Shown piece after piece: positions 1 through 64,000 of a stretch of DNA of 64,000 bases. The stretch is from Dimorphilus gyrociliatus (lineage: Eukaryota; Animalia; Annelida). The stretch covers positions 598,882 through 662,881 of the forward strand of contig CAJFCJ010000027.1 in assembly GCA_904063045.1 (NCBI GenBank), in the 5' to 3' direction. Position numbers and translations under genes: made by a program. The first letter of the stretch is position 1. Each line of letters begins with the position of its first letter. The notes beneath the pieces are model-generated. The model was not told the origin of the DNA, ran no database searches, and worked only from the letters and a program-made list of their open reading frames with translations.

Positions 1-3000
1 TAAATCAAGAGAAATTGCAATTAAGATGAAGACTTTGCACGCAAATTCGCAAGATATTCAAGAAGCAATTTATAATATGGATTTTACTAAAATTGATATG
101 GAATGGTAAAATACTAAGAAAATATTCTAACTATTTCTTCTTTATTTAAATAAATAAATAAATAAACAATAGTGACATTCTATTCCATACACACAGCATA
201 AACGACCTATTTCGTCTTTACTTGAAAGCATGCGAAGAAGGTGACCTAGCGAGGATTTCAGAACATCTCGAACAAAATCCAGAAACTCCTTTAGACGAAC
301 CTGAAATATTTCTATTAGAGCTATCCAAGTTAAATGACTGTCCCGATAGGCTTAATTGTATCATGCTTAAGAAGGAGGTTGGTGAGAAAATCTTCGATAT
401 TGGTAAGTAACTTTTTTTTATTTTTTCACATACGTATTCCTGTCTATTCATTCCTTATAATTAATTGAAAAGATAGGGGATTGAAGAATAGGTTAAAGCC
501 GGCGACCTATTTACGGAAAATGACCCTTCAATTCAAAGGATTCTATAATTATATTATGATTTATTTTAGTATAGAACCAAAATTTTAACGTTTATTTTAT
601 TAGTATAAAATAACCAATACAACCAAAAATCTTCGGAAAGAAAAAGGAAAACAACAACAAAAATATCATCAGAATATTCTTTCCCTAAAATTGACCTTGA
701 CTTTTCATAACTCAATTACATTGTAAACTTTTCCCTTAAAATACTCTTCATGTAGGGAATTTACATGATTATTATCGGAAAATTTGTAATAAGAAAACAA
801 AATTTATCAATAAACAGATCAACAACTCGACAGCCTGGAAACTGCTATAAATGAATTGAAAAGAAAGTATGCTAAAGATTTTCTTTTTTTAACAAGTTTG
901 CGTGATAAATGGGTTTCTTTTGTATACCATCCACTATCACGTGACTGATGTTGTTTACCTAAACCATAGCGTGCGGAGGCTTTATAGTAGAATTATTGTT
1001 TAAACTTGACGTTTAGAGTGAGAAACATAACAGCAAGAGTGGGAAAAAATTAGCAATTGTAGTTTTTATTAAGGGAAAAAGTTCAATTATTTGCAAAAAA
1101 AAAATAGAAGCAAATTGACAGCAATTTTAAAAAAATAGCGGAGAATTTAATAGAGAGAATGAATTTTTGTCAATTCACTATTAGTAATTATTATTGTATT
1201 GAACGCGGTTATTTTTTTTTGTATAGATGTTCTTTTTATATATCAACTAATATAAAAAAAACAGCTATTAAATAACAACCAATTTTTTTCTAGCTTGAAT
1301 TTGACAAATTCATTCAAACAGAAAATATTTTTTAGGACAAAAGATTAGATTACTGTTTATATTTCTCTCTGTCTCTCTGTCTCTCTCTCTCTCTCTCTCA
1401 TTCACCAACTCTATCTGTCTATCTGTATATCTCTTTTCTCTTTTATTCCCTATAGATATATGCTATATCTATATAAATTATCACAAATAATTAAATATCT
1501 ATATTAGTTTCTCTATATAATCAGAAAAAGAAAACATATTAAATTCAATGCTATATTTTAACGGTAGATGGAGCCTTTACGCATAAAAAAAATCACATTT
1601 ATGATCCACGCTAATGGTGTTTTCCTGGATCGATGATATAATAATGTCTTTGCCTACAGCGATTGTCTTGGCGAAATTCTACAATATACGCTAGCATTAG
1701 GAAATTATATGAATGGAACTACTCAGAGGGGTCAAGCCGATGGCTTTGATCTTCATATTTTAACCAAATTAACCGATGTGAAATCTTTTGATAAACAAAC
1801 TAATCTTCTTCAATTCATATGCCATTTGATATGTAAAAACGAAGAGGGAACGGGAACCAGCCGGGCCATTTATAGACTACCAAAGCATGAAACAATGCAA
1901 CAAGCATCAAAGCTTTCTCCTTCAGCAATAAAAACTGAACTGGATTGTCTTAACTGTAAAATTCGACAAAACATAATAAAAGTAAGGGAAATTGTTGAAA
2001 ATTCAAATAGAACGGAACCTTTTCAAACAGTAATGGAAATATTTTTTGATAATGCTCAAAATATGATTGAACACCAAATGGAAAGGGTTGGTCAAGTTTC
2101 TGAAGCCTATCAACAATATCTTATCTATCTTGGGGCGGAGAATAGCGAAAGATACAGTACGTTCTAACAATATTTAGAAACAAATAGATATTCTAATGTA
2201 TACAGTATATTGTATATCTTGTATATATCTATGTATTAATTTTAATTAAAAACAGCAAATGTATAGTAAATATAACTATTTTTAGAATCCACAGAGTCTT
2301 TTTTCAATATATGGGAGAGATTTTTTATATCCTTCCATTCTTGTTGGCAAAAAGAGCAAAAACTCGCTGCTAGATTGAAATTTGAGGCAATGGAGGAGAA
2401 GAGGAGGCAAAGAGTCAAACAACATCGCAGACAATCGATAACTACTGATTCAAATATTGGTTTAAAGAGTCGAATGCAAGAGAGAAGAAGAAATCAAAAG
2501 GAAAAACAGTTATCTTATTTTACGAGGAGTCAATCGGTTTGTAACTTATTGGGGGATGTAGGACCAAACATTTTTCCGAGTTCTTCCACTGAATCTACAT
2601 ATAACGAAGAAGAGAACGAAGTAAAACTAGAGAATATAACTAGATCTCGTAGAAGATTTTCCGTAGATGTTTCTAATGGAACTGAGATTAGACTAAAGAA
2701 TTCTGCCATTGATATTCCAAAAGAAGATGAAACAATTACCGAACAAAGAAAACCTCTTTACAATAATCTTTTGACAAGTCAAAAGTGTTCAGATGATAGT
2801 AATAATAATAATCATTGCAAAAATAATCCCATTAATAGCCATTGTTCTAATAAATCAATGGAAATGAAAGAGGTCAAAATGGAATCTCGATCTAGATTTA
2901 GGAGAAGATTTCAAGATGATTTCAACAGCTCTGATCATTTTATTCAAAAGAGAAATTTTAGACAGCAATTGTTAGAAAAGAAAAAAGATAAAGAATCATC

Positions 3001-3004
3001 CTGA
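1..3004 (+). CDS. capu: Formin, FMN/cappuccino subfamily (FH2 domain plus long C-terminal tail), 5'-truncated by window
   Basis: Exons <1-105, 197-402, 818-866, 1660-2156 and 2286-3004 splice in frame with GT-AG introns. The translation has the FH2 motifs SREIAIKMK, LDEPEIFLLEL, LALGNYMNGTTQRGQADGFDLHILTKLTDVKS and ESFFNIWERF..W.KE. GQADGF and YRLP..ETMQQAS are typical of FMN1/2/Capu. Confidence 0.9.
1364..1399. repeat. (CT)n / (CTGT) microsatellite in formin intron
   Basis: Direct reading: tctctctgtctctctgtctctctctctctctctctc. Confidence 0.85.
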
Positions 3005-3789
3005 AGGCATTCAGAAAAGATGGAAACAAGTCAAAAAGCTAGGAGGTAAGATAAACAGGAAGAGAGGAAAATTAGAAAAAAGAAAGAGAGATAGAGATCC
3101 CGAGAGAAATATAGAGTGAACGAAAGAAATAAGCCTTACAATTTAGTGTAATAGTAATACTTTCATTCCTAAATTATTTATTGTTATTTGAATACAAACT
3201 ACAATTGTATAAGGACAGCTAATTTTTCAATTAAAACAATAAACAACACTCTCTCTCTACCTTGAGAAAATACAACAAACAATACTATTAATCATTAATT
3301 TTATAAATTAGCTATCATCAAATGATAAGGATAATGATAATAGCATAATTTATAGACTAAAAATTACTCTTATTAGTTGAGAATATTGGGGTCAATTTAT
3401 TATTATTCTAATTAGTACAATACATAAACATATAATATATACCTATATAAGACAGTATATATTGGTATGTACTAGAAGTTTCTTTCCGTCCTGCTCTTCC
3501 TAATCTACTTAAGGCTTATAAACCCCTTAAGAAATAAGATACTTGAAAAATTATAGATATTTATCTTCCCTCTAACCATATTTCTTGTGTTTTAGCATGT
3601 AAAAGCTAAAGGGGCATAGTTTTTTTTATTCTAGATTACAGATTATTTATTCGTTATTGTAGGTTGTCCCTGTTTCGATATTAAATAAAAAAGAATATAT
3701 AGCATTAGTGTATAAATGAAAAAACAAATGATAATAAGCGAAATAGTATATATAAACAAATTATTAGGAATATATACAATATATATTAG

Positions 3790-3813
3790 TATATATATAT
3801 ATATATATATATA
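3790..3813. repeat. (TA)n microsatellite
   Basis: About 12 TA units read directly. Confidence 0.9.
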
Positions 3814-5514
3814 AATTGTTAATCTATAGGTAATCGATAAAAATAAATTATATGCTTGTTTTTAACTGTCTCATAATTCAGCACGAATAATGTTCAGATA
3901 ATTATGCCAACTACGAAAATTACTATCATTATGAAGATACGCGTACGTGCGAACTCATATTTTTGCTTATTTGTTATCATTTGAATATAAGATTTTCTTT
4001 ATTCGTATAAACATACATACTAATACACTTTATATAGATATTCATATATATATATATATATATTTTTTGTATCTATATAGACTTTTCATAAAAGTGTATA
4101 AATTATATAGTTATACAATGATGTGGGTTGGAAGGAAAAGGAAACATATACGACGGAGATAAGAGAAAAAGGAAAAAGGTATAGAGATGATGAGAAGAGA
4201 AAGTTATCTTCCAAGAAATCTAATATTATCAAAAAAGAATGATGTAAAAGTATTCTTTTAGCATTTTATTAATTAATTCATTTATCTAATTTATGCTAAA
4301 AGGATATTTCGTATGCCAAATAACGCCTTTGAATTAAGCGTATATTGTAATTTTCTAATTACATCGAAAGATGGCGCCGTCGAGTTTAAGATATATTTCA
4401 ATCCAACTTCAATCGTCTGGAAAAAAACTGGCCTACACAGTAATACTGTTGGCCGTGTATCGGCCATTTTTAAATCGTTTTTATCTCACGACACCATATC
4501 GACTGATAGCAAGATGCGATAAGGAAAGAAGCCAGAAAAAAAGGAGTATAATTTAGTAAACAGAGAGGAATACTGGTAAGTAGATCGATTATTGTTCTTT
4601 TGCTTTTTCCTACGGAAACAAAATATATTGAAAACCTTCTTTTATGATAAATTTTTCTCTCTGTATTTTTTGTTCTTTCCTTTTTTTCTTTCCTGTAAAA
4701 GAAAGAAACAATAGGGACGTCATTTATTGAAAAAAAATAATGAAATTTCTAAGTAATTTATTATGTCCTTATGAAATATTTTAGATATTCAATGTTTACT
4801 TAAAATTCGTATTCCTATTTTAAAGTATGTTATATACGAGATATATAATATATCAGCTATATATTCAAATATGTACTTCTAAGTGTAGCTTGTACAATAG
4901 AATTTCTTATACAGAATATACTGTATGCTTATGATTTGTTTGTTTATTTAAATAAATACAAACAATAGTTGTCAACAAATAACTGCCGTTATTTGGTACA
5001 TTAGGGTTAACTTTTTATGTACGATTTTTACGCTTTTGATTATGGTATACTGTATATATATAGTTTATATATGAGTTCTATACTTATATCTATACAGTAT
5101 ATACTAATATATATTACATTTTATCACATATCATTTCATATTTATGTTATGTCATATTGTATTTAAATAAATATGCTTACTATTCTATAAACCCATTATA
5201 CAAGAATCTACGAGAGATTTATGAAGCGTTTCTAGTCATAAGGAATGTCTTAGATAATGATAAAAGTGTAAAATATGGAAAAGTAGATCACTTTTAATCA
5301 TTTTCTACACCTTTTTCATATGTAACGTCATATATAGTTTAGAGATTTCACAGTTGCCTAATCTAGATCATATTTAGTAGGATACTGTCTACAAATGGGT
5401 ACTGCTAAAATTTATTATTACAATCATGCATGCATAACAACTATGGAGCATAGTATAAAAAAGATTATAAATGAAAACCAGGTGTTCACACTTCCGACTT
5501 AGAGAGCACCAAAA

Positions 5515-8500
5515 ATGACATCCTGCATTAAACCGTCCGGATTTTCCAAGCTTGGAAATATGATAAATCAGGCAGTACGTTCACCAAAATTTCGAAGGAG
5601 AACAAATAGTGAGAAGGACGACCATCAGGAAAGCGGTGAGCAAGACTCGATTCAATGGCATTTCTCGCAGGTGAAAGGAAGCGGAGACGTTGACGTTACT
5701 GAAGGTAAAATAACAAATTATTATACTTATTACTTTCTCTAGTTAAGTAAGCTTTACGATACGTATATAAATAATTTAAAATAAGAGCAATTACTATAAA
5801 GTACCAGCGCAAACTTTTACTATGAATCTCTTTCAGCTGTATGTTTTTTATTTTTATGTTAAAAACGGTCTTTCATTGAATTATTATTCACAAAGTCTTT
5901 CAATTTAATATTGGATAGTAAAGATGAGAAGATCAGATAGACTCTATAAATATATGCGCTGTTAGCTGTCAAAAGAGAGGAGTCAAGCTTTTCTTTCTAC
6001 ATAGTGCTATCTGTCTCGTCTCTCTGTTTTTTTCCCTCTTTTTCTGTCTCTCACTTACAAAATCTCTCTGTCATTCTCACCGTGTCTCTCTCTCTCTCTC
6101 TCTTAGTCTATCTTCTCGTTTTTTTTTATTCTCTCTCAATAATTTTAATATTTCTTATTATTTAAAATATAAATCAGTCAATCAGAAATAAATTACAAGT
6201 TAAACAGTGTTGTTTCTTATCAGAGATCTAAGATACCACAAAGGTAGATAGTAAAAATTAAAAATAAACTATCTTATGATTTGCTCTAGATATATTCCTA
6301 ATAATCACTTACAAATGGTCAATAATAAACGTTTATATTAAACCTACAAGTAGAATGTCAAGAGGCGCAATGTACGCCCTACTTAAGCGTAGACATACAT
6401 AAAAATAGCTAATATTTACAGTATTGCGTCATCGTACGATTTTTAGATTATTAAATTTGTACTTATTATTCTCTTTTCTATTTTTCATACATTAAACAGC
6501 CTTTTTTCAATCAAATATTAATTTAAACAACTATATAGTAGATAAACTAATATATATTTATAGATATTTATATATACATTCAATAATCAATTATCAATTA
6601 TTAGTATCTGCTATTAAAAATTCTAAAGGCTTGATTTTTATTTCTTAGAGGATATTATATCTTCTGTACGCTTCGACAAGACTGGCGAATTTCTCGCTAC
6701 TGGTGATAAAGGAGGCCGTGTTGTTGTATTTAAAAGAATACCGAACGCTCAGAATCCCTGCTACGATCTCTACTCAACCTTTCTTAGTCATGAAAGGGAA
6801 TTCGATTATTTAAAAAGCGTTGAAATTGACGAGAAAATCAACTGTATTAAGTGGTTACCCCATGTTAACAGCAGTAGATTTTTACTCTCTGCAAATGATA
6901 AAACAATAAAATTATGGAAATTATCTGAAAAAGATAAAAAATATTGCGAAAGCGACAAGAAGATATCTACAGATTTAAAGTTGCCTAAATCGTCTAAGGT
7001 GCCACGTTACGTTGAGGCGTCATCAAAAAGATTATACGAAAATGGACATTCTTTCAACATTAATTCCATGGCAGTTAATAACGATCAGCAAACATTCTTA
7101 TCGTCCGATGATTTGAGGATAAATTTATGGAATTTAGAGGTGACATGCGAGACGTTTAGTATCCTTTTTTCTTGTATAAAAAACAGAAAAATTCCAACTC
7201 ATCAAACCATTTCTCATCTTTTTTATAACTCTTTTCTTTTTCTCTTCCTACCTCTCTTTTTCTCTTTGTGCTCTCTTTTATTTTTAATCCCCCCTTTCAG
7301 CCTATTAGAACAAATTGAAATCGTGAAAAAAACCATTGAGTGTACGAAACGTCGATTAGAGAGAAAAAAGGAAAACTAAGTGGGGAAAGAAAGAAAGAGG
7401 GAGGGAGTTGAGAGTGAGAATAGAGGGAAAACAAAGAGGAAGAGAAAGAGATTATCATTATAAATCATATCCGTGATTATATGGTACACGTGCTAGTTCA
7501 TGCCTAAAAAAACATGGTCGTACGATTCGGTCATAATAGCAAAACTTTGTCATTGTCATCGTTGTAACAGCACGTAATAGTTATACTTTTTTATTACTAA
7601 ACATGCTATCTAAGAATATTCACAAAGGTTTAGTTAAAAGGCCTATCTTGAAATATTAAACAACAGAGAGAATAATCTAAAAACCATTTAACAATCCACT
7701 CATCTGAGATCGGAAAACTTGATAATAGGAATCTAATAAGACCGTAAACAAATTGGTTGTCCACCAATTGATGGTGAAAGAAACTGGGACTTATCTGTTA
7801 AGAGAATAGGACAAAAAAAGGCGTCCATTATTAATAAAGCTATTCAGAAACAATTTTCATCTTTTTTTTCAGGTTTTTATCATTTTATTCATCTTTTATT
7901 TATTTGCATGTAAAAATTTAAGAGAACCAAAAAGCAAAAACTCTAATAATTTTTCTCATATTAAGATTTAATTATAAATAAGGAAAATTTCGTTGTATTC
8001 TATTTTTAGACTTTTAACATACTTCTTTTAGATTATAAGAAGAAACGTAATAGTTAAACAATTATAAGTAAACAATATATATAAAATTTATATTTATTAT
8101 ATTAAAAAATATGAATAATTGATAATTTTTCCTTCCTAACGCCATCTATTGATTGTGTGTGAAGGATGAGAGCCTAAGAACCTTCAAAGACAACATGATT
8201 CTTATTATTTTCCAACGTATCAATAGTTTTTAAGTTACAAAAAAACAATGTAAAAAAATCTATAATTTCAACTTAATTTTGTCCAGGGTCTCACTAGACG
8301 TCAATAAATAGGCCAAAAACAAATTTGTCCATTGTTTGCTTATATATATATACTGTATATTATAAAGGAAAGAGAGAAGGGCAAATGGGTTATATATAGT
8401 ATTTTATATATAAATATTTTATATGCAACAAACTTAATGTACAATTGTAATATTTCACTTAGCCTCATACATTGTTTATTTTTACTATTTACTTTTTTAT

Positions 8501-10967
8501 TTTAGTTACGTTTGATACAAAATATGATAAAAACTAGGCTTAAGGATAACAAAGGCATCCTATGCATCTGTTTTTCTTTTAGAAAATAATAGATCATAAA
8601 GAGATAAGGATAAAATATTTCAACTATTACTGCTTCTATAGTTTTCGCCTTGTTTTTTTTATGCTTCTAAAAGTGTGAAGAGATTTTCACCTTTTCCTCT
8701 TTTGCCCTTAGTTTTTCTTCCAAGTTGAAAGTTTTGGAAGTAATAGAATAAGATTTCAATTTTTTTTCTTCTTTTCTTAAGGGTTACACGTCAGAGTAAT
8801 AGAAACTTAAATAGCTATTAATGTTTATTTTCTTTATCTGGATTGACATTCAACACTGGTATACGTAAAAGTATTTTAACGTGCATATTATTGGCATTTA
8901 GGTCAATGTTTTAGATCTTACAGGAACAATGTCTCTATAAAAAACCAAGTTGTAAATAGATCCTGTTTATACATAGATTTGTATAGGCAATAATGTACAT
9001 ATATATACATTTGTCTTTTGTTTCACATTTTTTTTCCTCTTTTATTATATACACAATAACATAGTTAGACATCTAATAAGATAGAATAAAGCCAAAAAGA
9101 AGGAGAGGGACAAAAACAGAGAGAACTTTAACAAAGCTAGAATAAATAAACACGGGTGATTTAAGAATATCTCTTGTTTTTCTTCTTTGACAATATACAG
9201 ATTAAACTAGAGATTACACCATAAAATTTTATGTTCATACGTTGAGAACTATGTTATTCGTTATATATTTTATATAATAGATGAAAAGGGATGTTAAAAA
9301 GTAGCTAGACAAGGAGATGAGAATAATTATAATAACAAAAGAAAAAGGGAATATAAATTTTTTTTCTCTCTCGACATTTGACGATATCTAATTAATTTAT
9401 TGATAGAAAAACACGGAATATTGTCAATGGTAATTTTCGAGAGCTTATTAAATAGTATTATAAACTAAGATAAATAATCTACTCCTTATTTTTACATTAT
9501 TTCTCTTTGAAGAGAACAAGATGATTATAGGAAAATAACAGTTACAAAGTATAACAAAAATAGACAAGAAAATAATATTCGTTCTCCATCAAATAGACAA
9601 GATTTTTTTAGGTAAAATTTGCTTCATAATCTCTTTTAAATGTGTCACTAAAAAAGAAGAAGATAGAAAGAAATTGTACATACTTTCCTCCTTCCTCCCA
9701 CTCTCGCCCCCTAATCTAAAAGTTACCTAAATATAAGAGTAATATTTCTTATATCTTCCTCTTTGTACAACTACTAAGAAAATTATTATTTTTTATAGTA
9801 TTGTAGATGGCGCAAACAATCAAATCGTAATATTTTTATATTATTTCATTTATTGTATATTATGTTTCTTTCCTCTTTTATCTAATTATTAAGTTTCTTC
9901 TTTAGCAATTACTGAAAGAAAACAAAAAAAAATTGTATAAAGAATGATGTGAATAAATATTTCGTATATGAATCATCTTTGATAGATTACATGTTTAATT
10001 TAAATTAGTAATAATTGATAAAGAAAGAGAGAGAGAGAGAGAGACAGAGAAAGAGAAAATGAAGGAATGAATGAGAGAGTGAAGATATATTTATAAAGAA
10101 ATTATAATTCAAGAAGAAATTATTAAGCAAAGATATATTTTCATTATTCTTCTTTCCTTAACTCGTCATCTTTCTAGATTTAATTGACTTGAAGCCAGAC
10201 AATATTGAAGACTTGACGGAAGTCATAACAAGTTTAGATTTCCACCCGAAAAATTCTTATTCATTCCTTTATGCTACTAGTCGCGGAGCTATTAGACTTT
10301 GCGATCTAAGGCAAAATTCCGTGTGCGACAACGTGGTTAAAGGTATTTTACATATTAAATATATCTAATTTATTAATTAATTAGTTAATTAATTGGTTTA
10401 ATTAAATATATAACAAAAAAAAGTAAATTATTTAATTTTGTAGCTTTCGAAGAGGATAAAACTGGAAAAGAGAGTTTTTTTAATGAGATAACATCTTCAA
10501 TATCGGATGTAAAATTCTTACCAAATGGCGACTTGTTTATGACTCGTGATTATCTATATTTAAAAGTCTGGGATACTAGAAAAGAAGATAAGCCTATTCA
10601 AATCTTCAACGTTCATGATCCCATCAGAACAAAATTATGTGTACTATACGAGAATGAATGCATTTTTGATAAATTTACTTGTACTTCGGATTCAACAGGA
10701 CAATATTTATTAAGTGGATCGTATAATAATCTATTTAAAGTATTCGATCGGTACAATAAAACGGATGTCATGTTTGAAGCGACTAATGCTCATCAACAAT
10801 TGAGGCCTAAGAAGCTTATTAGCTCACAAAAAGTTAAAAAGAATGAAATGAATGTTGAGAATTTAAATTTTAAAAAGAAAATATTACAAGCAGATTGGAA
10901 TATGACTGAAAATGTGGTTGCTATTGCTGCAGTTAATAACTTGTTCTTTTTTCGAAGCAAAAGCTAG
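5515..10967 (+). CDS. PPP2R2: Protein phosphatase 2A regulatory subunit B55/PR55 (WD40), divergent
   Basis: Exons 5515-5704, 6649-7158, 10178-10342 and 10444-10967. Motifs QWHFSQVKG, LATGDKGGRVV, EFDYLKSVEIDEKIN, NDKTIKLWK, SDDLRINLW, IDLKPDNIEDLTEVIT, MTRDYL, KLCVLYENECIFDKF and GSYNN match B55. Confidence 0.95.
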
Positions 10968-11688
10968 TCGTTCAATATATATATATATTCAATTGTTATC
11001 ATTTACATTGTTCAAAAATCTTCTCTAAATAAATACACTGACATAATTGAATAAACTCTTGTTAATCCTTCCTTTATTTTCCTTCTTTTCCTGTTATTTT
11101 TTACTATTTATTTTTCATACCATTCCCCTTTCAGTTAATACAACTAGATCAGCGTAGACTATCTGTCTCCATTTTAACGAAAGCGTTTATACGTTTATTT
11201 ATATTCAATTAATTCTCTTTTTATTACAATTTGCTAGGAATTACTATTCTTAACATTAGAAATAACCGGAAAGGAATTACCAGATTAAGAAATAAATATA
11301 TTACTATTAATAAGAACTGTTAAACTAGCAATAAATTATGGGAATTTTTTTTCAGATCATACCATTTATGACGAAAAATTAATTATTAGTCATAAATTAA
11401 AGAAATTCAAATTCTTTATTTATACAATTAATTAAGCAATCAATTACTCGTTTCTCCCTCTTTTTCTCTCTCGCTCGCTCGCTAGCTGTATCTTTCCACG
11501 TCTCATTCACTCACTCTCCTCTTATTTTCCTGTGTCATAACCGAATTTTTCAATAAAAAAGGCAGGTGTAAAAAAAAATATAAACAATCTTTTTCAGGAT
11601 AATAAAGTTTTGAATCATTGAAAAACAAAACAAAATAATAATTTTCTAATTATAAGATTTAAATAGAAAATTAAATAACAAAGTTTTT

Positions 11689-12165
11689 CTATACTAGATG
11701 AAGCTTCCTGTAATCTGAATATTCAAGTTGAGCGTTCGTTGATTTCTCACTTTCGTTCTTCGTTAACCACCATATAACAAGGTCCTTAGACGTTAATTGC
11801 TGATCTTTTAATGATCTTAATACTTCTAAAACTGATTTTTCATTACCATCTAATTTATAGATTTGGTGAGGAGTGTCGACATCCGTTTCGTCTTTCTTCT
11901 TTACGGTAGTAAATATTTTAACAGTAATATTACCAGATAAGAATTGATTAGAATTTTTTATTGGAATTTCATCTTGAAAACCCTTCAATTTTCGCTCATT
12001 TCTATAAAGTTTAAACTTATTATTGTTCTTTGGCAGTAGACCTTTAGTTAATGTTTCTCTGGCTGTTAAAATCCTTTTAGTTCGATAATCCGAGAATACT
12101 TCTCTCCTCTTCATATCTTTAGTAATATATCGAGTAGTGATTTTTTTATAATTAGAACACAACTT
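11689..12165 (-). CDS. Putative terminal exon of an unrecognised (orphan) Lys-rich protein
   Basis: About 158 open codons in very AT-rich DNA, preceded by an acceptor-like ttttttatgtAG (12167-12166) in phase 0. No domain recognised and upstream exons not resolved. Confidence 0.35.
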   Translation of the reverse strand, partial: KLCSNYKKITTRYITKDMKRREVFSDYRTKRILTARETLTKGLLPKNNNKFKLYRNERKLKGFQDEIPIKNSNQFLSGNITVKIFTTVKKKDETDVDTPHQIYKLDGNEKSVLEVLRSLKDQQLTSKDLVIWWLTKNESEKSTNAQLEYSDYRKLHLV

Positions 12166-14341
12166 CTACATAAAAAATACAGAGCACTTGAATTACTTCA
12201 GGTTTGTTTACGAAAGAGATAATGCCGCTGAATATATAAACGCAGTATTCGCAGTCACATAATCAATCGCATTATCGAATCAGCAGTGAATTTATATCAG
12301 CATAAAAAAGAATTCAAATCTAGCCTCTCTACATGAAAATTTATAGTTATCGCCGTTTGAAAATAATCCTCTGATTATATAAACTATACAATCTAAATAA
12401 TTTAGTATTCAATCTCAGAATGATTAAAATTTCATAAAATTTTTCACTTTAGATTCTTTATATCGATTTATCGAAAGCTTATTCACTCGCTCACTCATTT
12501 TTCTTCCTTTCTCTCACTCTCTCCTTCCTACTACTTAATTCAATCCCACCCCAAACCAACACACTCTCTCCCCACCTCTTCTTTATTTTCTTTTCAGCTA
12601 TTTAGTATTTAACCTCTAGTTCAATCTTTTCCACTCGATATGAATATCAAGTTTTTCCCCCCTTTAGGATTTTTACATTCTACTTATTTGGTATATTCTA
12701 TAGAATTTGTTTATAATTCCAAAGAAATATCACTTTTGATCCTATACTAATTAATTACCTTCTCTTTTACCATAACTATAAAAAGTACAGTAATGTATAA
12801 TATATGAAAAGAGTTACTGGCAAGTTATCAGAAAACACAAAGTAAGGTTATTTAATGAATTTTCTGTTTTTAAACAGCTCTTCTTGGCATAGACCACTCC
12901 TATTTTTTTGTTTAATCTCCAACTGGAAGATTTTCTCATATACACAACCTGGTCAGTAAGGAGAGAGAGAGAAAGAGAGAAAGAACAATTTAGACATATC
13001 GGTATAGGTGAAAAAATTTGGGTGAGAAAAGTCTGAATGGTCAATCATAAACTTTTCTTTTGAAAGAACTCTATTGTATACAAATATTTCACTTTTTTTT
13101 ATCCTATTCTCTTTGGCCTTTTGAACAAATGATAAAACTCAAATATTGAACTTAAGAGAATGATTCAATTATATCCTAACTATATAATCTACATTTGTTT
13201 AGCTAGATTATTCGTAGACTTATCAAATACAGTCAAATAATCATTTAGTAATCACTCTATAAATGTGTTTATATAAACTACACATATATCATATAAAAGG
13301 GAAAAACGAATTTATCAAATCTATTCATGTATCTACCATTCTCACATTCAACGTCAATGTCAAATAACGATATCATTATGACCTTTAAAAAAGGTTATAT
13401 TTAATTTATTTAGATATCTAATAGCATTTAATAGATATCTTTTTGTACATATTCAAAATTATAATCAATAAAAACCTAAAAAAGCTACATATAGTAATCT
13501 TTTAAAGAAAAGAACAACAGATATCTCTATTAGTGTTTGTTTTATAGCTAAAACACATCTTTATACAATACAGCCAACTTATATTTTCAGTACATTAATA
13601 CAATTAAAAGTAACTACTGTAGAATTATTATTAAAATAATTAATACAATAGATCATTATAATATATAGTTTAATGTATTCTAGAGTTTTTGCCTCCTCTA
13701 TTGTTCTTTTTACGCCTATCTTCCAGTTAATCTTTTGTCGGAAATTAATATTCGATTTATTAGTTTCCTTCTATTTTAAATATAATAATAGATATGGTTA
13801 ATATATATATTATTACTCTCTTATTTAACTATTATTTAGAGCCTACTACATTTTATATAACATTTGCCATTGATTTCTGTTTGAATAAGAAAATAATTGA
13901 TAAAGTAGCACATCCTTTGTAATACCTTAATTCAATTAATTTTCATTGCACAATGTTGAAAAATCTTACTTCTCCCTATCTATAAATCTATATACAATCT
14001 AAGATCATAATTTGAAATTTATATAATGTTATACATTATTTATTTAAATAACTGTCATTATATTACATGGAACGCAATTATAATAAAAAGTTGTTGTTGT
14101 TTTTCTTTTGGTTATATAATCAAGAGCATGCTGAGGCTAAAAGGAGTACTAAAAGAAACAAATTATTTTTTTTCTTTTTCTTTTTTTTTTAAAAAAAAAA
14201 CCAATAATGCTTTTTTCCGCTGATTTTTTTTCCCAATTTTTCTGTCTCACACTGCACAAAAAAATATGTTATAAACTAGAAATAAAAATGTGTTAAAAGT
14301 TTGTCTTTCTTTTCTTTTAGCTTGGTTAAATTTATATTTGT

Positions 14342-16032
14342 TTAAGCCATAACATCTTTCTTGTTTACAGCATTTCTTACGCAACATGCAAAAACAATTC
14401 CGAGAATCTGTGTTTTTTTTTAATAATATTAAATTAATGCACTTTATTAATATCTATAAATTGTATTTACCTGTATAACGGCTATACCAACTCCAATACC
14501 AATTAAAATTGCGGCTCTATCCTCAACCCACTTTTTCAATGCATCGTAGCATCCCTATTTAAAATTAGTAGAACAAATTTATCGTACAGTTCTCGTTATA
14601 GAATATATTTCAGTAAGTCAACTTACGTCTTTGTAAGAAATATTATTATTTTCAAAATCATTGAAACAATCTCTCATTTCTTGACTGTTTGGATCGTCGG
14701 GTTTTTCGGTACTTTCTTTCTTGTTGCTGCAGCAACTTTGAGGATATTTATGGTTTCTCTATAAAGTATCCAGTTTGTTAATACATTACTTAGTTATAAT
14801 AGTGCTAAAACTTACATTTTCGAAATTGGGATTGTTATTGTAATCTGTATACGAGTGTGAGCCGCAACATTTTAGTTTATTTTGCATGCTACTCCAGGCC
14901 AGAACAGTTACATCATTATTTGTTGGTTCTAAGGGTTTCATTGTGGTATTTGCAAACTTCTGCATGTTTTCTTTCAGTGCATTGCCAAGTTCTTTTCTAA
15001 ACACTGCAGCTAGAATCGCAGCTGTAATTTCCGCAAGTAGAAGAAGACCCATGATGAAAGCATACATCATCAGTAGGCAAGAACTTTCTTGGATTGCTCC
15101 ACAGCATCCCAAGAATCCAGTCAAGAAAATAATTGCTCCAATTACTATAACCAAAATAATAGCAGCCTGCATTGTTTTCTCGTTATTATCAATCTTGATT
15201 ACATCCAAGTACTTGTTAAAGTTTTTATCTACTTTCATCCAAATTCCAACGCCTAGAAGAGCCGCCCCGGCAATCTGTTAAGAATAGCGCCATCTATCGG
15301 TTATTGTGTCCATGTGCCGCACAAATAATCAATGTACAATTAATTTAAAAATATTACTGGAAATAGCAATTATGCTGTTCTGCCCAGTTAATAGTGTTTA
15401 TTCATATTGCAACAAAATACCATTGTTTTCTAACTAGGAGATAAGAAATAAGCCTATACGGCTATAAAATATGTTCGACCATATATGAATAAAATGATGT
15501 AGAAGAGATACACTAATATCCATATTCTTATGAATCATTATCATAAAACTCCTCCTTTCGCCTTTCATAAGGTATGTAAAAGGTAAAGAAAATGACTAAA
15601 TCTTTATGCGTTACCTACGTTCGCAGAGTCAACTCAAGGTTAGAGCGCCACCAGTACACAGCAAAAACTCAAAAATTTACAGGTGTGCTCGCTGTAGCAA
15701 AGATAAGGAGCACAAAGAGAGAAAACGGGAAAGGGAGAGAATATAATAGTGAAAGTAACAGAGAGTGAAGGAGGTAAAGATTTGTAAAGAAAAGCTAAGA
15801 ACTATAAATAAATTATTTCGTATTTCCTACTTTAACCTAGAAATTGAACGTTAGAGCGTACTGTTGTTATTATTGTTTTTCTCTGCTAAATAAACATAGC
15901 CTAAACATATGTAATGTAATAATTTCTAAATAATAAAAAACACAATAATTTACTTACAAAGAAGATGATGTTGAAGAAGAAGAGAATATATTTTGCACAT
16001 TTCGTGCCGCATCCCATAGATCCGAATCCCAT
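14342..16032 (-). CDS. Tetraspanin
   Basis: Exons 16032-15958, 15274-14816, 14758-14627, 14554-14471 and 14407-14342. MGFGSMGCGTKCAKYILFFFNIIFF, GFLGCCGAIQES, LKCCG, YPQSCC and GCYDAL, with four TM helices. Confidence 0.95.
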
Positions 16033-18142
16033 GACTGTTTCTTTAAAATGGTATGTTGTTTAGACTAGTTAAAACAATTCTAATCGTTGACTTTGTTAAT
16101 CTTCTTTTGTTTCAAATTGTACAAAATTTAGTAGAGTCGATGTTGTCTGAATCGATTGTCAACCGAATAGTGGCTGGATGCTAAGTTGTGTGGCGCTGGC
16201 AGCCTCGATCTGAAATGTACGAGCTTTGAAAAAGTATATATATTTATATACCTGTGTGGCTATGAGTCATCATCCAATTATCATGGAGGATGATAAGAAT
16301 GACTAATGTTTGCCGAAAGGCGGTGTGTTTTTAAAGGCTATACTTCCTGCGCTCAAAAAATATGTCAGATAAACTAACCACGATTTACAAATATCGCGAA
16401 TATATCGACTTTATTAAAGGATTTATTAAAAAAACAAAAAAGTAAAGAACTTTATGTAAATCCAGTTTGGCAACTGATGCTAAAGTAAACTATTGTGTGA
16501 CGTTAGACAAACGTATGTATTTACATTATCGGATATAATTAATGTTAATGGATTATATTTATTAATAGCCCATAAGAAATTGAGGAAAGATGGGGAGATG
16601 GCATAGATATACATAAGGGTAAAAGTAGACAAAATAGAGAAAGAGTAGCATACTCTCTAGTATTCTAATTCTACTCCAAAGGGGTTATTTATAGACTAAA
16701 GAAGATCATTGCAAATGTGGGCAAAGTCACGTGCGGTAAACACGTAGAGACAATGGATAGTTAAACTACGTTTCGTTAGAAAATTATATATTTTATATCC
16801 TATAGAATTTTTTATAGCATATGCGTCAAAAAAAATGATTTTACCTTTTAAATCGTTAAATACTTGCCAGTTTTAGCTCATTCAGTTGTTTTTTTATTTT
16901 TTTTTTAACTATATACTGTTTGTATACAAGTTTCGGTTATTCTATGATTCCAATATTTGTGTTTTTTATTCACGAATTCTCTTACTAAACATAAACAGAA
17001 ATGTTAAATCTATAAATAAACTCCCTTTTCACCTTCCTTTTACTGACTCATCTTTCGTTTAAGGAGAATAGCCGTATTAAGAGTACGATACATTTTTATT
17101 GGTAAATGGGATGAAATCATTATTTCATGGTTATGATTATATAATGTATAGACAAGAAAGAGACGGACGGAAGTTTGTACTTGTAAAAAAATATATGGCA
17201 GAAACAATCAGATTAATATTTAAATAGTGTATTTATTCTATATAACGGTTTTTTTTTATCTAAGAGATTTGCTTTTCAAATCAAATAAATAAACTGTTTC
17301 GTCCAGTCATTTATCTTATATTCCATATAATTTCTATAGACCAAAAAAGACCAAATATAAAAATCGTTTCAAGTCTTTTCTATTCCCTTTAAAGAGACAA
17401 AAAAAGAGTGGAAACATATGAGAGATGATATATAGAAAGGGAAAAACTTTTATGGAATATCTTACAACGATTTGGACCTAATGTATAAAAAATAATGGAA
17501 AGAAAGAAGAAGAATAAGAGAACCAAACAAAGAATAATGGATAATTTTTTCTTTATATTCTATTTAAAAAGGATGAAAAAAATGAAACATTTACGTACAC
17601 TGAAGCATCGTATATAGTATTTTATATGTTCTTGTAATTTAACAAACCTAATGAACTTTCTTAACGAGTACAACTAAAGTTTCCAATAATTCATATATAC
17701 ATTTAAATATTTGTCCTTAACGTACCTTTTGCCTTTTATTTTATTATAGTCTCATCACAGTTGCAAATATTTAACAATATCTATGTGAAATAAATTTACT
17801 TTATATGTAAGCCTATAGTGTTATACTATATTATATACAACTTTAATAATAAAGTAACAATCTAAAAGTCACTTTGCGAGTATCAATTCAACAAGATAAC
17901 ATTCAACTTATTAACTAGTTAATTAATTTAAATAAAGTATTTATATATAAAATGAATACGTCTGTCTTGAGAAGTATATTTTTATTACTTTATATTAGAA
18001 TTGTATTTTGAAAAGGACCATTAAAAATATAGTACAGTGTGTAAAGAGTCTTATGCGTCTGAATAATATTAAAATAGTTCTTACGAAACATTCGCGCTCA
18101 AGTCTATTGAATTATAAAATTAGCAATGGAAGATTATATATA

Positions 18143-18363
18143 CAGTACGGGTAACCTATTTTTGAACGCCCAGCTATTTTCTATAATAGTTAAAATATTT
18201 TTTCTATAACATTAATTTTACAATCGAATAATTAGATATGTCAATTATCTCTTTGCACACAACAGATTCAACTAGTTAAATTTTTAAATTTCACTGTTTA
18301 AATAACAAAAAAAATTTTATTCTGAAAATGTCACAAAAAGTGCCCGATATCCTATTTTTGAAC
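18143..18363. repeat. Left terminal inverted repeat (IR/DR) of Tc1 element
   Basis: Aligns by eye with the reverse complement of 19571-19790. Termini are identical, the middle is diverged, and CCTATTTTTGAAC occurs at both ends of the IR. Confidence 0.9.
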
Positions 18364-18473
18364 TTTATGAATTCTGATAAAAATGTTGTTAGAAAAGGTA
18401 AGAAATATGTTTATTTTTACATTTTATTAACGTATAGATTATATTACTTCAAATAATCACTTTTTCTTTTTCT

Positions 18474-19469
18474 TTAATATCTTATATTATATCCTTTATT
18501 TTTCCAACATAATCTGGCTCTTTTATGGAAGCTTTTGTATAAATTTGCAATATACCAATTTGGTATGTTATTAAATTCCTCTTCTACTGCCCTCCACAAA
18601 TCATCTTTTGTCTGCAAAACATGGGTTTGCAACCTATTTTTTAAGTAAGCCCACAAATTTTCAATAATGTTCAATTCTGGGCTTCTGGATGGCCAGTCTT
18701 GTAAAACTGTTATATTGTTTCTCTCAAGAAATGTCCTTGTAGATGCCGATGTATGACATTTGGCACCATCCTGCATAAGCAGGTTGTCTGGCTCAAACAT
18801 TGGAAATAGCTTCTCCTCAAGTATTTCTTGGTATAAATTGCTGTCCATATACCCATTATATAACTTTATAGCTCTTGTCCCATCAGCTTTTATACACCCC
18901 CATATTGATATTGATGAATTTGCTGTTCGAACAGCTTTTTTGGTGTATTTTGGATCATACCGTTTATGACTCCCCCTATGGACCCAAATTCTTCTTTTTG
19001 GATACAATTCAATCCGACTTTCATCGGAAAATATAATTTTGTTTACATCTTCTTGACTCTTATTTAACATAGACAAACAAAAAGATTTTCTATTTCTTGC
19101 ATGGCAAGGTTTTAGCGCTGGCTTACTTGTTGCAACATAGCTTTTAAGGTCGTTTTTTTGCAAAATCTTTTTGCATGTCGATAGAGAAATTTTGGAACCT
19201 AATCCTGAATGTTCAAGCACATTCCTTGCCGTTAGAAATGGATTTCTCTTTGAAATTTGGCAAATTTTTCTCTCTTCCCTTTCTGTTAAAATCTTTGGGG
19301 TACATAGTTTCGATAGATTGTTAATAGTTCCATGTTTCTCAAATTTTTTTGTTATGTAGTGGACAGATCCCTTTGAAATTTTTAATTGTTTTGCAATTTC
19401 GTTCATTGACATCTTCTCCTTCCTCTTTTCCAACACTAATTTTCTCATGTCCAAGCTTATTTTTGGCAT
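18474..19469 (-). CDS. Tc1-family transposase (paired-like HTH plus DD35E)
   Basis: Uninterrupted 331-codon ORF from ATG 19469 (MPKISLDMRK). Motifs IIFSDESRIE, IWGCI, MQDGAKCH and WPSRSPELNIIENLW. Confidence 0.95.
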   Translation of the reverse strand: MPKISLDMRKLVLEKRKEKMSMNEIAKQLKISKGSVHYITKKFEKHGTINNLSKLCTPKILTEREERKICQISKRNPFLTARNVLEHSGLGSKISLSTCKKILQKNDLKSYVATSKPALKPCHARNRKSFCLSMLNKSQEDVNKIIFSDESRIELYPKRRIWVHRGSHKRYDPKYTKKAVRTANSSISIWGCIKADGTRAIKLYNGYMDSNLYQEILEEKLFPMFEPDNLLMQDGAKCHTSASTRTFLERNNITVLQDWPSRSPELNIIENLWAYLKNRLQTHVLQTKDDLWRAVEEEFNNIPNWYIANLYKSFHKRARLCWKNKGYNIRY

Positions 19470-19570
19470 TTTTAACTTTTTTAAAATTGTTATCCTACTT
19501 TGATTCTTGACATAAATTGTCATGTGGGAAAGCAAAAAAATTTGGTCATTTTCGTAAATTTTTAATTATT

Positions 19571-19790
19571 GTTCAAAAATAGGATATCGGGTACTTTTCA
19601 CGATTTTTTCATAATAAAAATTTTTTGTTATTTAAACAGTAAAATACAAAGATTTAATTAATTGAATATGTTGATTACAAAGTCACAATTGCCATGTCTA
19701 ATTGTTGGATTGTAAAATTAATGTTAAAGAAAAAATATTTTAACTAATATAGAAAAAAGCTGGGCGTTCAAAAATAGGTTACCCGTACTG
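19571..19790. repeat. Right terminal inverted repeat (IR/DR) of Tc1 element
   Basis: Reverse complement matches 18143-18363. Confidence 0.9.
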
Positions 19791-20990
19791 TATATGACTA
19801 TTGCATTCATATATAACATTGACAGACACGAGTTGTAGTTGTTATCAATTATAAATATATAAAGTTTTTATCAAGTTTCCAAATTTGGAAACAATTTTAA
19901 TTGAAAAAGAAGAGTTTTAATGAAGAATATAAGACACTATATATATATATATATACTGTATACATATACGAATTTACACGAAAATAAGCTATATCGAAAT
20001 AATTATTAAGTAGAAATTCTACAATAAACTATATATATATAGTAATATAGAATAGACATATACAGTATATCTATAACTTACATATATACTGTGTAGAAAG
20101 TATATCTTGATGATCTAAGCATTTTTCAAATACTTTATCAATATTTCAAAGCATATTTCGATATTACTTTCTTAGTTAAGGAATAGTTTCGAGCAGTATT
20201 TTATAGATATGTCTTTGAGCATTTTTTATGATTAATAGCAACCGCCTATTTCTAAAAAGACCTTTTATAAGAAAGCGCAAATGATCTCATTTTACAAAAA
20301 ATAACCTTTCAGGTTCTAGGAAGAAAACGATATTTATTACAAATTTATGATCTGTTGCATAAAATCTATGGCTTAATCATAGATAAAACTATTTTATGAA
20401 ATAACTGTGAAATAGATCGATCGAACTGGAATTTACCTTAATTAATACTTTTATTTCCTCTCAAATGGATATATGCTATAAGCTAGCTCACGTTTTCTCT
20501 CACTCTCTCCCTGTCTTTCTCCTTACATTAATGAAGAATCTATGATGATAAATGACTTGGAGATATATAAAAAAAGACAAAAAAGTTAATATACGAGTAG
20601 TTTTTGATATTTGAGTAAAAGTCTACTCTTGTTTAGTTGTTATGCTTTCATATTTTTTACCCAACTTGTAAGTTTTTTAGTATTAAAAAAAATAAAAGAT
20701 CGTTAAAAATGTTCTATTTATCAGACTAAGCAATTTTCTAATTTTCATCCAAAAAAAATGATAATTTAATCAAGATAATAAGTAGAAAAGAGATTTTTTT
20801 TATGATAAAAATCATCGTTCTATTTTCTGTTCGTTTTATATTTTCAAAAATGAGAAAAACAAAAAAAGTAGCGAGTATATAGATTACTTAAACAATATGT
20901 TTTGAAATATATGTATATATATTTTCTGTGTAATGTATTTATTCACTACGTAATTGCTAATTTGAATATATATATACAACTTGAACGCAA

Positions 20991-21011
20991 TATATATATA
21001 TATATATATAT
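20991..21011. repeat. (TA)n microsatellite
   Basis: Direct reading. Confidence 0.85.
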
Positions 21012-22989
21012 TCATATTTTACCTATCTCCCTCTTGTTTTAAGATTTATTAATTTATGAATTATTATTAATAGCTGTAATAAATGGTTTTATAACTAAAT
21101 GTGTCTACTTCCGATAAATATCATATTGTAAAATTTATAGTGTATTACGCAAATTTGACTTAATTTCGAATATTCTATTCATCCTATACAGACCACTCAG
21201 TATATGTAGTTTTAAATAGTCGGAAGTATAATTTCATCTTTAAACATTTATATTCTCCATAATCAACCTTCATACATAGCTTTCTAATAAATTGGTTGTC
21301 CTTTTCTATTAGTATCTATTTATAAGTTTTATAGCGCAAAAATAGGAAAAAGGTTCATTTTCTGTTGGGTAAATTATATAACTTTTAATTAATTAATTAT
21401 TAACCAATAAATAAATTAATTATGAAATATTGATAATTTTTACCCATTTTTCGTATTTATAATATTGAGTATAGTGTGTATATGCCGTATTTGTATAATT
21501 GTTTTAGTCTCTTGCTTATCTTAGATCCCTTTTCCGATAGTAAAGTGATGCCTAGCGATATTTTAAACTGATATTTTCATTAAAACGGTTTTTTATTATC
21601 AGATAAACTAATATTGTCAAATTGATCGTATTAGAACGATCAAGAATGATAGAAAAATTTATATATATACTGTAGATATAGAGGGAGAGAGAACACTTGT
21701 TGAGAGATAGTTAGTCAAACTACTATATTGAACAATTACTATTCAACTGTCAGTTGAAGGATATTAGATAAAAGTGTCCATAGTCGTTTGCTTTTTTTCC
21801 GTTTCTTTCTGTTTCTCTGTCTCTCTCTCATTCTAAAGCTTCATTTATCGTCACACGTACCCCACCCCTAGTTTCTTTTTTTAGCTCTATTCTGTAAAGT
21901 TTACATGGTATTAAAAATTCTACAACTCTACTCTATTCTATTACAACATTATCTTCCAACATATAATATACAGGAAAAGGAAATATGTTGTTTTAATTTA
22001 ACGAATGATTATATAATTTTAAAGATAAGTGCTTGTTAAAAATTATACAGAAAGATAACGAAAAATTAGGCTACAAAGCATTTTACCTTCAAAATTTTAT
22101 TATTCAATATTTGTGAATAGGTTGAAAAAAAATTCAAAAAAAAATTAATTTAGTCTGTTAAAGTATAAGTATAAGACTAGTATGTCTGAAAATTGTTCAT
22201 ATTCTTCTTAAGTTATCCATTCAAATAAGATATAAAGTAATTTGTAAGTAAAAAATCATCTTTTATTGCCAAATTGTAAATGGTTGTATGAAGCAATCAA
22301 TATAAATACTGTATATATATTATATATATATATTGATATATAGATTGATATATTCTATAAGACAAAGAATCACGATTCTTGATAAATTTTCTAATAATAG
22401 GAAGCACTACTCTCTCAGTACACGATGTATCTCGTAAACGAACTTTTCAAGGTAACACAAAAGGAAATCATAGAGTCTCAAGTAAAACACGTATTATTTA
22501 TTCTTAGATGAAATATTTCTGGTCAAATGATTTCTATTTCGCTAGAATGAAGCAATATTATGAGTAATATTACAAAGTATTCTAAGCTACACTTTTAAAA
22601 GTTTTCTTATCAATCCTGTTTTATCTTAAATAACTTGACTAATTTTTAAGCTTTAGGCTTAAAAATGCGAAACTCTCTAATAAAAATACATTTTATTGTA
22701 TGCTTGTATAATTCAAGCTATTTACATTTACTAAAGAATTTTCTTGGGCTCTATATACCATGCCAATGTATTCAATATATTTAAGTTGCATCAACTTCTT
22801 GCCCAACTTTACGTGCTTTGTATAAAAAATCTCGTTCTCCCTCTGCTTTCATGCTGCGGTATTTATTCATAGTAAAACATAGCCTTAATTATTATATTAA
22901 TAATATAAATAATAAGGTAATTACACTTTGACGCGTCTGTTTCGTCAATCTACAGCATTACTACACTAGAAAAATAGAATTCAAAAGGC

Positions 22990-24310
22990 TACTGGTGCCA
23001 ACCGTCCAAGTCTATTGAATTCAGACCCCAAAAGGTCATCGAAACCAAATCATCAGCTTTAGATGATAAACTGAAAGAGCAAAGAAACAAGTTCGAGGAA
23101 AGGCTAAGAGAGAAAAAAGCAGAGAGCAATGTAATAGAAATAAGACTAACCGCTCAAATGGAGCGTATTGTTCAAATGATGGATTCTTATCAAACAAATC
23201 GTATCAATGAATCACGTAACCGACCTGTGTTTATACAATCGCAAGAGATGGAATATGTCACAACGGTTAAAGAACAAAAATAGCGGAATTTCGAACATTC
23301 TTTACGAAAAAGATAACAGAATACCACCTATCAATGGTCTATCCACCAATAGACAAGTCAATTCTGGTCCTTCAATGCATGACTCTGCTACCGGAATCGA
23401 TTCCATAAGAATTAAAAAAATAAAATTCTTCTTGAATATCATGAAGACTATAGCTCATGTACAACAAAACTAGAACAATTCGTAGCGAATAGTATTAAAG
23501 CCATCGAAAATGGACCTTATATTTCTCATGCAACTCATAAAACTGTCATAGCGTCTAATATAATAGAGATTGATCCCGAAGATATAATACAAAAAAAGAA
23601 CTTGTTCATCAATTTAACCTTTGTTAAAACTCTTACGTAGCGGTCATATAAGCGATGATTGTACTCCTAAGCTTCGCTGTAAAATAAGTAATCAACGCCA
23701 TCGTACTAGTGTACATGATTAAACTTCAGCCACTCCTATAAATATTCTTCTTAGCAACACGGATTACTCTGATATTGAAGAGGACCGAATGGCTGGCTAC
23801 AATGCCCCAGTACAAGTCCCAGCAACAGCAACAGCTGCTATCCATCAAATGTTGGTTCAACTTGATGCGAGTGCACCGATTTCTTTTTTCAGAAGACAGT
23901 TTCTAGAAGAAAAACTGTCTGAAGTGATACAAAGCAAAAACGTCTTCTGAGGCTCTGTCTTCACTAAAAACCTACTCTATGCGGAAAAGGTGAAGATCAT
24001 CTTCCCTTATTTGAGTAAAGGTTATGATGTTAACACCTACATAGTGGACTCTTTAATGGAGATCGAAGATCAACCTAGAATATACATCAATTCAGACTAT
24101 ACCGAACCAGCTATACCAGGTGGACAATCTGATCTACTTATTGGCCAAGATAGTCTTCATAACAGAATCTTGGAAACGCTCCGAGATGACGAGTACAGAT
24201 ATAATAGATTCGCACTTGGTTGGCATCGAACCCTTCTTCAGTTATCCGATTTAGATGATGATTTCGACTTGGATCCCCCATTCTCTCTTTATGATTATCC
24301 CCGCTTTTGA
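22990..24310 (+). mobile_element. Degenerate BEL/Pao LTR-retrotransposon fragment (gag zinc knuckles plus protease region)
   Basis: Broken frames give a coiled-coil-like stretch (23022-23283), KKNL..LRSGHISDDCTPKLRCKISNQRHRTSVH (23590-23720, BEL/Pao knuckle pattern), a degenerate protease site LDASAPISF (~23860) and SDLLIGQD...ALGWH (23990-24310). Stops and frameshifts are present; no RT, integrase or LTR identified. Confidence 0.65.
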
Positions 24311-24960
24311 ACTACTGGAAAATTACAAACATAGTATTTATTATAGTATGTATTGTTAAATAGTTAAGAAGTGTTAGTAGAATATCTATTTCGTAAATAG
24401 AAAATATACTTAAAAGATTGATAAACTAATAAATATCATATTTTAATTGCTTTCTTAAAAAATTACCTAAACTTTCATAAAAAATAGTGGCATCATTGTG
24501 TTTATTTACTTCATTTTCATCTTAAATTATTTTTATATGTGTATCAAATCTCAATAAGTTCAGTACCATAAATTCAAAAGAGAAAATTATTATTAATTAA
24601 TTAGTTAAATAGTGCAAGTAAAGGGTTATAGTGTTAATTTTAATAAAGAGAAACAAACGTCTCTATATACTGTATATTTTATATGTTTAAATATTTTAAA
24701 TATTTTTATTAATGGAAAACAATAATAAACAAAATTCCTTCATTTAGTTTTTGAATAACCTGAATATGGTAATGTTGTCTTTTTATTCAAACTAATTTGC
24801 TTACTATCTTTAGAATATACAGTATATTTATATATTATAGAGAATAAAGAGTAAAAGCTTGTTTTGTAATAATTATAGTGTCTTCTCCTTTTCTATGATG
24901 TTTATTAATATAATATTAATATTCTGTTTTGTTTCTATTGTCTAAATATAGTCTTGGAAT

Positions 24961-25653
24961 ATGGAAAATCATCATGAAAGATTGAAAAAATTTTATAAAA
25001 GCGTTTGTAGGTGTAAAACAGATAAATTTACTCAAACTGATGAAAAATACTGTAATTTTGATGAAAGAATGTTTTTTTTTTATATTCAATTCTTTTACTC
25101 TTTATCATTATTTTGTTTCTTTTAATAGAAGGAAGTTGTGAATATTTTATTAGAGAATTGAATTTTTACGAATTGAATAATATGTTCAATAAAATTGAAA
25201 TGTTTAAACCTTATCTTATTGATGTAAGACAGAAATTTGAGGTTAACGAAACATTTTTATTGCCGTATGCTTTAAACATTCCAGGTATTTCGTCTATTCT
25301 TTTATATTTATACTATTGCGCTTTAATAACTGCTGATTAATGAAATAGACGATGATATTGCTTTTGCCTTTAAATTAAATGAAGCGGATTTCAAATCTTA
25401 TTATCATAGAGAGAAACCTGATTCGTTTGAACACAATATAGTTATATACTGCAAAAGTGGATGTAGAGCAAAGACAGTCTATAGTTATTTACATTCCATC
25501 GGCTATCATAATGTTAAATGGTTAGGGTTCCATCCCATAACATATGAATACTCTTAGTAAACTAATATCTATTAAAGCTATACAGGTTCATTTAGCGATT
25601 GGGTAGACAAAGTAACTTATCCTACGAATTCAACATCTTATACAAATAGATAA
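24961..25653 (+). CDS. Single-domain rhodanese / thiosulfate sulfurtransferase (TSTD1/TSTD3-like)
   Basis: Exons ~25129-25284, 25349-25520 and 25578-25653 give YLIDVRQKFE..LPYALNIP, EKPDS..IVIYCKSGCRA, IGYHNVKCYTGSFSDW. The first exon (ATG 24961) and its splice phase are uncertain. Confidence 0.85.
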
Positions 25654-25954
25654 GAAACTATAAACAAATAGACAGACTGACAAAGAGAACGAGATAGACA
25701 GACAAAGATAGTTTGCAGCAAAATTTTTCTGTCTATCTCTCTGATACATTTCAACACTATACCTGATAAACTGTTATTCTATTACTTTAATAAAATTCCA
25801 ATATCTTTAAGTCTACTTATATATCAGCGATGAGCGTAGTCTATTGATTTCTTTTCTCTTTAATACATATAAGCAACCAATGTTAAATTAAGAAAAATAA
25901 ATAATTTCGCTCCGGTAGATAATTTATTGGAATAGCATAACAATTTTGAAAATT

Positions 25955-27045
25955 ATGGATCTTCTTACCATAATTGGTATGTTTGGATTTTTATACTTCA
26001 GCATTAGGATATATTTAATAATAATATCATCTAAAATTAAGAAGATAAACACGAAATACGTTTTAATTACCGGTTGCGATGGAGGTTTTGGTAAAATTAC
26101 TGCTAAAAGATTGCATTCTAAAGGCGTAAATGTTATTGCTGGATGTTTAACGGAAAGCGGAAGAGATTCTCTAAAACAACAGGGAATTAATAGTATTCTA
26201 TTAAATATTACCAGCGAAGATAGTATAGATAAAGCTGTTAAAATTGTACAGGAGATTTTACCCAAAGGTGTAGGTCTATGGGGTTTGATAAACAACGTTG
26301 AATTTCTTGAATTAGCTCTTCCAAACGATTGGCTAAGTATATTAGATTATCAGAGAACAATGAATGTTAACGTATTCGGTTTAATAAACGTGACGCTAAA
26401 ATTTCTACAATTAATTAAAAAAGAGCAAGGTAGAATTGTTAATATGGCTAATTTAGCTGGTAGAATGGCGTTCGAACATCTGGGACCTTATTCAACTTCT
26501 AAATATGCAATTGAAGGTTTTAGCGATTCTTTAAGGTTTGTTTAAAGATATATTTATTAAAATTTAAAATAGTAAACAGTGTATTTTAACTGAAATATAA
26601 TTCTTTTTATAGGAGAGAGATGAAAAAATGGAATGTTTCCGTACATACAATTGAATCAGATGTATTTAATGCAAGAGTCATAAACGTCGAAGAAAGCATG
26701 ACCAAAAGATTTCATTCGTTAAATGATACTATTAGGAATGAATATGGAGAACAGTATATTAAAGAATGTAAGCTTCATTTGTTTTCTTACCTTAAAATTT
26801 AATGTTATTTCTCTACAGATCTGACTAGCTATAAAATATCAATCAATTTAAACACTAATAAAGACGTTGTTCCAGTTATTGACGCTTATGTTCACGCTAT
26901 TTTATCACAGTATCCAAAAATACGATATACAGTTGGTAATAAATCCATTTTGTACCGTTTCGTAAATAGTCATTTACCTGATTGCGTAACTGATTTTATC
27001 TTAAAAAAAATATCAAAATATCCAAAACCATTAAGGGTTCAATAA
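25955..27045 (+). CDS. Short-chain dehydrogenase/reductase, retinol dehydrogenase / 17beta-HSD6-like (SDR9C)
   Basis: Exons 25955-26535, 26613-26767 and 26819-27045. N-terminal membrane anchor, VLITGCDGGFG, GLWGLINN, YSTSK, EGFSDSLRRE and HAILSQYPKIRYTVG. Confidence 0.93.
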
Positions 27046-28734
27046 ATATTTTCTCATTCAAATTGTTTTGATTATTTAATTGTTTCTTCTTGTTTGTTTT
27101 TTTCAATTTCTCTTAAAAAGATAGGAATTTAAAAATAGAAAAGGACAAAAAAAGTGCAAATCACGACAGAGATAGAAATTGCCATGACAAACATTTTATA
27201 AAGTAGAGATAAACATTAAAGAGTATCTTTTATTTTATTATAAATAAACCAGTTTAAAGTCTACTTGCTTTTGTTTGTCTAAATATAGAATAATAATAGA
27301 ATATAAGTTTAATGGTCTGTTCAACAAAATGGACGAAAATTTTTAAATAAGACTTTAATACTTTAGAATAGGCTATTAGTCAATCTAATAAAGTCACTAA
27401 AACAGACAACATTAATTGTTAATAGCACTATTCAAGTTGTTATGAATGGTTAAACGATCATATTCAATCAACAAAATAACCTCCAATAAAAGTTGTTTGT
27501 GTCTTTTTACAATTACAAAAGGTAAAACGTTACTTTTTTCCACAGATACATGTATATAGAACATAATACTGTATATAGGTTTAGACATTATATGTTTTAC
27601 AAGTGCCATTTCTCTTTGCTACTTTAAATAGATGAGAAATTATATAACCAATATATTAGGCATGTCTTTCAGGAAAGATTACTTTTAAAGAGTGAAAAAA
27701 AGACTTTAATTTGTCTGCCATGATAAGAAACTTCACGATTTCTCATAAGAATCACGATAAACATAAATATTTTATAATTTACATGAACATTGGAAAGGAA
27801 TACTTGAACTTTGAAATAGTACGTAACAATTACACCAGGTAATACTGTATATTAGCTTAAATTGACTAGACAATGCTTGAATCTTTTTCTATTTGCAAAA
27901 TAACACTTGACAATTTTCTTACCCAACTGAAGAAAAAAACATAACTTTTATTAGAAATACTTAAACAATAAAGTTACTGTTAGCGACATCTAGTAGTTTA
28001 CTAAGGAATGTATTATCTAAATACAGCTTTTTTATACTGAGTTCAAATTAAAAAATGATACAAGCTAAACTATTAGACATTTCCTAATTCAATCTAATAT
28101 TTAAGCAAGGATTAACAATCAAATTTCTTGATCTCTTCCGCATTTTTCCTTACAGATTTTGCACAAATCTTTAAAGACATTTTTGATATTTTATTATCAT
28201 TTAGATTATTCCATATTTCCCTTCAAAAGTTATATCCACCGTGTTCATTAATCATTTCCTTAGTTCTTGTATATTAAATAGTAAACAACATTTCCTAAGA
28301 TTTCTTACGAACATTTAAATATTTCGCAGTCCACTAACTAAACCAATTACAATTAACAAATAACTAAAGTACTACCAATTTATAGCACTTTGTTTTCAAT
28401 ACATTCATACATTCTGAATGTCGTCTTTTTCCTTTCTTTTTCTTTTTTAATGCAAATTACTGACTACTGTTTTTTTTTATTACATATCTCTAGATACAAT
28501 TTTATCGATAAATACCTTTCTACTGATAAGAAAATAAAAAGAGAGGAATATGTTTCATTAACATAAAAATATATAAAATGCCTGACGGAAATAAATTATT
28601 ATTATAAAAGTACGTTGTAAAAGCTAAGGAGATTTCATTTATTTACTCATCTATATTTCAAGTTACTGTTATCTTGTTTAGGAAACTTTTAATGCTAGAA
28701 GAGAAGATGCGTTATTTTTGAAATTTTAATAATT

Positions 28735-29346
28735 TTATTTATTTTTGTTTCTACATTGATGTTCAAGCATGTATATTAGACATAAAAAAAATGATAATCC
28801 ACAATTTACACAAACTACAATAAAACAACCATCTATTAAATTATCTAACTCGAAATCATCTATACTAGCCACCAGTAACGAAGTTGCTAAGTTGACGAGG
28901 CCTGTTAGAAACAATTCAAGAAAATGAAAGAAAGTATACTTTTTATATTAAAACTTAATTTAAATATTAGATAAAAAAGTAAATGGATTTACAAGTCAAA
29001 AATAAGAATCCGCATATTAGATATTTCAAAGTTTTTGATGAAATATCAACAGCTTTACAAGTTTTCAACCAGTGTAATAGATTAATAACCCAAGTAATTA
29101 TTGATCCAACTATCAGTAATTCTTGACAAATTTTCAGGCTAGCTGTTTAAATTATATGTTGAAAATTAACAAGAGCTAAATAATATAAATGATAAAAGTA
29201 TACTAACATGCCTTACTCGAAGGAACTGGAAGATCGAAAATAGTTACATCATTCCAAAAAGGAAAAGCTGTTGCAGATACTTGAGCTAAAAACACAACAC
29301 CCAAACTTATTCCAAAAATTTTATCAAAAATTGCGATATTTAACAT
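28735..29346 (-). CDS. Claudin/PMP22-like 4TM protein, divergent tandem paralog (not in ORF track)
   Basis: Exons 29346-29217, 29142-28993 and 28901-28735 splice in frame (phase 1/1): MLNIAIFDKIFGISLGVVFLAQVSATAFPFW...SLKICQELLIVG...LKYLICGFLFLT...; colinear similarity to the neighbour at 29813-30338. Confidence 0.75.
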
Positions 29347-29812
29347 TACAATAGCAGAATCTGTTCAGTTTGCATTGAAAATAACAAAGATATCACTTAT
29401 CTATTTAGTGACTACAATCATGCCATCTAGTTCTGTATAATTTTTCCTTCGTCTACTTTAATATCGGTGATGAATTTTTAAATAAAATACTCTGTAATGG
29501 GGATACACAGTATACCATTAGTTTATATCTGTTCAACTCGTATATCATTAATTTCCCATAAGGAAGATTTAATGTAATAGAAAATTCCACTCCGATAGAA
29601 AAGTACACTTTTGATATCGATATCCTACTTGTGTAAACTACGAAGAAATTATGTTACTTTCCTCTTGATTTAGTCTATTCGATAAAATTACACGATAGTA
29701 AAGTGATAGTACAAATGAGAGATTTTGTCCTAAATTTTACACATCAATAGATAAACATTTGAATTTCATTATATGTATTTTGAAAAGATTACTACATTAA
29801 TATGAAAATGTT

Positions 29813-30338
29813 TTATTCAAATGGTTCCTTTGGATAAGAGATTCCAAACCATATATTGTTTACTAGGGTTAAAACGCCAGTTGCGATTGCTAAGTAAAAG
29901 GAGGGACCGAACAAGGTTTGTCCATTTTTAGTCCCATAGAGTACAATAGCTATTCCATTGCAGATTACTGAAAATAAGAAAATTTTAAATGACTTTTTAA
30001 GTAGTTTTTGAAAGTTTTTACGAACGTGTAGCAGTCAAAGATCCGCATATACATATCTTTAGATTTCTTGACTTAAACGAAAGTACTTTGAGAACGTTTA
30101 ACCAAAAAATCACTTTAGCGAATGTTAGGAGCAAAATTCCGATAATCATACAAGCTTGAGTAGCTTTTAACCACTCGCCAGAAGCACATATATTATCAAA
30201 TATACAATTCGAAAAAATTCCACTGTGGAATGAGCCCGACTGAAACCAATGTGGTAAAGCTGTTGCCAAAATTTGCAATAGTATTAGAAGAAAAAGACTA
30301 ATGCCGAAACAAATCTGTAATGAAGTTAATGAAACCAT
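29813..30338 (-). CDS. Claudin/PMP22/EMP superfamily 4TM protein
   Basis: Exons 30338-30026 and 29967-29813. TM1 then PHW..SGIFSNC..C..WLKATQACMIIG; TM4 preceded by FGPSFYLA. Confidence 0.85.
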
Positions 30339-31067
30339 TCTTGAAAGTTGTGTCTGTTTGAATTTTATTTATCAGTCCTCCATTCTCCAGTTATCGGACT
30401 TTTTATATATTAGAATAGTTCTTATCAGTGTTTTGAAATAAGTGATACTATGGTAATATCATAAAATAGGAACTTATTCTACAAAGGAAAGTATTCCGAG
30501 ATATAATCACATATTTAAAAAGATAACAATATCTTTATTGACGGGGTTTTCCATTTTACATACAGTGGATAGAGTATACTATATAGAATCTATATGTTGT
30601 ATTTATATCAATTATAAAAGTTTTATTTAGTAAAATAATGGAATAAAAGAACTTTTAATAAAAAGTAGACTTTTAATACTTTAAGAGTATTGTTTTTCGA
30701 TTATTTTCGTTTACTTTCTTTTTGATAATATACTCTTAGAGAGTATCAAAATAAATAATAGTAACTTAACGTATCTTTGAGAAAGAAATCACTCATATAC
30801 AATTAATACGAATATGAAAACACTTGGCCTATATTTTTCTCTCTCCCCTTCACCGCCCCCGTCCCTGACCTCTCTCCCCTCTGACTGTCTCCCCTCACCG
30901 GCCTCCCCCCTTTTTTTATTTTTTTTTGTACTCTTTCTTATATTGCAACCTATCAGCACGAATCTGATGGTTCATTCGTAAGAAAATTGTACGCGATACC
31001 GTTCAACCAGACAGCCGTCTCACTCATTTGAAAGCCAACTCTTTTTGATTAACTCTATTATGAAAAT

Positions 31068-34000
31068 ATGTCCTCTGTAAAGAACGTTATTATGCAAAGT
31101 AATCTATCTCCTAAAAAGGTAGTTTATTTAATTTTTATAGTATAGGATGTGTGATATTAAGGCTATACTGTAAATAAGAGATTGTATTCAAAACGTTTTT
31201 TCTACAAATTGGTGTAGATTTAAGAACCGGTTTTTCTTTTCTTTTCATTACAATTGAATATATATTTATTTATTATTATTTTCTATTTTCCAAACAAAGG
31301 AAGATAACAGTACGGTTAAAAAGTGTTTGGATTATATATGTAAGGAGAAGGAAAAGATATACGAAACACCTTATGGCGTTACAAAGAAAAACTGCGAAGA
31401 AACGCTAGACGCTCTTAAGACTGAAAGTTTAAAAAATTCTGTTAAGAAGATTGTTGATGATTCATGTAAAAAAGTTAATGCTAGCGATGAAGAACGATTA
31501 AAGTCAGCGTTTGCTGATTTTATGGTAAATATTGCATATTTTTTCCATTTAAAATTTGTATTAGAGGAGAGAATGTAGGCCAAAAAGGACGTAAATATTT
31601 CGATGTATTCATAGGCTATTATATAAATTAAGAAAGGGAAAAAGAGAGGTCTGCTTTTTTAGTCATCAATTTCTGATAAAGATCATAAACTTGACTTAAA
31701 AGTATTTTAACTATTGCATTGTTATATTATAATTTATTAAAAATATATTAAAATACATTATTAATAATTAACTAGGCACTGATAAGCAGAAAATTGGTTT
31801 GCGTTCAAAACATACAAGGAGTAGCTAATTTGGAAAATAGTGTTACTGATTTTATGTCGAAAGTTGACTTGTCTTCTCGCTATTTAATCGATATACGAAA
31901 GCAACACGAAACAATCGGCGAGAATGTTCAAGTTGACCGATTGAACACTTTTCTTCCACCGAATGCTCATGATTGTATCCATTCCGTTTCGGATGCTTGG
32001 AATTGGATTCAGATACTAATGGAATGTGTTTCTATCCAATTAAAACACTCTTCCGATTATCACCAATTCTTTCATGAGATTCAAGAGTCTGGACCATATT
32101 TTAATAAAGATTTAGAAAAACTTCTCGAATGTATGGAATGTAAGAATGTTTCAGGTGATTTAGCATACGCTAAAGAATTATGCGACGATATGAAAAAGAT
32201 AGTAGACGATTTGAAAAGGTTAAACCTATATATTATACAATACATTGCTCATTTTACATACTATTCTCTCCCACAGATGGAGGATAAAAAGTGTAAATTG
32301 GCTTTCTAAATCCCTTACCATAGTCCCAATTGATCAAAGAGTAAAACCAATAGTGGAAGGTAGACCAATTCCTGGTATTATTTTAAGAAAGCAGGCAGAA
32401 AACACTGATTTAAGAGAGAATGAAGATATTCTAATTGAGAAAAATGAGGGTAACGAATGGAAAATAAAGAATTGCAAGGGAGAAAGTTTTCTTGTTCCAA
32501 ATTGTTGCGTTACAATACCAACTCCTTGCGACGATGCTGTAGACGCTGCAACATATTTGCAATTGAGACTATTAGAAGCGTGGACAATGGCAGTGAAGAA
32601 AGTTGGAAAGAGAGTTATTGTATTTCTATTAGCCGTCCTAGCACCAGCATATACCGGTGAAGAGGTTGGTATAATTTAACAAATTACCTTAACGTACATA
32701 GAGTATGTATAGAGTTAATGAACTTTATTGGCATTAAATAAGAAATGTAGTTTACCTTTACTTCTAGCATACTAAAATTAGTACAAAATCTAAAAGGTAA
32801 TAAATGGACAGATATTTTACGTTTTTATTGCTCTGTGTACAATAAGTTCTTTAGTTCAATATAAACTATCTGTATTTAGAATTTTAGTACAAATAATTTA
32901 ATAAAATCCGTCATCCATATCTACTATTCAATGTTAATAGTTTTAAGCTTAGAAAGAGGGAGGGAGAGGGAGAGAAAGGTATGCAAAGAGAGTGGTAGGA
33001 TAGACCTAAGCAGAATTTTTGAATAGATGGAAAAATTTTATAAATACACGCGAGGTGAATCTCTATATTTATATAATTTAAATATATACAAAAAAAATAA
33101 CATATTACTATAAATAGATTTCCTATTGCGGTATTTAAATCCTATCAAAATGTTCTATATTTGCTCTATAACATGTCATAATACCGTATTCAAAGGATCA
33201 GAAATTTTTTGGAAATTACTTACTACACTTTTTCTTTTCTATAGTAGTAATACACTATATTAAAACCGGAATGCTTTATATAGTCATTATTTAAATAATA
33301 CTAACAAAAATAGTATATCTAAAAATAGATATTTACATTTTTACTAATTGACCTTTATACAATTATATAGCCAGCGGTAAGTTTAATTATTACTATTCCT
33401 TGAACAAGACGGTAATAATGGTAAATAGAAAGGTGGTTGTTGTCTATTATTGCTTTTAATATTTTATTTGGCTTTTGTTATTATCTTTATAGCAATTTTT
33501 TTTAAAAAAAAAAAATAAAACAGTATTATCATTAGTTTTCTAACAAAAACGCTACCAAAACAATAAATATAAAGCCTTATTTAAATATTCTTGACAACTT
33601 TATCTATCGTTAAAATAATTAAGAATGAAAGAAAGAAAGAAGAAATTACTTTTAACTATTTAATTTTGAAAATATAACAATCTTAATGAACTTAATTCTA
33701 ATTTATTCATATTTTTTCAATATTTATAAATGTATTAGTTAATTAATAATATTATTTATATAGATTTTTTTTCAATTTCTTTAGATTGAAGCTATGAGAA
33801 AGACAAACGAAATTGATAAAAATCGATTTGTTAATTGTCTTGATGGTGCTGAAGATGAATTATCTGGAATATGGAAAGATTATAATTATTTTGTTCAACT
33901 ACAAGAAAGATTCCTCGCCGCTAAAATGATAATGAAGGGCGGAGAAGGTATTTTATAAAATCCTTTAAGCCTTTCATAAATAGACTGTCAGACTATAATA

Positions 34001-36767
34001 TTAAATCGGCTAACTTTATTTCTCTTTGAAGAATTATATGTAAATAGTAATGACTTAATTTATTTTTCTCCAAACATAGAAATTTCGACTGAAGATGGCG
34101 ACAGTCCCACAGCTCTAGTAGTTCAAACTCAGGCCATTGATAATATAATTAAAGTCTATAAGGTATGTTTTATCCTATTAACCGTTAAGGCGTTTGTCGT
34201 TTTTATATTTCTTTTTTCTCTTAAAACCAAGTTTAGTTGTTGAAAATTCTCTTTTTGTATTAAATCAACAAAGAAGATTACATACTCTTTCTATTCTTCT
34301 TTTTTTAGTTCTATCTTTCTGTTTTATTCATAAAAACTTGTTTAAGAATTTTTAATCATCCTATAATAGTAAAAAAAGAAAAAGAAGATCTATTTCCGTT
34401 TGAGAAGTTGTTCTTTGTTCAATACTAAAATTCTTTCTCATAAAATATAGAGACAATCGTTGTTGTTGCAAGGAATAATTTTTTTTTTCATAATACGAAG
34501 ATATCTTTCCAATTTTCTTGTGTTGTTCTTTAACATAGATCGAAGAATATCTTGGGTATTCATTTTTTTTATTTATTTGTTTATTTATATAAGTTAGGAA
34601 AGATTCAAAGGATTTTGAATAAATACCAGATATATATATATATAAAACAAGCCAATGAATGAATTCATTTACACTATAATAAAATAATTCCATTTACCAA
34701 GCTTATTCAATGATATTTTACTTTTGATTGTTTATTAAAATAAAAAATATCCGTTTAGTAAATATATAAAAATCATATTCAACCGAAAAAGAATAGTTTC
34801 TACTCTCAAACTGAGGAGAGAATGACTAAATGATAAATTCGATTAATCTAAGAGAAATAGAAGAAAGGGAGAAAAAACTTAGAGAAAATAAGATAGCGAG
34901 ATAGAGGAGAAGAGACAAGGAATACGTTGTTCATTTTCTTTTTAGGTTTTGTATGAATAAATCTATAGTCTCTTTTATACTTCGCATTGAATATGTAAAA
35001 ATATGTATATATAAAAACTACTTGTATATCATAGAATATACTGTATACCGTAGATATATTTGTACATAAAAGAACAACATGTTGTATTAAAATATTGAAT
35101 ATTTCATTTATTACACTTAAAAACTTGAAAATATGATCAAAGTATATTGAATCATACAAGCGCACCTTTATTTTATTAATTCTAACTGTTTTATTTGTTT
35201 CTCTTAATATTATAATATTATTTTTTTAAACAGGAATTAGTCGACGGTTGGAAAGCCTACGCTATGACTGTTGATGCTTCTAGACGACCAAAACTTATGT
35301 TAGTTGTAGATAGATGGCAGCACTTCAAGTTTGTTACATCGGAATACGCAACAAAATTTTGGCATGCAAATTTAGATTTAACGGACGAAGAAAAGAGTAT
35401 TGCAGGTGATTACTATGATAAATATATATATACTAATATATATGTATATATACTGCATATAAAGAAATAATATTAGGATAAGTAAATTAAATCAAAAACA
35501 ATAAACTATACTAAAGATGAAAGTATCAATAGATGACCTCTTTATAATATTAATATTTTTTACTATATTCAATATTGAAGGAAATAGTGAAATAGTTCAG
35601 TGTATAAATAAATATAGTGAGGTATTTTTTTAATATTATGTTTACTAGTGACGCGTTGTTACCTCTCTTATAATATATTGAATATGGAACTATTTCTAAA
35701 TTATTTATCCCGTTTTTTTCATTATTTTAGGCCTAAACAAGCGATTAAGCAACCACAATTCTAATCAGGACAACAACGCCAACAACAATAATTACAATAG
35801 TAATAACAATAATAGCAATGATAATATTGTTAATAAGTTGCATGTGGCTAATGAGGAATCAATTCAACCTGTTCATGAAGAAATGCTTAGTGCAGAAGTG
35901 GCTACTGACGTCATGACTGAAGGACAAATGGATGAAGTAGAGAGTACAGATTACGCAATGGGCTCAGAAGTTAGAACGGCTGAGACTGAGCAGTTAGATT
36001 CGATTGAGGGTGAAGAACAAAAAACTTTCATCATCAGAAGCGTTTTCGATCCGGATGTTAATGAGCAAATTTCTTTACACGACGCAATTAAAAAAGGCGT
36101 AATCTGCCCTGAAAGAGGTGTCTATATTACAAAAGAAGGAAAGGATATTCCAATTCCAGTAGCCATGTCCGATGGAAAAATTATTGTTGAATTTCAAAAA
36201 ACAAGAAGGGCAAAAGAGAAGAAATCAACATTGGGAATAATTACACTGAAAACGATCAGGGAACGAGATGCAATTATCGAGCAAGTAAAGGACGTTGAAG
36301 CTAATCAGTTCTTTAATAAACAAACGGCAATTACAAGTGGTTTACTTAACGACCAATTAGGATTGTTCTTTAATACTAAAACTGGGACAGAATTAACAAT
36401 CAACGAAGCAGTTAAAGCCGGTTATATTGTTTTATCGAAGCAGGAGCCGGAAGAATCTGTAGAAGCATACGCAGTTCGAGGAGTTGTAGATAGAAAGAAG
36501 GTTAAAGTTATTACATTTTTCGAAGCTGTTCAAAAGGGAATAATTGATAGAGATAGCGGTTTGTTCTTGGATACGAGTAATGGAGACAAATTATACATTG
36601 CCGATGCTATAGCCAGAGGATTTCTGAAAGCTAGAAAAGTCGACGATCCAAATAGTTTAGACGTAGATCCATCCAATAGAATGGTTATTGATAAGACAAA
36701 TCTCATAAAGAAAAAGTTATTAGGCAGTCTAAAAGTAATTAGCGCATTCAAGTCGGGCAATCATTAA
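31068..36767 (+). CDS. Short plakin-like protein (partial plakin domain with SH3 plus C-terminal plectin-type repeats), about 850 aa
   Basis: Exons 31068-31118, 31300-31524, 31776-32218, 32277-32664, 33785-33947, 34080-34162, 35234-35405 and 35731-36767 are all in frame. SKSLTIVPIDQR...NEWKIKNCKGESFLVPNCCVTIPTP resembles the plakin SH3 region; SVFDPDVNEQISLHDAIKKGVI and GVVDRK..ITFFEAVQKGIIDRDSG resemble plectin repeats. Confidence 0.8.
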
Positions 36768-37367
36768 ATCCAATAATTTTGTTTTTTTTTCACTTATAAC
36801 TGCAGTAGGCCTAATCAGAGAAGCACCAAAACAAAACTTAGATTTATTATTATTATTTAATGTAATACTATTTCTTTAATTGAGAATCTTAATCTAAATG
36901 TCTTCCAAACAATATAGTTCTATATGTAAGTAGTTAATTGAACAGTATAGCATTCTGTAGTCTATCAGTAATGGCTTCTTTTTATATAAAATACAATTGC
37001 ATAGTGCTAAATATATGACGTCATTCAAAGAAAAAGTTATATAAGAAATATTTCCCTTCAATAGAATTTTTACTTAAATACACGATAAATTGAATGATAT
37101 TTATTAAAGAAATTCTTTCTTAATCAATATTTCTTTCTATAAATCGATTTATTAATTCTAAATTGAAATTAATAGAAAAAATGTCCTGTGTATAAAGATT
37201 TTTTAGATTTTAAAAATGTTGAAAGTTCTGTGGTCTTAATTAAAATAAATTTAATCAAATCGTTATCTTGTTTGGTCTACAAACTGTAAATATCGTTATC
37301 AAAAGCATTTAGACTGTTTTTTGTTTTCTAAATTTATTTCGACTATAAGGATGCTTCCTTGTTTATT

Positions 37368-38370
37368 TTACTCTTTTGGAGGAAATAACACATAATACGC
37401 TGGTGGTTGTACAATTTTAGCTTCGTTCTGGGTTTCTATCATTTGTGATGGACTCGTTTCGACGTTAACGACCGAAATATTTCTTGCTGTTTGTTCGTCT
37501 CTCTAGTAGGATAATTAGATTGAAGGGTATAATATGATTGTTACTATTTTAAAAATATTACCTGCGATTTCTTCTGACAACACTGAGAAATAATTAAAAT
37601 GACAAAAATAATAAACAAGAAGACGGCGGCGAAAAATATTGCTGTAAATCTTAAAAGTGATGGTCCCCAAGAAAATATACATCCTGCAGTTCTGAATGAT
37701 TCATCACGATTATCTCCACAATTATTATATCTGTCACACTGGTAACGATCACTAATGCATTTTCCCGTTAAACTGTATCCACAATTAAACTCGTATCTTG
37801 CGCAACGGCTATCTGGTCTAAAAGCAGTTATAATCATCTCTAGCTGTAATTTCTTACGAGATCGAATCTGTATATTCGCAGCTATACCAACATCAGTTTC
37901 AAAAGTCTTATACCAACGTTTACAGCCAGGACAAACAAGCCCTAAAATAATGAAACAAAACATAATAGTAATTTTCCTTTGTTCTAAAAAATAAAAGATT
38001 AACTGTTATTAATCAAAAGTCCAGTTCCATAAGAGCTATCGCACACGGGCTCCTTATTCAATTGTCTTGAATTAATTATCATTCCGGAAGATGATAGAGA
38101 TGTAATATTAAAGTTACAATCAAACTGTCCTTTTTTTATATTCAATTTCAAAATGATTGCTTCAGTTTTTAAGGCAGCCATATCAAAATGTCTTAAATTA
38201 CAATTATTTCTATCCAGAGTTATCTTTTCTGTTTATAAGATGTTTTCATTAATAGTAACAATAGTAGTTAATTAATAGAATAATAATTCTTTACCGTAAT
38301 ATTTTGCTCCTTGAATTTCAATAACAAATGGTAAAATACATAGAAAAAAAGAGTACATTTTGGATGCCAT
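37368..38370 (-). CDS. Single-pass membrane protein: signal peptide, CUB-like, LDL-receptor class A, TM, PPxY tail
   Basis: Exons 38370-38295, 38228-38004, 37941-37562 and 37502-37368. FNCGYSLTGKCISDRYQCDRYNNCGDNRDES is an LDLa repeat, followed by a hydrophobic TM and cytosolic PPAY. The exact 3' end is uncertain. Confidence 0.85.
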
Positions 38371-39232
38371 TTTTTCGGCTATTACTTAAATTTGTTGTCG
38401 TATTATAAAATGATTTAATGATTCTGAAATGTTATCAATTACATTGATATCTTATCAATATATATAAAAAATTATCATGATTTCTATTGACAGAACAATA
38501 TATTTTCACATTGTTTATCATTTATGTTTAATTTTATCTAAGCTTTTATTATATTTTGTTTTGTTTATGTATATACTGTGTAGTGTGCAACGTATATACA
38601 GTACCATATAATTGTCAGTCAAATGTTAGATCTTCTGCTTCTTTTATAGTTTTTATTACAGGGCTCCACAATGGCCAAGGTCACCAAAATTAATTGTTCA
38701 TTAATCGAAACGTTATTAGAAACAGTATAGTAATTTTATATAAACTTACTAACTAATATCTTCATCATAGGCCTTCGCTTTTAAAATAGAATAAATTTAA
38801 ATGCTAATAAGATAGTTTAAATATTAAATTATTCTTTCCTTGAATAATGTCTTTCCCCATTGGTCAAAAGTATAGCCAATAAATGAGCATTTTTAGCTAA
38901 ACGAAATGAGTATTGGAGGAGAGAAAACATTCTATTTTAGCAAACAAACGCGAAAAAAAAACTTAAAAAAGTAATATTGTAAATTTGTGAAAAAGGAAGA
39001 AACTTATAAAAAAGACTTTTCTTTTCAAAGAGGAAAAGATTCCTTTGCAGTAAAAAGTTATTCTTACTGCGTAATATTAAACTTGGTGAGTTAACTGTAA
39101 CTTTTTTTAAAGGCGATTAATACCATTTAGCAGGTTTTTTTTTTTCTTTTATCCTTGCGCCTCACCAATGTCAACTAGTTTATAAATGACTTCTTGTTTC
39201 AGTTAACAGGTTTTTGAGCAATATAATTTACT

Positions 39233-42200
39233 ATGCCATCCATTGAAGATATAATTAATGTACTTCTTGAGAGTTCAGAGTTATATAATAATGCTAGTTC
39301 ATATTCTACTAATCCCTGCTTGAAACATCGAAAATGGTTTTGGTTCTTAGTTACATCTGGAAGTACTTTTGGTACTGGAATGATTCTAACATTATTATAT
39401 AATCTAATACACTTGTTCGTATGTAAACTTAATGAGTGGAAAAAGAGAAGAAACGATCCAGACGTCTACTTTGCATCAACAAATAATGAAATCGAGAGAA
39501 TAAGTTTTGCAACGTCACTAAAAATGAGAGCGCAATTAGTTATTTCAGGCCAAACTGTGAAAGGAAGAATACTAGTAAGTAACATTATAAAAATAAATAT
39601 GTATAATATATAAGTATAGATTGGTATCATCGCCTTATATATATATATATATAAATACATGCATTATTCCGAGCATTTTACAAATGTCAATAGATTTTCT
39701 CAGCTTTTGATAAAGCTTTGATCTTTATAGCTTGACATAATTTGCCTATGATAATTTCGACATTGTCCATTTAGTGTATGTATGAAACCCCTGTTCAATT
39801 CTATTATATATACTGTATATATATATATTTATATATAATTACTTTTATAGTGTTGTTTATTTCCCTCTTTTTTTGTTTTATAGATAAGTTTATCCTGCAT
39901 GTTCAGCATTGGATCGTTAATTATTTATTTAATTGATGAATCGTTGTAAATATCCCCCTTTTTTTTTCTTAATAATTATCTATCTTTATTAATTCTTTAT
40001 TTAAAAAGCTAAAATACTTGTTTTTTTATAATTGAATAAGATCTGGCGAATCTCCGGAAACTTGCCTAACATTTGCAGAAAATCTTCGACAGAAAATAGA
40101 TGTCTGCTTTCATTGTTTCTTCCTAATTTACTTTTTTATTCGGGTATGTGTAAGTTAAACCAAAATTTTTAATTAAACTTTAAATTCTTTAAATTTTTTT
40201 TGTATTAAATTAATTTTTATTAAATAGTTTGTTGCCGCTGATTGTAAATGGGCTTTTTGGTTAAAATTACATTCTATAATTGATATTTGTACCATTCCGC
40301 CAATGTTTTTATCAATTTACTTGAATCGACAATGGCTAGGTTAAATTTATTGTTATTACCAACAAAGTTACTTATTCTTTTTACTTTAACTAAAAGGTTT
40401 AAGGTTTATGAGAGCACTATGGATAATGACTGTACCAAAGATATTGAAATACATGAATATTTTACATTCAAGTAACGCTATTCATAGAGCTCAGTTAGTT
40501 GGTTATCTCGTTGGAGTATGGCTGGCTTCGGCCGGTTTTGTTCACCTTGTTGAAACGTCTGGAGATCCATTTAAAGATTGGAAAAATAGACAACAATTGA
40601 GTTATTGGGATTGTTTGTATTTTCTTGTAATAACAATGTCAACTGTCGGATACGGCGATGTTACTTGTACAACTGACATTGGAAAATTATTTATTATGGT
40701 CTTTATTATTGGTTCAATTTATCTATTCGCTAGAAACATTGACGTCATCGTACAAATTGTCGGAAAAACTGGCATGTATTCAGGCCAATATAGAAAACCA
40801 GCAGGCGTAGGGTAAAGATGACTATCACTATTATTAATATTTTTATTACTATATTGTTCTATTGTAATTAATTAATAGTAATTATTTTTACAGGCATATT
40901 GTTATTGTAGGTTCATTAACTTATTATTCCGTTAAGAACTTTGTTAGTGAATTCTTTTTGAAAGATTGGCAAAGTAGAAATATTACTCTTATATTTCTTG
41001 ATAGGTATAAAGTTATTGTTTTTTTTGAAAAGTTTCTCTATCTATTTCGAAATTCATAAATCTTCCTTCTTTTAAAGAGAAAAACCTGATTTAAGGACAA
41101 ATGCGCTATTTAAAAAGTACTTTACGAATGTAAAATTTTTTATTGGTACGCCAATGAATTCAAACGATCTTGAAAGAGTTAAGGTTAATAATTTCAAGTT
41201 AAAATTATGTTATTAATATATATCATTATATAAAGTTATAGCCGAACAGTGAGAAATTCTATTTTATTTAGTTGAAAGAAGCCGACGCCTTCTTAGCATT
41301 AGCTAATCCTCAAGCTGTTGATAGAGACGAAGAAGATGCTTCTAATATTTTAAGAGTAATAGCTGCTAAGAACTTTCATCCTGAAATAAGAGTTATCGTT
41401 CAGTTGTTAAGTTATGAAAATAAAGCATATCTTATTAATTTAGCACCCTGGAACGAATACGATCAAATTATATGCGAAGATGAAGTTAAGCTTGGTTTTC
41501 TGGCTCAAAGTTGTTTAGCACCTGGATTTTCTACATTAATCGCTAACTTATTCGTACTTAAAAAGTCTAAAAAAGTTTGTTGTGTTATCCTAATTCGTGT
41601 AAAGTCTTAAAAAAAATTCTATTTATTTAATTATATAGCAAAGGTCAAATCACGTAAAAGAAAAGAGTAATTGGCGATCGAGTTATATAACTGGTTCAAA
41701 TATGGAAATGTGGACGAGCGAATTTTCAGAATCATTCCATGGCTGTACATTTCTAGAAGCCATAAAGTATATATATATATAAACACAAAAATATGTTTAT
41801 ATCATTATTTATCATATTTTTAAAGTATATGCTATACTCACCTGGATTTATTACTTATTGGAATAAAAGCACCAAATAGCTACGGACAAAAAGGAATAAT
41901 AATGAATGCAAGTAGTAAATATACAATTGATGAAAATACTAAAGGAATATTTATATGCCATTCTGGAGATTATTTACGAAGTTTATTAAATTTTTGTAAA
42001 AAATGCCATAACCAATCGAATGATAAAGGAAATGAAACTAAATGCTCTTGTAAATCTAAAGGTTTGCTGCTCTACTGAAAAATCAATTAATTCTTATAAT
42101 TAGTATTGTTATTAGTAATTTACATTTAATAACTTATAGAGAGAGTTAGATCACATTCATCGCACATTTCGCCTAACCCAAGACATAGTCAAACGAATAA

Positions 42201-44126
42201 GAAGATATTAAGTAAACAAAAGAGAATTGAAGTCTCTGCAATGTAAGTCTTATAATTTACCTGTTAATTTCACTATAAACATTAATTACCCATATTTTGC
42301 TTTTTTGAATCTTTAGATCTGACGTATGTGACGATGATATTCCCAGTGATATTTATGACTTTACAGGCTTATTTCATTGGTGCGAAGAGGTTCCCTTTGA
42401 AAAAGCTTTATGGGTAAGTAGTTGTAAAAAGAAGTCATACTAATTTCATTAAAATTCTAATTTAAATATTTATTAAGAAAAGATCTAATCTCAACTTTCG
42501 AGATATAAAAGGTCATATAGTTGTTTGCGTCTTTGGTGGTAATGATTCAAATACAATAGGGTTATGCAATTTTGTGATGCCCTTAAGGAATAGTACATTC
42601 TTGAGGAAAGATTTAAAAAGTATTGTATTTGTTGGAGATGAAAACTTTTTAAGGAAAGAATGGGCTACCTTAAAAAATTTTCCTAAGCTTTATGTAAAAC
42701 CGGTAATGTTAATTATTTAAATTTATTCATAGTTTAACTATTGAAGTACACATTTGGAAAACATAATTACAGGGCTCTCCGTTGCATCGATCTAACCTAA
42801 GGGCAATAAAAGTGAATTCGTGTAGTATGTGCGTAATACTGAAAACAGATAAAACAGTTGAAGATATGATTCTGGCTGATAAAGAAACTATTATATGTAC
42901 CCTGGGTATAAAGTCAATGAAATTCTACAAATGGGCCGACCTGTGGAAGACTAAAGGCAATGATTTGCATATGACTGGTATAAGAGGTAATAACACCCAT
43001 TATACAAGTATTTATCATATATATTAATCAATTATTCTTTTATAGAAAGTATTGCCTCTTTAGAATCTACCCAAACAAATGAATCTGATATAAGCGAAGA
43101 TATAGATTCAAATGATACTGATCTTGAAACTAAATTAACTAGAATATTCATATTAGAAAGGTTTAAGAGCACGGAAGACAAGAAAGATATTCAGAATAAA
43201 AGTCTATATTATATATATATATATATATATATGCAGTAAAATATGAAAATCATATATTTAATAATTCTTTTATCTTCTTTAGAATCTATACATCAATTAG
43301 AATTTTCTGGATCTCATATACCTCTTATAACCGATTTAGGTTGGGAATAAAAAATATGGGAGATATACTTTCTCTTAAAATATTTCATCTCTTTCCTCCA
43401 TTTTTCTTTACCTGTTTTCATTTCAGAATACGATTCAAATGTACGATTTTTAGATTTGGATAATTTTCAAGATCCTAATTTACCATTTAGACTATCATTA
43501 CCTTTCGCTTGTGGTAGTGTTTTTACATCATCGTTACTTGATTCGTTGATATGCGCGGTAAATATTGCTATTTTATTACATTTAATTGCTGTGCGAGGTA
43601 CATGATCCACAATAGACTCTATCTTTTACAGACATATTTCAATCCTGACGCCATGAATATAATTAAAATCCTATTAACTGGCGCAGTCAAACCGGAATTG
43701 GACCAAATGATGGCCGAAGGTATTGGAATTGTAAAAGGAGCTGATAACATCCCATTACAATCTACCAGAAATCGATGCCGTGTTAATCAAATTGCGATGA
43801 CAGAAGCTCTTCTCTATTCATTCATTGGCCAAACTTATGAGAAGATGTTTTGCTCCTTACTCAATAACAAATTTATAATATGCTTGGGATTGTATAGAAA
43901 GTTAAATATACTTGACAAATGCGGATCATACGAACGATTTGTCATCACAAATCCACCTAAATCCTTAACCCTACATCCAAATGATTTAGTAAGATTTTCT
44001 TAAAATTGTAATTGGTTTTCTTACATTTTCTTTTTAATTATTATTTTTAAGGTTTATTGTTTAGTTCCGTTTGAAAAATCAAACGATTCTTTCGACTTCG
44101 ATACTAGTGAAGAGACAGTTAGTTAA
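39233..44126 (+). CDS. slo: Slo-family (BK/KCNMA1-like) potassium channel alpha subunit, divergent paralog
   Basis: 19 exons reconstructed (39233-39574 ... 44052-44126). S0 [19 protein letters not shown], pore [12 protein letters not shown]1 HIVIVG and [32 protein letters not shown]2 GHIVVC and NFVMPLR, PFACG and FVITNPP. Confidence 0.95.
43210..43232. repeat. (TA)n microsatellite in Slo intron
   Basis: Direct reading. Confidence 0.85.
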
Positions 44127-44497
44127 AGAAAAAATTTCAAGTTAGTCTTCAACTACAGATTGTTTCCTTTTAATATAGATAAATGAATAAATACTTTACC
44201 ATCTAATATATACTATTCAATGTAATATATTAATATACTGGTGTTTCATTATATGAAATATAATTCTTTTAATTAAGAAAGGCTTAAATATAGGTCTTTG
44301 TAATTTGTATTATGTTATTATATAATAATTTCCTATTATTAGTAGTAGTTTATGAAAAAAAATATTCTCATTGATCTCTATTCGTAGGTGTTTTAAATTT
44401 ATCGTCCAGGAAACATAATAAATACATTGTTACAAAACTATAGGTGTATTACTTTAGTTGGATATCGAAAAGAATAAAAATTAAATCAGAGAATAGC

Positions 44498-47400
44498 TTA
44501 ATATAAATAGAATATAACAAATGTTAAAAAGAAAAGATTTGAAGGTAGTTTTCTATTCGCTTCTGATCCTAACATATTTGCTGGAGGTAAAATTGCTACA
44601 TTGCAGTATGATTCTGGACAGCACATGTAACAATTTTCTTCTTCTAACCTATTCCACAATTCGATTACTGTATCAGAGTGAGGTTCCATATCTTCTTGTG
44701 TTACATCTGGTCGATCGCTATTAGGAGAGATAAAAACAATAGATTTTATGTCATACAATATCACTTTATATAAAGCTTACTTGTTTACTGTATCAATAAG
44801 ATATTTGCTTAAATGTGTACATAAATCCGACTGTTTCTGCGTACATTCAGCCTTTTTAGCGCATCCTTTCTCAAAGTTATATACTCCATCTTTCTTTCCA
44901 AGTCTATAGATACAAGCAGTTTCAGTTGCTTGGCAAGCCACTGGTACTCCTCTACATTTGAATATATCATTAATATTTGTAACAGTGTGTTTACAAATAG
45001 AGCAGTACATTTCTGTAAAAAGCGTAATTAAATTCATTTTTAGTAGATATAGTATAAAAAGAATTAAATGAAAAAGAAACCTTCACATTTTCTATTTGAA
45101 CAAAATTTGTGCTCGTAATTTAAAAATTCTCGCTTTATTGTACTAGAACCATTAGCATTATTGACAGAATCATCTTTAAGAGTACATAATCGCTCTCTTG
45201 TTTGAATTCCCATTCCACAGTCCTTATCACATTCACTCCATAGTCCAAATTCTCCGCAAGTTTTTGTTAAAGAACATTTTTCAATTTGACACGTTTCTAT
45301 AACATAACCGTTACCTATACAATCGCCTCCGCCCCATTGAGGAGGTGGGCTGTCGCATAGTCTTTGTTTAATTCTTATTCCAGGGCCACAAGTCTTGTCA
45401 CAGGTAGACCAAGCGCTCCATCGACCCCATTTTCCGTTTACAGCTTCGCCACATTCTCTATCTTTACACACCTCGACTATTTCATTAGCTCCTTCGCAAT
45501 CTTTACCATTTATAGGCGTTGGATTATCGCACTTTCTAGTTTTTGTTCTAAGGCCCTTACTACATGTTGAACTGCATGGAGACCAAGCTGACCACAATCC
45601 CCAGTTACCATCTCTAACTGAACAAGCCCCCTCCTCACATAATTGAACTTCGTTCACATTACCCTCACAAGCCTTACCTCCATTCAATGGTAAAGGATTA
45701 TTGCATAAACGTGATCTCGTTTTCACTCCTGTACCACAAGGAACTGAACAAAGTGACCATCCGTTCCACCCACTCCACTGCCCATCACTTATAACTAAAT
45801 TAAACAATACCTTCACAAAATCTTTTTGGTTTTATATAATTCACTTACTTAAGTCACATTTAAATCCGGTGAAGGGCAACTTGCACAGGCATTTATAACT
45901 CCCTATATTGTTTACGCACTCTCCGTTATTCAAACATGGTTCTTCTTCACATTCATCTTTATCAAATTCACAACTAGTACCCTTAAAACCACTCGGGCAT
46001 AAACAGTCTCGACTACCAGGTACTTTCTCAGTGCACACTCCACCATTAAGACAGGGATTGATCATACACTCTTTAATTTCTACATTTAGATACTTAAATA
46101 TAAGTAAATATACAGTATATACAGTCTATGTGTATGTATATCTTATTATGAAAAATTTGAAAATACCTCTCTCACAAACTATTCCAGAATAACCTGATAA
46201 GCATACACAAGTCCAAGAATTGATACCATCTACACATTCACCTCCATTCTTGCACTCTACGCTAAAGCAATCGTCGATGTCTTTAAGAAAAAGGTGTTTT
46301 CTTAATTTTAAATCAGCTATTTCTTAATGTTTGATAAAATTAAATAAAGACAAACTTTCTGCGCAATCTTTTCCTGTAAAACCTATTGCGCATTCGCAAG
46401 TATATGAATTGGCTCCATCTAGGCATGTACCTTGATTTCTACACGGTTTTCCAGCACAATCATCAAGATCTAGAGGAAAATAAAATATCTTTAATCCGTA
46501 TAAAAAGTATTTTAATATATCATTGCTTAATTATACCTAATTCACAGCGCTTTCCTTGAAATCCTGGAGGACAGGCACAAACATAATCGTCAATATTAAA
46601 TTCCTGGCATGTACCGCCATATAAGCAAGGATCACTTTGACATTCCGAAAAGTCTGTAGTAGCAAAAGTAATTTGTTTAATTATTCATATTTGATGAAAA
46701 TAGATATATATTACCTTCATCACAGTTCTTTCCTGTCCAACCACTTTCACAAAAACACTTATAATCTCCAATATAGTGAGTACAGTTGATGGCATTTACG
46801 CACGGATTCGATAAGCATTCATCGTAATCTGAACAAATTAATAGTTAAACTAACAACATTATAACCTATAACTTTTACCGCTTTGACAACGAGATCCAAA
46901 ATATCCAGATGTACATTCACACTGAAAAGCATTAACCATATCAATGCAGGATGCATCATTGAGGCAAGGATCTGATGCACAGTCATCTATATCTAACAAT
47001 TAACATTGATTTTAGTTCGATAATTGAGGTAATTTATGAACAATTTACTAATTTCGCATTGTTTTCCTGCATATCCCGGATTGCAAGAACACGTATAATC
47101 GTTAACTCCATCCTGACATGATATAAATCTATTCAATACACAAGGTTGACTTGCACAATCATCGATATCATTATCGCAATTCATCCCATCATAACCAGCA
47201 AAACAGACACATCTATAAGCATAACTTTCATCAAAACAATCTCCGTTTACACAAGGATTTGAAGCACATTCATTTATGTCAGCAATTAACACACTATTTT
47301 CACAAGTAAGCGCAGAAACGACATAATTAGCTTTCTCAGATGAGCTTCCCATATCTCCTCCTCTAACTTCCCTAAGTGGTATGAGCGTCTTGTCTGTAAA

Positions 47401-49486
47401 CTCTCTACTATCTTTATGCCATGTTCCTGCATTGGAATCACATTTGCATTCGCCATCACTATCACAATTATCGGAGAGAATACAAAGCGGACATCCACCT
47501 TGAAACAATGGAGCTGTCAATCTATGGACAGAAAAATCATAAAAACTTAGAAACCAATCTCTAGCAGTAACTCTATAACAATTAAATTCAAAATATTGTT
47601 TGCATAGATGTGAAGAATTCTTTAGAGCTTCTATTTGACGATTAGAAAACGGTGTGTATAGAATTGCTCTTTTATATCCTGCTGTTGGTTCAATATTTGT
47701 TTTCCCAGCATCTATCGGATCTACTCCTATATTTGGTATCATTTTAGTAATAGTCACATTTTCATTAACGAATTCACAATAAACTTCTCCGGCAGTGTCG
47801 CATACTTTGACATAGTACTCTCGATTTAGGGTCAAGCCAGTATTCAAATCGATAATATCGTTAATGACGTCATGAAAAAAGCATGTTCTTGTATCTGAAT
47901 ACCAGCTAATGGAGGTACAATTTGCAGTTGACAAACAAAGATCCCCACATTCTTTTTCATTAGTGAATTGTAATGTATATAAAGATGTAATATTATCATT
48001 TTGAGCTAAACCGCTAAGTACTTGTTCCATACGACAGGGTTCAGCAGTTTCTACCAAAGTTAATTTATATAAAGCATTCGTAGTAAATCCCACAGACTTC
48101 AAGTGAAGACAGGTTGTAGATTCACCATTTTCACAGAACTCTCCTGTATAAATACCTTGACTATCACATTCGCAAGTATATTTGGCAACGCCAGGTCCGA
48201 TAAACCGTGTATTCGTGCAATTGCCACCATTCTTACAAGGAATACTAGCACAGTAGTCTGTGGGAATATTACACAGGGAACCGGTGAAATCTGGTGTGCA
48301 AGAGCAGTCAAATGATCCAGTTAATCCATCTCCAGAACAGGTTGCGTTATTGAAACAAGGATTAACTCTACATGGATCAGAATCTGTTCAAATGAATACA
48401 AGAGATGTATATCATGCTTTATTTCTATTATTTCTCTTTATAAGATGGTCAATTTTAAAATAATTATACACTTACAATAACAACCACCAATTTCTAACTT
48501 TATACATATTCTATTACTCCATTCTAAAGGGATAAGTCGTAAATATCTACCAAATTCGTTCAGTGGATGTGCTTTGAACTTAGTCGGCGAAGAAGGGCCA
48601 GCATAGTCAGCTTGACTAGAGTCTATCCATGTCACTTTGTCAAAGCTGAATTGTAATTTGTATTTTGTAACATAGTCAGATGATGCAGGAAGTGCTTTTG
48701 CAGCAATACCAACAATGGCTTTTTCTTCAAGTAAATCTATTTCTAACCACTGGTCTGTATCTGATATATTTGCACACCAAGCAAATGCCTTAGTTAACTT
48801 AGCAAAATTTGGTGAATAGGTAGTCCCTCCTTCCACTGCTGAAGTAGAAGCCGTAAACGCTACATCTGATAAAGTTGCAAGAAGATGATCTTGACATGTA
48901 TATTTCAAACCTTTACAATATGGTATATTGGATCCACAACCGTACCAATAATCGAAATAATCATCCTCATAGCACCAAGGATAGTCATATGCATCCGGGT
49001 TTCTACAATAATTTGACGCGTCTCTCACATTGTCTTCTGGAAATCGATTTGCTTCATAACCTGAATGTTCCCAATAATAACAAGGATAATCGTCATCGTC
49101 CAAATAACTATTGCCACCATATCCATCAGCAGCTTCGTTCAGTTTACAATCCTCTAATATACAGTAGCCCCACTTGTTGTCGTCTGCTAAATCTTCAACT
49201 ACGCCACACCAAGGTGCAGACTGACCACTAGTCTGACAACCGAAATAGAGATCGTTTCCTTCATGAAAAGGAAATTGACAATTAGCATCATTCCCAGTAG
49301 CAAGAGATATAAGAAAGGTGTTGGGACCATTGTCCGTGTCTACTCCGCTATGAGTTCTAACATGCGAATCTAAAAATGAAATGTAGAGAAGAAATGTTTA
49401 AAAAATATATAGAAATAGAAAATGAAGAGACCTCCAGCTAGTATATTTTCTATTAGAATTATTAAAACGAATTTCACTAGCAACAT
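44498..49486 (-). CDS. Mosaic extracellular protein: signal-FN2-kringle-F5/8C-EGF2-PAN-like-Caspr/COLFI-like-EGF9-TSP1x4-Ly6-like-GPI signal, about 1400 aa
   Basis: Exons 49486-49432, 49369-48476, 48383-47049, 46992-46879, 46828-46715, 46653-46537, 46469-46356, 46280-46167, 46079-45849, 45794-45081, 45012-44781 and 44717-44498 splice in frame. CQFPFH..Y.GC..PWCG (FN2), [15 protein letters not shown] (kringle), QWLEIDL..RYLRLIP (F5/8), WSxWSxC repeats (TSP1), CCPESYCN plus a hydrophobic C-terminus. Confidence 0.9.
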
Positions 49487-49828
49487 TCTCACTCTCCGTA
49501 GCATATAACTTTAACAAACGAAATTATTACAACAAATTCTTCAATTATACAATAAAATGTAATTTGAAATTGAACAATATTTTAAAAATGATCTCAATTT
49601 TCATTTTTATTGAACAAAAGGGGTGAAAATATTGAACGAAAAAATGCGTAAGAAAAATGACATATATTACATAATTTTTTAAATATAATATTAAATATAA
49701 CAGATCTCTTTCATTTCGCAAGAAATCAAGTACGTTTAGTAAGAATTACTTTAAATGGACTAGAAAATACAGGATAGAGATCAATAACCCACTTTTGCTA
49801 CTCTTTGCCTATTTAATATAAATATGAT

Positions 49829-49829
<1 letters not shown>

Positions 49830-49855
<26 letters not shown>
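49830..49855. repeat. (TA)n microsatellite
   Basis: Direct reading. Confidence 0.85.
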
Positions 49856-49860
<5 letters not shown>

Positions 49861-51226
49861 CGATGAGTACATCGCCTAAATTTGTCAGCGAGCCAAATTA
49901 TCGTTACGCTTATATAATTTTAAAACCAACTGACTTTTACCCGTTATCATTTCTTTGTGTACGTGTATTACTCATAATTACTGCTATATTTACTAGTATA
50001 TACCTCAAATCTTTAACGCGTATATTGGTAAAGTCGGTGAAAATAGCTTTAACCTTCACTCGCTACTCATTCATCGACTACATATATATATATATATACT
50101 TTGTAACTAACAAGTCTCATTTAAAAGTTAAATTAAAGCTGACATAGAAAACTAATAACTAACAAAGTTCCCTGAATGAATATCATCAGAAAGTATATAA
50201 TCATTGACAGGTTTTAATTGAAAATACTATAAGACTGCTTAAGCAAGTACAAACATCCGATAATAATATTATGAATCATCAATTTCATTTTAATAATTAA
50301 ATAGGTTGCACAAATTGACCTGGATTAAAGCCAAAATAATAAACTCCGCTTGTCGGATGTAACATCTAGCAATTGTAACATTTAGATTAGAAACATCTTA
50401 TAACATTAGAAATCTGCTCTTCCAGGACGGAGAAGAAGCAGGGATGGCAAAAAGGACCAAGGGAAAGAGTTTGATATGCAGTATGTATACAAATCGAAAG
50501 GAAAGTTTATCCAGTTATATGTTTCATAAATTCTAGGCACAATCTCTCTCATTCTTCAGTTCTTTTCTCTCTCTTTCTCTCTCTTTCTCCCTTCCCCTAT
50601 GGATAGTTATTTAGATCAATATTTTTTACTTTTAATTTATATCCAGATTTTCGTTTCAAAAACAACATCTGCTTTTTTTTCTCTCTCTCTTAGAAGACTC
50701 TTAAAACTATTAAATGTTTCTATCTATATCTATATATTCAGCATATACTAATTATACATATTTTGACTGATATTAACAAGTTTTTAACAAAATAATTGAA
50801 ATGAATTGAATAAATGTTCAAGTTACTATTATGCAAATTAAAGACAGATTAACTAGATTTCAAAGTTTAAGTACCATTGGTCGCTAATTATTAAGAGATT
50901 ATTTACCTAATATACAACTATATTACTAAACTACTGGGAAGAGATGCTTCCAACTTCCAAATAATTTATTTATTTATCATATTTCTCTGAAAAATGAATA
51001 TAATACACTTATTAGATCTTTGTTTTTAATAGTTTCCGGTTAAAAATACTTTGGGCATTTGATATAAAAGTATAACAATACGAATAATTTTGTCTCCAGA
51101 TGGCGCGTTAGATCAAATACACTAATACAATCCATTGAGCATTCTACCAGGCCAAATCTATATGGCAGAGCCGTTCAAAAGAATTTAACCCAAAAATTGA
51201 TTAATCAGGCAATATACGAAATATCC

Positions 51227-52240
51227 ATGGCAGCTGATGAAAAAGGAATATTTAAATGGTTCTTAGTAGCTGCATCGTTTATTGTTCAATCAATAGCTAC
51301 TTCAATTGTTTATTCCTATGGAATTTTCTACATAGAATATTTGAAAAAGTTTGAATGGAACCATTTAAGAATTTCTTGTATAGGTGCCATGCTCATGTCG
51401 TCTGCTGTTTTAGGCGGTAAGTTTTTACCATTGAAAGATCTAGCAGAAGAGAACGATTTTCTTTCGTTAATAGAAACTATATGCATTTAAATTCTGATTT
51501 TAATTACTTGAAAGTAATGTACGAATAGAATTCAAAAGTAGCTAAAGCCATAGCAATAGTATCAATAAAGCAATAAATATCATATTAAACAATCAACTAA
51601 AGCGTATAAAAGACGTCAAATATTTCATTTATTATCTGTGCTCTAAACAATTTTTTTTCCCCCAACATTGTCCTATTCTACTATTTTGAACAAAGGATTA
51701 TTGGTGTAGCTTAAAGTAGACAAAGCAAATAATTATACTTTATCAATTTCATGAACAGAAAAACAAATCATTTTCTATGAGGTCAGCTATTTCTATTCTA
51801 AATACTTGAAAATAAAACTTTCTCACCTTGAAATATTCTATTGCGTAATACATAACAGAATAATTATAATAATGATATACTATAACAAAACCATACAATT
51901 AATATAAAAATTGCTTTGAAAGACTAACAATCTATACAATATATATGATATAACGATAATTATATGTTACATCATCATTATTCAATTTTGTACCAATTTC
52001 TTTTCTGTTCTAATATTCTCTTTATATAGAAAAAAGCTACACATACTCACTAAAACACAACCAAAAGGAAAGAAAAAATGTAGCATTATAGATAATAACA
52101 GTATTTTGTAAAATTTGTACAGAGATTTCATGGGAAAAAAAAAGAAAAGGGAAAATCCTTTAGAACTAATTAAGCTAGGCCTAAGTCTAAATACAATGCT
52201 GTTTATTTCAAGTTTATATGTTAATATTAAATATACATAT

Positions 52241-52275
<35 letters not shown>

Positions 52276-55123
52276 TGTATCTGTATATAAATGCTACACT
52301 AGTATAATTAAATAACAAAAAACGAAAGCATTTAAGTTGATTTGTACTTACGGCAAATAATCAAGATAAAGTTGCAAGTACATCTACCGACAGCGCTTAA
52401 ATTAGCCTATACTAGTCCAAACTGCCCTTTTATCTCTAAGAACTTTATTTTTAGATAGGAGTCATCTGATTATTTATTCATTCTATTTGAATTTTGCATT
52501 ACATAGGATGAAAATTTCGATTATCTTGGTTTATATATTTTCTTCGCTAGAGAACCTGGATAATATTGATGAAATATTTCCATATATAGCTTAGAAAAGG
52601 TATAAATTCACTCTTATGGTTAGTTTTCAGAGAGCTTAAAGCTTAAATGAATAAGATATACAAGTTAAATTGATAGACAGATAGATAGAAAGATAGACAC
52701 AGTATACACATAGACAGCGTTCATAAAAAAGATAGTAGCAAGAGCAAAACTGCCGAGAGTAAGCTGGCAGATTGCAAAAGAGAAAAAAAAACACATCAGA
52801 AATATATAACAGATATAAACAACATGGAAAATGTATATCTATGGTGTTCAAATCAGCTGTGTTGAAAAATATTAATTTTTTATTTAGGCCTGCATCAAAA
52901 AAAAAAATAGACTAATATTAATTAGCTAATGTATTTTTATAATATTAGTAATAATATTCTTATGTTAAACGATTATAAAGAGTTAATAACATGCAAGTAA
53001 TATAAAATAAATTATTTGAATAAATTAAAATAATGAATGTAAATATACTTTTCTTTCTAAGAATAAAGTAAGACTGTATTTAATATACGTATACTGTATA
53101 TATATATGTATATATACATTGTTTTTACAATCTAATATAGAGGAAAAATAAATATAATGCAAACTATAATCTGCTAATAATATTACTAATGCAGCACAGC
53201 TGTTATTTTAATATTAAAGGAAGATTACAAGCATCTTTATACTTATTTTTGAGGTAAAACAAGAAAAACATATAATCTTTTTCTATATAAATCATAAATA
53301 GAATAGTAGTATATAAAAGTAAATGTATACATACAGTAATAGACTAATAGATACATATATATATATAGGTCACATTAAATTTATAATTGAATTATAATAT
53401 TTCAATACTTTTTTGCTATACATAAAAAAGCATATACAGATAGGTGAGGCGAAGTTGATATTTGTCTATCATTAGCTAGATAATTAATTTCTATACTAAT
53501 TGTATTATGCCTAAAACCTTAAATATGCTTCTGAATTAATCATTTGTGTCATAAAAAGAGCATAAATTATATAACATAATATATATATATAGTATGTATA
53601 TATATAAACTATATGATATATACACATATATAATTTTCTATATATACTGTATATATATATATAAATTATTTAAATGCATTGCAGTATTGGTCATTTAAAT
53701 TGATCTCTTTTCCATCATTTATATAACTTATCGATAAAGAAAATTTGTTAAAGGTTAATTAGTCTATGTAAAGTTAACTAATTAATTCCAACAGGATTAC
53801 CAGCCTGCGTACTAATTAATAAATTGGGATGCAGATTAACTGTTTTATCTGGTGCATTGGTTTCGGCAATTCCTTTTGCCCTTTCGAATTTCTTATTGGA
53901 GAATTTTTATTATATTCTCTGTATAAGGGGAATGGTCCTAGGTGAGAAAAATTGATGAAATTATCAATAATAATCAATATTACGAGTTTTAAATGTATAG
54001 TTATTAAATATAATTATCTAACGGGCTTATTCTTTTTTCAGGATTGGGTCTTGGCTTGACTATTCTACCTTCTATTCTTATTGTACATGTCTATTTCGAA
54101 AAGAGTAAAACACTTGCTCTTTCTCTAATAATCAGCGGATCAAGCTTGGGATTAGCAATAGTTCCTTATGCTATTCTTAGATTGAAAGAGCACAGTACTA
54201 TTATTAATAATTATTCATTAATGGGTATATGTCTGCTGATGGTACCTTGCAGTTTATTTATGACTGAAAAAGGTAAAACTACATTAAAACTAACGAGAGG
54301 AATGATGGATCTTTTCGATCCAATGCTAATACATCATCAAGCGTTTTTGGTTCTGGTCGCTTGTAATTTTATATGGAGTCTGGGATCCTCTATCTTTTTC
54401 ATGTATCTGCCAGTTCAGGGATATTTAACCGGAAATGGATTAAATCGTAGCGTGTACATAATAATCGCTATTTCTATAACAATTTTCATCATCAAACCAA
54501 TGTTAACTATATTTAACCAGGCTGCAACTTTTGATCATGGTACAGCTTTTGTCTTTACAATTGTACTACCAGTTTTATTTACAACATTCTGTGGCGAAGC
54601 CAGCGTGTCGTACACTGGACAAATGGGTTACTCAATACTATTTGGAATACATGTAGCATTTTGGACTACGTACACCAGGTCAGCTAGCCAAGAGTTAATT
54701 GGTCAAGAGAACCTGGCTCTAGGCAAGGGCTTTATAATAACAAGCATCGGACTTGGTCTACTTGTTGGGCCAATATTTGCTGGTCTTTTATTAGATATGC
54801 TTAAAACAACATATTATGTCTTTTATCTCTCAGGAATGGCACTGATTTTAGCAGGTGTCATAATGCTTATTGCTAAATTAACAGGTTGTACGAATGTTTA
54901 TAGTGACAAAAAAGTAGATATAAGCGAAACAATAGCATTTGTCGATAATGCAAGCTCTACTAATTCAACTCCCACCGAGAGTATTACCTATAACGACCCA
55001 TTGGAGAGCGCTTTGTACGAAATTATGGTGTCAGGTTCAACAGTTCAGGCAAGAAGGGCAATAGCAACTTTACACATTGATTCAAAAAGAACGGATTCAA
55101 GCTTTAAAATAACAAAAGCTTAA
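51227..55123 (+). CDS. SLC16 / monocarboxylate-transporter-like MFS protein
   Basis: Exons 51227-51416, 53795-53941 and 54042-55123. KWFLVAASF, NKLGCRLTVLSG, GLGLGLTILPSILIVHVYFEK, GLLVGPIFAGLLLD and about 12 TM helices. The frame is open upstream to 51101, so a further 5' exon (ATG 50476) is possible. Confidence 0.92.
52245..52274. repeat. (TA)n microsatellite ending in TACTGTA
   Basis: Direct reading. Confidence 0.85.
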
Positions 55124-56477
55124 TTTATTTATAGTAAAGACACAATATGTTTGTAGAATTATAAACAAAATTTTTGGCCTATTTTGTTGAAATTACCAAT
55201 TAGCATTAATCTATTATAATTTGTCTTTAAAAGCAACAACAACCAACAAAATATAAACATTTTTCACTTTTTTTCTCATACAAAAGGTTCCACTTTGTTT
55301 TACAACCGAAATTTCTAACCTATATGTATTTATATGTTATTTTGACGTCATATTTATATATGTTATTTACTTAAAAAAGGAAATGTTTTATCCAAAAGAA
55401 AAGTTAAACGAAGGAAACTTAACATAAACAAAACAAAAATAAATAACAATGGGAAAAGAGTTGAATTTGTGCCCATAAAGAAATTATTTATTACACAATT
55501 TGAAAAATCTGCAGATTTTATCCAAAAAAAGGAGTTAAACATTAAACTATCGAGTTTTGGAATGAAGTGATAAATAACTGCCACTCTTTTATTTAATAAT
55601 TCTAGTCTTTCAACTATTTGTAAAATTTTTTTTTAGACTTTCCAGTAAAATTCTATACTCTTTACGGCTTTAGAATAATGTATATCATTATGTATTTTAA
55701 CTAACGATATATGATCTTTTCAATAATAACATGTTCTCCGTTTCTGTATATAGATATATATTTTTATAAAATTTTATTTATCAATAAATGACTTAGTGTT
55801 TTAAAAAACTTTTATAACCTTCTTTTTTCAAACCGGAAGTATTGTCGATAAAAATTAATTCCCGATTCTTCAGATAAGCTTTCTTTATTATAAATTCGAA
55901 TATTCAATATTTTAATAAAAGTGTCTTCATTCGTTTGAAAGAAACTATTTTTCCGAATAATTAACTTTCAACCACTTTCTTCAATTACTTCAAATACCTA
56001 AAAAACATATTCAGTATTTCCGTTACGTTAAAATAGTTTCTCAGCACTTTTCTCCTATAAATCAATAGAAAAACCATACCACAAACAGAGAAAATAACAA
56101 TTAATAATAAACGCCGTACAATTAACATTACATATGAAAAATTTCTGAAAATTCAAAAGTCAACTTTCGTATAAGAACCACATTAGTTCAATCCTGATTA
56201 AAAACTACAAAAATGAAACAGTTACCCAGCAAAAAGTACTAATACATAATTGCCAAATGTTAATATCCGTCTAAAATTAAAATAAAAAAAAACAGATTGA
56301 TATACATTATAGGAAAGGCGATTTTGCAACGTAGATAACAAATAAAGAAATCTCTAACATCAATCAGAAAGAATATAAGAAACAGGTGAAACTCATTGAA
56401 AATAACACGTCAACTATTAAAATCAATGTGAAAAACCTGGAAAACTAAACTAACATTTAAAGCAAATAAGTGAAGAG

Positions 56478-56486
56478 TATATAAAG
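56478..56486 (+). promoter_or_regulatory. Candidate TATA box of the giant secreted protein gene
   Basis: TATATAAAG about 190 nt upstream of ATG 56673, with a plausible 5'-UTR intron (GTAAG 56569 to AG 56638) between them. Confidence 0.35.
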
Positions 56487-56672
56487 CAATTCATCCACAT
56501 ACTCAATGTCTATTGACCAGCAGAGTCACATAACCAAAAGATACTTCTAGTTCAGTAACAAATTATTGGTAAGAATTTACAAAAAAACTATTCGGATAAC
56601 AAAATCATACAAACTTTTAATAACTTTATCATTAGCAGGTTTTAACTACTAATAAATATCTCAGCTAGAAAT

Positions 56673-59600
56673 ATGTTGCCGATACCTCGGCTTTGCCTTA
56701 TCTTGCTCTTAGCAGCAACAGCTGGAGCTCTTATATTGAAAAGTCCAACAGACTCTGAAACGGTTGGACGCTCTATCCTGAAAAAAACCATTAGACCAAC
56801 AAAATATTACAAGACATTTGAATCGAAAACTTACTTCAGAAATGGAACAAATAAATATTTGATCCAAAAAGCTAAAGATGGTAGATACTTCTATAAAATC
56901 GGAAGTAGAACCTTCTATGTTAATTACTGGAAATACTCTACCAGTAAGAAAACAACACAGAAGCGTTTTGTTTCTTATAGAAGGTAAAGTAATGCCTCTC
57001 TTCCATATCCCATTATTCCCTTTATCGAGTGAAACCTTCAATGATTTCCTCTCATTCCTATACTTCATCTTTCACAGATACTACATCTACGGGGGAAAAC
57101 GTTACCTTCTACAAAAAGAAGGAAGTAGATGGTTCTTCAGAATTGGAGCTCTCAAGAGATACGTTTCTTTTGGTAACAGAAAAGTCACCTATACAAAGAA
57201 AACAATCATCAAACGCTCCAGTTACAAGAGATACATCAGAATTGGTGGTAAGAAATACGAACTCCGCAAATCAAAGAGCGGCCGTTATTATTACATCATC
57301 AACGGAAAAGCCATCTACTTGAACAGACGTGGAAAGACTACTGGTGCCAGTATCAGATACATTATGATCGGTGGCGTCAGATACCGTCTATACAAAAATG
57401 GCTTGAAATACTACATTTTGAAAAACAACAAAAAGGTTTGGTACACTTCTTCTCAGATCTCATCAATGATGAAGAGCAGCGTCAAATATCTCTACTACGG
57501 AGGTATGAAATTTCAATTACGCCTGGAGGGAAGTCGCTATTACTTCATTTACGGAAAGAGCAAACGCAAGGTTTACGTAGACAAAAATATGAAACCAATC
57601 GGTCTCGGAAGCAAAACGTTAGTAAAATCATTCCACCCAACCCTTTCAAAACATAACCACGACAATTCATTACAAACCATTCTCTTCCTACAGTTATCTT
57701 TTGGGAAGCAAATACAGATACACATTAAATAGAGGAAGCGGAAGATCTTACTACTTCTACAGAGGAGGAAGAAAATACTACACAAGAAACAGAGCCTGTG
57801 TTGCCCAAAGAAGAGCTACACCTACACTCAGAATTGGTGGAAAATCATTCTCCCTCACACGTTCCGGAAGTCATTGGATCTTTTACTTTGCAAAGAAGAC
57901 ATACCGTCTCATGAGGTAAATACAATTTGTCACCTTACTGTTTCAATCACCTAACAAATTCAAATAGTCCGCTATACCTATAACCTCTATTTGAACAGAA
58001 CAACTACTCCAAACACATATAAATTGAACTTTAACGGTAAAAACTACCAAGTCAAACTTTCTTTCGGCGGTCTTACAACACCACCAAGAACATCAATCAG
58101 AACCGCATCATTGAGAATCAATGGCAAGAGTTTCTCTTTGAGACCATCAGGATCAAACTACTATTTCCAATATGGAAAGAAACGTATTAATGTCATCCGT
58201 GATGTTAAACAAAAGGGAAGATTCTACTTCACACTCAACGGCAAGAAGACGTCATTCAACCTCTTCAGTAGCATCGGAACCATGAGCAGCTACCTCAAAA
58301 AGATGGTCATGATCAACAATGTCAAATACCCAATTCAAAAGAAATTCGGCATGTCCTATTACATGTTGAATGGAAAGAAGGTTGTTTACAATTCTTGCAA
58401 TAGATATTCCATTCCAAGATGCAGCAGAGGATCAAAATTGGTGAAAGGGAAATGCGTCGATATTGACGAATGTAAAACTAAACCATGCAAACATGGAGCT
58501 AAATGTGTTAACCAAAGAGGAGGATACAGATGCGCTTGTCCACAAGGAACAGTGTATGACTCACAAGATGGATGTCAAAAGATCCCCGATTTAGGTGAAG
58601 GATGTGCTTCCAAATCAGATATTGTCTTCGTCATGGATTCTTCCGGATCTGTTGGATCTCACAATTTTGAAAAAATGAAGAGATTTGTCTACAACATTGC
58701 TTCTAAATTCACTATTGGAAAAAACGCCATGCGTGTTTCCGTCGTCAAATACCAATCAAGAACCTACTTGGAATTCAACTTGGACAAACACTCCAGCAAG
58801 AAATCTCTCTTGGATAACATTTTGAGAATCAGATACAGAGGAGGTGGTACTGCCACTGACAGAGCCTTGAAATTCACTCGTATGACTGTATTGCCAAAAA
58901 GCAGAAAGAACACTCCAACAATCGTTGTTGTAATCACTGATGGAAGATCAAACAACCGCCGCAGAACAATCCAAGAAGCTGATGTGAGTTTTCGGAACAC
59001 TTCATAGACATTAGCATTAATATATATTTCTATCGTTATATGTTTTACAGAAAATCCTTAAGGACAAATCCGTCAAATTGATTTCTGTTGGAATCGGACA
59101 CAACTTGGATGCTGGAGAATTGAAAGCCATGGCTTCCGAACCAACAGCAAAGCATTCTTTCGCCGCCAGCGACTTCAATGCTTTGGGTGGTATCTATTTG
59201 TCTCTTGCTTCAAGAGCCTGTCAATCTGCATGTCCATCCGGCAAGAAATGCATCAAATGCAGACCAGGATATTACGAATCTGATGGAAAATGCTGTAAGT
59301 GTTATAATTGAAGGTCATAGAGAGAGTCACATTGCGATCGATTCACAAACACTACTTGACAAAAATCAATACATACTTTTTCTCTTCACACAGATTACGA
59401 TGCTTGCTTCAAAGCCGGACGTTGTAGAGGAAATGCTAAGTGTTCGAACAGAAAGAGCAGCTTCGTTTGCGCTTGTCCAGCTGGATTTGTCTACACACGT
59501 AACGGATGTGCTAAACCAAAAATCCCAAGTGGTGACAGAATCATTCTCTTCGATGATGGAGACTGTAAAGGAAAACAAAAGACATTCTACTCTGCTTCCT

Positions 59601-62600
59601 CCAACCTCGGTCCTTTCGATAACACTGCCGAGTCAGTTATGGTCAGTGGAAAGAAAATCTGGTTGTTGTACAACGGCAAATACTTCAGACACTTCTCCTA
59701 TGCCGCCCGCGCCGGAAACTGTATCAATTTGTCTTCAAGAACAAAGGTCAGCTCTTTGAGACCATATTACGGTCTAACAATCAGATGTCCAAGAGGATAC
59801 AAGAGAGAAAACAACAAATGTATCGACATCAATGAATGCGAAGACAAAGACATTTGTGTCGAAGGATCGAAATGTATCAATTATGGTGGTGGATACAGAT
59901 GCTCTTGCCCAATCGGAAACGTGTATGACAAGAGAAAGGGTTGTATTGCTGTTCCAGACATGGGAGATGGATGCGGCGCTGAAGCCGATATCCTTTTCGT
60001 TTTGGACGCTTCTGGATCTGTCAGAGCTCATAACTTTGAAGAAGTCAAGAAATTCACAGCCGAAGTTGTAAACAAAATGAAGATTGGAAAGAAAGATGTT
60101 CGTGTTGGTTTGATGACATTCGCATCTTCCGTTAGAAATAGATTCTCCTTTGCCAAGTACACAAACAAACAGAGCCTTGTTAAGGCCATCTTGAGCACAC
60201 CATACACAAGAGGAGGAACCAACACAGCTGCCGCTCTCACTTCTGCTAAGAGAGCGTTCGCTTCAGCAAGAAAGAATGTACCACACATTGCTATTGTTGT
60301 CACAGATGGAAGATCTTACAATAAGAGACTCACGTTGGCTGCTGCTAATTCACTTAAAACTGCAAAGGTAACAACATTTGCTGTTGGTGTTGGAAAGAGA
60401 TTGGACAAAGATGAATTGAAGGCCATTGCTTCCAAACCATTCGACAGTCATTTATTGGAAATTGAAGATTTCGAAGATTTGGTCAAAATTCAACCTAAAC
60501 TTGCCGTCAAGACATGCGAACGTAAGTAGAATATAGTAGGAGCAGGTTATTTTGTATTTGCAATAAAATTCATTAATAACCTTTACAGAATCCTGCAAAA
60601 AGAACTCCTGTTTCACCTGCAAAAAGGGATTCATCAAGAGAGAAAAGGAATGCTTCAGAGACTACTGTTCTATCAACAACATTTGCAAGGGTGGAGCCAC
60701 TTGTGAACTCACAGAAAAATTCTACGAATGCAAATGTCCACGACGAGGAATGGAATACGACAGACTCAAGGGATGTGTTGCTTCTTCGTTGGATGACGAT
60801 GATGATGCTGACGATGATGACAAAGAGGAAGATCCAAAGGAAGGAGTCGTTTTCTACTCTGAAGAAAACTTCAAGGGAAAACGTTGCGTTGTCAAGGACG
60901 ATGTACCAGATTTGTCCCAAATCGGATGTGATAACACTGCCGAATCCGCTATCGTGTTTGGTGGCAAGAGATGGCAACTCTATGATGACGACAAATATGA
61001 AGACGAATTGGTCATCTTGAAGCAAGGAAAATACCCAACTTTGAAGAGATACGGTGCTGATGACAAAGTTTCATCTATCAGAGATCTCCCAGAAGACGTT
61101 GACAATTGTAAACCAAACCCATGCAAAACAGGAGCAACATGCGCCGATCTCGCCAATGGTTTCAAATGTACCTGCAAAGATGATGATTTCGAATACGATG
61201 AAGCCAAAGGCTGTGTACGAAAGATAGTGAAAGAGCCAAGAGAAGGTATCATTTTGTACGATGAAGAAAACTTCAAGGGAGATTTCATCGTCGTTGAAAA
61301 GGATACTCCAGAATTATCTGAATTGAAATTTGGAGATAGAGTCGAATCATTGAAAGTTATTGGCAAGAAACATGGGAATTGTACGACAAGGGAGGATATG
61401 TTGATCCCATTGCCCGTTTCCCACCAGGAGAATACGACGTAATCAAACCAGGAAACAAGGCCAGTTCTCTCAGAGTTGCACCAAAGACATCTGACTGTAA
61501 GTAGACCATTAAAGGATTTACAAATAATCCACAATGAACATATCATTATCACTTGCATCTTTGTAACAGTGCCAATTATTGTGCCAAGAACCCATGTAAA
61601 CGTGGAGCTAGATGTTTCGGTTTGAAGAAGGGATACCGTTGCATTTGTCCATCTGGACAAAAATACTATAGAACAAAGGGATGTCAAAAACTTTTGACCA
61701 GCCCATGTGACAGCAACCCATGTAGAAAGCCAGCTAGATGTTTCCGTCGTGGTTTGACTAGATACAGATGTGTATGCAAGAGAAGTCAATATTATAGCGC
61801 AAAGGCTGGATGTGTGTCCAGACCTTGTGCCAGAAAACCATGTGGAAAAGCAAGATGTATCAACATCGGTTCACGTCATAGATGTGTTTGTCCACAAGAA
61901 GCATCTTTGATGCTAAAACCAAATCTTGCAAGAGATCTGCTACACAATTGTGCAAGAGAATTCTTGCAAAGGAAAGGCTAGATGTGTATCTCTCGGCAGA
62001 AGAATCAGATGTCAATGTGGAAGAGGATTCAGATACAACGCCAAAAAAGGCTGTGTCAAATTCAACTTCAACCCATGCTTGAAGAAACCATGCAAGGGAG
62101 CCAGATGTATGAGAAGAGGTTTCAACGGTTATAGATGTCTTTGTAAACCAGGCTTCAGATATTATGGCAAAAAGGGATGTGTGAAATACACAAGACCAAA
62201 CCCATGCTTGAAGAGACCATGTAAGGGAGCTAAATGTCTCAGAAGAGGTATTGCTGGATATAGATGTGTCTGCAAGAAGGGACTCTTCTACAACAGAACA
62301 AAGGCTGTATCAAATACAACAAGAACCATGTTCAAAGAGACCATGCAAGGGAGCCAGATGTTTGAGAAGAGGTCTTTCTGGTTACAGATGTTTGTGCAAG
62401 AGAGGATTTAGATACAATAGCAAAAAGGGATGCGTTAAATACACAAGACCAAACCCATGTTTGAAGAAACCATGCAAGGGTGCAAGATGTATGAGAAGAG
62501 GACTCTTCGGATACAGATGTGTATGCAAGAAGGGATTCAGATACAACAGAAGAAAGGGATGTATCAAGATGACCAAACCAGTCAACTTGTGCAAGAAGAA

Positions 62601-64000
62601 CTCTTGCATAGGAAATGCTAGATGTTTGACTTTGGGTAGAAGAATCAGATGCCAATGTAAGAAGGGATTCAGATACAACGCCAAATCTGGCTGCGTTAAA
62701 TACGGAAAGAACCCATGCTTGAAGAGACCATGCAAAAAATCCAGATGCATCAGAAGAGGTATCACTGGATACAAATGTTTATGTAGACCAGGATTCATTT
62801 ATCGCGGAGCTAAAGGCTGTGTGAAATATAATCCATGTGCCAAGAACCCATGTAAGAAAACTAAATGTGTGAGAAGAGGAAGATTCGGTTACAGATGTCT
62901 CTGTAAGAGAGGATTCAGATACAACAGAAAAAGGGATGCGTTAAATACACAAGACCAAACCCATGTTTGAAGAAACCATGCAAGGGTGCAAGATGCATGA
63001 GAAGAGGCATTTTCGGATACAGATGTGTATGCAAGAAGGGATTCAGATACAACAGAAGAAAGGGATGTATCAAGATGACCAAACCAGTCAACTTGTGCAA
63101 GAAGAACTCTTGCATAGGAAATGCTAGATGTTTGACTTTGGGAGAAGAATCAGATGCCAATGTAAGAAGGGATTCAGATACAACGCCAAATCTGGCTGCG
63201 TTAAATACGGAAAGAACCCATGCTTGAAGAAACCATGCAAAGGAACAAGATGCATGAGAAGAGGACTCTTCGGTTACAGATGCGTCTGTAAGAGAGGATT
63301 CAGATACAACTCAAGAAAGGGATGTGTTAAATACAACCCATGCTTGAGAAGACCATGCAAGGGAGCTAAATGCTCACACGTGGAAAATTCGGTTACAAAT
63401 GTACTTGCAAGAAGGGATTATTCTAAATATGCCGACTTGGATGTATCAAGGGCAACCCATGTTTGAGAAGACCATGCAAAGGAAGCAAATGTGTAAGAAA
63501 AGGATTGTTTGGATACAGATGTCTTTGTAAAAAGGGATTCGTCTACAACAGAGAAGAGGTTGTATCAAATTGAACAGACGCAATCCATGTTTGAAGAGAC
63601 CATGCAAGGGAGCTAGATGTGTGAGAGAGAGGACTCTTCGGATACAGATGCTTGTGCAAGAGAGGATTCAGATACAACAGCAGAAAGGGATGTGTTAAAT
63701 AACAAACCAAACCATGTGCAAAAAGACCATGTAAGAGCGCTAGATGTGTGAGACGTGGTCCTTTCGGATTCACCTGTTTGTGTAAGAAGGGATTCTACTA
63801 TCAACCAAGAAGAGGATGCTTGAAATACGGCAAGGTCAATCCATGTGCCAAGAAGCCATGTTTGAAATCTAGATGTCAAAGAAGAGGCCGTTCTGGATAC
63901 AGATGCGTCTGCAAAAAGGGATTCTTCTACAACCGCAAGAGAGGAGTATGAAATTCAACCCCTGCCGTAGAAGACCATGCGGAAAAGTTGCCAGATGTGT
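56673..64000 (+). CDS. Giant secreted cationic protein: signal peptide, K/R/Y/G repeat region, EGF, vWA x2, beta/gamma-crystallin x3, about 20 basic EGF repeats (3'-truncated; apparent frameshifts after 61370)
   Basis: Signal MLPIPRLCLILLLAATAG. Exons 56673-56983, 57078-57617, 57694-57915, 57999-58983, 59051-59294, 59394-60521, 60589-61496 and ~61570 onward. vWA DIVFVMDSSGS and DILFVLDASGS; crystallin GVVFYSEENFKG...DDKVSSIR; NPCLKKPCKGARC repeats. Confidence 0.9.
61570..64000 (+). repeat. Coding tandem array of about 120-bp EGF-like units (about 20 copies)
   Basis: Recurring aacccatgYttgaagaRaccatgcaaggg...agatacaac...aagggatgtgtNaaatac. A near-identical block of about 300 bp occurs at 62425-62725 and 62931-63229. 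Confidence 0.92.

What the first reader, a model, noticed from the sequence alone, without database searches (positions are those of the whole stretch)
56673..64000. Candidate bioadhesive / cocoon (glue) protein with an unusual domain architecture
Seen: one spliced secreted ORF of more than 2,200 codons joining a Lys/Arg/Tyr/Gly-rich N-terminus, EGF, two vWA domains with intact MIDAS (DxSxS, GGT, TDG), three beta/gamma-crystallin domains and about 20 highly basic EGF repeats. Codon choice (TTC, TAC, AAC, ATC, GGA) differs sharply from neighbours such as the Slo gene (TTT, TAT, AAT), suggesting very high expression. Established: mussel Mfp-2 is a tandem of NPC..PC EGF repeats, Mfp-3/5 are K/Y/G-rich DOPA adhesives, and vWA domains occur in byssal matrix proteins such as PTMP1. 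Inference: these adhesive modules are fused in one polypeptide used for substrate attachment, egg cocoon or mucus. I do not recognise this combination.
Basis: partly seen in the sequence, partly recalled or inferred. Interest (0 to 1): 0.88.

Follow-up and report, generated by a model that had tools for sequence, protein, structure and literature searches.

The report
Giant polycationic secreted matrix/glue protein gene
A small marine worm makes, at what looks like a very high level, a giant secreted protein that joins a matrilin-like core to two extremely positively charged repeat arrays; it is probably a cross-linker of a secreted material such as glue, egg-cocoon jelly or mucus, but where it acts has not been tested.

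Summary
From ATG 56673 a + strand gene runs through 8 exons and off the window end, more than 2,200 codons in all. It encodes:
- a signal peptide;
- nine ~30-aa Tyr/Lys/Arg/Gly units with no known family;
- cbEGF-vWA, then EGF-βγ-crystallin-cbEGF-vWA, then EGF-βγ-crystallin-EGF-βγ-crystallin;
- at least 19 canonical but hyper-basic EGF units (K+R 31%, D+E 0.3%, net about +247).

As given, the window is not one ORF: from 61365 onward it has about 20 one-base indels. One genomic and three spliced RNA contig sets all carry the corrected bases, and a related species keeps the frames open. These are therefore long-read assembly errors, not a pseudogene.

The gene is transcribed and spliced. Its contig depth is very high in one transcriptome. 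Its codon bias is strong (TTC 75% against 24% in neighbours). It is under purifying selection (dN/dS about 0.09). No transmembrane segment is visible.

Searches found only generic vWA/EGF proteins (matrilin, collagen VI, PTMP1) plus orthologs in close relatives.

The adhesive/cocoon reading is plausible (about 50%) but untested. An internal matrix role is the main rival. The C-terminus lies outside the window.

Other first-stage notes of this scan (s1-081332, s1-081957, s1-084016) describe the same stretch.

The parts
56673..56983 (+). Exon 1: start codon, signal peptide (56673-56729) and first Tyr/Lys/Arg repeat unit (56829-56921)
   Evidence: The only hydrophobic stretch in the visible protein is at residues 1-26. 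It is conserved in L001. The X2 RNA contig reaches 1,154 nt upstream of 58001, which matches exons 1-4 plus about 79 nt of 5' UTR.
57078..57617 (+). Exon 2: four ~30-aa beta-hairpin repeat units (consensus Y-x-x-I-G-G-x-K-Y-x-L-x3-G-S-R-Y-Y-F-x2-G)
   Evidence: Alignment A2. AF2 predicts modules of four beta strands, mean pLDDT 68. No Pfam hit at E<=10. dN/dS 0.06 against L001.
57694..57915 (+). Exon 3: two more repeat units
   Evidence: GT-AG introns 57618-57693 and 57916-57998 keep the frame.
57999..58983 (+). Exon 4: last repeat units (to about 58395), calcium-binding EGF (58459-58560), first part of vWA1 with MIDAS DSSGS (58636-58650), GGGTATD (58840-58860) and TDG (58933-58950)
   Evidence: Pfam VWA 1.6e-31 and EGF_CA 9.6e-8. 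Motif coordinates.
59051..59294 (+). Exon 5: end of vWA1 plus a short Cys-rich linker (59219-59293)
   Evidence: Pfam VWA profile positions 127-171. Introns on both sides confirmed by RNA contigs of X2, X5 and X6.
59394..60521 (+). Exon 6: EGF, beta/gamma-crystallin 1 (about 59537-59776), calcium-binding EGF (59825-59920), vWA2 (59987-60493) with MIDAS DASGS, GGT and TDG
   Evidence: Pfam VWA 1.1e-43, EGF_CA 1e-9, Crystall 6.4e-5. Crystallin 1 against 2, E=7e-8. PDB matches: collagen VI alpha-3 1e-94, PTMP1 6e-26.
60589..61496 (+). Exon 7: Cys-rich linker plus EGF, acidic D/E linker (60792-60833), beta/gamma-crystallin 2 (60846-61082, with a DDKVSS Ca-site motif), EGF (61122-61178), beta/gamma-crystallin 3 (about 61248-61480). 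One missing base near 61365.
   Evidence: Pfam Crystall 1.5e-23, two stretches. PDB beta-B2/gamma-B/Ciona crystallins. L001 reads through in frame as GKKTWELYDKGGY.
61570..64000 (+). Exon 8 (cut by the window end): tandem array of at least 19 basic EGF units of about 42 aa, DNA period 129/253. Carries about 18 one-base assembly indels.
   Evidence: TRF. Pfam EGF 5.9e-19 on the clean stretch 62326-62961. Cys spacing 4/4-5/8-9/1/11. Indels corrected in all four runs. L001 is open over 7 units.

Best explanation
Shown:
- This is an intact, spliced and apparently very highly transcribed gene of a small AT-rich animal genome. Earlier notes of this scan name the animal as the annelid Dimorphilus gyrociliatus.
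- It encodes a giant protein of more than 2,200 aa with a signal peptide and no visible membrane segment.
- A matrilin-like core (cbEGF-vWA ... cbEGF-vWA, both MIDAS sites intact) is interrupted by three beta/gamma-crystallin domains and an acidic linker.
- The core is flanked by a Tyr-rich polybasic beta-hairpin repeat region (net +102) and a polybasic, disulfide-rich EGF rod (net about +247).

Inferred:
- It is secreted in bulk and acts as a cohesive cross-linker of an extracorporeal material: gland glue, the gelatinous egg cocoon, or trail mucus.
- The two cationic arms bind polyanionic glycans and surfaces electrostatically, as the KR-rich regions of flatworm Mlig-ap1 do.
- The vWA MIDAS sites make metal-dependent protein-protein links.
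- The EGF array gives a stiff, protease-resistant spacer.
- The acidic Ca-binding crystallin block may buffer charge during storage.
For: - Transcription and splicing are seen in three RNA contig sets. Word depth is 8,000-117,000 in X5 against 70 in X2.
- Strong C-ending codon bias against three neighbouring genes.
- Signal peptide and no other hydrophobic segment in 2,212 aa.
- Charge and composition.
- No R-x-K/R-R cleavage site where shuffles give 5.8 (P about 0.002), so the array is probably kept whole.
- Purifying selection over every module, dN/dS about 0.09.
- Mlig-ap1, a proven cohesive glue protein, combines extreme KR-rich regions, a von Willebrand domain and 17 EGF modules (PMC6410801).
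- Tandem EGF arrays are common in marine adhesives (PMC9382459).
- The byssal protein PTMP1 is the second-best solved match to the vWA exon.
- Dinophilid eggs are wrapped in a gelatinous cocoon (bioRxiv 10.1101/491886).
Against: - No tissue, stage or proteomic evidence was obtained.
- The tool itself calls contig depth a poor measure of expression.
- The nearest named clusters for the core are matrilins, AMACO (VWA2) and collagen VI-like proteins, which are internal matrix components.
- The transcript is present in several samples (X2-X4), so it may not be restricted to egg-laying adults.
- The C-terminus is unknown.
- The organism name comes from earlier unchecked notes. I confirmed only that it is consistent: a PacBio assembly, short introns, and two species labels for the same sequence.
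Confidence: 0.5

Rival explanations
1. It is an internal extracellular-matrix adaptor (matrilin/AMACO/collagen VI-like). It would link collagen or cuticle fibrils to polyanionic proteoglycans inside the body or in the cuticle, rather than forming a secreted glue or cocoon.
For: The nearest named clusters are an annelid EGF+vWA family (0.89), matrilin-4/-2/-1, VWA2 and collagen VI-like. Collagen VI alpha-3 is the best PDB match. The transcript is found in all listed RNA samples of the species.
Against: Extreme net charge (about +350) and hyper-basic EGF units are unknown in matrilins (my own knowledge). The very strong codon bias and very high depth in one transcriptome fit a bulk secretory product better. 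No orthologs were found outside close relatives.
Confidence: 0.3
2. It is a defensive component of mucus or cocoon. The polycationic Cys-rich units and the hairpin repeats, which structurally recall bacterial cell-wall-binding repeats, would bind and agglutinate or kill microbes. The array might act whole or after processing into cationic EGF-like peptides.
For: The best, though weak, structure matches of the N-terminal repeat are choline-binding, CROP and YG glucan-binding hairpin repeats. The charge density is like that of antimicrobial peptides.
Against: TM-scores are below 0.2 and no sequence relation was found: no Pfam hit at E<=10 and no profile hit in PDB. There are no furin-type sites and none lie between units.
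Confidence: 0.08
3. It is the ectodomain of a membrane-anchored adhesion receptor whose transmembrane and cytoplasmic parts lie beyond the window end.
For: The gene runs off the window at 64000 while still inside the EGF array. Long EGF stalks occur in receptors.
Against: The apparent expression level and codon bias are unusual for a receptor. The extreme polycation content is also unusual. No evidence either way was obtainable on the C-terminus.
Confidence: 0.07
4. It is a decaying pseudogene or an assembly artefact, given about 20 frame breaks and two in-frame stops in the window.
For: The window sequence as given is broken at 61365 and many times between 61573 and 63949.
Against: Every listed break is corrected identically in one genomic and three RNA contig sets. 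The breaks are one-base changes, most of them missing bases in short runs of one letter. The ortholog is open. dN/dS is about 0.09. The published assembly is PacBio-based (PMC7854359).
Confidence: 0.02

Closest known systems
Mlig-ap1, cohesive protein of the temporary adhesive of the flatworm Macrostomum lignano (PMC6410801)
   Same: Giant secreted protein. Extremely Lys/Arg-rich regions at both ends. A central block with a von Willebrand-type domain and a long EGF series. High Cys content.
   Different: Mlig-ap1 has low-complexity KR regions, a C-type lectin, vWD-C8-TIL and calcium-binding EGFs. Here the cationic parts are folded repeats (beta-hairpin units and non-calcium-binding EGFs), the von Willebrand domains are type A, and beta/gamma-crystallin domains are present. 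No sequence homology was shown. This is a functional analogy only.
Matrilins and AMACO (VWA2), vertebrate vWA-EGF matrix adaptors
   Same: vWA domains with MIDAS alternating with EGF modules. These are the nearest named clusters by protein-language-model features.
   Different: No crystallin domains, no polybasic arrays and no 20-unit EGF rod. The matrilin C-terminal coiled coil cannot be checked because the C-terminus is outside the window.
Mussel byssal proteins: PTMP1 (two vWA domains; PDB 4cn8) and Mfp-2 (tandem EGF)
   Same: PTMP1 matches the vWA exon at E=6e-26. Tandem EGF arrays are a recurrent feature of marine adhesives (PMC9382459).
   Different: In mussels these are separate proteins. 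Here the units are far more basic and carry few Tyr. DOPA is untested. Homology to Mfp-2 was not tested because no Mfp-2 sequence was in hand.
Beta/gamma-crystallin superfamily (lens crystallins, Ciona beta/gamma-crystallin 2bv2)
   Same: Three domains match Pfam Crystall and solved beta-B2, gamma-B and Ciona crystallins. Domain 2 has a D-D-K-V-S-S motif of the Ca-binding type.
   Different: Here they are single domains embedded between EGF modules of a giant matrix protein, with an acidic linker. I found no other protein with Crystall plus VWA among the hits examined.
Bacterial choline-binding / CROP / YG glucan-binding hairpin repeats
   Same: Short aromatic-Gly beta-hairpin repeats. They head both structure searches with the N-terminal repeat model.
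   Different: E-values are only 1e-4 to 1e-2 and TM is below 0.2. There is no Pfam or profile match. The unit is about 30 aa with two hairpins and is strongly basic. This is a shared structural class at most, not membership.

Membership tests
von Willebrand factor type A domain (MIDAS-bearing) | Pfam VWA above gathering score, and MIDAS residues DxSxS, T and D | tested here: met
   VWA 110 and 150 bits against a cutoff of 23.8. DSSGS/GGGTATD/TDG and DASGS/GGTNT/TDG are present.
Beta/gamma-crystallin | Pfam Crystall match, and similarity to solved crystallins | tested here: met
   83 bits over two domains. Beta-B2 at 5e-9 and Ciona 2bv2 at 4.7e-6. Domain 1 is below the cutoff (23.4 against 25) but matches domain 2 at E=7e-8.
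Beta/gamma-crystallin | Ca-binding motif N/D-N/D-x-I/V-S/T-S in both Greek keys | tested here: inconclusive
   DDKVSS in domain 2 fits. The other sites (DNTAES, GDRVES, GNKASS, TKVSS) fit only partly. Binding cannot be tested with these tools.
EGF-like domain | Six Cys with spacing C-x(3-7)-C-x(3-6)-C-x(8-11)-C-x-C-x(8-12)-C | tested here: met
   Array spacing is 4 / 4-5 / 8-9 / 1 / 11. Pfam EGF 68 bits on 62326-62961. The units are therefore canonical, not non-canonical.
Calcium-binding EGF (cbEGF) | N-terminal D/N-x-D/N-E/Q-C consensus | tested here: not met
   Met only by the two core modules (DIDEC, DINEC). The array units start with N-P-C or similar and lack the consensus.
Matrilin | vWA-EGF(n)-vWA order | tested here: met
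   vWA1 ... EGF/crystallin/cbEGF ... vWA2, with extra inserted domains.
Matrilin | C-terminal coiled-coil oligomerisation domain | not testable with these tools
   The gene runs off the window at 64000, and no longer contig or protein record was found.
Mfp-3/Mfp-5-type DOPA adhesive | Short, disordered, very Tyr/DOPA-rich polybasic protein | tested here: not met
   The N-terminal region is a repeat of about 9 x 30 aa predicted as beta-hairpin modules, with Y at 12%. DOPA cannot be tested with these tools.
Mfp-2-type EGF adhesive | Sequence homology to Mfp-2 beyond the generic EGF fold; DOPA in the repeats | not tested
   No Mfp-2 sequence was available by reference. A word search with the array found only one weak EGF protein (29% identity).
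Choline-binding / cell-wall-binding repeat (Pfam CW_binding_1 and relatives) | Profile match to the ~20-aa repeat | tested here: not met
   No Pfam hit at E<=10. The profile of 18 units found nothing in PDB sequences at E<=10. Only weak structural-class matches were seen.

The most novel reading that the evidence does not exclude
A single polypeptide forms a self-contained, charge-switched underwater cement. Two folded polycationic arms (a new beta-hairpin repeat family and a hyper-basic EGF rod) are held in check during storage by an acidic, Ca-binding beta/gamma-crystallin block. On secretion into seawater they condense with polyanionic glycans, while the MIDAS vWA domains lock the network. 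The N-terminal repeat would be an animal invention that converges on bacterial cell-wall-binding repeats.
Probability: 0.12. Interest if true: 0.7.

Novelty: new variant of a known kind. Interest (0 to 1): 0.45.

Why it matters
If this protein is the main cohesive component of an annelid glue or cocoon, it would be a second, independent example (after flatworm Mlig-ap1) of a giant polycation-plus-EGF-plus-von Willebrand design for wet adhesion. Here it is built from folded, disulfide-stabilised modules that could be expressed piecewise.

It also adds two things of wider interest. One is a ~30-aa basic beta-hairpin repeat with no detectable family. The other is a rare placement of beta/gamma-crystallin domains inside a matrix protein.

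On the practical side, the gene is mis-assembled in the reference, with about 20 frame breaks, so automated annotation has probably split or dropped it.

Tried and rejected
1. A greedy intron finder gave wrong long introns. I replaced it with a hand-curated model checked against RNA joints.
2. Pseudogene reading: rejected by reads and by the ortholog.
3. Word-index searches with the N-terminal repeat exon, the EGF array and the crystallin exon returned only close relatives or one weak EGF protein. These searches see only proteins 0.55-1.75 times the query length, so longer relatives could be missed.
4. The full HMMER search with the vWA exon was dominated by multi-vWA proteins. Of the six top hits I scanned, only the ortholog fragment P0007 had a crystallin domain.
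5. The protein-atlas search with the N-terminal repeat scored 0.61 or less, which is uninformative.
6. A profile of 18 repeat units against PDB sequences found nothing.
7. Polyprotein-precursor idea: there are no furin-type sites.
8. C-terminus: I could not look beyond 64000. An exact-product look-up of a window ORF found no record. Short-read contigs break inside the array.
9. The supplements of the genome paper hold no entry for crystallin or matrilin.
10. No Rfam family or tRNA lies in 55000-64000.
Full report
**What is in the sequence.** The window is AT-rich (about 28% G+C), rising to 41% over 58-64 kb. From ATG 56673 on the + strand I curated these exons: 56673-56983, 57078-57617, 57694-57915, 57999-58983, 59051-59294, 59394-60521 and 60589-61364. 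They are joined by six GT-AG introns of 67-99 nt and give 1,402 codons without a stop. The reading frame continues to 61496, across one more intron, and from about 61570 to the window end at 64000. The visible protein is therefore about 2,250 residues long and is incomplete at its C-terminus.

**Domains.** The modules run in this order:
- A signal peptide. Residues 1-26 are the only stretch with mean hydropathy above 1.5 in the 2,212 residues scanned (the 1,402-codon part plus the 810-aa array).
- Nine units of about 30 aa, consensus Y-x-x-I-G-G-x-K-Y-x-L-x3-G-S-R-Y-Y-F-x2-G. Over residues 22-495, K+R is 23%, Tyr 12%, D+E 1.9% and net charge +102.
- A calcium-binding EGF and vWA1, which is split by an intron.
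- A short Cys-rich linker, an EGF, beta/gamma-crystallin 1, a calcium-binding EGF and vWA2.
- A second Cys-rich linker plus EGF, an acidic D/E run, beta/gamma-crystallin 2, an EGF and beta/gamma-crystallin 3.
- A tandem EGF array.

Crystallin 1 is just below Pfam's cutoff but aligns with crystallin 2 at E=7e-8. Both vWA domains keep the MIDAS residues.

**The EGF array.** It has DNA periods of 129 and 253. Read with X at every break, it is 810 aa long, with 19 complete units and a twentieth just begun. The Cys spacing is canonical: 4 / 4-5 / 8-9 / 1 / 11. K+R is 31%, D+E 0.3%, Cys 14% and net charge about +247. The units lack the calcium-binding consensus. Another first-stage note calls them non-canonical; the spacing and the Pfam match say they are canonical EGF with an unusual charge.

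**The frame breaks are assembly errors.** The window is not literally one ORF. From 61365 onward there are about 20 one-base indels and two in-frame stops. Most are missing bases in short runs of one letter. I laid four public contig sets on 58001-64000. X1 is an unspliced genomic contig. X2, X5 and X6 are spliced and therefore RNA. Of the 12 indels the tool lists, seven (for example +A behind 61956, +T behind 63425, -1 at 63430 and at 63627) are carried at full depth by all four runs. The other five (for example +A behind 62927 and +C behind 63701) are missing from at least one run, or are carried by only part of the depth in X5 or X6. Nine more sites were not listed.

The related locus L001 reads straight through the 61365 site and through seven EGF units. 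The published assembly of the species named by earlier notes is PacBio-based (PMC7854359). The pseudogene reading is rejected.

**Expression and selection.**
- Splicing. RNA contigs confirm introns 58984-59050, 59295-59393, 60522-60588 and about 61497-61569. The X2 contig extends 1,154 nt upstream of 58001. That equals my exons 1-4 up to 58000 (1,075 nt) plus about 79 nt of leader, which supports the start at 56673.
- Depth. Word depth is about 70 in X2 but 8,000-117,000 in X5. The tool warns that depth is a poor measure of expression, so I take this only as a sign of very high abundance in that sample.
- Codon usage. It agrees: TTC 0.75, TAC 0.72, AAC 0.64 and ATC 0.61, against 0.11-0.35 in the Slo-like, MFS and TSP1/EGF neighbours.
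- Conservation. Against L001, amino-acid identity is 58-86% per exon, dS is about 1.5 (saturated) and dN/dS is 0.05-0.24, about 0.09 overall. This includes the new repeat and the start of the EGF array.

**Relatives.** An exhaustive HMMER search with the EGF-crystallin-EGF-vWA exon found 11,138 proteins. The top of the list is made of multi-vWA proteins. Of the six I scanned, only P0007 (85% identical, an exon of the L001 ortholog) carries a crystallin domain. Word-index searches gave:
- N-terminal repeat exon: only the ortholog fragment P0151.
- EGF array: only one weak EGF protein, 29% identical.
- Crystallin exon: only the ortholog fragment P0153.

These searches are blind to much longer or shorter proteins, so absence elsewhere is not proven.

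By protein-language-model features, the nearest named clusters are an annelid EGF+vWA family, matrilins, VWA2/AMACO and mollusc collagen VI-like proteins. Among solved structures the vWA exon matches collagen VI alpha-3 (1e-94, many domains summed), then mussel PTMP1 (6e-26), then integrin I domains.

**The N-terminal repeat.** It has no Pfam match even at E<=10. AF2 on a six-row alignment gives modules of four beta strands (two hairpins) joined by low-confidence linkers, with mean pLDDT 68 and pTM 0.32. Foldseek against PDB and AFDB clusters gives only weak matches (E 1e-4 to 1e-2, TM below 0.2). They are consistently choline-binding proteins, clostridial CROP repeats and YG glucan-binding repeats. 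A profile of 18 units finds none of these by sequence. I treat this as a shared structural class of aromatic-Gly hairpin repeats, not as membership. The repeat itself appears new.

**What it most likely does.** What is shown is a secreted-type, bulk-expressed, conserved giant protein with two folded polycationic arms around a MIDAS-vWA/EGF/crystallin core. The function is inferred. The best-characterised analogue is Mlig-ap1 of Macrostomum. Its KR-rich regions, von Willebrand domain and 17 EGF modules give cohesion, and its charge is the target of the release mechanism (PMC6410801). Tandem EGF arrays recur in glues of mussels, limpets, sea urchins, sea anemones and sea stars (PMC9382459). Dinophilid eggs are enclosed in a gelatinous cocoon, and adhesive glands are described in the family. 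R-x-K/R-R sites are completely absent where 5.8 are expected (the repeats are not independent, so the P value is rough). This suggests the array is kept intact.

I give about 50% to an extracorporeal glue/cocoon/mucus cross-linker, about 30% to an internal matrilin-like matrix role, and small shares to defence, receptor and pseudogene readings.

**Organism.** Earlier agents' notes in this scan name Dimorphilus gyrociliatus. I did not verify this independently. It fits the short introns, the PacBio-type errors, two species labels on near-identical runs from 2017 and 2020, and a 3%-divergent copy in a coral-tank metatranscriptome.

**Verdict.** This is a new variant of the known kind "modular vWA/EGF secreted matrix or adhesive protein". 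Its new features are a novel repeat, an unusual crystallin insertion and an extreme charge.

Noticed in passing
window 61365-64000: The reference carries about 20 one-base indels here, most of them missing bases in short runs of one letter. In 58001-61364 the genomic contig X1 shows at most one. Polishing seems to have failed in and near the repeat array, so gene models here are probably broken in public annotation.
   Followed up: yes
window 62201-63712: Two low-support RNA joints skip 1,510 nt and 1,384 nt inside the EGF array. Genomic depth varies between 0.24x and 1.8x of the flank. An almost identical ~180-bp segment recurs 506 bp downstream (62439-62618 and 62945-63124). The true number of EGF units may differ from the assembly or vary between individuals.
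   Followed up: partly
window 44777-49103, minus strand: A neighbouring gene encodes another secreted mosaic protein: Kringle-like, F5/8 type C (discoidin), EGF modules and four thrombospondin type 1 repeats. It has ordinary AT-rich codon usage.
   Followed up: partly
window 39233-44003 (+) and 51197-55123 (+): A Slo/BK-type potassium channel gene (Ion_trans_2, BK_channel_a, Slo-like RCK) and an MFS transporter gene lie upstream. Both have low C-ending codon use.
   Followed up: no
L001 (Logan SRR23372231) 2013-8330: A related species carries the ortholog with the same exon order and open frames. A third source (SRR31984834) has a copy that is 79% identical over the crystallin exon. The gene is therefore conserved at least among close relatives.
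   Followed up: partly
window 59219-59293 and 60515-60653: Each vWA domain is followed by a short Cys-rich linker of the form C-x2-3-C-x4-5-C-x2-C-x2-G-F/Y-x5-6-C. It has no Pfam match and recalls furin-like or TNFR-type Cys repeats.
   Followed up: no

Follow-up and report, generated by a model that had tools for sequence, protein, structure and literature searches.

A tyrosine- and lysine-rich repeat, predicted to form four-stranded beta-meanders, at the N-terminal end of a giant multi-domain protein of the annelid Dimorphilus gyrociliatus

What is the tyrosine-, lysine-, arginine- and glycine-rich repeat that is encoded on contig CAJFCJ010000027.1 of the annelid Dimorphilus gyrociliatus, and what could a protein gain from carrying about ten copies of it? 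The DNA analyzed here is a stretch of 64,000 nt (hereafter, the window), in which all positions are counted from the first letter. An earlier note on this DNA had described a repeat of about 30 residues, in about nine copies and matching no family that could be named, and had proposed a stacked beta-meander or amyloid-like domain that binds surfaces through cation-pi or DOPA chemistry. The repeat stretch is not a single open reading frame but part of a spliced animal gene on the + strand, with the ATG at 56673 and four exons spanning the repeat. The introns, of 94, 76, 83 and 67 nt, are canonical (GT..AG); the first three are in phase 2, and each of these sits immediately ahead of the first strand of a repeat unit. 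The parts of the gene in the window are as follows:

56673..56983, + strand: exon 1, which begins with the start codon and a signal-peptide-like N-terminus, continues through a Tyr/Lys-rich lead-in to unit 1 and stops 2 nt into a codon (donor aag/GTAAAG)
56984..57077, + strand: intron 1, 94 nt, phase 2, GT..AG, with the frame restored across it
57078..57617, + strand: exon 2, with units 2-5 and conserved linkers; matched by the 80% identical orthologous fragment P0001
57618..57693, + strand: intron 2, 76 nt, phase 2 (aac/GTTAGT ... CCTACAG)
57694..57915, + strand: exon 3, with units 6 and 7 and the sole Cys of the region; matched by the 58% identical fragment P0002
57916..57998, + strand: intron 3, 83 nt, phase 2 (gag/GTAAAT ... 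TTGAACAG)
57999..58983, + strand: exon 4, in which the final repeat units are followed by a calcium-binding EGF and by the beginning of a VWA domain (Pfam on the translation: EGF_CA, residues 154-184; VWA, residues 207-319)
58984..64000, + strand: remainder of the gene in the window, from Pfam, tandem repeats and the contig end; in order, the rest of the first VWA domain, another EGF-VWA pair, beta/gamma-crystallin with an EGF, and the opening part of a basic EGF array

Tandem repeats of 129 and 253 nt are present in the downstream part of the gene, and the gene is cut off at 64000 by the end of the contig. The putative signal peptide would comprise about the first 19-22 residues of the exon 1 product.

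All seven units quoted in the earlier note are found in the + strand translation, and the copy number of about nine holds as well, with nine full units (alignment A1) and two half units counted. The length of about 30 residues fits the core of the unit, which has 31 residues, but not the period, because linkers separate the units, whose starts lie 31-63 and typically 41-50 residues apart. The units are arranged as follows:

56829..56924, + strand: unit 1 (14.5 bits with an HMM built from exon 2 only; row 2 of A1)
57079..57177, + strand: unit 2 (in A1; strands in the AlphaFold2 (AF2) model, block pLDDT 77-82)
57229..57324, + strand: unit 3 (in A1; four strands in the AF2 model, E51-55, 58-64, 70-74 and 77-80)
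57355..57447, + strand: unit 4 (in A1; four strands in the AF2 model, E93-97, 100-107, 110-115 and 118-123, block pLDDT 68-88)
57484..57582, + strand: unit 5 (in A1; four strands in the AF2 model, E136-140, 143-150, 153-158 and 163-167)
57695..57787, + strand: unit 6, the most divergent (in A1; 34.6 bits with the A1 profile; low AF2 confidence)
57821..57913, + strand: unit 7 (15.9 bits with the exon-2-only HMM; meander in the AF2 model, block pLDDT 74-82)
58015..58074, + strand: half unit, first hairpin only (exon 4 residues 6-25; motif recognized in the translation; A1 profile score, -2.4 bits)
58108..58200, + strand: unit 9 (in A1; 19.0 bits with the exon-2-only HMM)
58207..58269, + strand: half unit, second hairpin only (exon 4 residues 70-90; 4.7 bits, profile positions 14-27)
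58300..58395, + strand: unit 10, the last (in A1; 5.8 bits with the exon-2-only HMM; 51.6 bits with the A1 profile, which includes this unit)

The repeat is real and confirmed to be beyond chance. With an HMM trained solely on the four units of exon 2, exons 1, 3 and 4 scored 15.7, 15.9 and 22.4 bits, respectively, whereas 500 composition-preserving shuffles per exon gave means of -1.5 to -3.2 bits, with a standard deviation of about 3.7 and maxima of 7.9-8.8 bits. In a column profile of 15 units, position 10 is Y or F and position 12 is L or I in every unit, and position 19 is Y or W in 14 of the 15. The composition over 465 residues, signal peptide left out, is dominated by Lys (13.8%), Tyr (12.3%), Ser (9.7%), Arg (9.5%) and Gly (9.2%). 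Acidic residues are indeed few, with Asp and Glu together accounting for 1.9%, and there is a single Cys, as noted before; this Cys is not kept in the orthologous fragment P0002. Each unit might itself consist of two related hairpins: an HMM of the first halves scored 2-8 bits on the second halves, with shuffle p values of 0.015-0.17 and one miss, a result that is suggestive but does not establish the relationship.

The sole relatives found for the repeat are P0001 and P0002, two genomic ORF fragments that probably come from a related worm. Both fragments show the same exon ends as the gene analyzed here, and P0001 diverges exactly at the start of intron 2, as intron read-through would predict. 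Between exon 2 and P0001, 29 of the 31 aromatic residues and 17 of the 20 Gly residues are kept, and 41 of the 46 Lys/Arg positions are still basic. Identity to the orthologous fragment is 84% in the linkers vs. 77% in the units. The linkers are thus conserved like the units, so that viewing the units as folded beads joined by flexible linkers may be an oversimplification.

Searches with sequences and models, run exon by exon as was structure prediction, bear out the earlier statement that the repeat belongs to no nameable family: HMM and profile, Pfam, PDB, word, ESM Atlas and fold searches gave no significant match to a known family. Pfam detected no family in exons 1, 2 and 3 at E up to 1, and its significant matches in exon 4 were EGF and VWA models only, outside the repeat part; a DUF7675 row inside the repeat part of exon 4 was non-significant (E 0.71, 10.2 bits). 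A PDB sequence profile search returned nothing at E up to 10, and the ESM Atlas gave no usable match. Word searches, which cover proteins of 0.55-1.75 times the query length, were run with exon 2, with a profile of exon 2 plus P0001 and with residues 1-135 of exon 4, and recovered only P0001 or nothing. When the nine-unit profile was compared with 1.84 billion representative proteins, three matches were obtained, namely P0002, which is the orthologue of exon 3, P0003 and P0004. In P0003, a protein of 1220 residues with long internal repeats, six short stretches were matched, the best of them limited to profile positions 14-25, where a GSSYYF..GG motif is matched, and these were judged to be due to chance; the match to P0004 is spurious, reflecting low complexity. 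P0001 was not returned by this search, although it scores at E of about 1e-17 under identical settings. Hence this library falls short of a full superset, and not finding a sequence in it is strong but not absolute evidence. As far as these searches reach, the unit is lineage-restricted, being confined to this gene and one close relative, and by sequence and modelled structure the repeat matches no described family.

The predicted fold agrees with the proposed beta-meander. AlphaFold2, with input alignments of two sequences, predicts a four-stranded beta-meander in 5 of the 6 units modelled, with four short strands per unit joined by tight GG, G-S and N/G-G turns, at pLDDT values of about 70-88. 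In the exon-2 model, ten-residue blocks inside the units have mean pLDDT values of 68-88, and the main linkers fall below 50. The meander of unit 7 was reproduced in a separate model, and unit 6 is without a confident one. The repeat region is not predicted to be disordered. The "stacked" part of the proposal did not find support, since the models give no confident arrangement of the units relative to each other (pTM 0.29 for exon 2, and 0.38). From hairpin geometry, each unit would be an amphipathic sheet, of which one face would be formed by the invariant aliphatic and aromatic residues at profile positions 3, 5, 10, 12, 19, 21 and 30. Such a hydrophobic face would have to be buried, either against an adjacent unit or against another molecule, and the opposite face would expose about three Tyr and three to four Lys or Arg residues.

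The repeat array opens the N-terminal part of a giant multi-domain protein of well over 2,000 residues. The downstream modules are two EGF-VWA pairs, a beta/gamma-crystallin domain, about 30 basic EGF-like repeats, a Pro/Thr mucin-like region and a discoidin (F5/8 type C) domain, as judged from the Pfam models EGF_CA, VWA and Crystall, many EGF-like and F5/8 type C matches, and a Pro/Thr-rich tract. On balance, we favor the reading that the product is a giant modular glycoprotein destined for secretion, whose N-terminal module array is encoded in this stretch, and that it is most likely a glue, cocoon or surface-matrix protein. Secretion into glue or cocoon is suggested by sequence features, and surface binding by composition, secretion signal and domain context. 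With its roughly ten units and a net charge of about +100, the array would attach electrostatically to polyanionic or wet surfaces, and hydrogen bonding and cation-pi contacts of the Tyr residues would add to this binding. Candidate targets are the substratum, sulfated or mucin glycans, and the acidic and mucin-like parts of the protein itself. The Tyr residues could afterwards be cross-linked by peroxidase, and cohesion, as well as calcium or carbohydrate binding, would come from the downstream VWA, EGF, crystallin, mucin-like and discoidin modules. Such a Tyr-rich polycation would be no less suited to a structural or egg-envelope matrix, or to a different polyanion as its target.

With respect to the chemistry, the tyrosinase family PF00264 had no candidate in the whole 77.9-Mb genome and none in a control genome either, so that the search was without a positive control; with this limit, the result speaks against DOPA chemistry of the mussel type. 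The genome does encode animal haem peroxidases, which makes cross-linking of Tyr, or unmodified Tyr/cation chemistry, at least as plausible as DOPA. Tentatively, the unit may represent a new family of autonomously folding, four-stranded Tyr/Lys beta-meanders of about 31 residues with a flat Tyr-plus-cation face, about ten copies of which would serve wet adhesion or matrix cohesion without DOPA.

Underwater glues are known mostly from mussels, tubeworms, barnacles, sea stars and flatworms, and the cationic, aromatic parts of the glues of these animals are short, of low complexity, disordered and often dependent on DOPA. In the gene analyzed here, Tyr and Lys/Arg chemistry with few acidic residues is placed on a small unit that is predicted to fold. 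In mussel byssus, EGF arrays are found in Mfp-2 and VWA domains in the thread matrix protein PTMP1. Like the mussel foot proteins and the sabellariid cement proteins Pc-1, -2, -4 and -5, the repeat array is basic, repetitive, rich in Tyr, Lys and Gly, and putatively secreted; the sabellariid tubeworms provide an annelid precedent (PMC4275877). However, the mussel and tubeworm proteins consist of short repeats of low diversity and depend on the conversion of Tyr to DOPA, whereas the units described here have 31 residues and are predicted to be structured, and, unlike in those glues, all modules reside within one polypeptide. No homology to the mussel foot or tubeworm Pc proteins was found in the profile search of 1.84 billion representatives, and the same search revealed no sequence similarity to flatworm adhesion proteins. 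With the latter, the similarity appears to be one of design only, with no homology found: as in Mlig-ap1 with its KR-regions and in Theama and Minona ap3 with their GRK or GRKHS repeats, a giant secreted protein would combine cationic repeats with a core of binding domains (PMC6410801, PMC9229212). In the flatworm ap1 and ap3 proteins, the core comprises lectin, von Willebrand and EGF-type domains, and the cationic part is thought to bind polyanions (PMC6410801, PMC9229212); in Macrostomum Mlig-ap1, the extremely cationic repeat regions flank a lectin/vWD core, and polyanions block function (PMC6410801). The flatworm repeats are low-complexity sequences of Gly, Arg and Lys, in part with His and Ser, that lack aromatic residues, whereas the units described here are Tyr-rich and predicted to form a beta-meander; the accessory domains differ as well, being VWA, beta/gamma-crystallin and discoidin here, but vWD, C-type lectin and TSP in flatworms. 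Discoidin plus EGF, as in sea star Sfp1, and EGF plus VWA, as in slug Sm40 and Sm85 (PMC4275877), were also found by Pfam in the protein described here. This likeness concerns the context of the repeat and not the repeat itself, as the review gives only the conserved domains for Sfp1, Sm40 and Sm85 and no Tyr/Lys-rich repeat (PMC4275877). If the proposed role is correct, the gene provides a compact sequence with which to test how a pre-organized Tyr/cation surface binds wet surfaces, and a first molecular entry point to the study of adhesion or cocoon formation in Dinophiliformia; if it is not, the repeat is an ordinary lineage-specific orphan. If, in addition, the fold acts without DOPA, it would represent a structured alternative to the disordered Tyr/Lys-rich glues of mussels and tubeworms, in an animal that apparently lacks tyrosinase.

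A different emphasis is that the protein is a structural matrix component of the cocoon, egg envelope or cuticle, in which the Tyr units are mainly substrates for hardening by peroxidase-catalyzed di-tyrosine cross-linking, and not interface binders. In this group, females deposit their eggs in cocoons (PMC5101659), and the haem peroxidase genes mentioned above, the Tyr content of 12.3% and the organization of the gene all fit this reading, which we consider rather unlikely. The gene is present in at least four near-identical tandem copies, on contigs C27 and C126, that are 99.5-99.7% identical over 7.3 kb, and such an array suggests bulk production. However, no result ties the gene to cocoon tissue, so extreme a positive charge and a discoidin domain of lectin type are no less compatible with binding, and hardening and binding are not mutually exclusive.

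The strongly cationic, amphipathic beta structure in a putatively secreted protein also resembles cationic beta-hairpin peptides, and the units might form a defence or clearance module that binds polyanions such as microbial surfaces or nucleic acids. This is quite improbable, because the units are embedded in a protein of well over 2,000 residues that also carries a mucin-like tract and modules of the matrix type, neither processing sites nor genes for stand-alone peptides were seen, and within the genome the unit is confined to this gene, its 36 matches being nine units in each of four copies.

Structure comparison raises a further alternative, namely that the units are very diverged hairpin repeats of the bacterial cell-wall type, as in the choline/glucan-binding repeats of choline-binding proteins, clostridial CROPs and domain V of glucansucrases, and form a beta-solenoid for a small ligand, either cationic or a carbohydrate. 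Among the top-ranked Foldseek rows, enrichment is seen for Pce/CbpE, CbpF, CbpJ, Cpl-1, the CROPs of TcdA, TcdB and TcsH, and alternansucrase, and, like the repeats of the PF01473 superfamily, the units are rich in aromatic residues and predicted to form tandem beta-hairpins in which a YYF-like motif precedes a Gly turn. Yet Foldseek gave no match at E 0.001 or better, these rows having E values of 0.018 or higher and TM scores of at most 0.17, and no such protein is among the 50 matches listed in the VIA second look (Z 3.9 to 2.6), so that support at the level of the fold is missing. The unit, with 31 residues and four strands, also differs from the bacterial repeat, with about 20 residues and one hairpin. 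The PF01473 model (Choline_bind_1; membership threshold, 20.5 bits) misses the gene at E up to 10: in a six-frame search of the genome at this limit it gave five weak matches, on contigs C3, C5, C6, C12 and C15, and none on C27 or C126, which carry the gene copies. As, moreover, the 1.84 billion proteins are mostly bacterial and the profile search returned no protein of this kind, a relationship to these repeats is very unlikely.

Equally improbable is that the approximately ten units are the blades of one or two closed beta-propellers. Four antiparallel strands per unit, the typical spacing of 41-50 residues and the conserved linkers would suit propellers, and single blades (hemopexin, DDB1, WD, EPTP) are among the weak structural matches. 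The best Z score, however, was 3.9 in both the VIA wide search and the VIA second look, which is non-significant, and the matches cover a single unit each, with generic small beta-sheets or barrels such as Tudor, KOW and propeller blades. In addition, AlphaFold2, which is usually ready to close propellers, gave no ring, arc or other packing with confidence in the exon-2 model, the full range of spacing, 31-63 residues, is wide and includes half units, and a net charge of about +100 with almost no acidic residues is unlike that of known propellers.

That the region is a decaying or artefactual repeat rather than a functional coding feature is hardly credible: one C126 copy has a 1-bp deletion in the signal-peptide codons and the assembly breaks at the locus, but the start is intact in three copies, in all four the exons across the repeat region are open and the splice sites canonical, and a second organism retains the frames, exon ends and core residues at 58-80% identity. 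The four copies, introns included, show no difference at all between 56788 and about 59500.

The Tyr/Lys-rich repeat is real, statistically solid and lineage-restricted, and its units are predicted to form beta-meanders. It lies in a spliced, animal-type gene that, according to sequence reading and translation, starts at 56673 on the + strand. The window is AT-rich, with a GC content of 25–34%, which climbs to about 41% over the repeat gene. The following exons were delineated by sequence reading and translation:

56673-56983, + strand, exon 1
57078-57617, + strand, exon 2
57694-57915, + strand, exon 3
57999-58983, + strand, exon 4

The introns (94, 76, 83, and 67 nt) are all canonical GT..AG introns, and introns 1–3 are in phase 2, each located directly 5' of the first strand of a unit. 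Their short lengths agree with the median intron length of 66 bp published for the 73.8 Mb D. gyrociliatus genome (PMC7854359); the assembly analyzed here totals 77.9 Mb. The protein N-terminus resembles a signal peptide, with a basic residue, a Leu/Ala-rich core, and small residues followed by a polar stretch. Upstream of the gene, a 359-residue ORF with many hydrophobic segments (54044-55123, + strand) resembles a membrane transporter exon.

An HMM was trained on the four units readily recognized in exon 2, and exons 1, 3, and 4 were then scanned with it. One unit was detected in exon 1 (14.5 bits) and one in exon 3 (15.9 bits), and units in exon 4 scored 19.0, 4.7, and 5.8 bits. The whole-exon scores were 15.7, 15.9, and 22.4 bits for exons 1, 3, and 4, respectively, compared to maxima of 7.9–8.8 bits for 500 shuffles per exon. 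The repeat of about nine copies claimed in the earlier note was thus confirmed, with scores above those of all shuffles: there are nine full units, which align over 31 columns, and two half units, both in exon 4. The start-to-start spacing of the units is 31–63 residues. Column conservation was counted over 15 units from two organisms.

Conserved positions of the repeat unit (position, residue, units)
2, Y, 10/15
6 and 7, G and G, 10/15 each
10, Y/F, 15/15
12, L/I, 15/15
16, G, 10/15
19, Y/W, 14/15
20, Y/F, 13/15
21, F/Y, 12/15
24, G/N, 12/15

Positions 9, 14, 18, 26, and 27 are mostly occupied by Lys or Arg. The composition of the repeat region (K 13.8%, Y 12.3%, R 9.5%, G 9.2%) bears out the near-absence of acidic residues noted before (D+E 1.9%), as well as the presence of only one Cys, which is substituted in the orthologous fragment.

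All sequence searches were run exon by exon. For the repeat, there was no Pfam family at E values up to 1, no match in a profile search of PDB sequences at E values up to 10, and no relative in the ESM Atlas. The sole match in word searches was P0001, a 190-residue ORF from a Logan assembly that is 80% identical to exon 2, and the word search with the repeat part of exon 4 yielded no match. A profile search of 1.84 billion representatives retrieved P0002, a fragment of 87 residues that is 58% identical to exon 3; two further matches were rejected. P0001 was expected in this search yet absent, so the library has gaps. Both fragments run into diverged sequence exactly at the exon ends of the window gene; they are therefore genomic ORFs from an orthologue whose introns occupy the same positions, probably in another dinophilid. 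The only non-annelid match of the unit profile was P0003, one of the two rejected matches, a library protein of 1220 residues with long internal repeats that contain a GSSYYFVNGG motif; it matched 12 of the 31 profile positions and was judged a chance match.

Fold searches led to the same result. Foldseek gave no match at an E value of 0.001 or better, and its best rows (E 0.018–0.2, TM ≤0.17) were enriched for choline-binding proteins, CROPs, and glucansucrase domains. The family model of the choline-binding repeat gave no match to the gene. VIA-align reached Z ≤3.9, for a single unit only, against generic Tudor, KOW, or propeller-blade sheets. Because these fold matches are weak and generic and the choline-binding model failed, the unit was assigned to no known family. 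In line with the claim that it matches no family, which the HMM-profile, Pfam, PDB, ESM Atlas, and fold searches upheld, the unit is new as a sequence family.

The AlphaFold2 predictions rest on two-sequence alignments, with exons 2 and 3 modelled separately. For exon 2 (mean pLDDT 71.5, pTM 0.29), units 3, 4, and 5 were predicted to contain four strands each, of 4–8 residues per strand, and unit 2 five short strands in a row, with a short helix separating units 4 and 5. Ten-residue blocks within the units had mean pLDDT values of 68–88, and the two longest linkers (residues 32–49 and 84–91) were below 50. In the exon 3 model, the meander recurred in unit 7 (block pLDDT 74–82) and was not reproduced in unit 6. 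Of the stacked beta-meander proposed earlier, a meander is predicted for five of the six modelled units, but at this pTM the models do not support a claim of inter-unit packing. By standard hairpin geometry, positions 3, 5, 10, 12, 19, 21, and 30 would share one uniformly hydrophobic face, and Y2, Y20, and Y29 would lie on the opposite face together with several Lys/Arg residues. Between the two organisms, the linkers are 84% identical, compared to 77% for the units; they are thus no less conserved than the units and may have a role beyond spacing. The exon-2 linkers (57178-57228, 57325-57354, and 57448-57483) have low prediction confidence despite their conservation, and the first of them resembles a degenerate extra hairpin.

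Contig C27, which carries the window, stops at 64000, the window end, within the EGF array of the gene. Three more tandem copies, spaced by 11.4 and 13.4 kb, are present on C126, a contig of 32.7 kb (G000:C126:1-32662; pieces L025-L028). The downstream architecture was read from a complete copy on this contig:

3' of the repeat, in order (Pfam): EGF_CA-VWA, EGF-VWA, beta/gamma-crystallin with EGF
L026:2324-6307, - strand, last listed part, a single exon of 1328 residues

The 1328-residue exon encodes a long array of about 30 very basic EGF-like repeats and a long, mucin-like tract that is rich in Pro/Thr/Glu and contains PTTEA and PTTPEQ repeats. It also encodes an acidic stretch, a discoidin (F5/8 type C) domain, and a Cys-rich C-terminal motif that is present twice and has no Pfam match.

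In the genome, the unit is confined to the repeat gene, with 36 matches corresponding to nine units in each of four copies. From the ATG onward, the C126 copies are 99.5–99.7% identical to the window copy, and between 56788 and about 59500 there is no difference among the copies, even in the introns. The locus is a tandem gene array split by the assembly, with at least four copies. The first C126 copy (in reverse-complement order) has a 1-bp deletion in signal peptide codon 7, equivalent to 56691, that shifts the frame; either this copy is dead or the deletion is an error of the assembly. The start is intact in the other three, among which the signal peptide varies at one residue (Leu/Val). 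Similarity between the copies starts no more than a few bases from the ATG (56560-56672 and its C126 equivalents were compared). The upstream sequences are of three unrelated types, one in C27, one in the second C126 copy, and one shared by the first and third copies of C126; therefore, the copies may have different promoters.

The protein is most likely secreted and produced in bulk as a glue, cocoon, or surface-matrix component, a plausible but unproven reading, because of its putative secretion signal, the extreme positive charge and high Tyr content of a repeat predicted to fold, the matrix-, lectin-, and mucin-type partner modules, and the multicopy tandem array. Dinophilid females lay eggs into cocoons (PMC5101659), and the egg cocoon is one candidate use. 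The suggested involvement of DOPA found no support: tyrosinase (PF00264) had no match anywhere in the 77.9-Mb genome, in a search that had no positive control, and animal haem peroxidase (PF03098) matches were present on four contigs (C2, C6, C15, and C20). The protein is a variant on a known theme, that is, cationic, aromatic modules in secreted adhesive or matrix proteins of invertebrates. In the flatworm protein Mlig-ap1, a lectin/vWD core is flanked by cationic repeat regions, and polyanions block adhesion (PMC6410801); its design is parallel to that of the window protein, without sequence homology. Likewise without sequence homology, the design parallels those of basic, Tyr-rich annelid cement proteins and of slug and sea star glues with EGF, VWA, and discoidin domains (PMC4275877).
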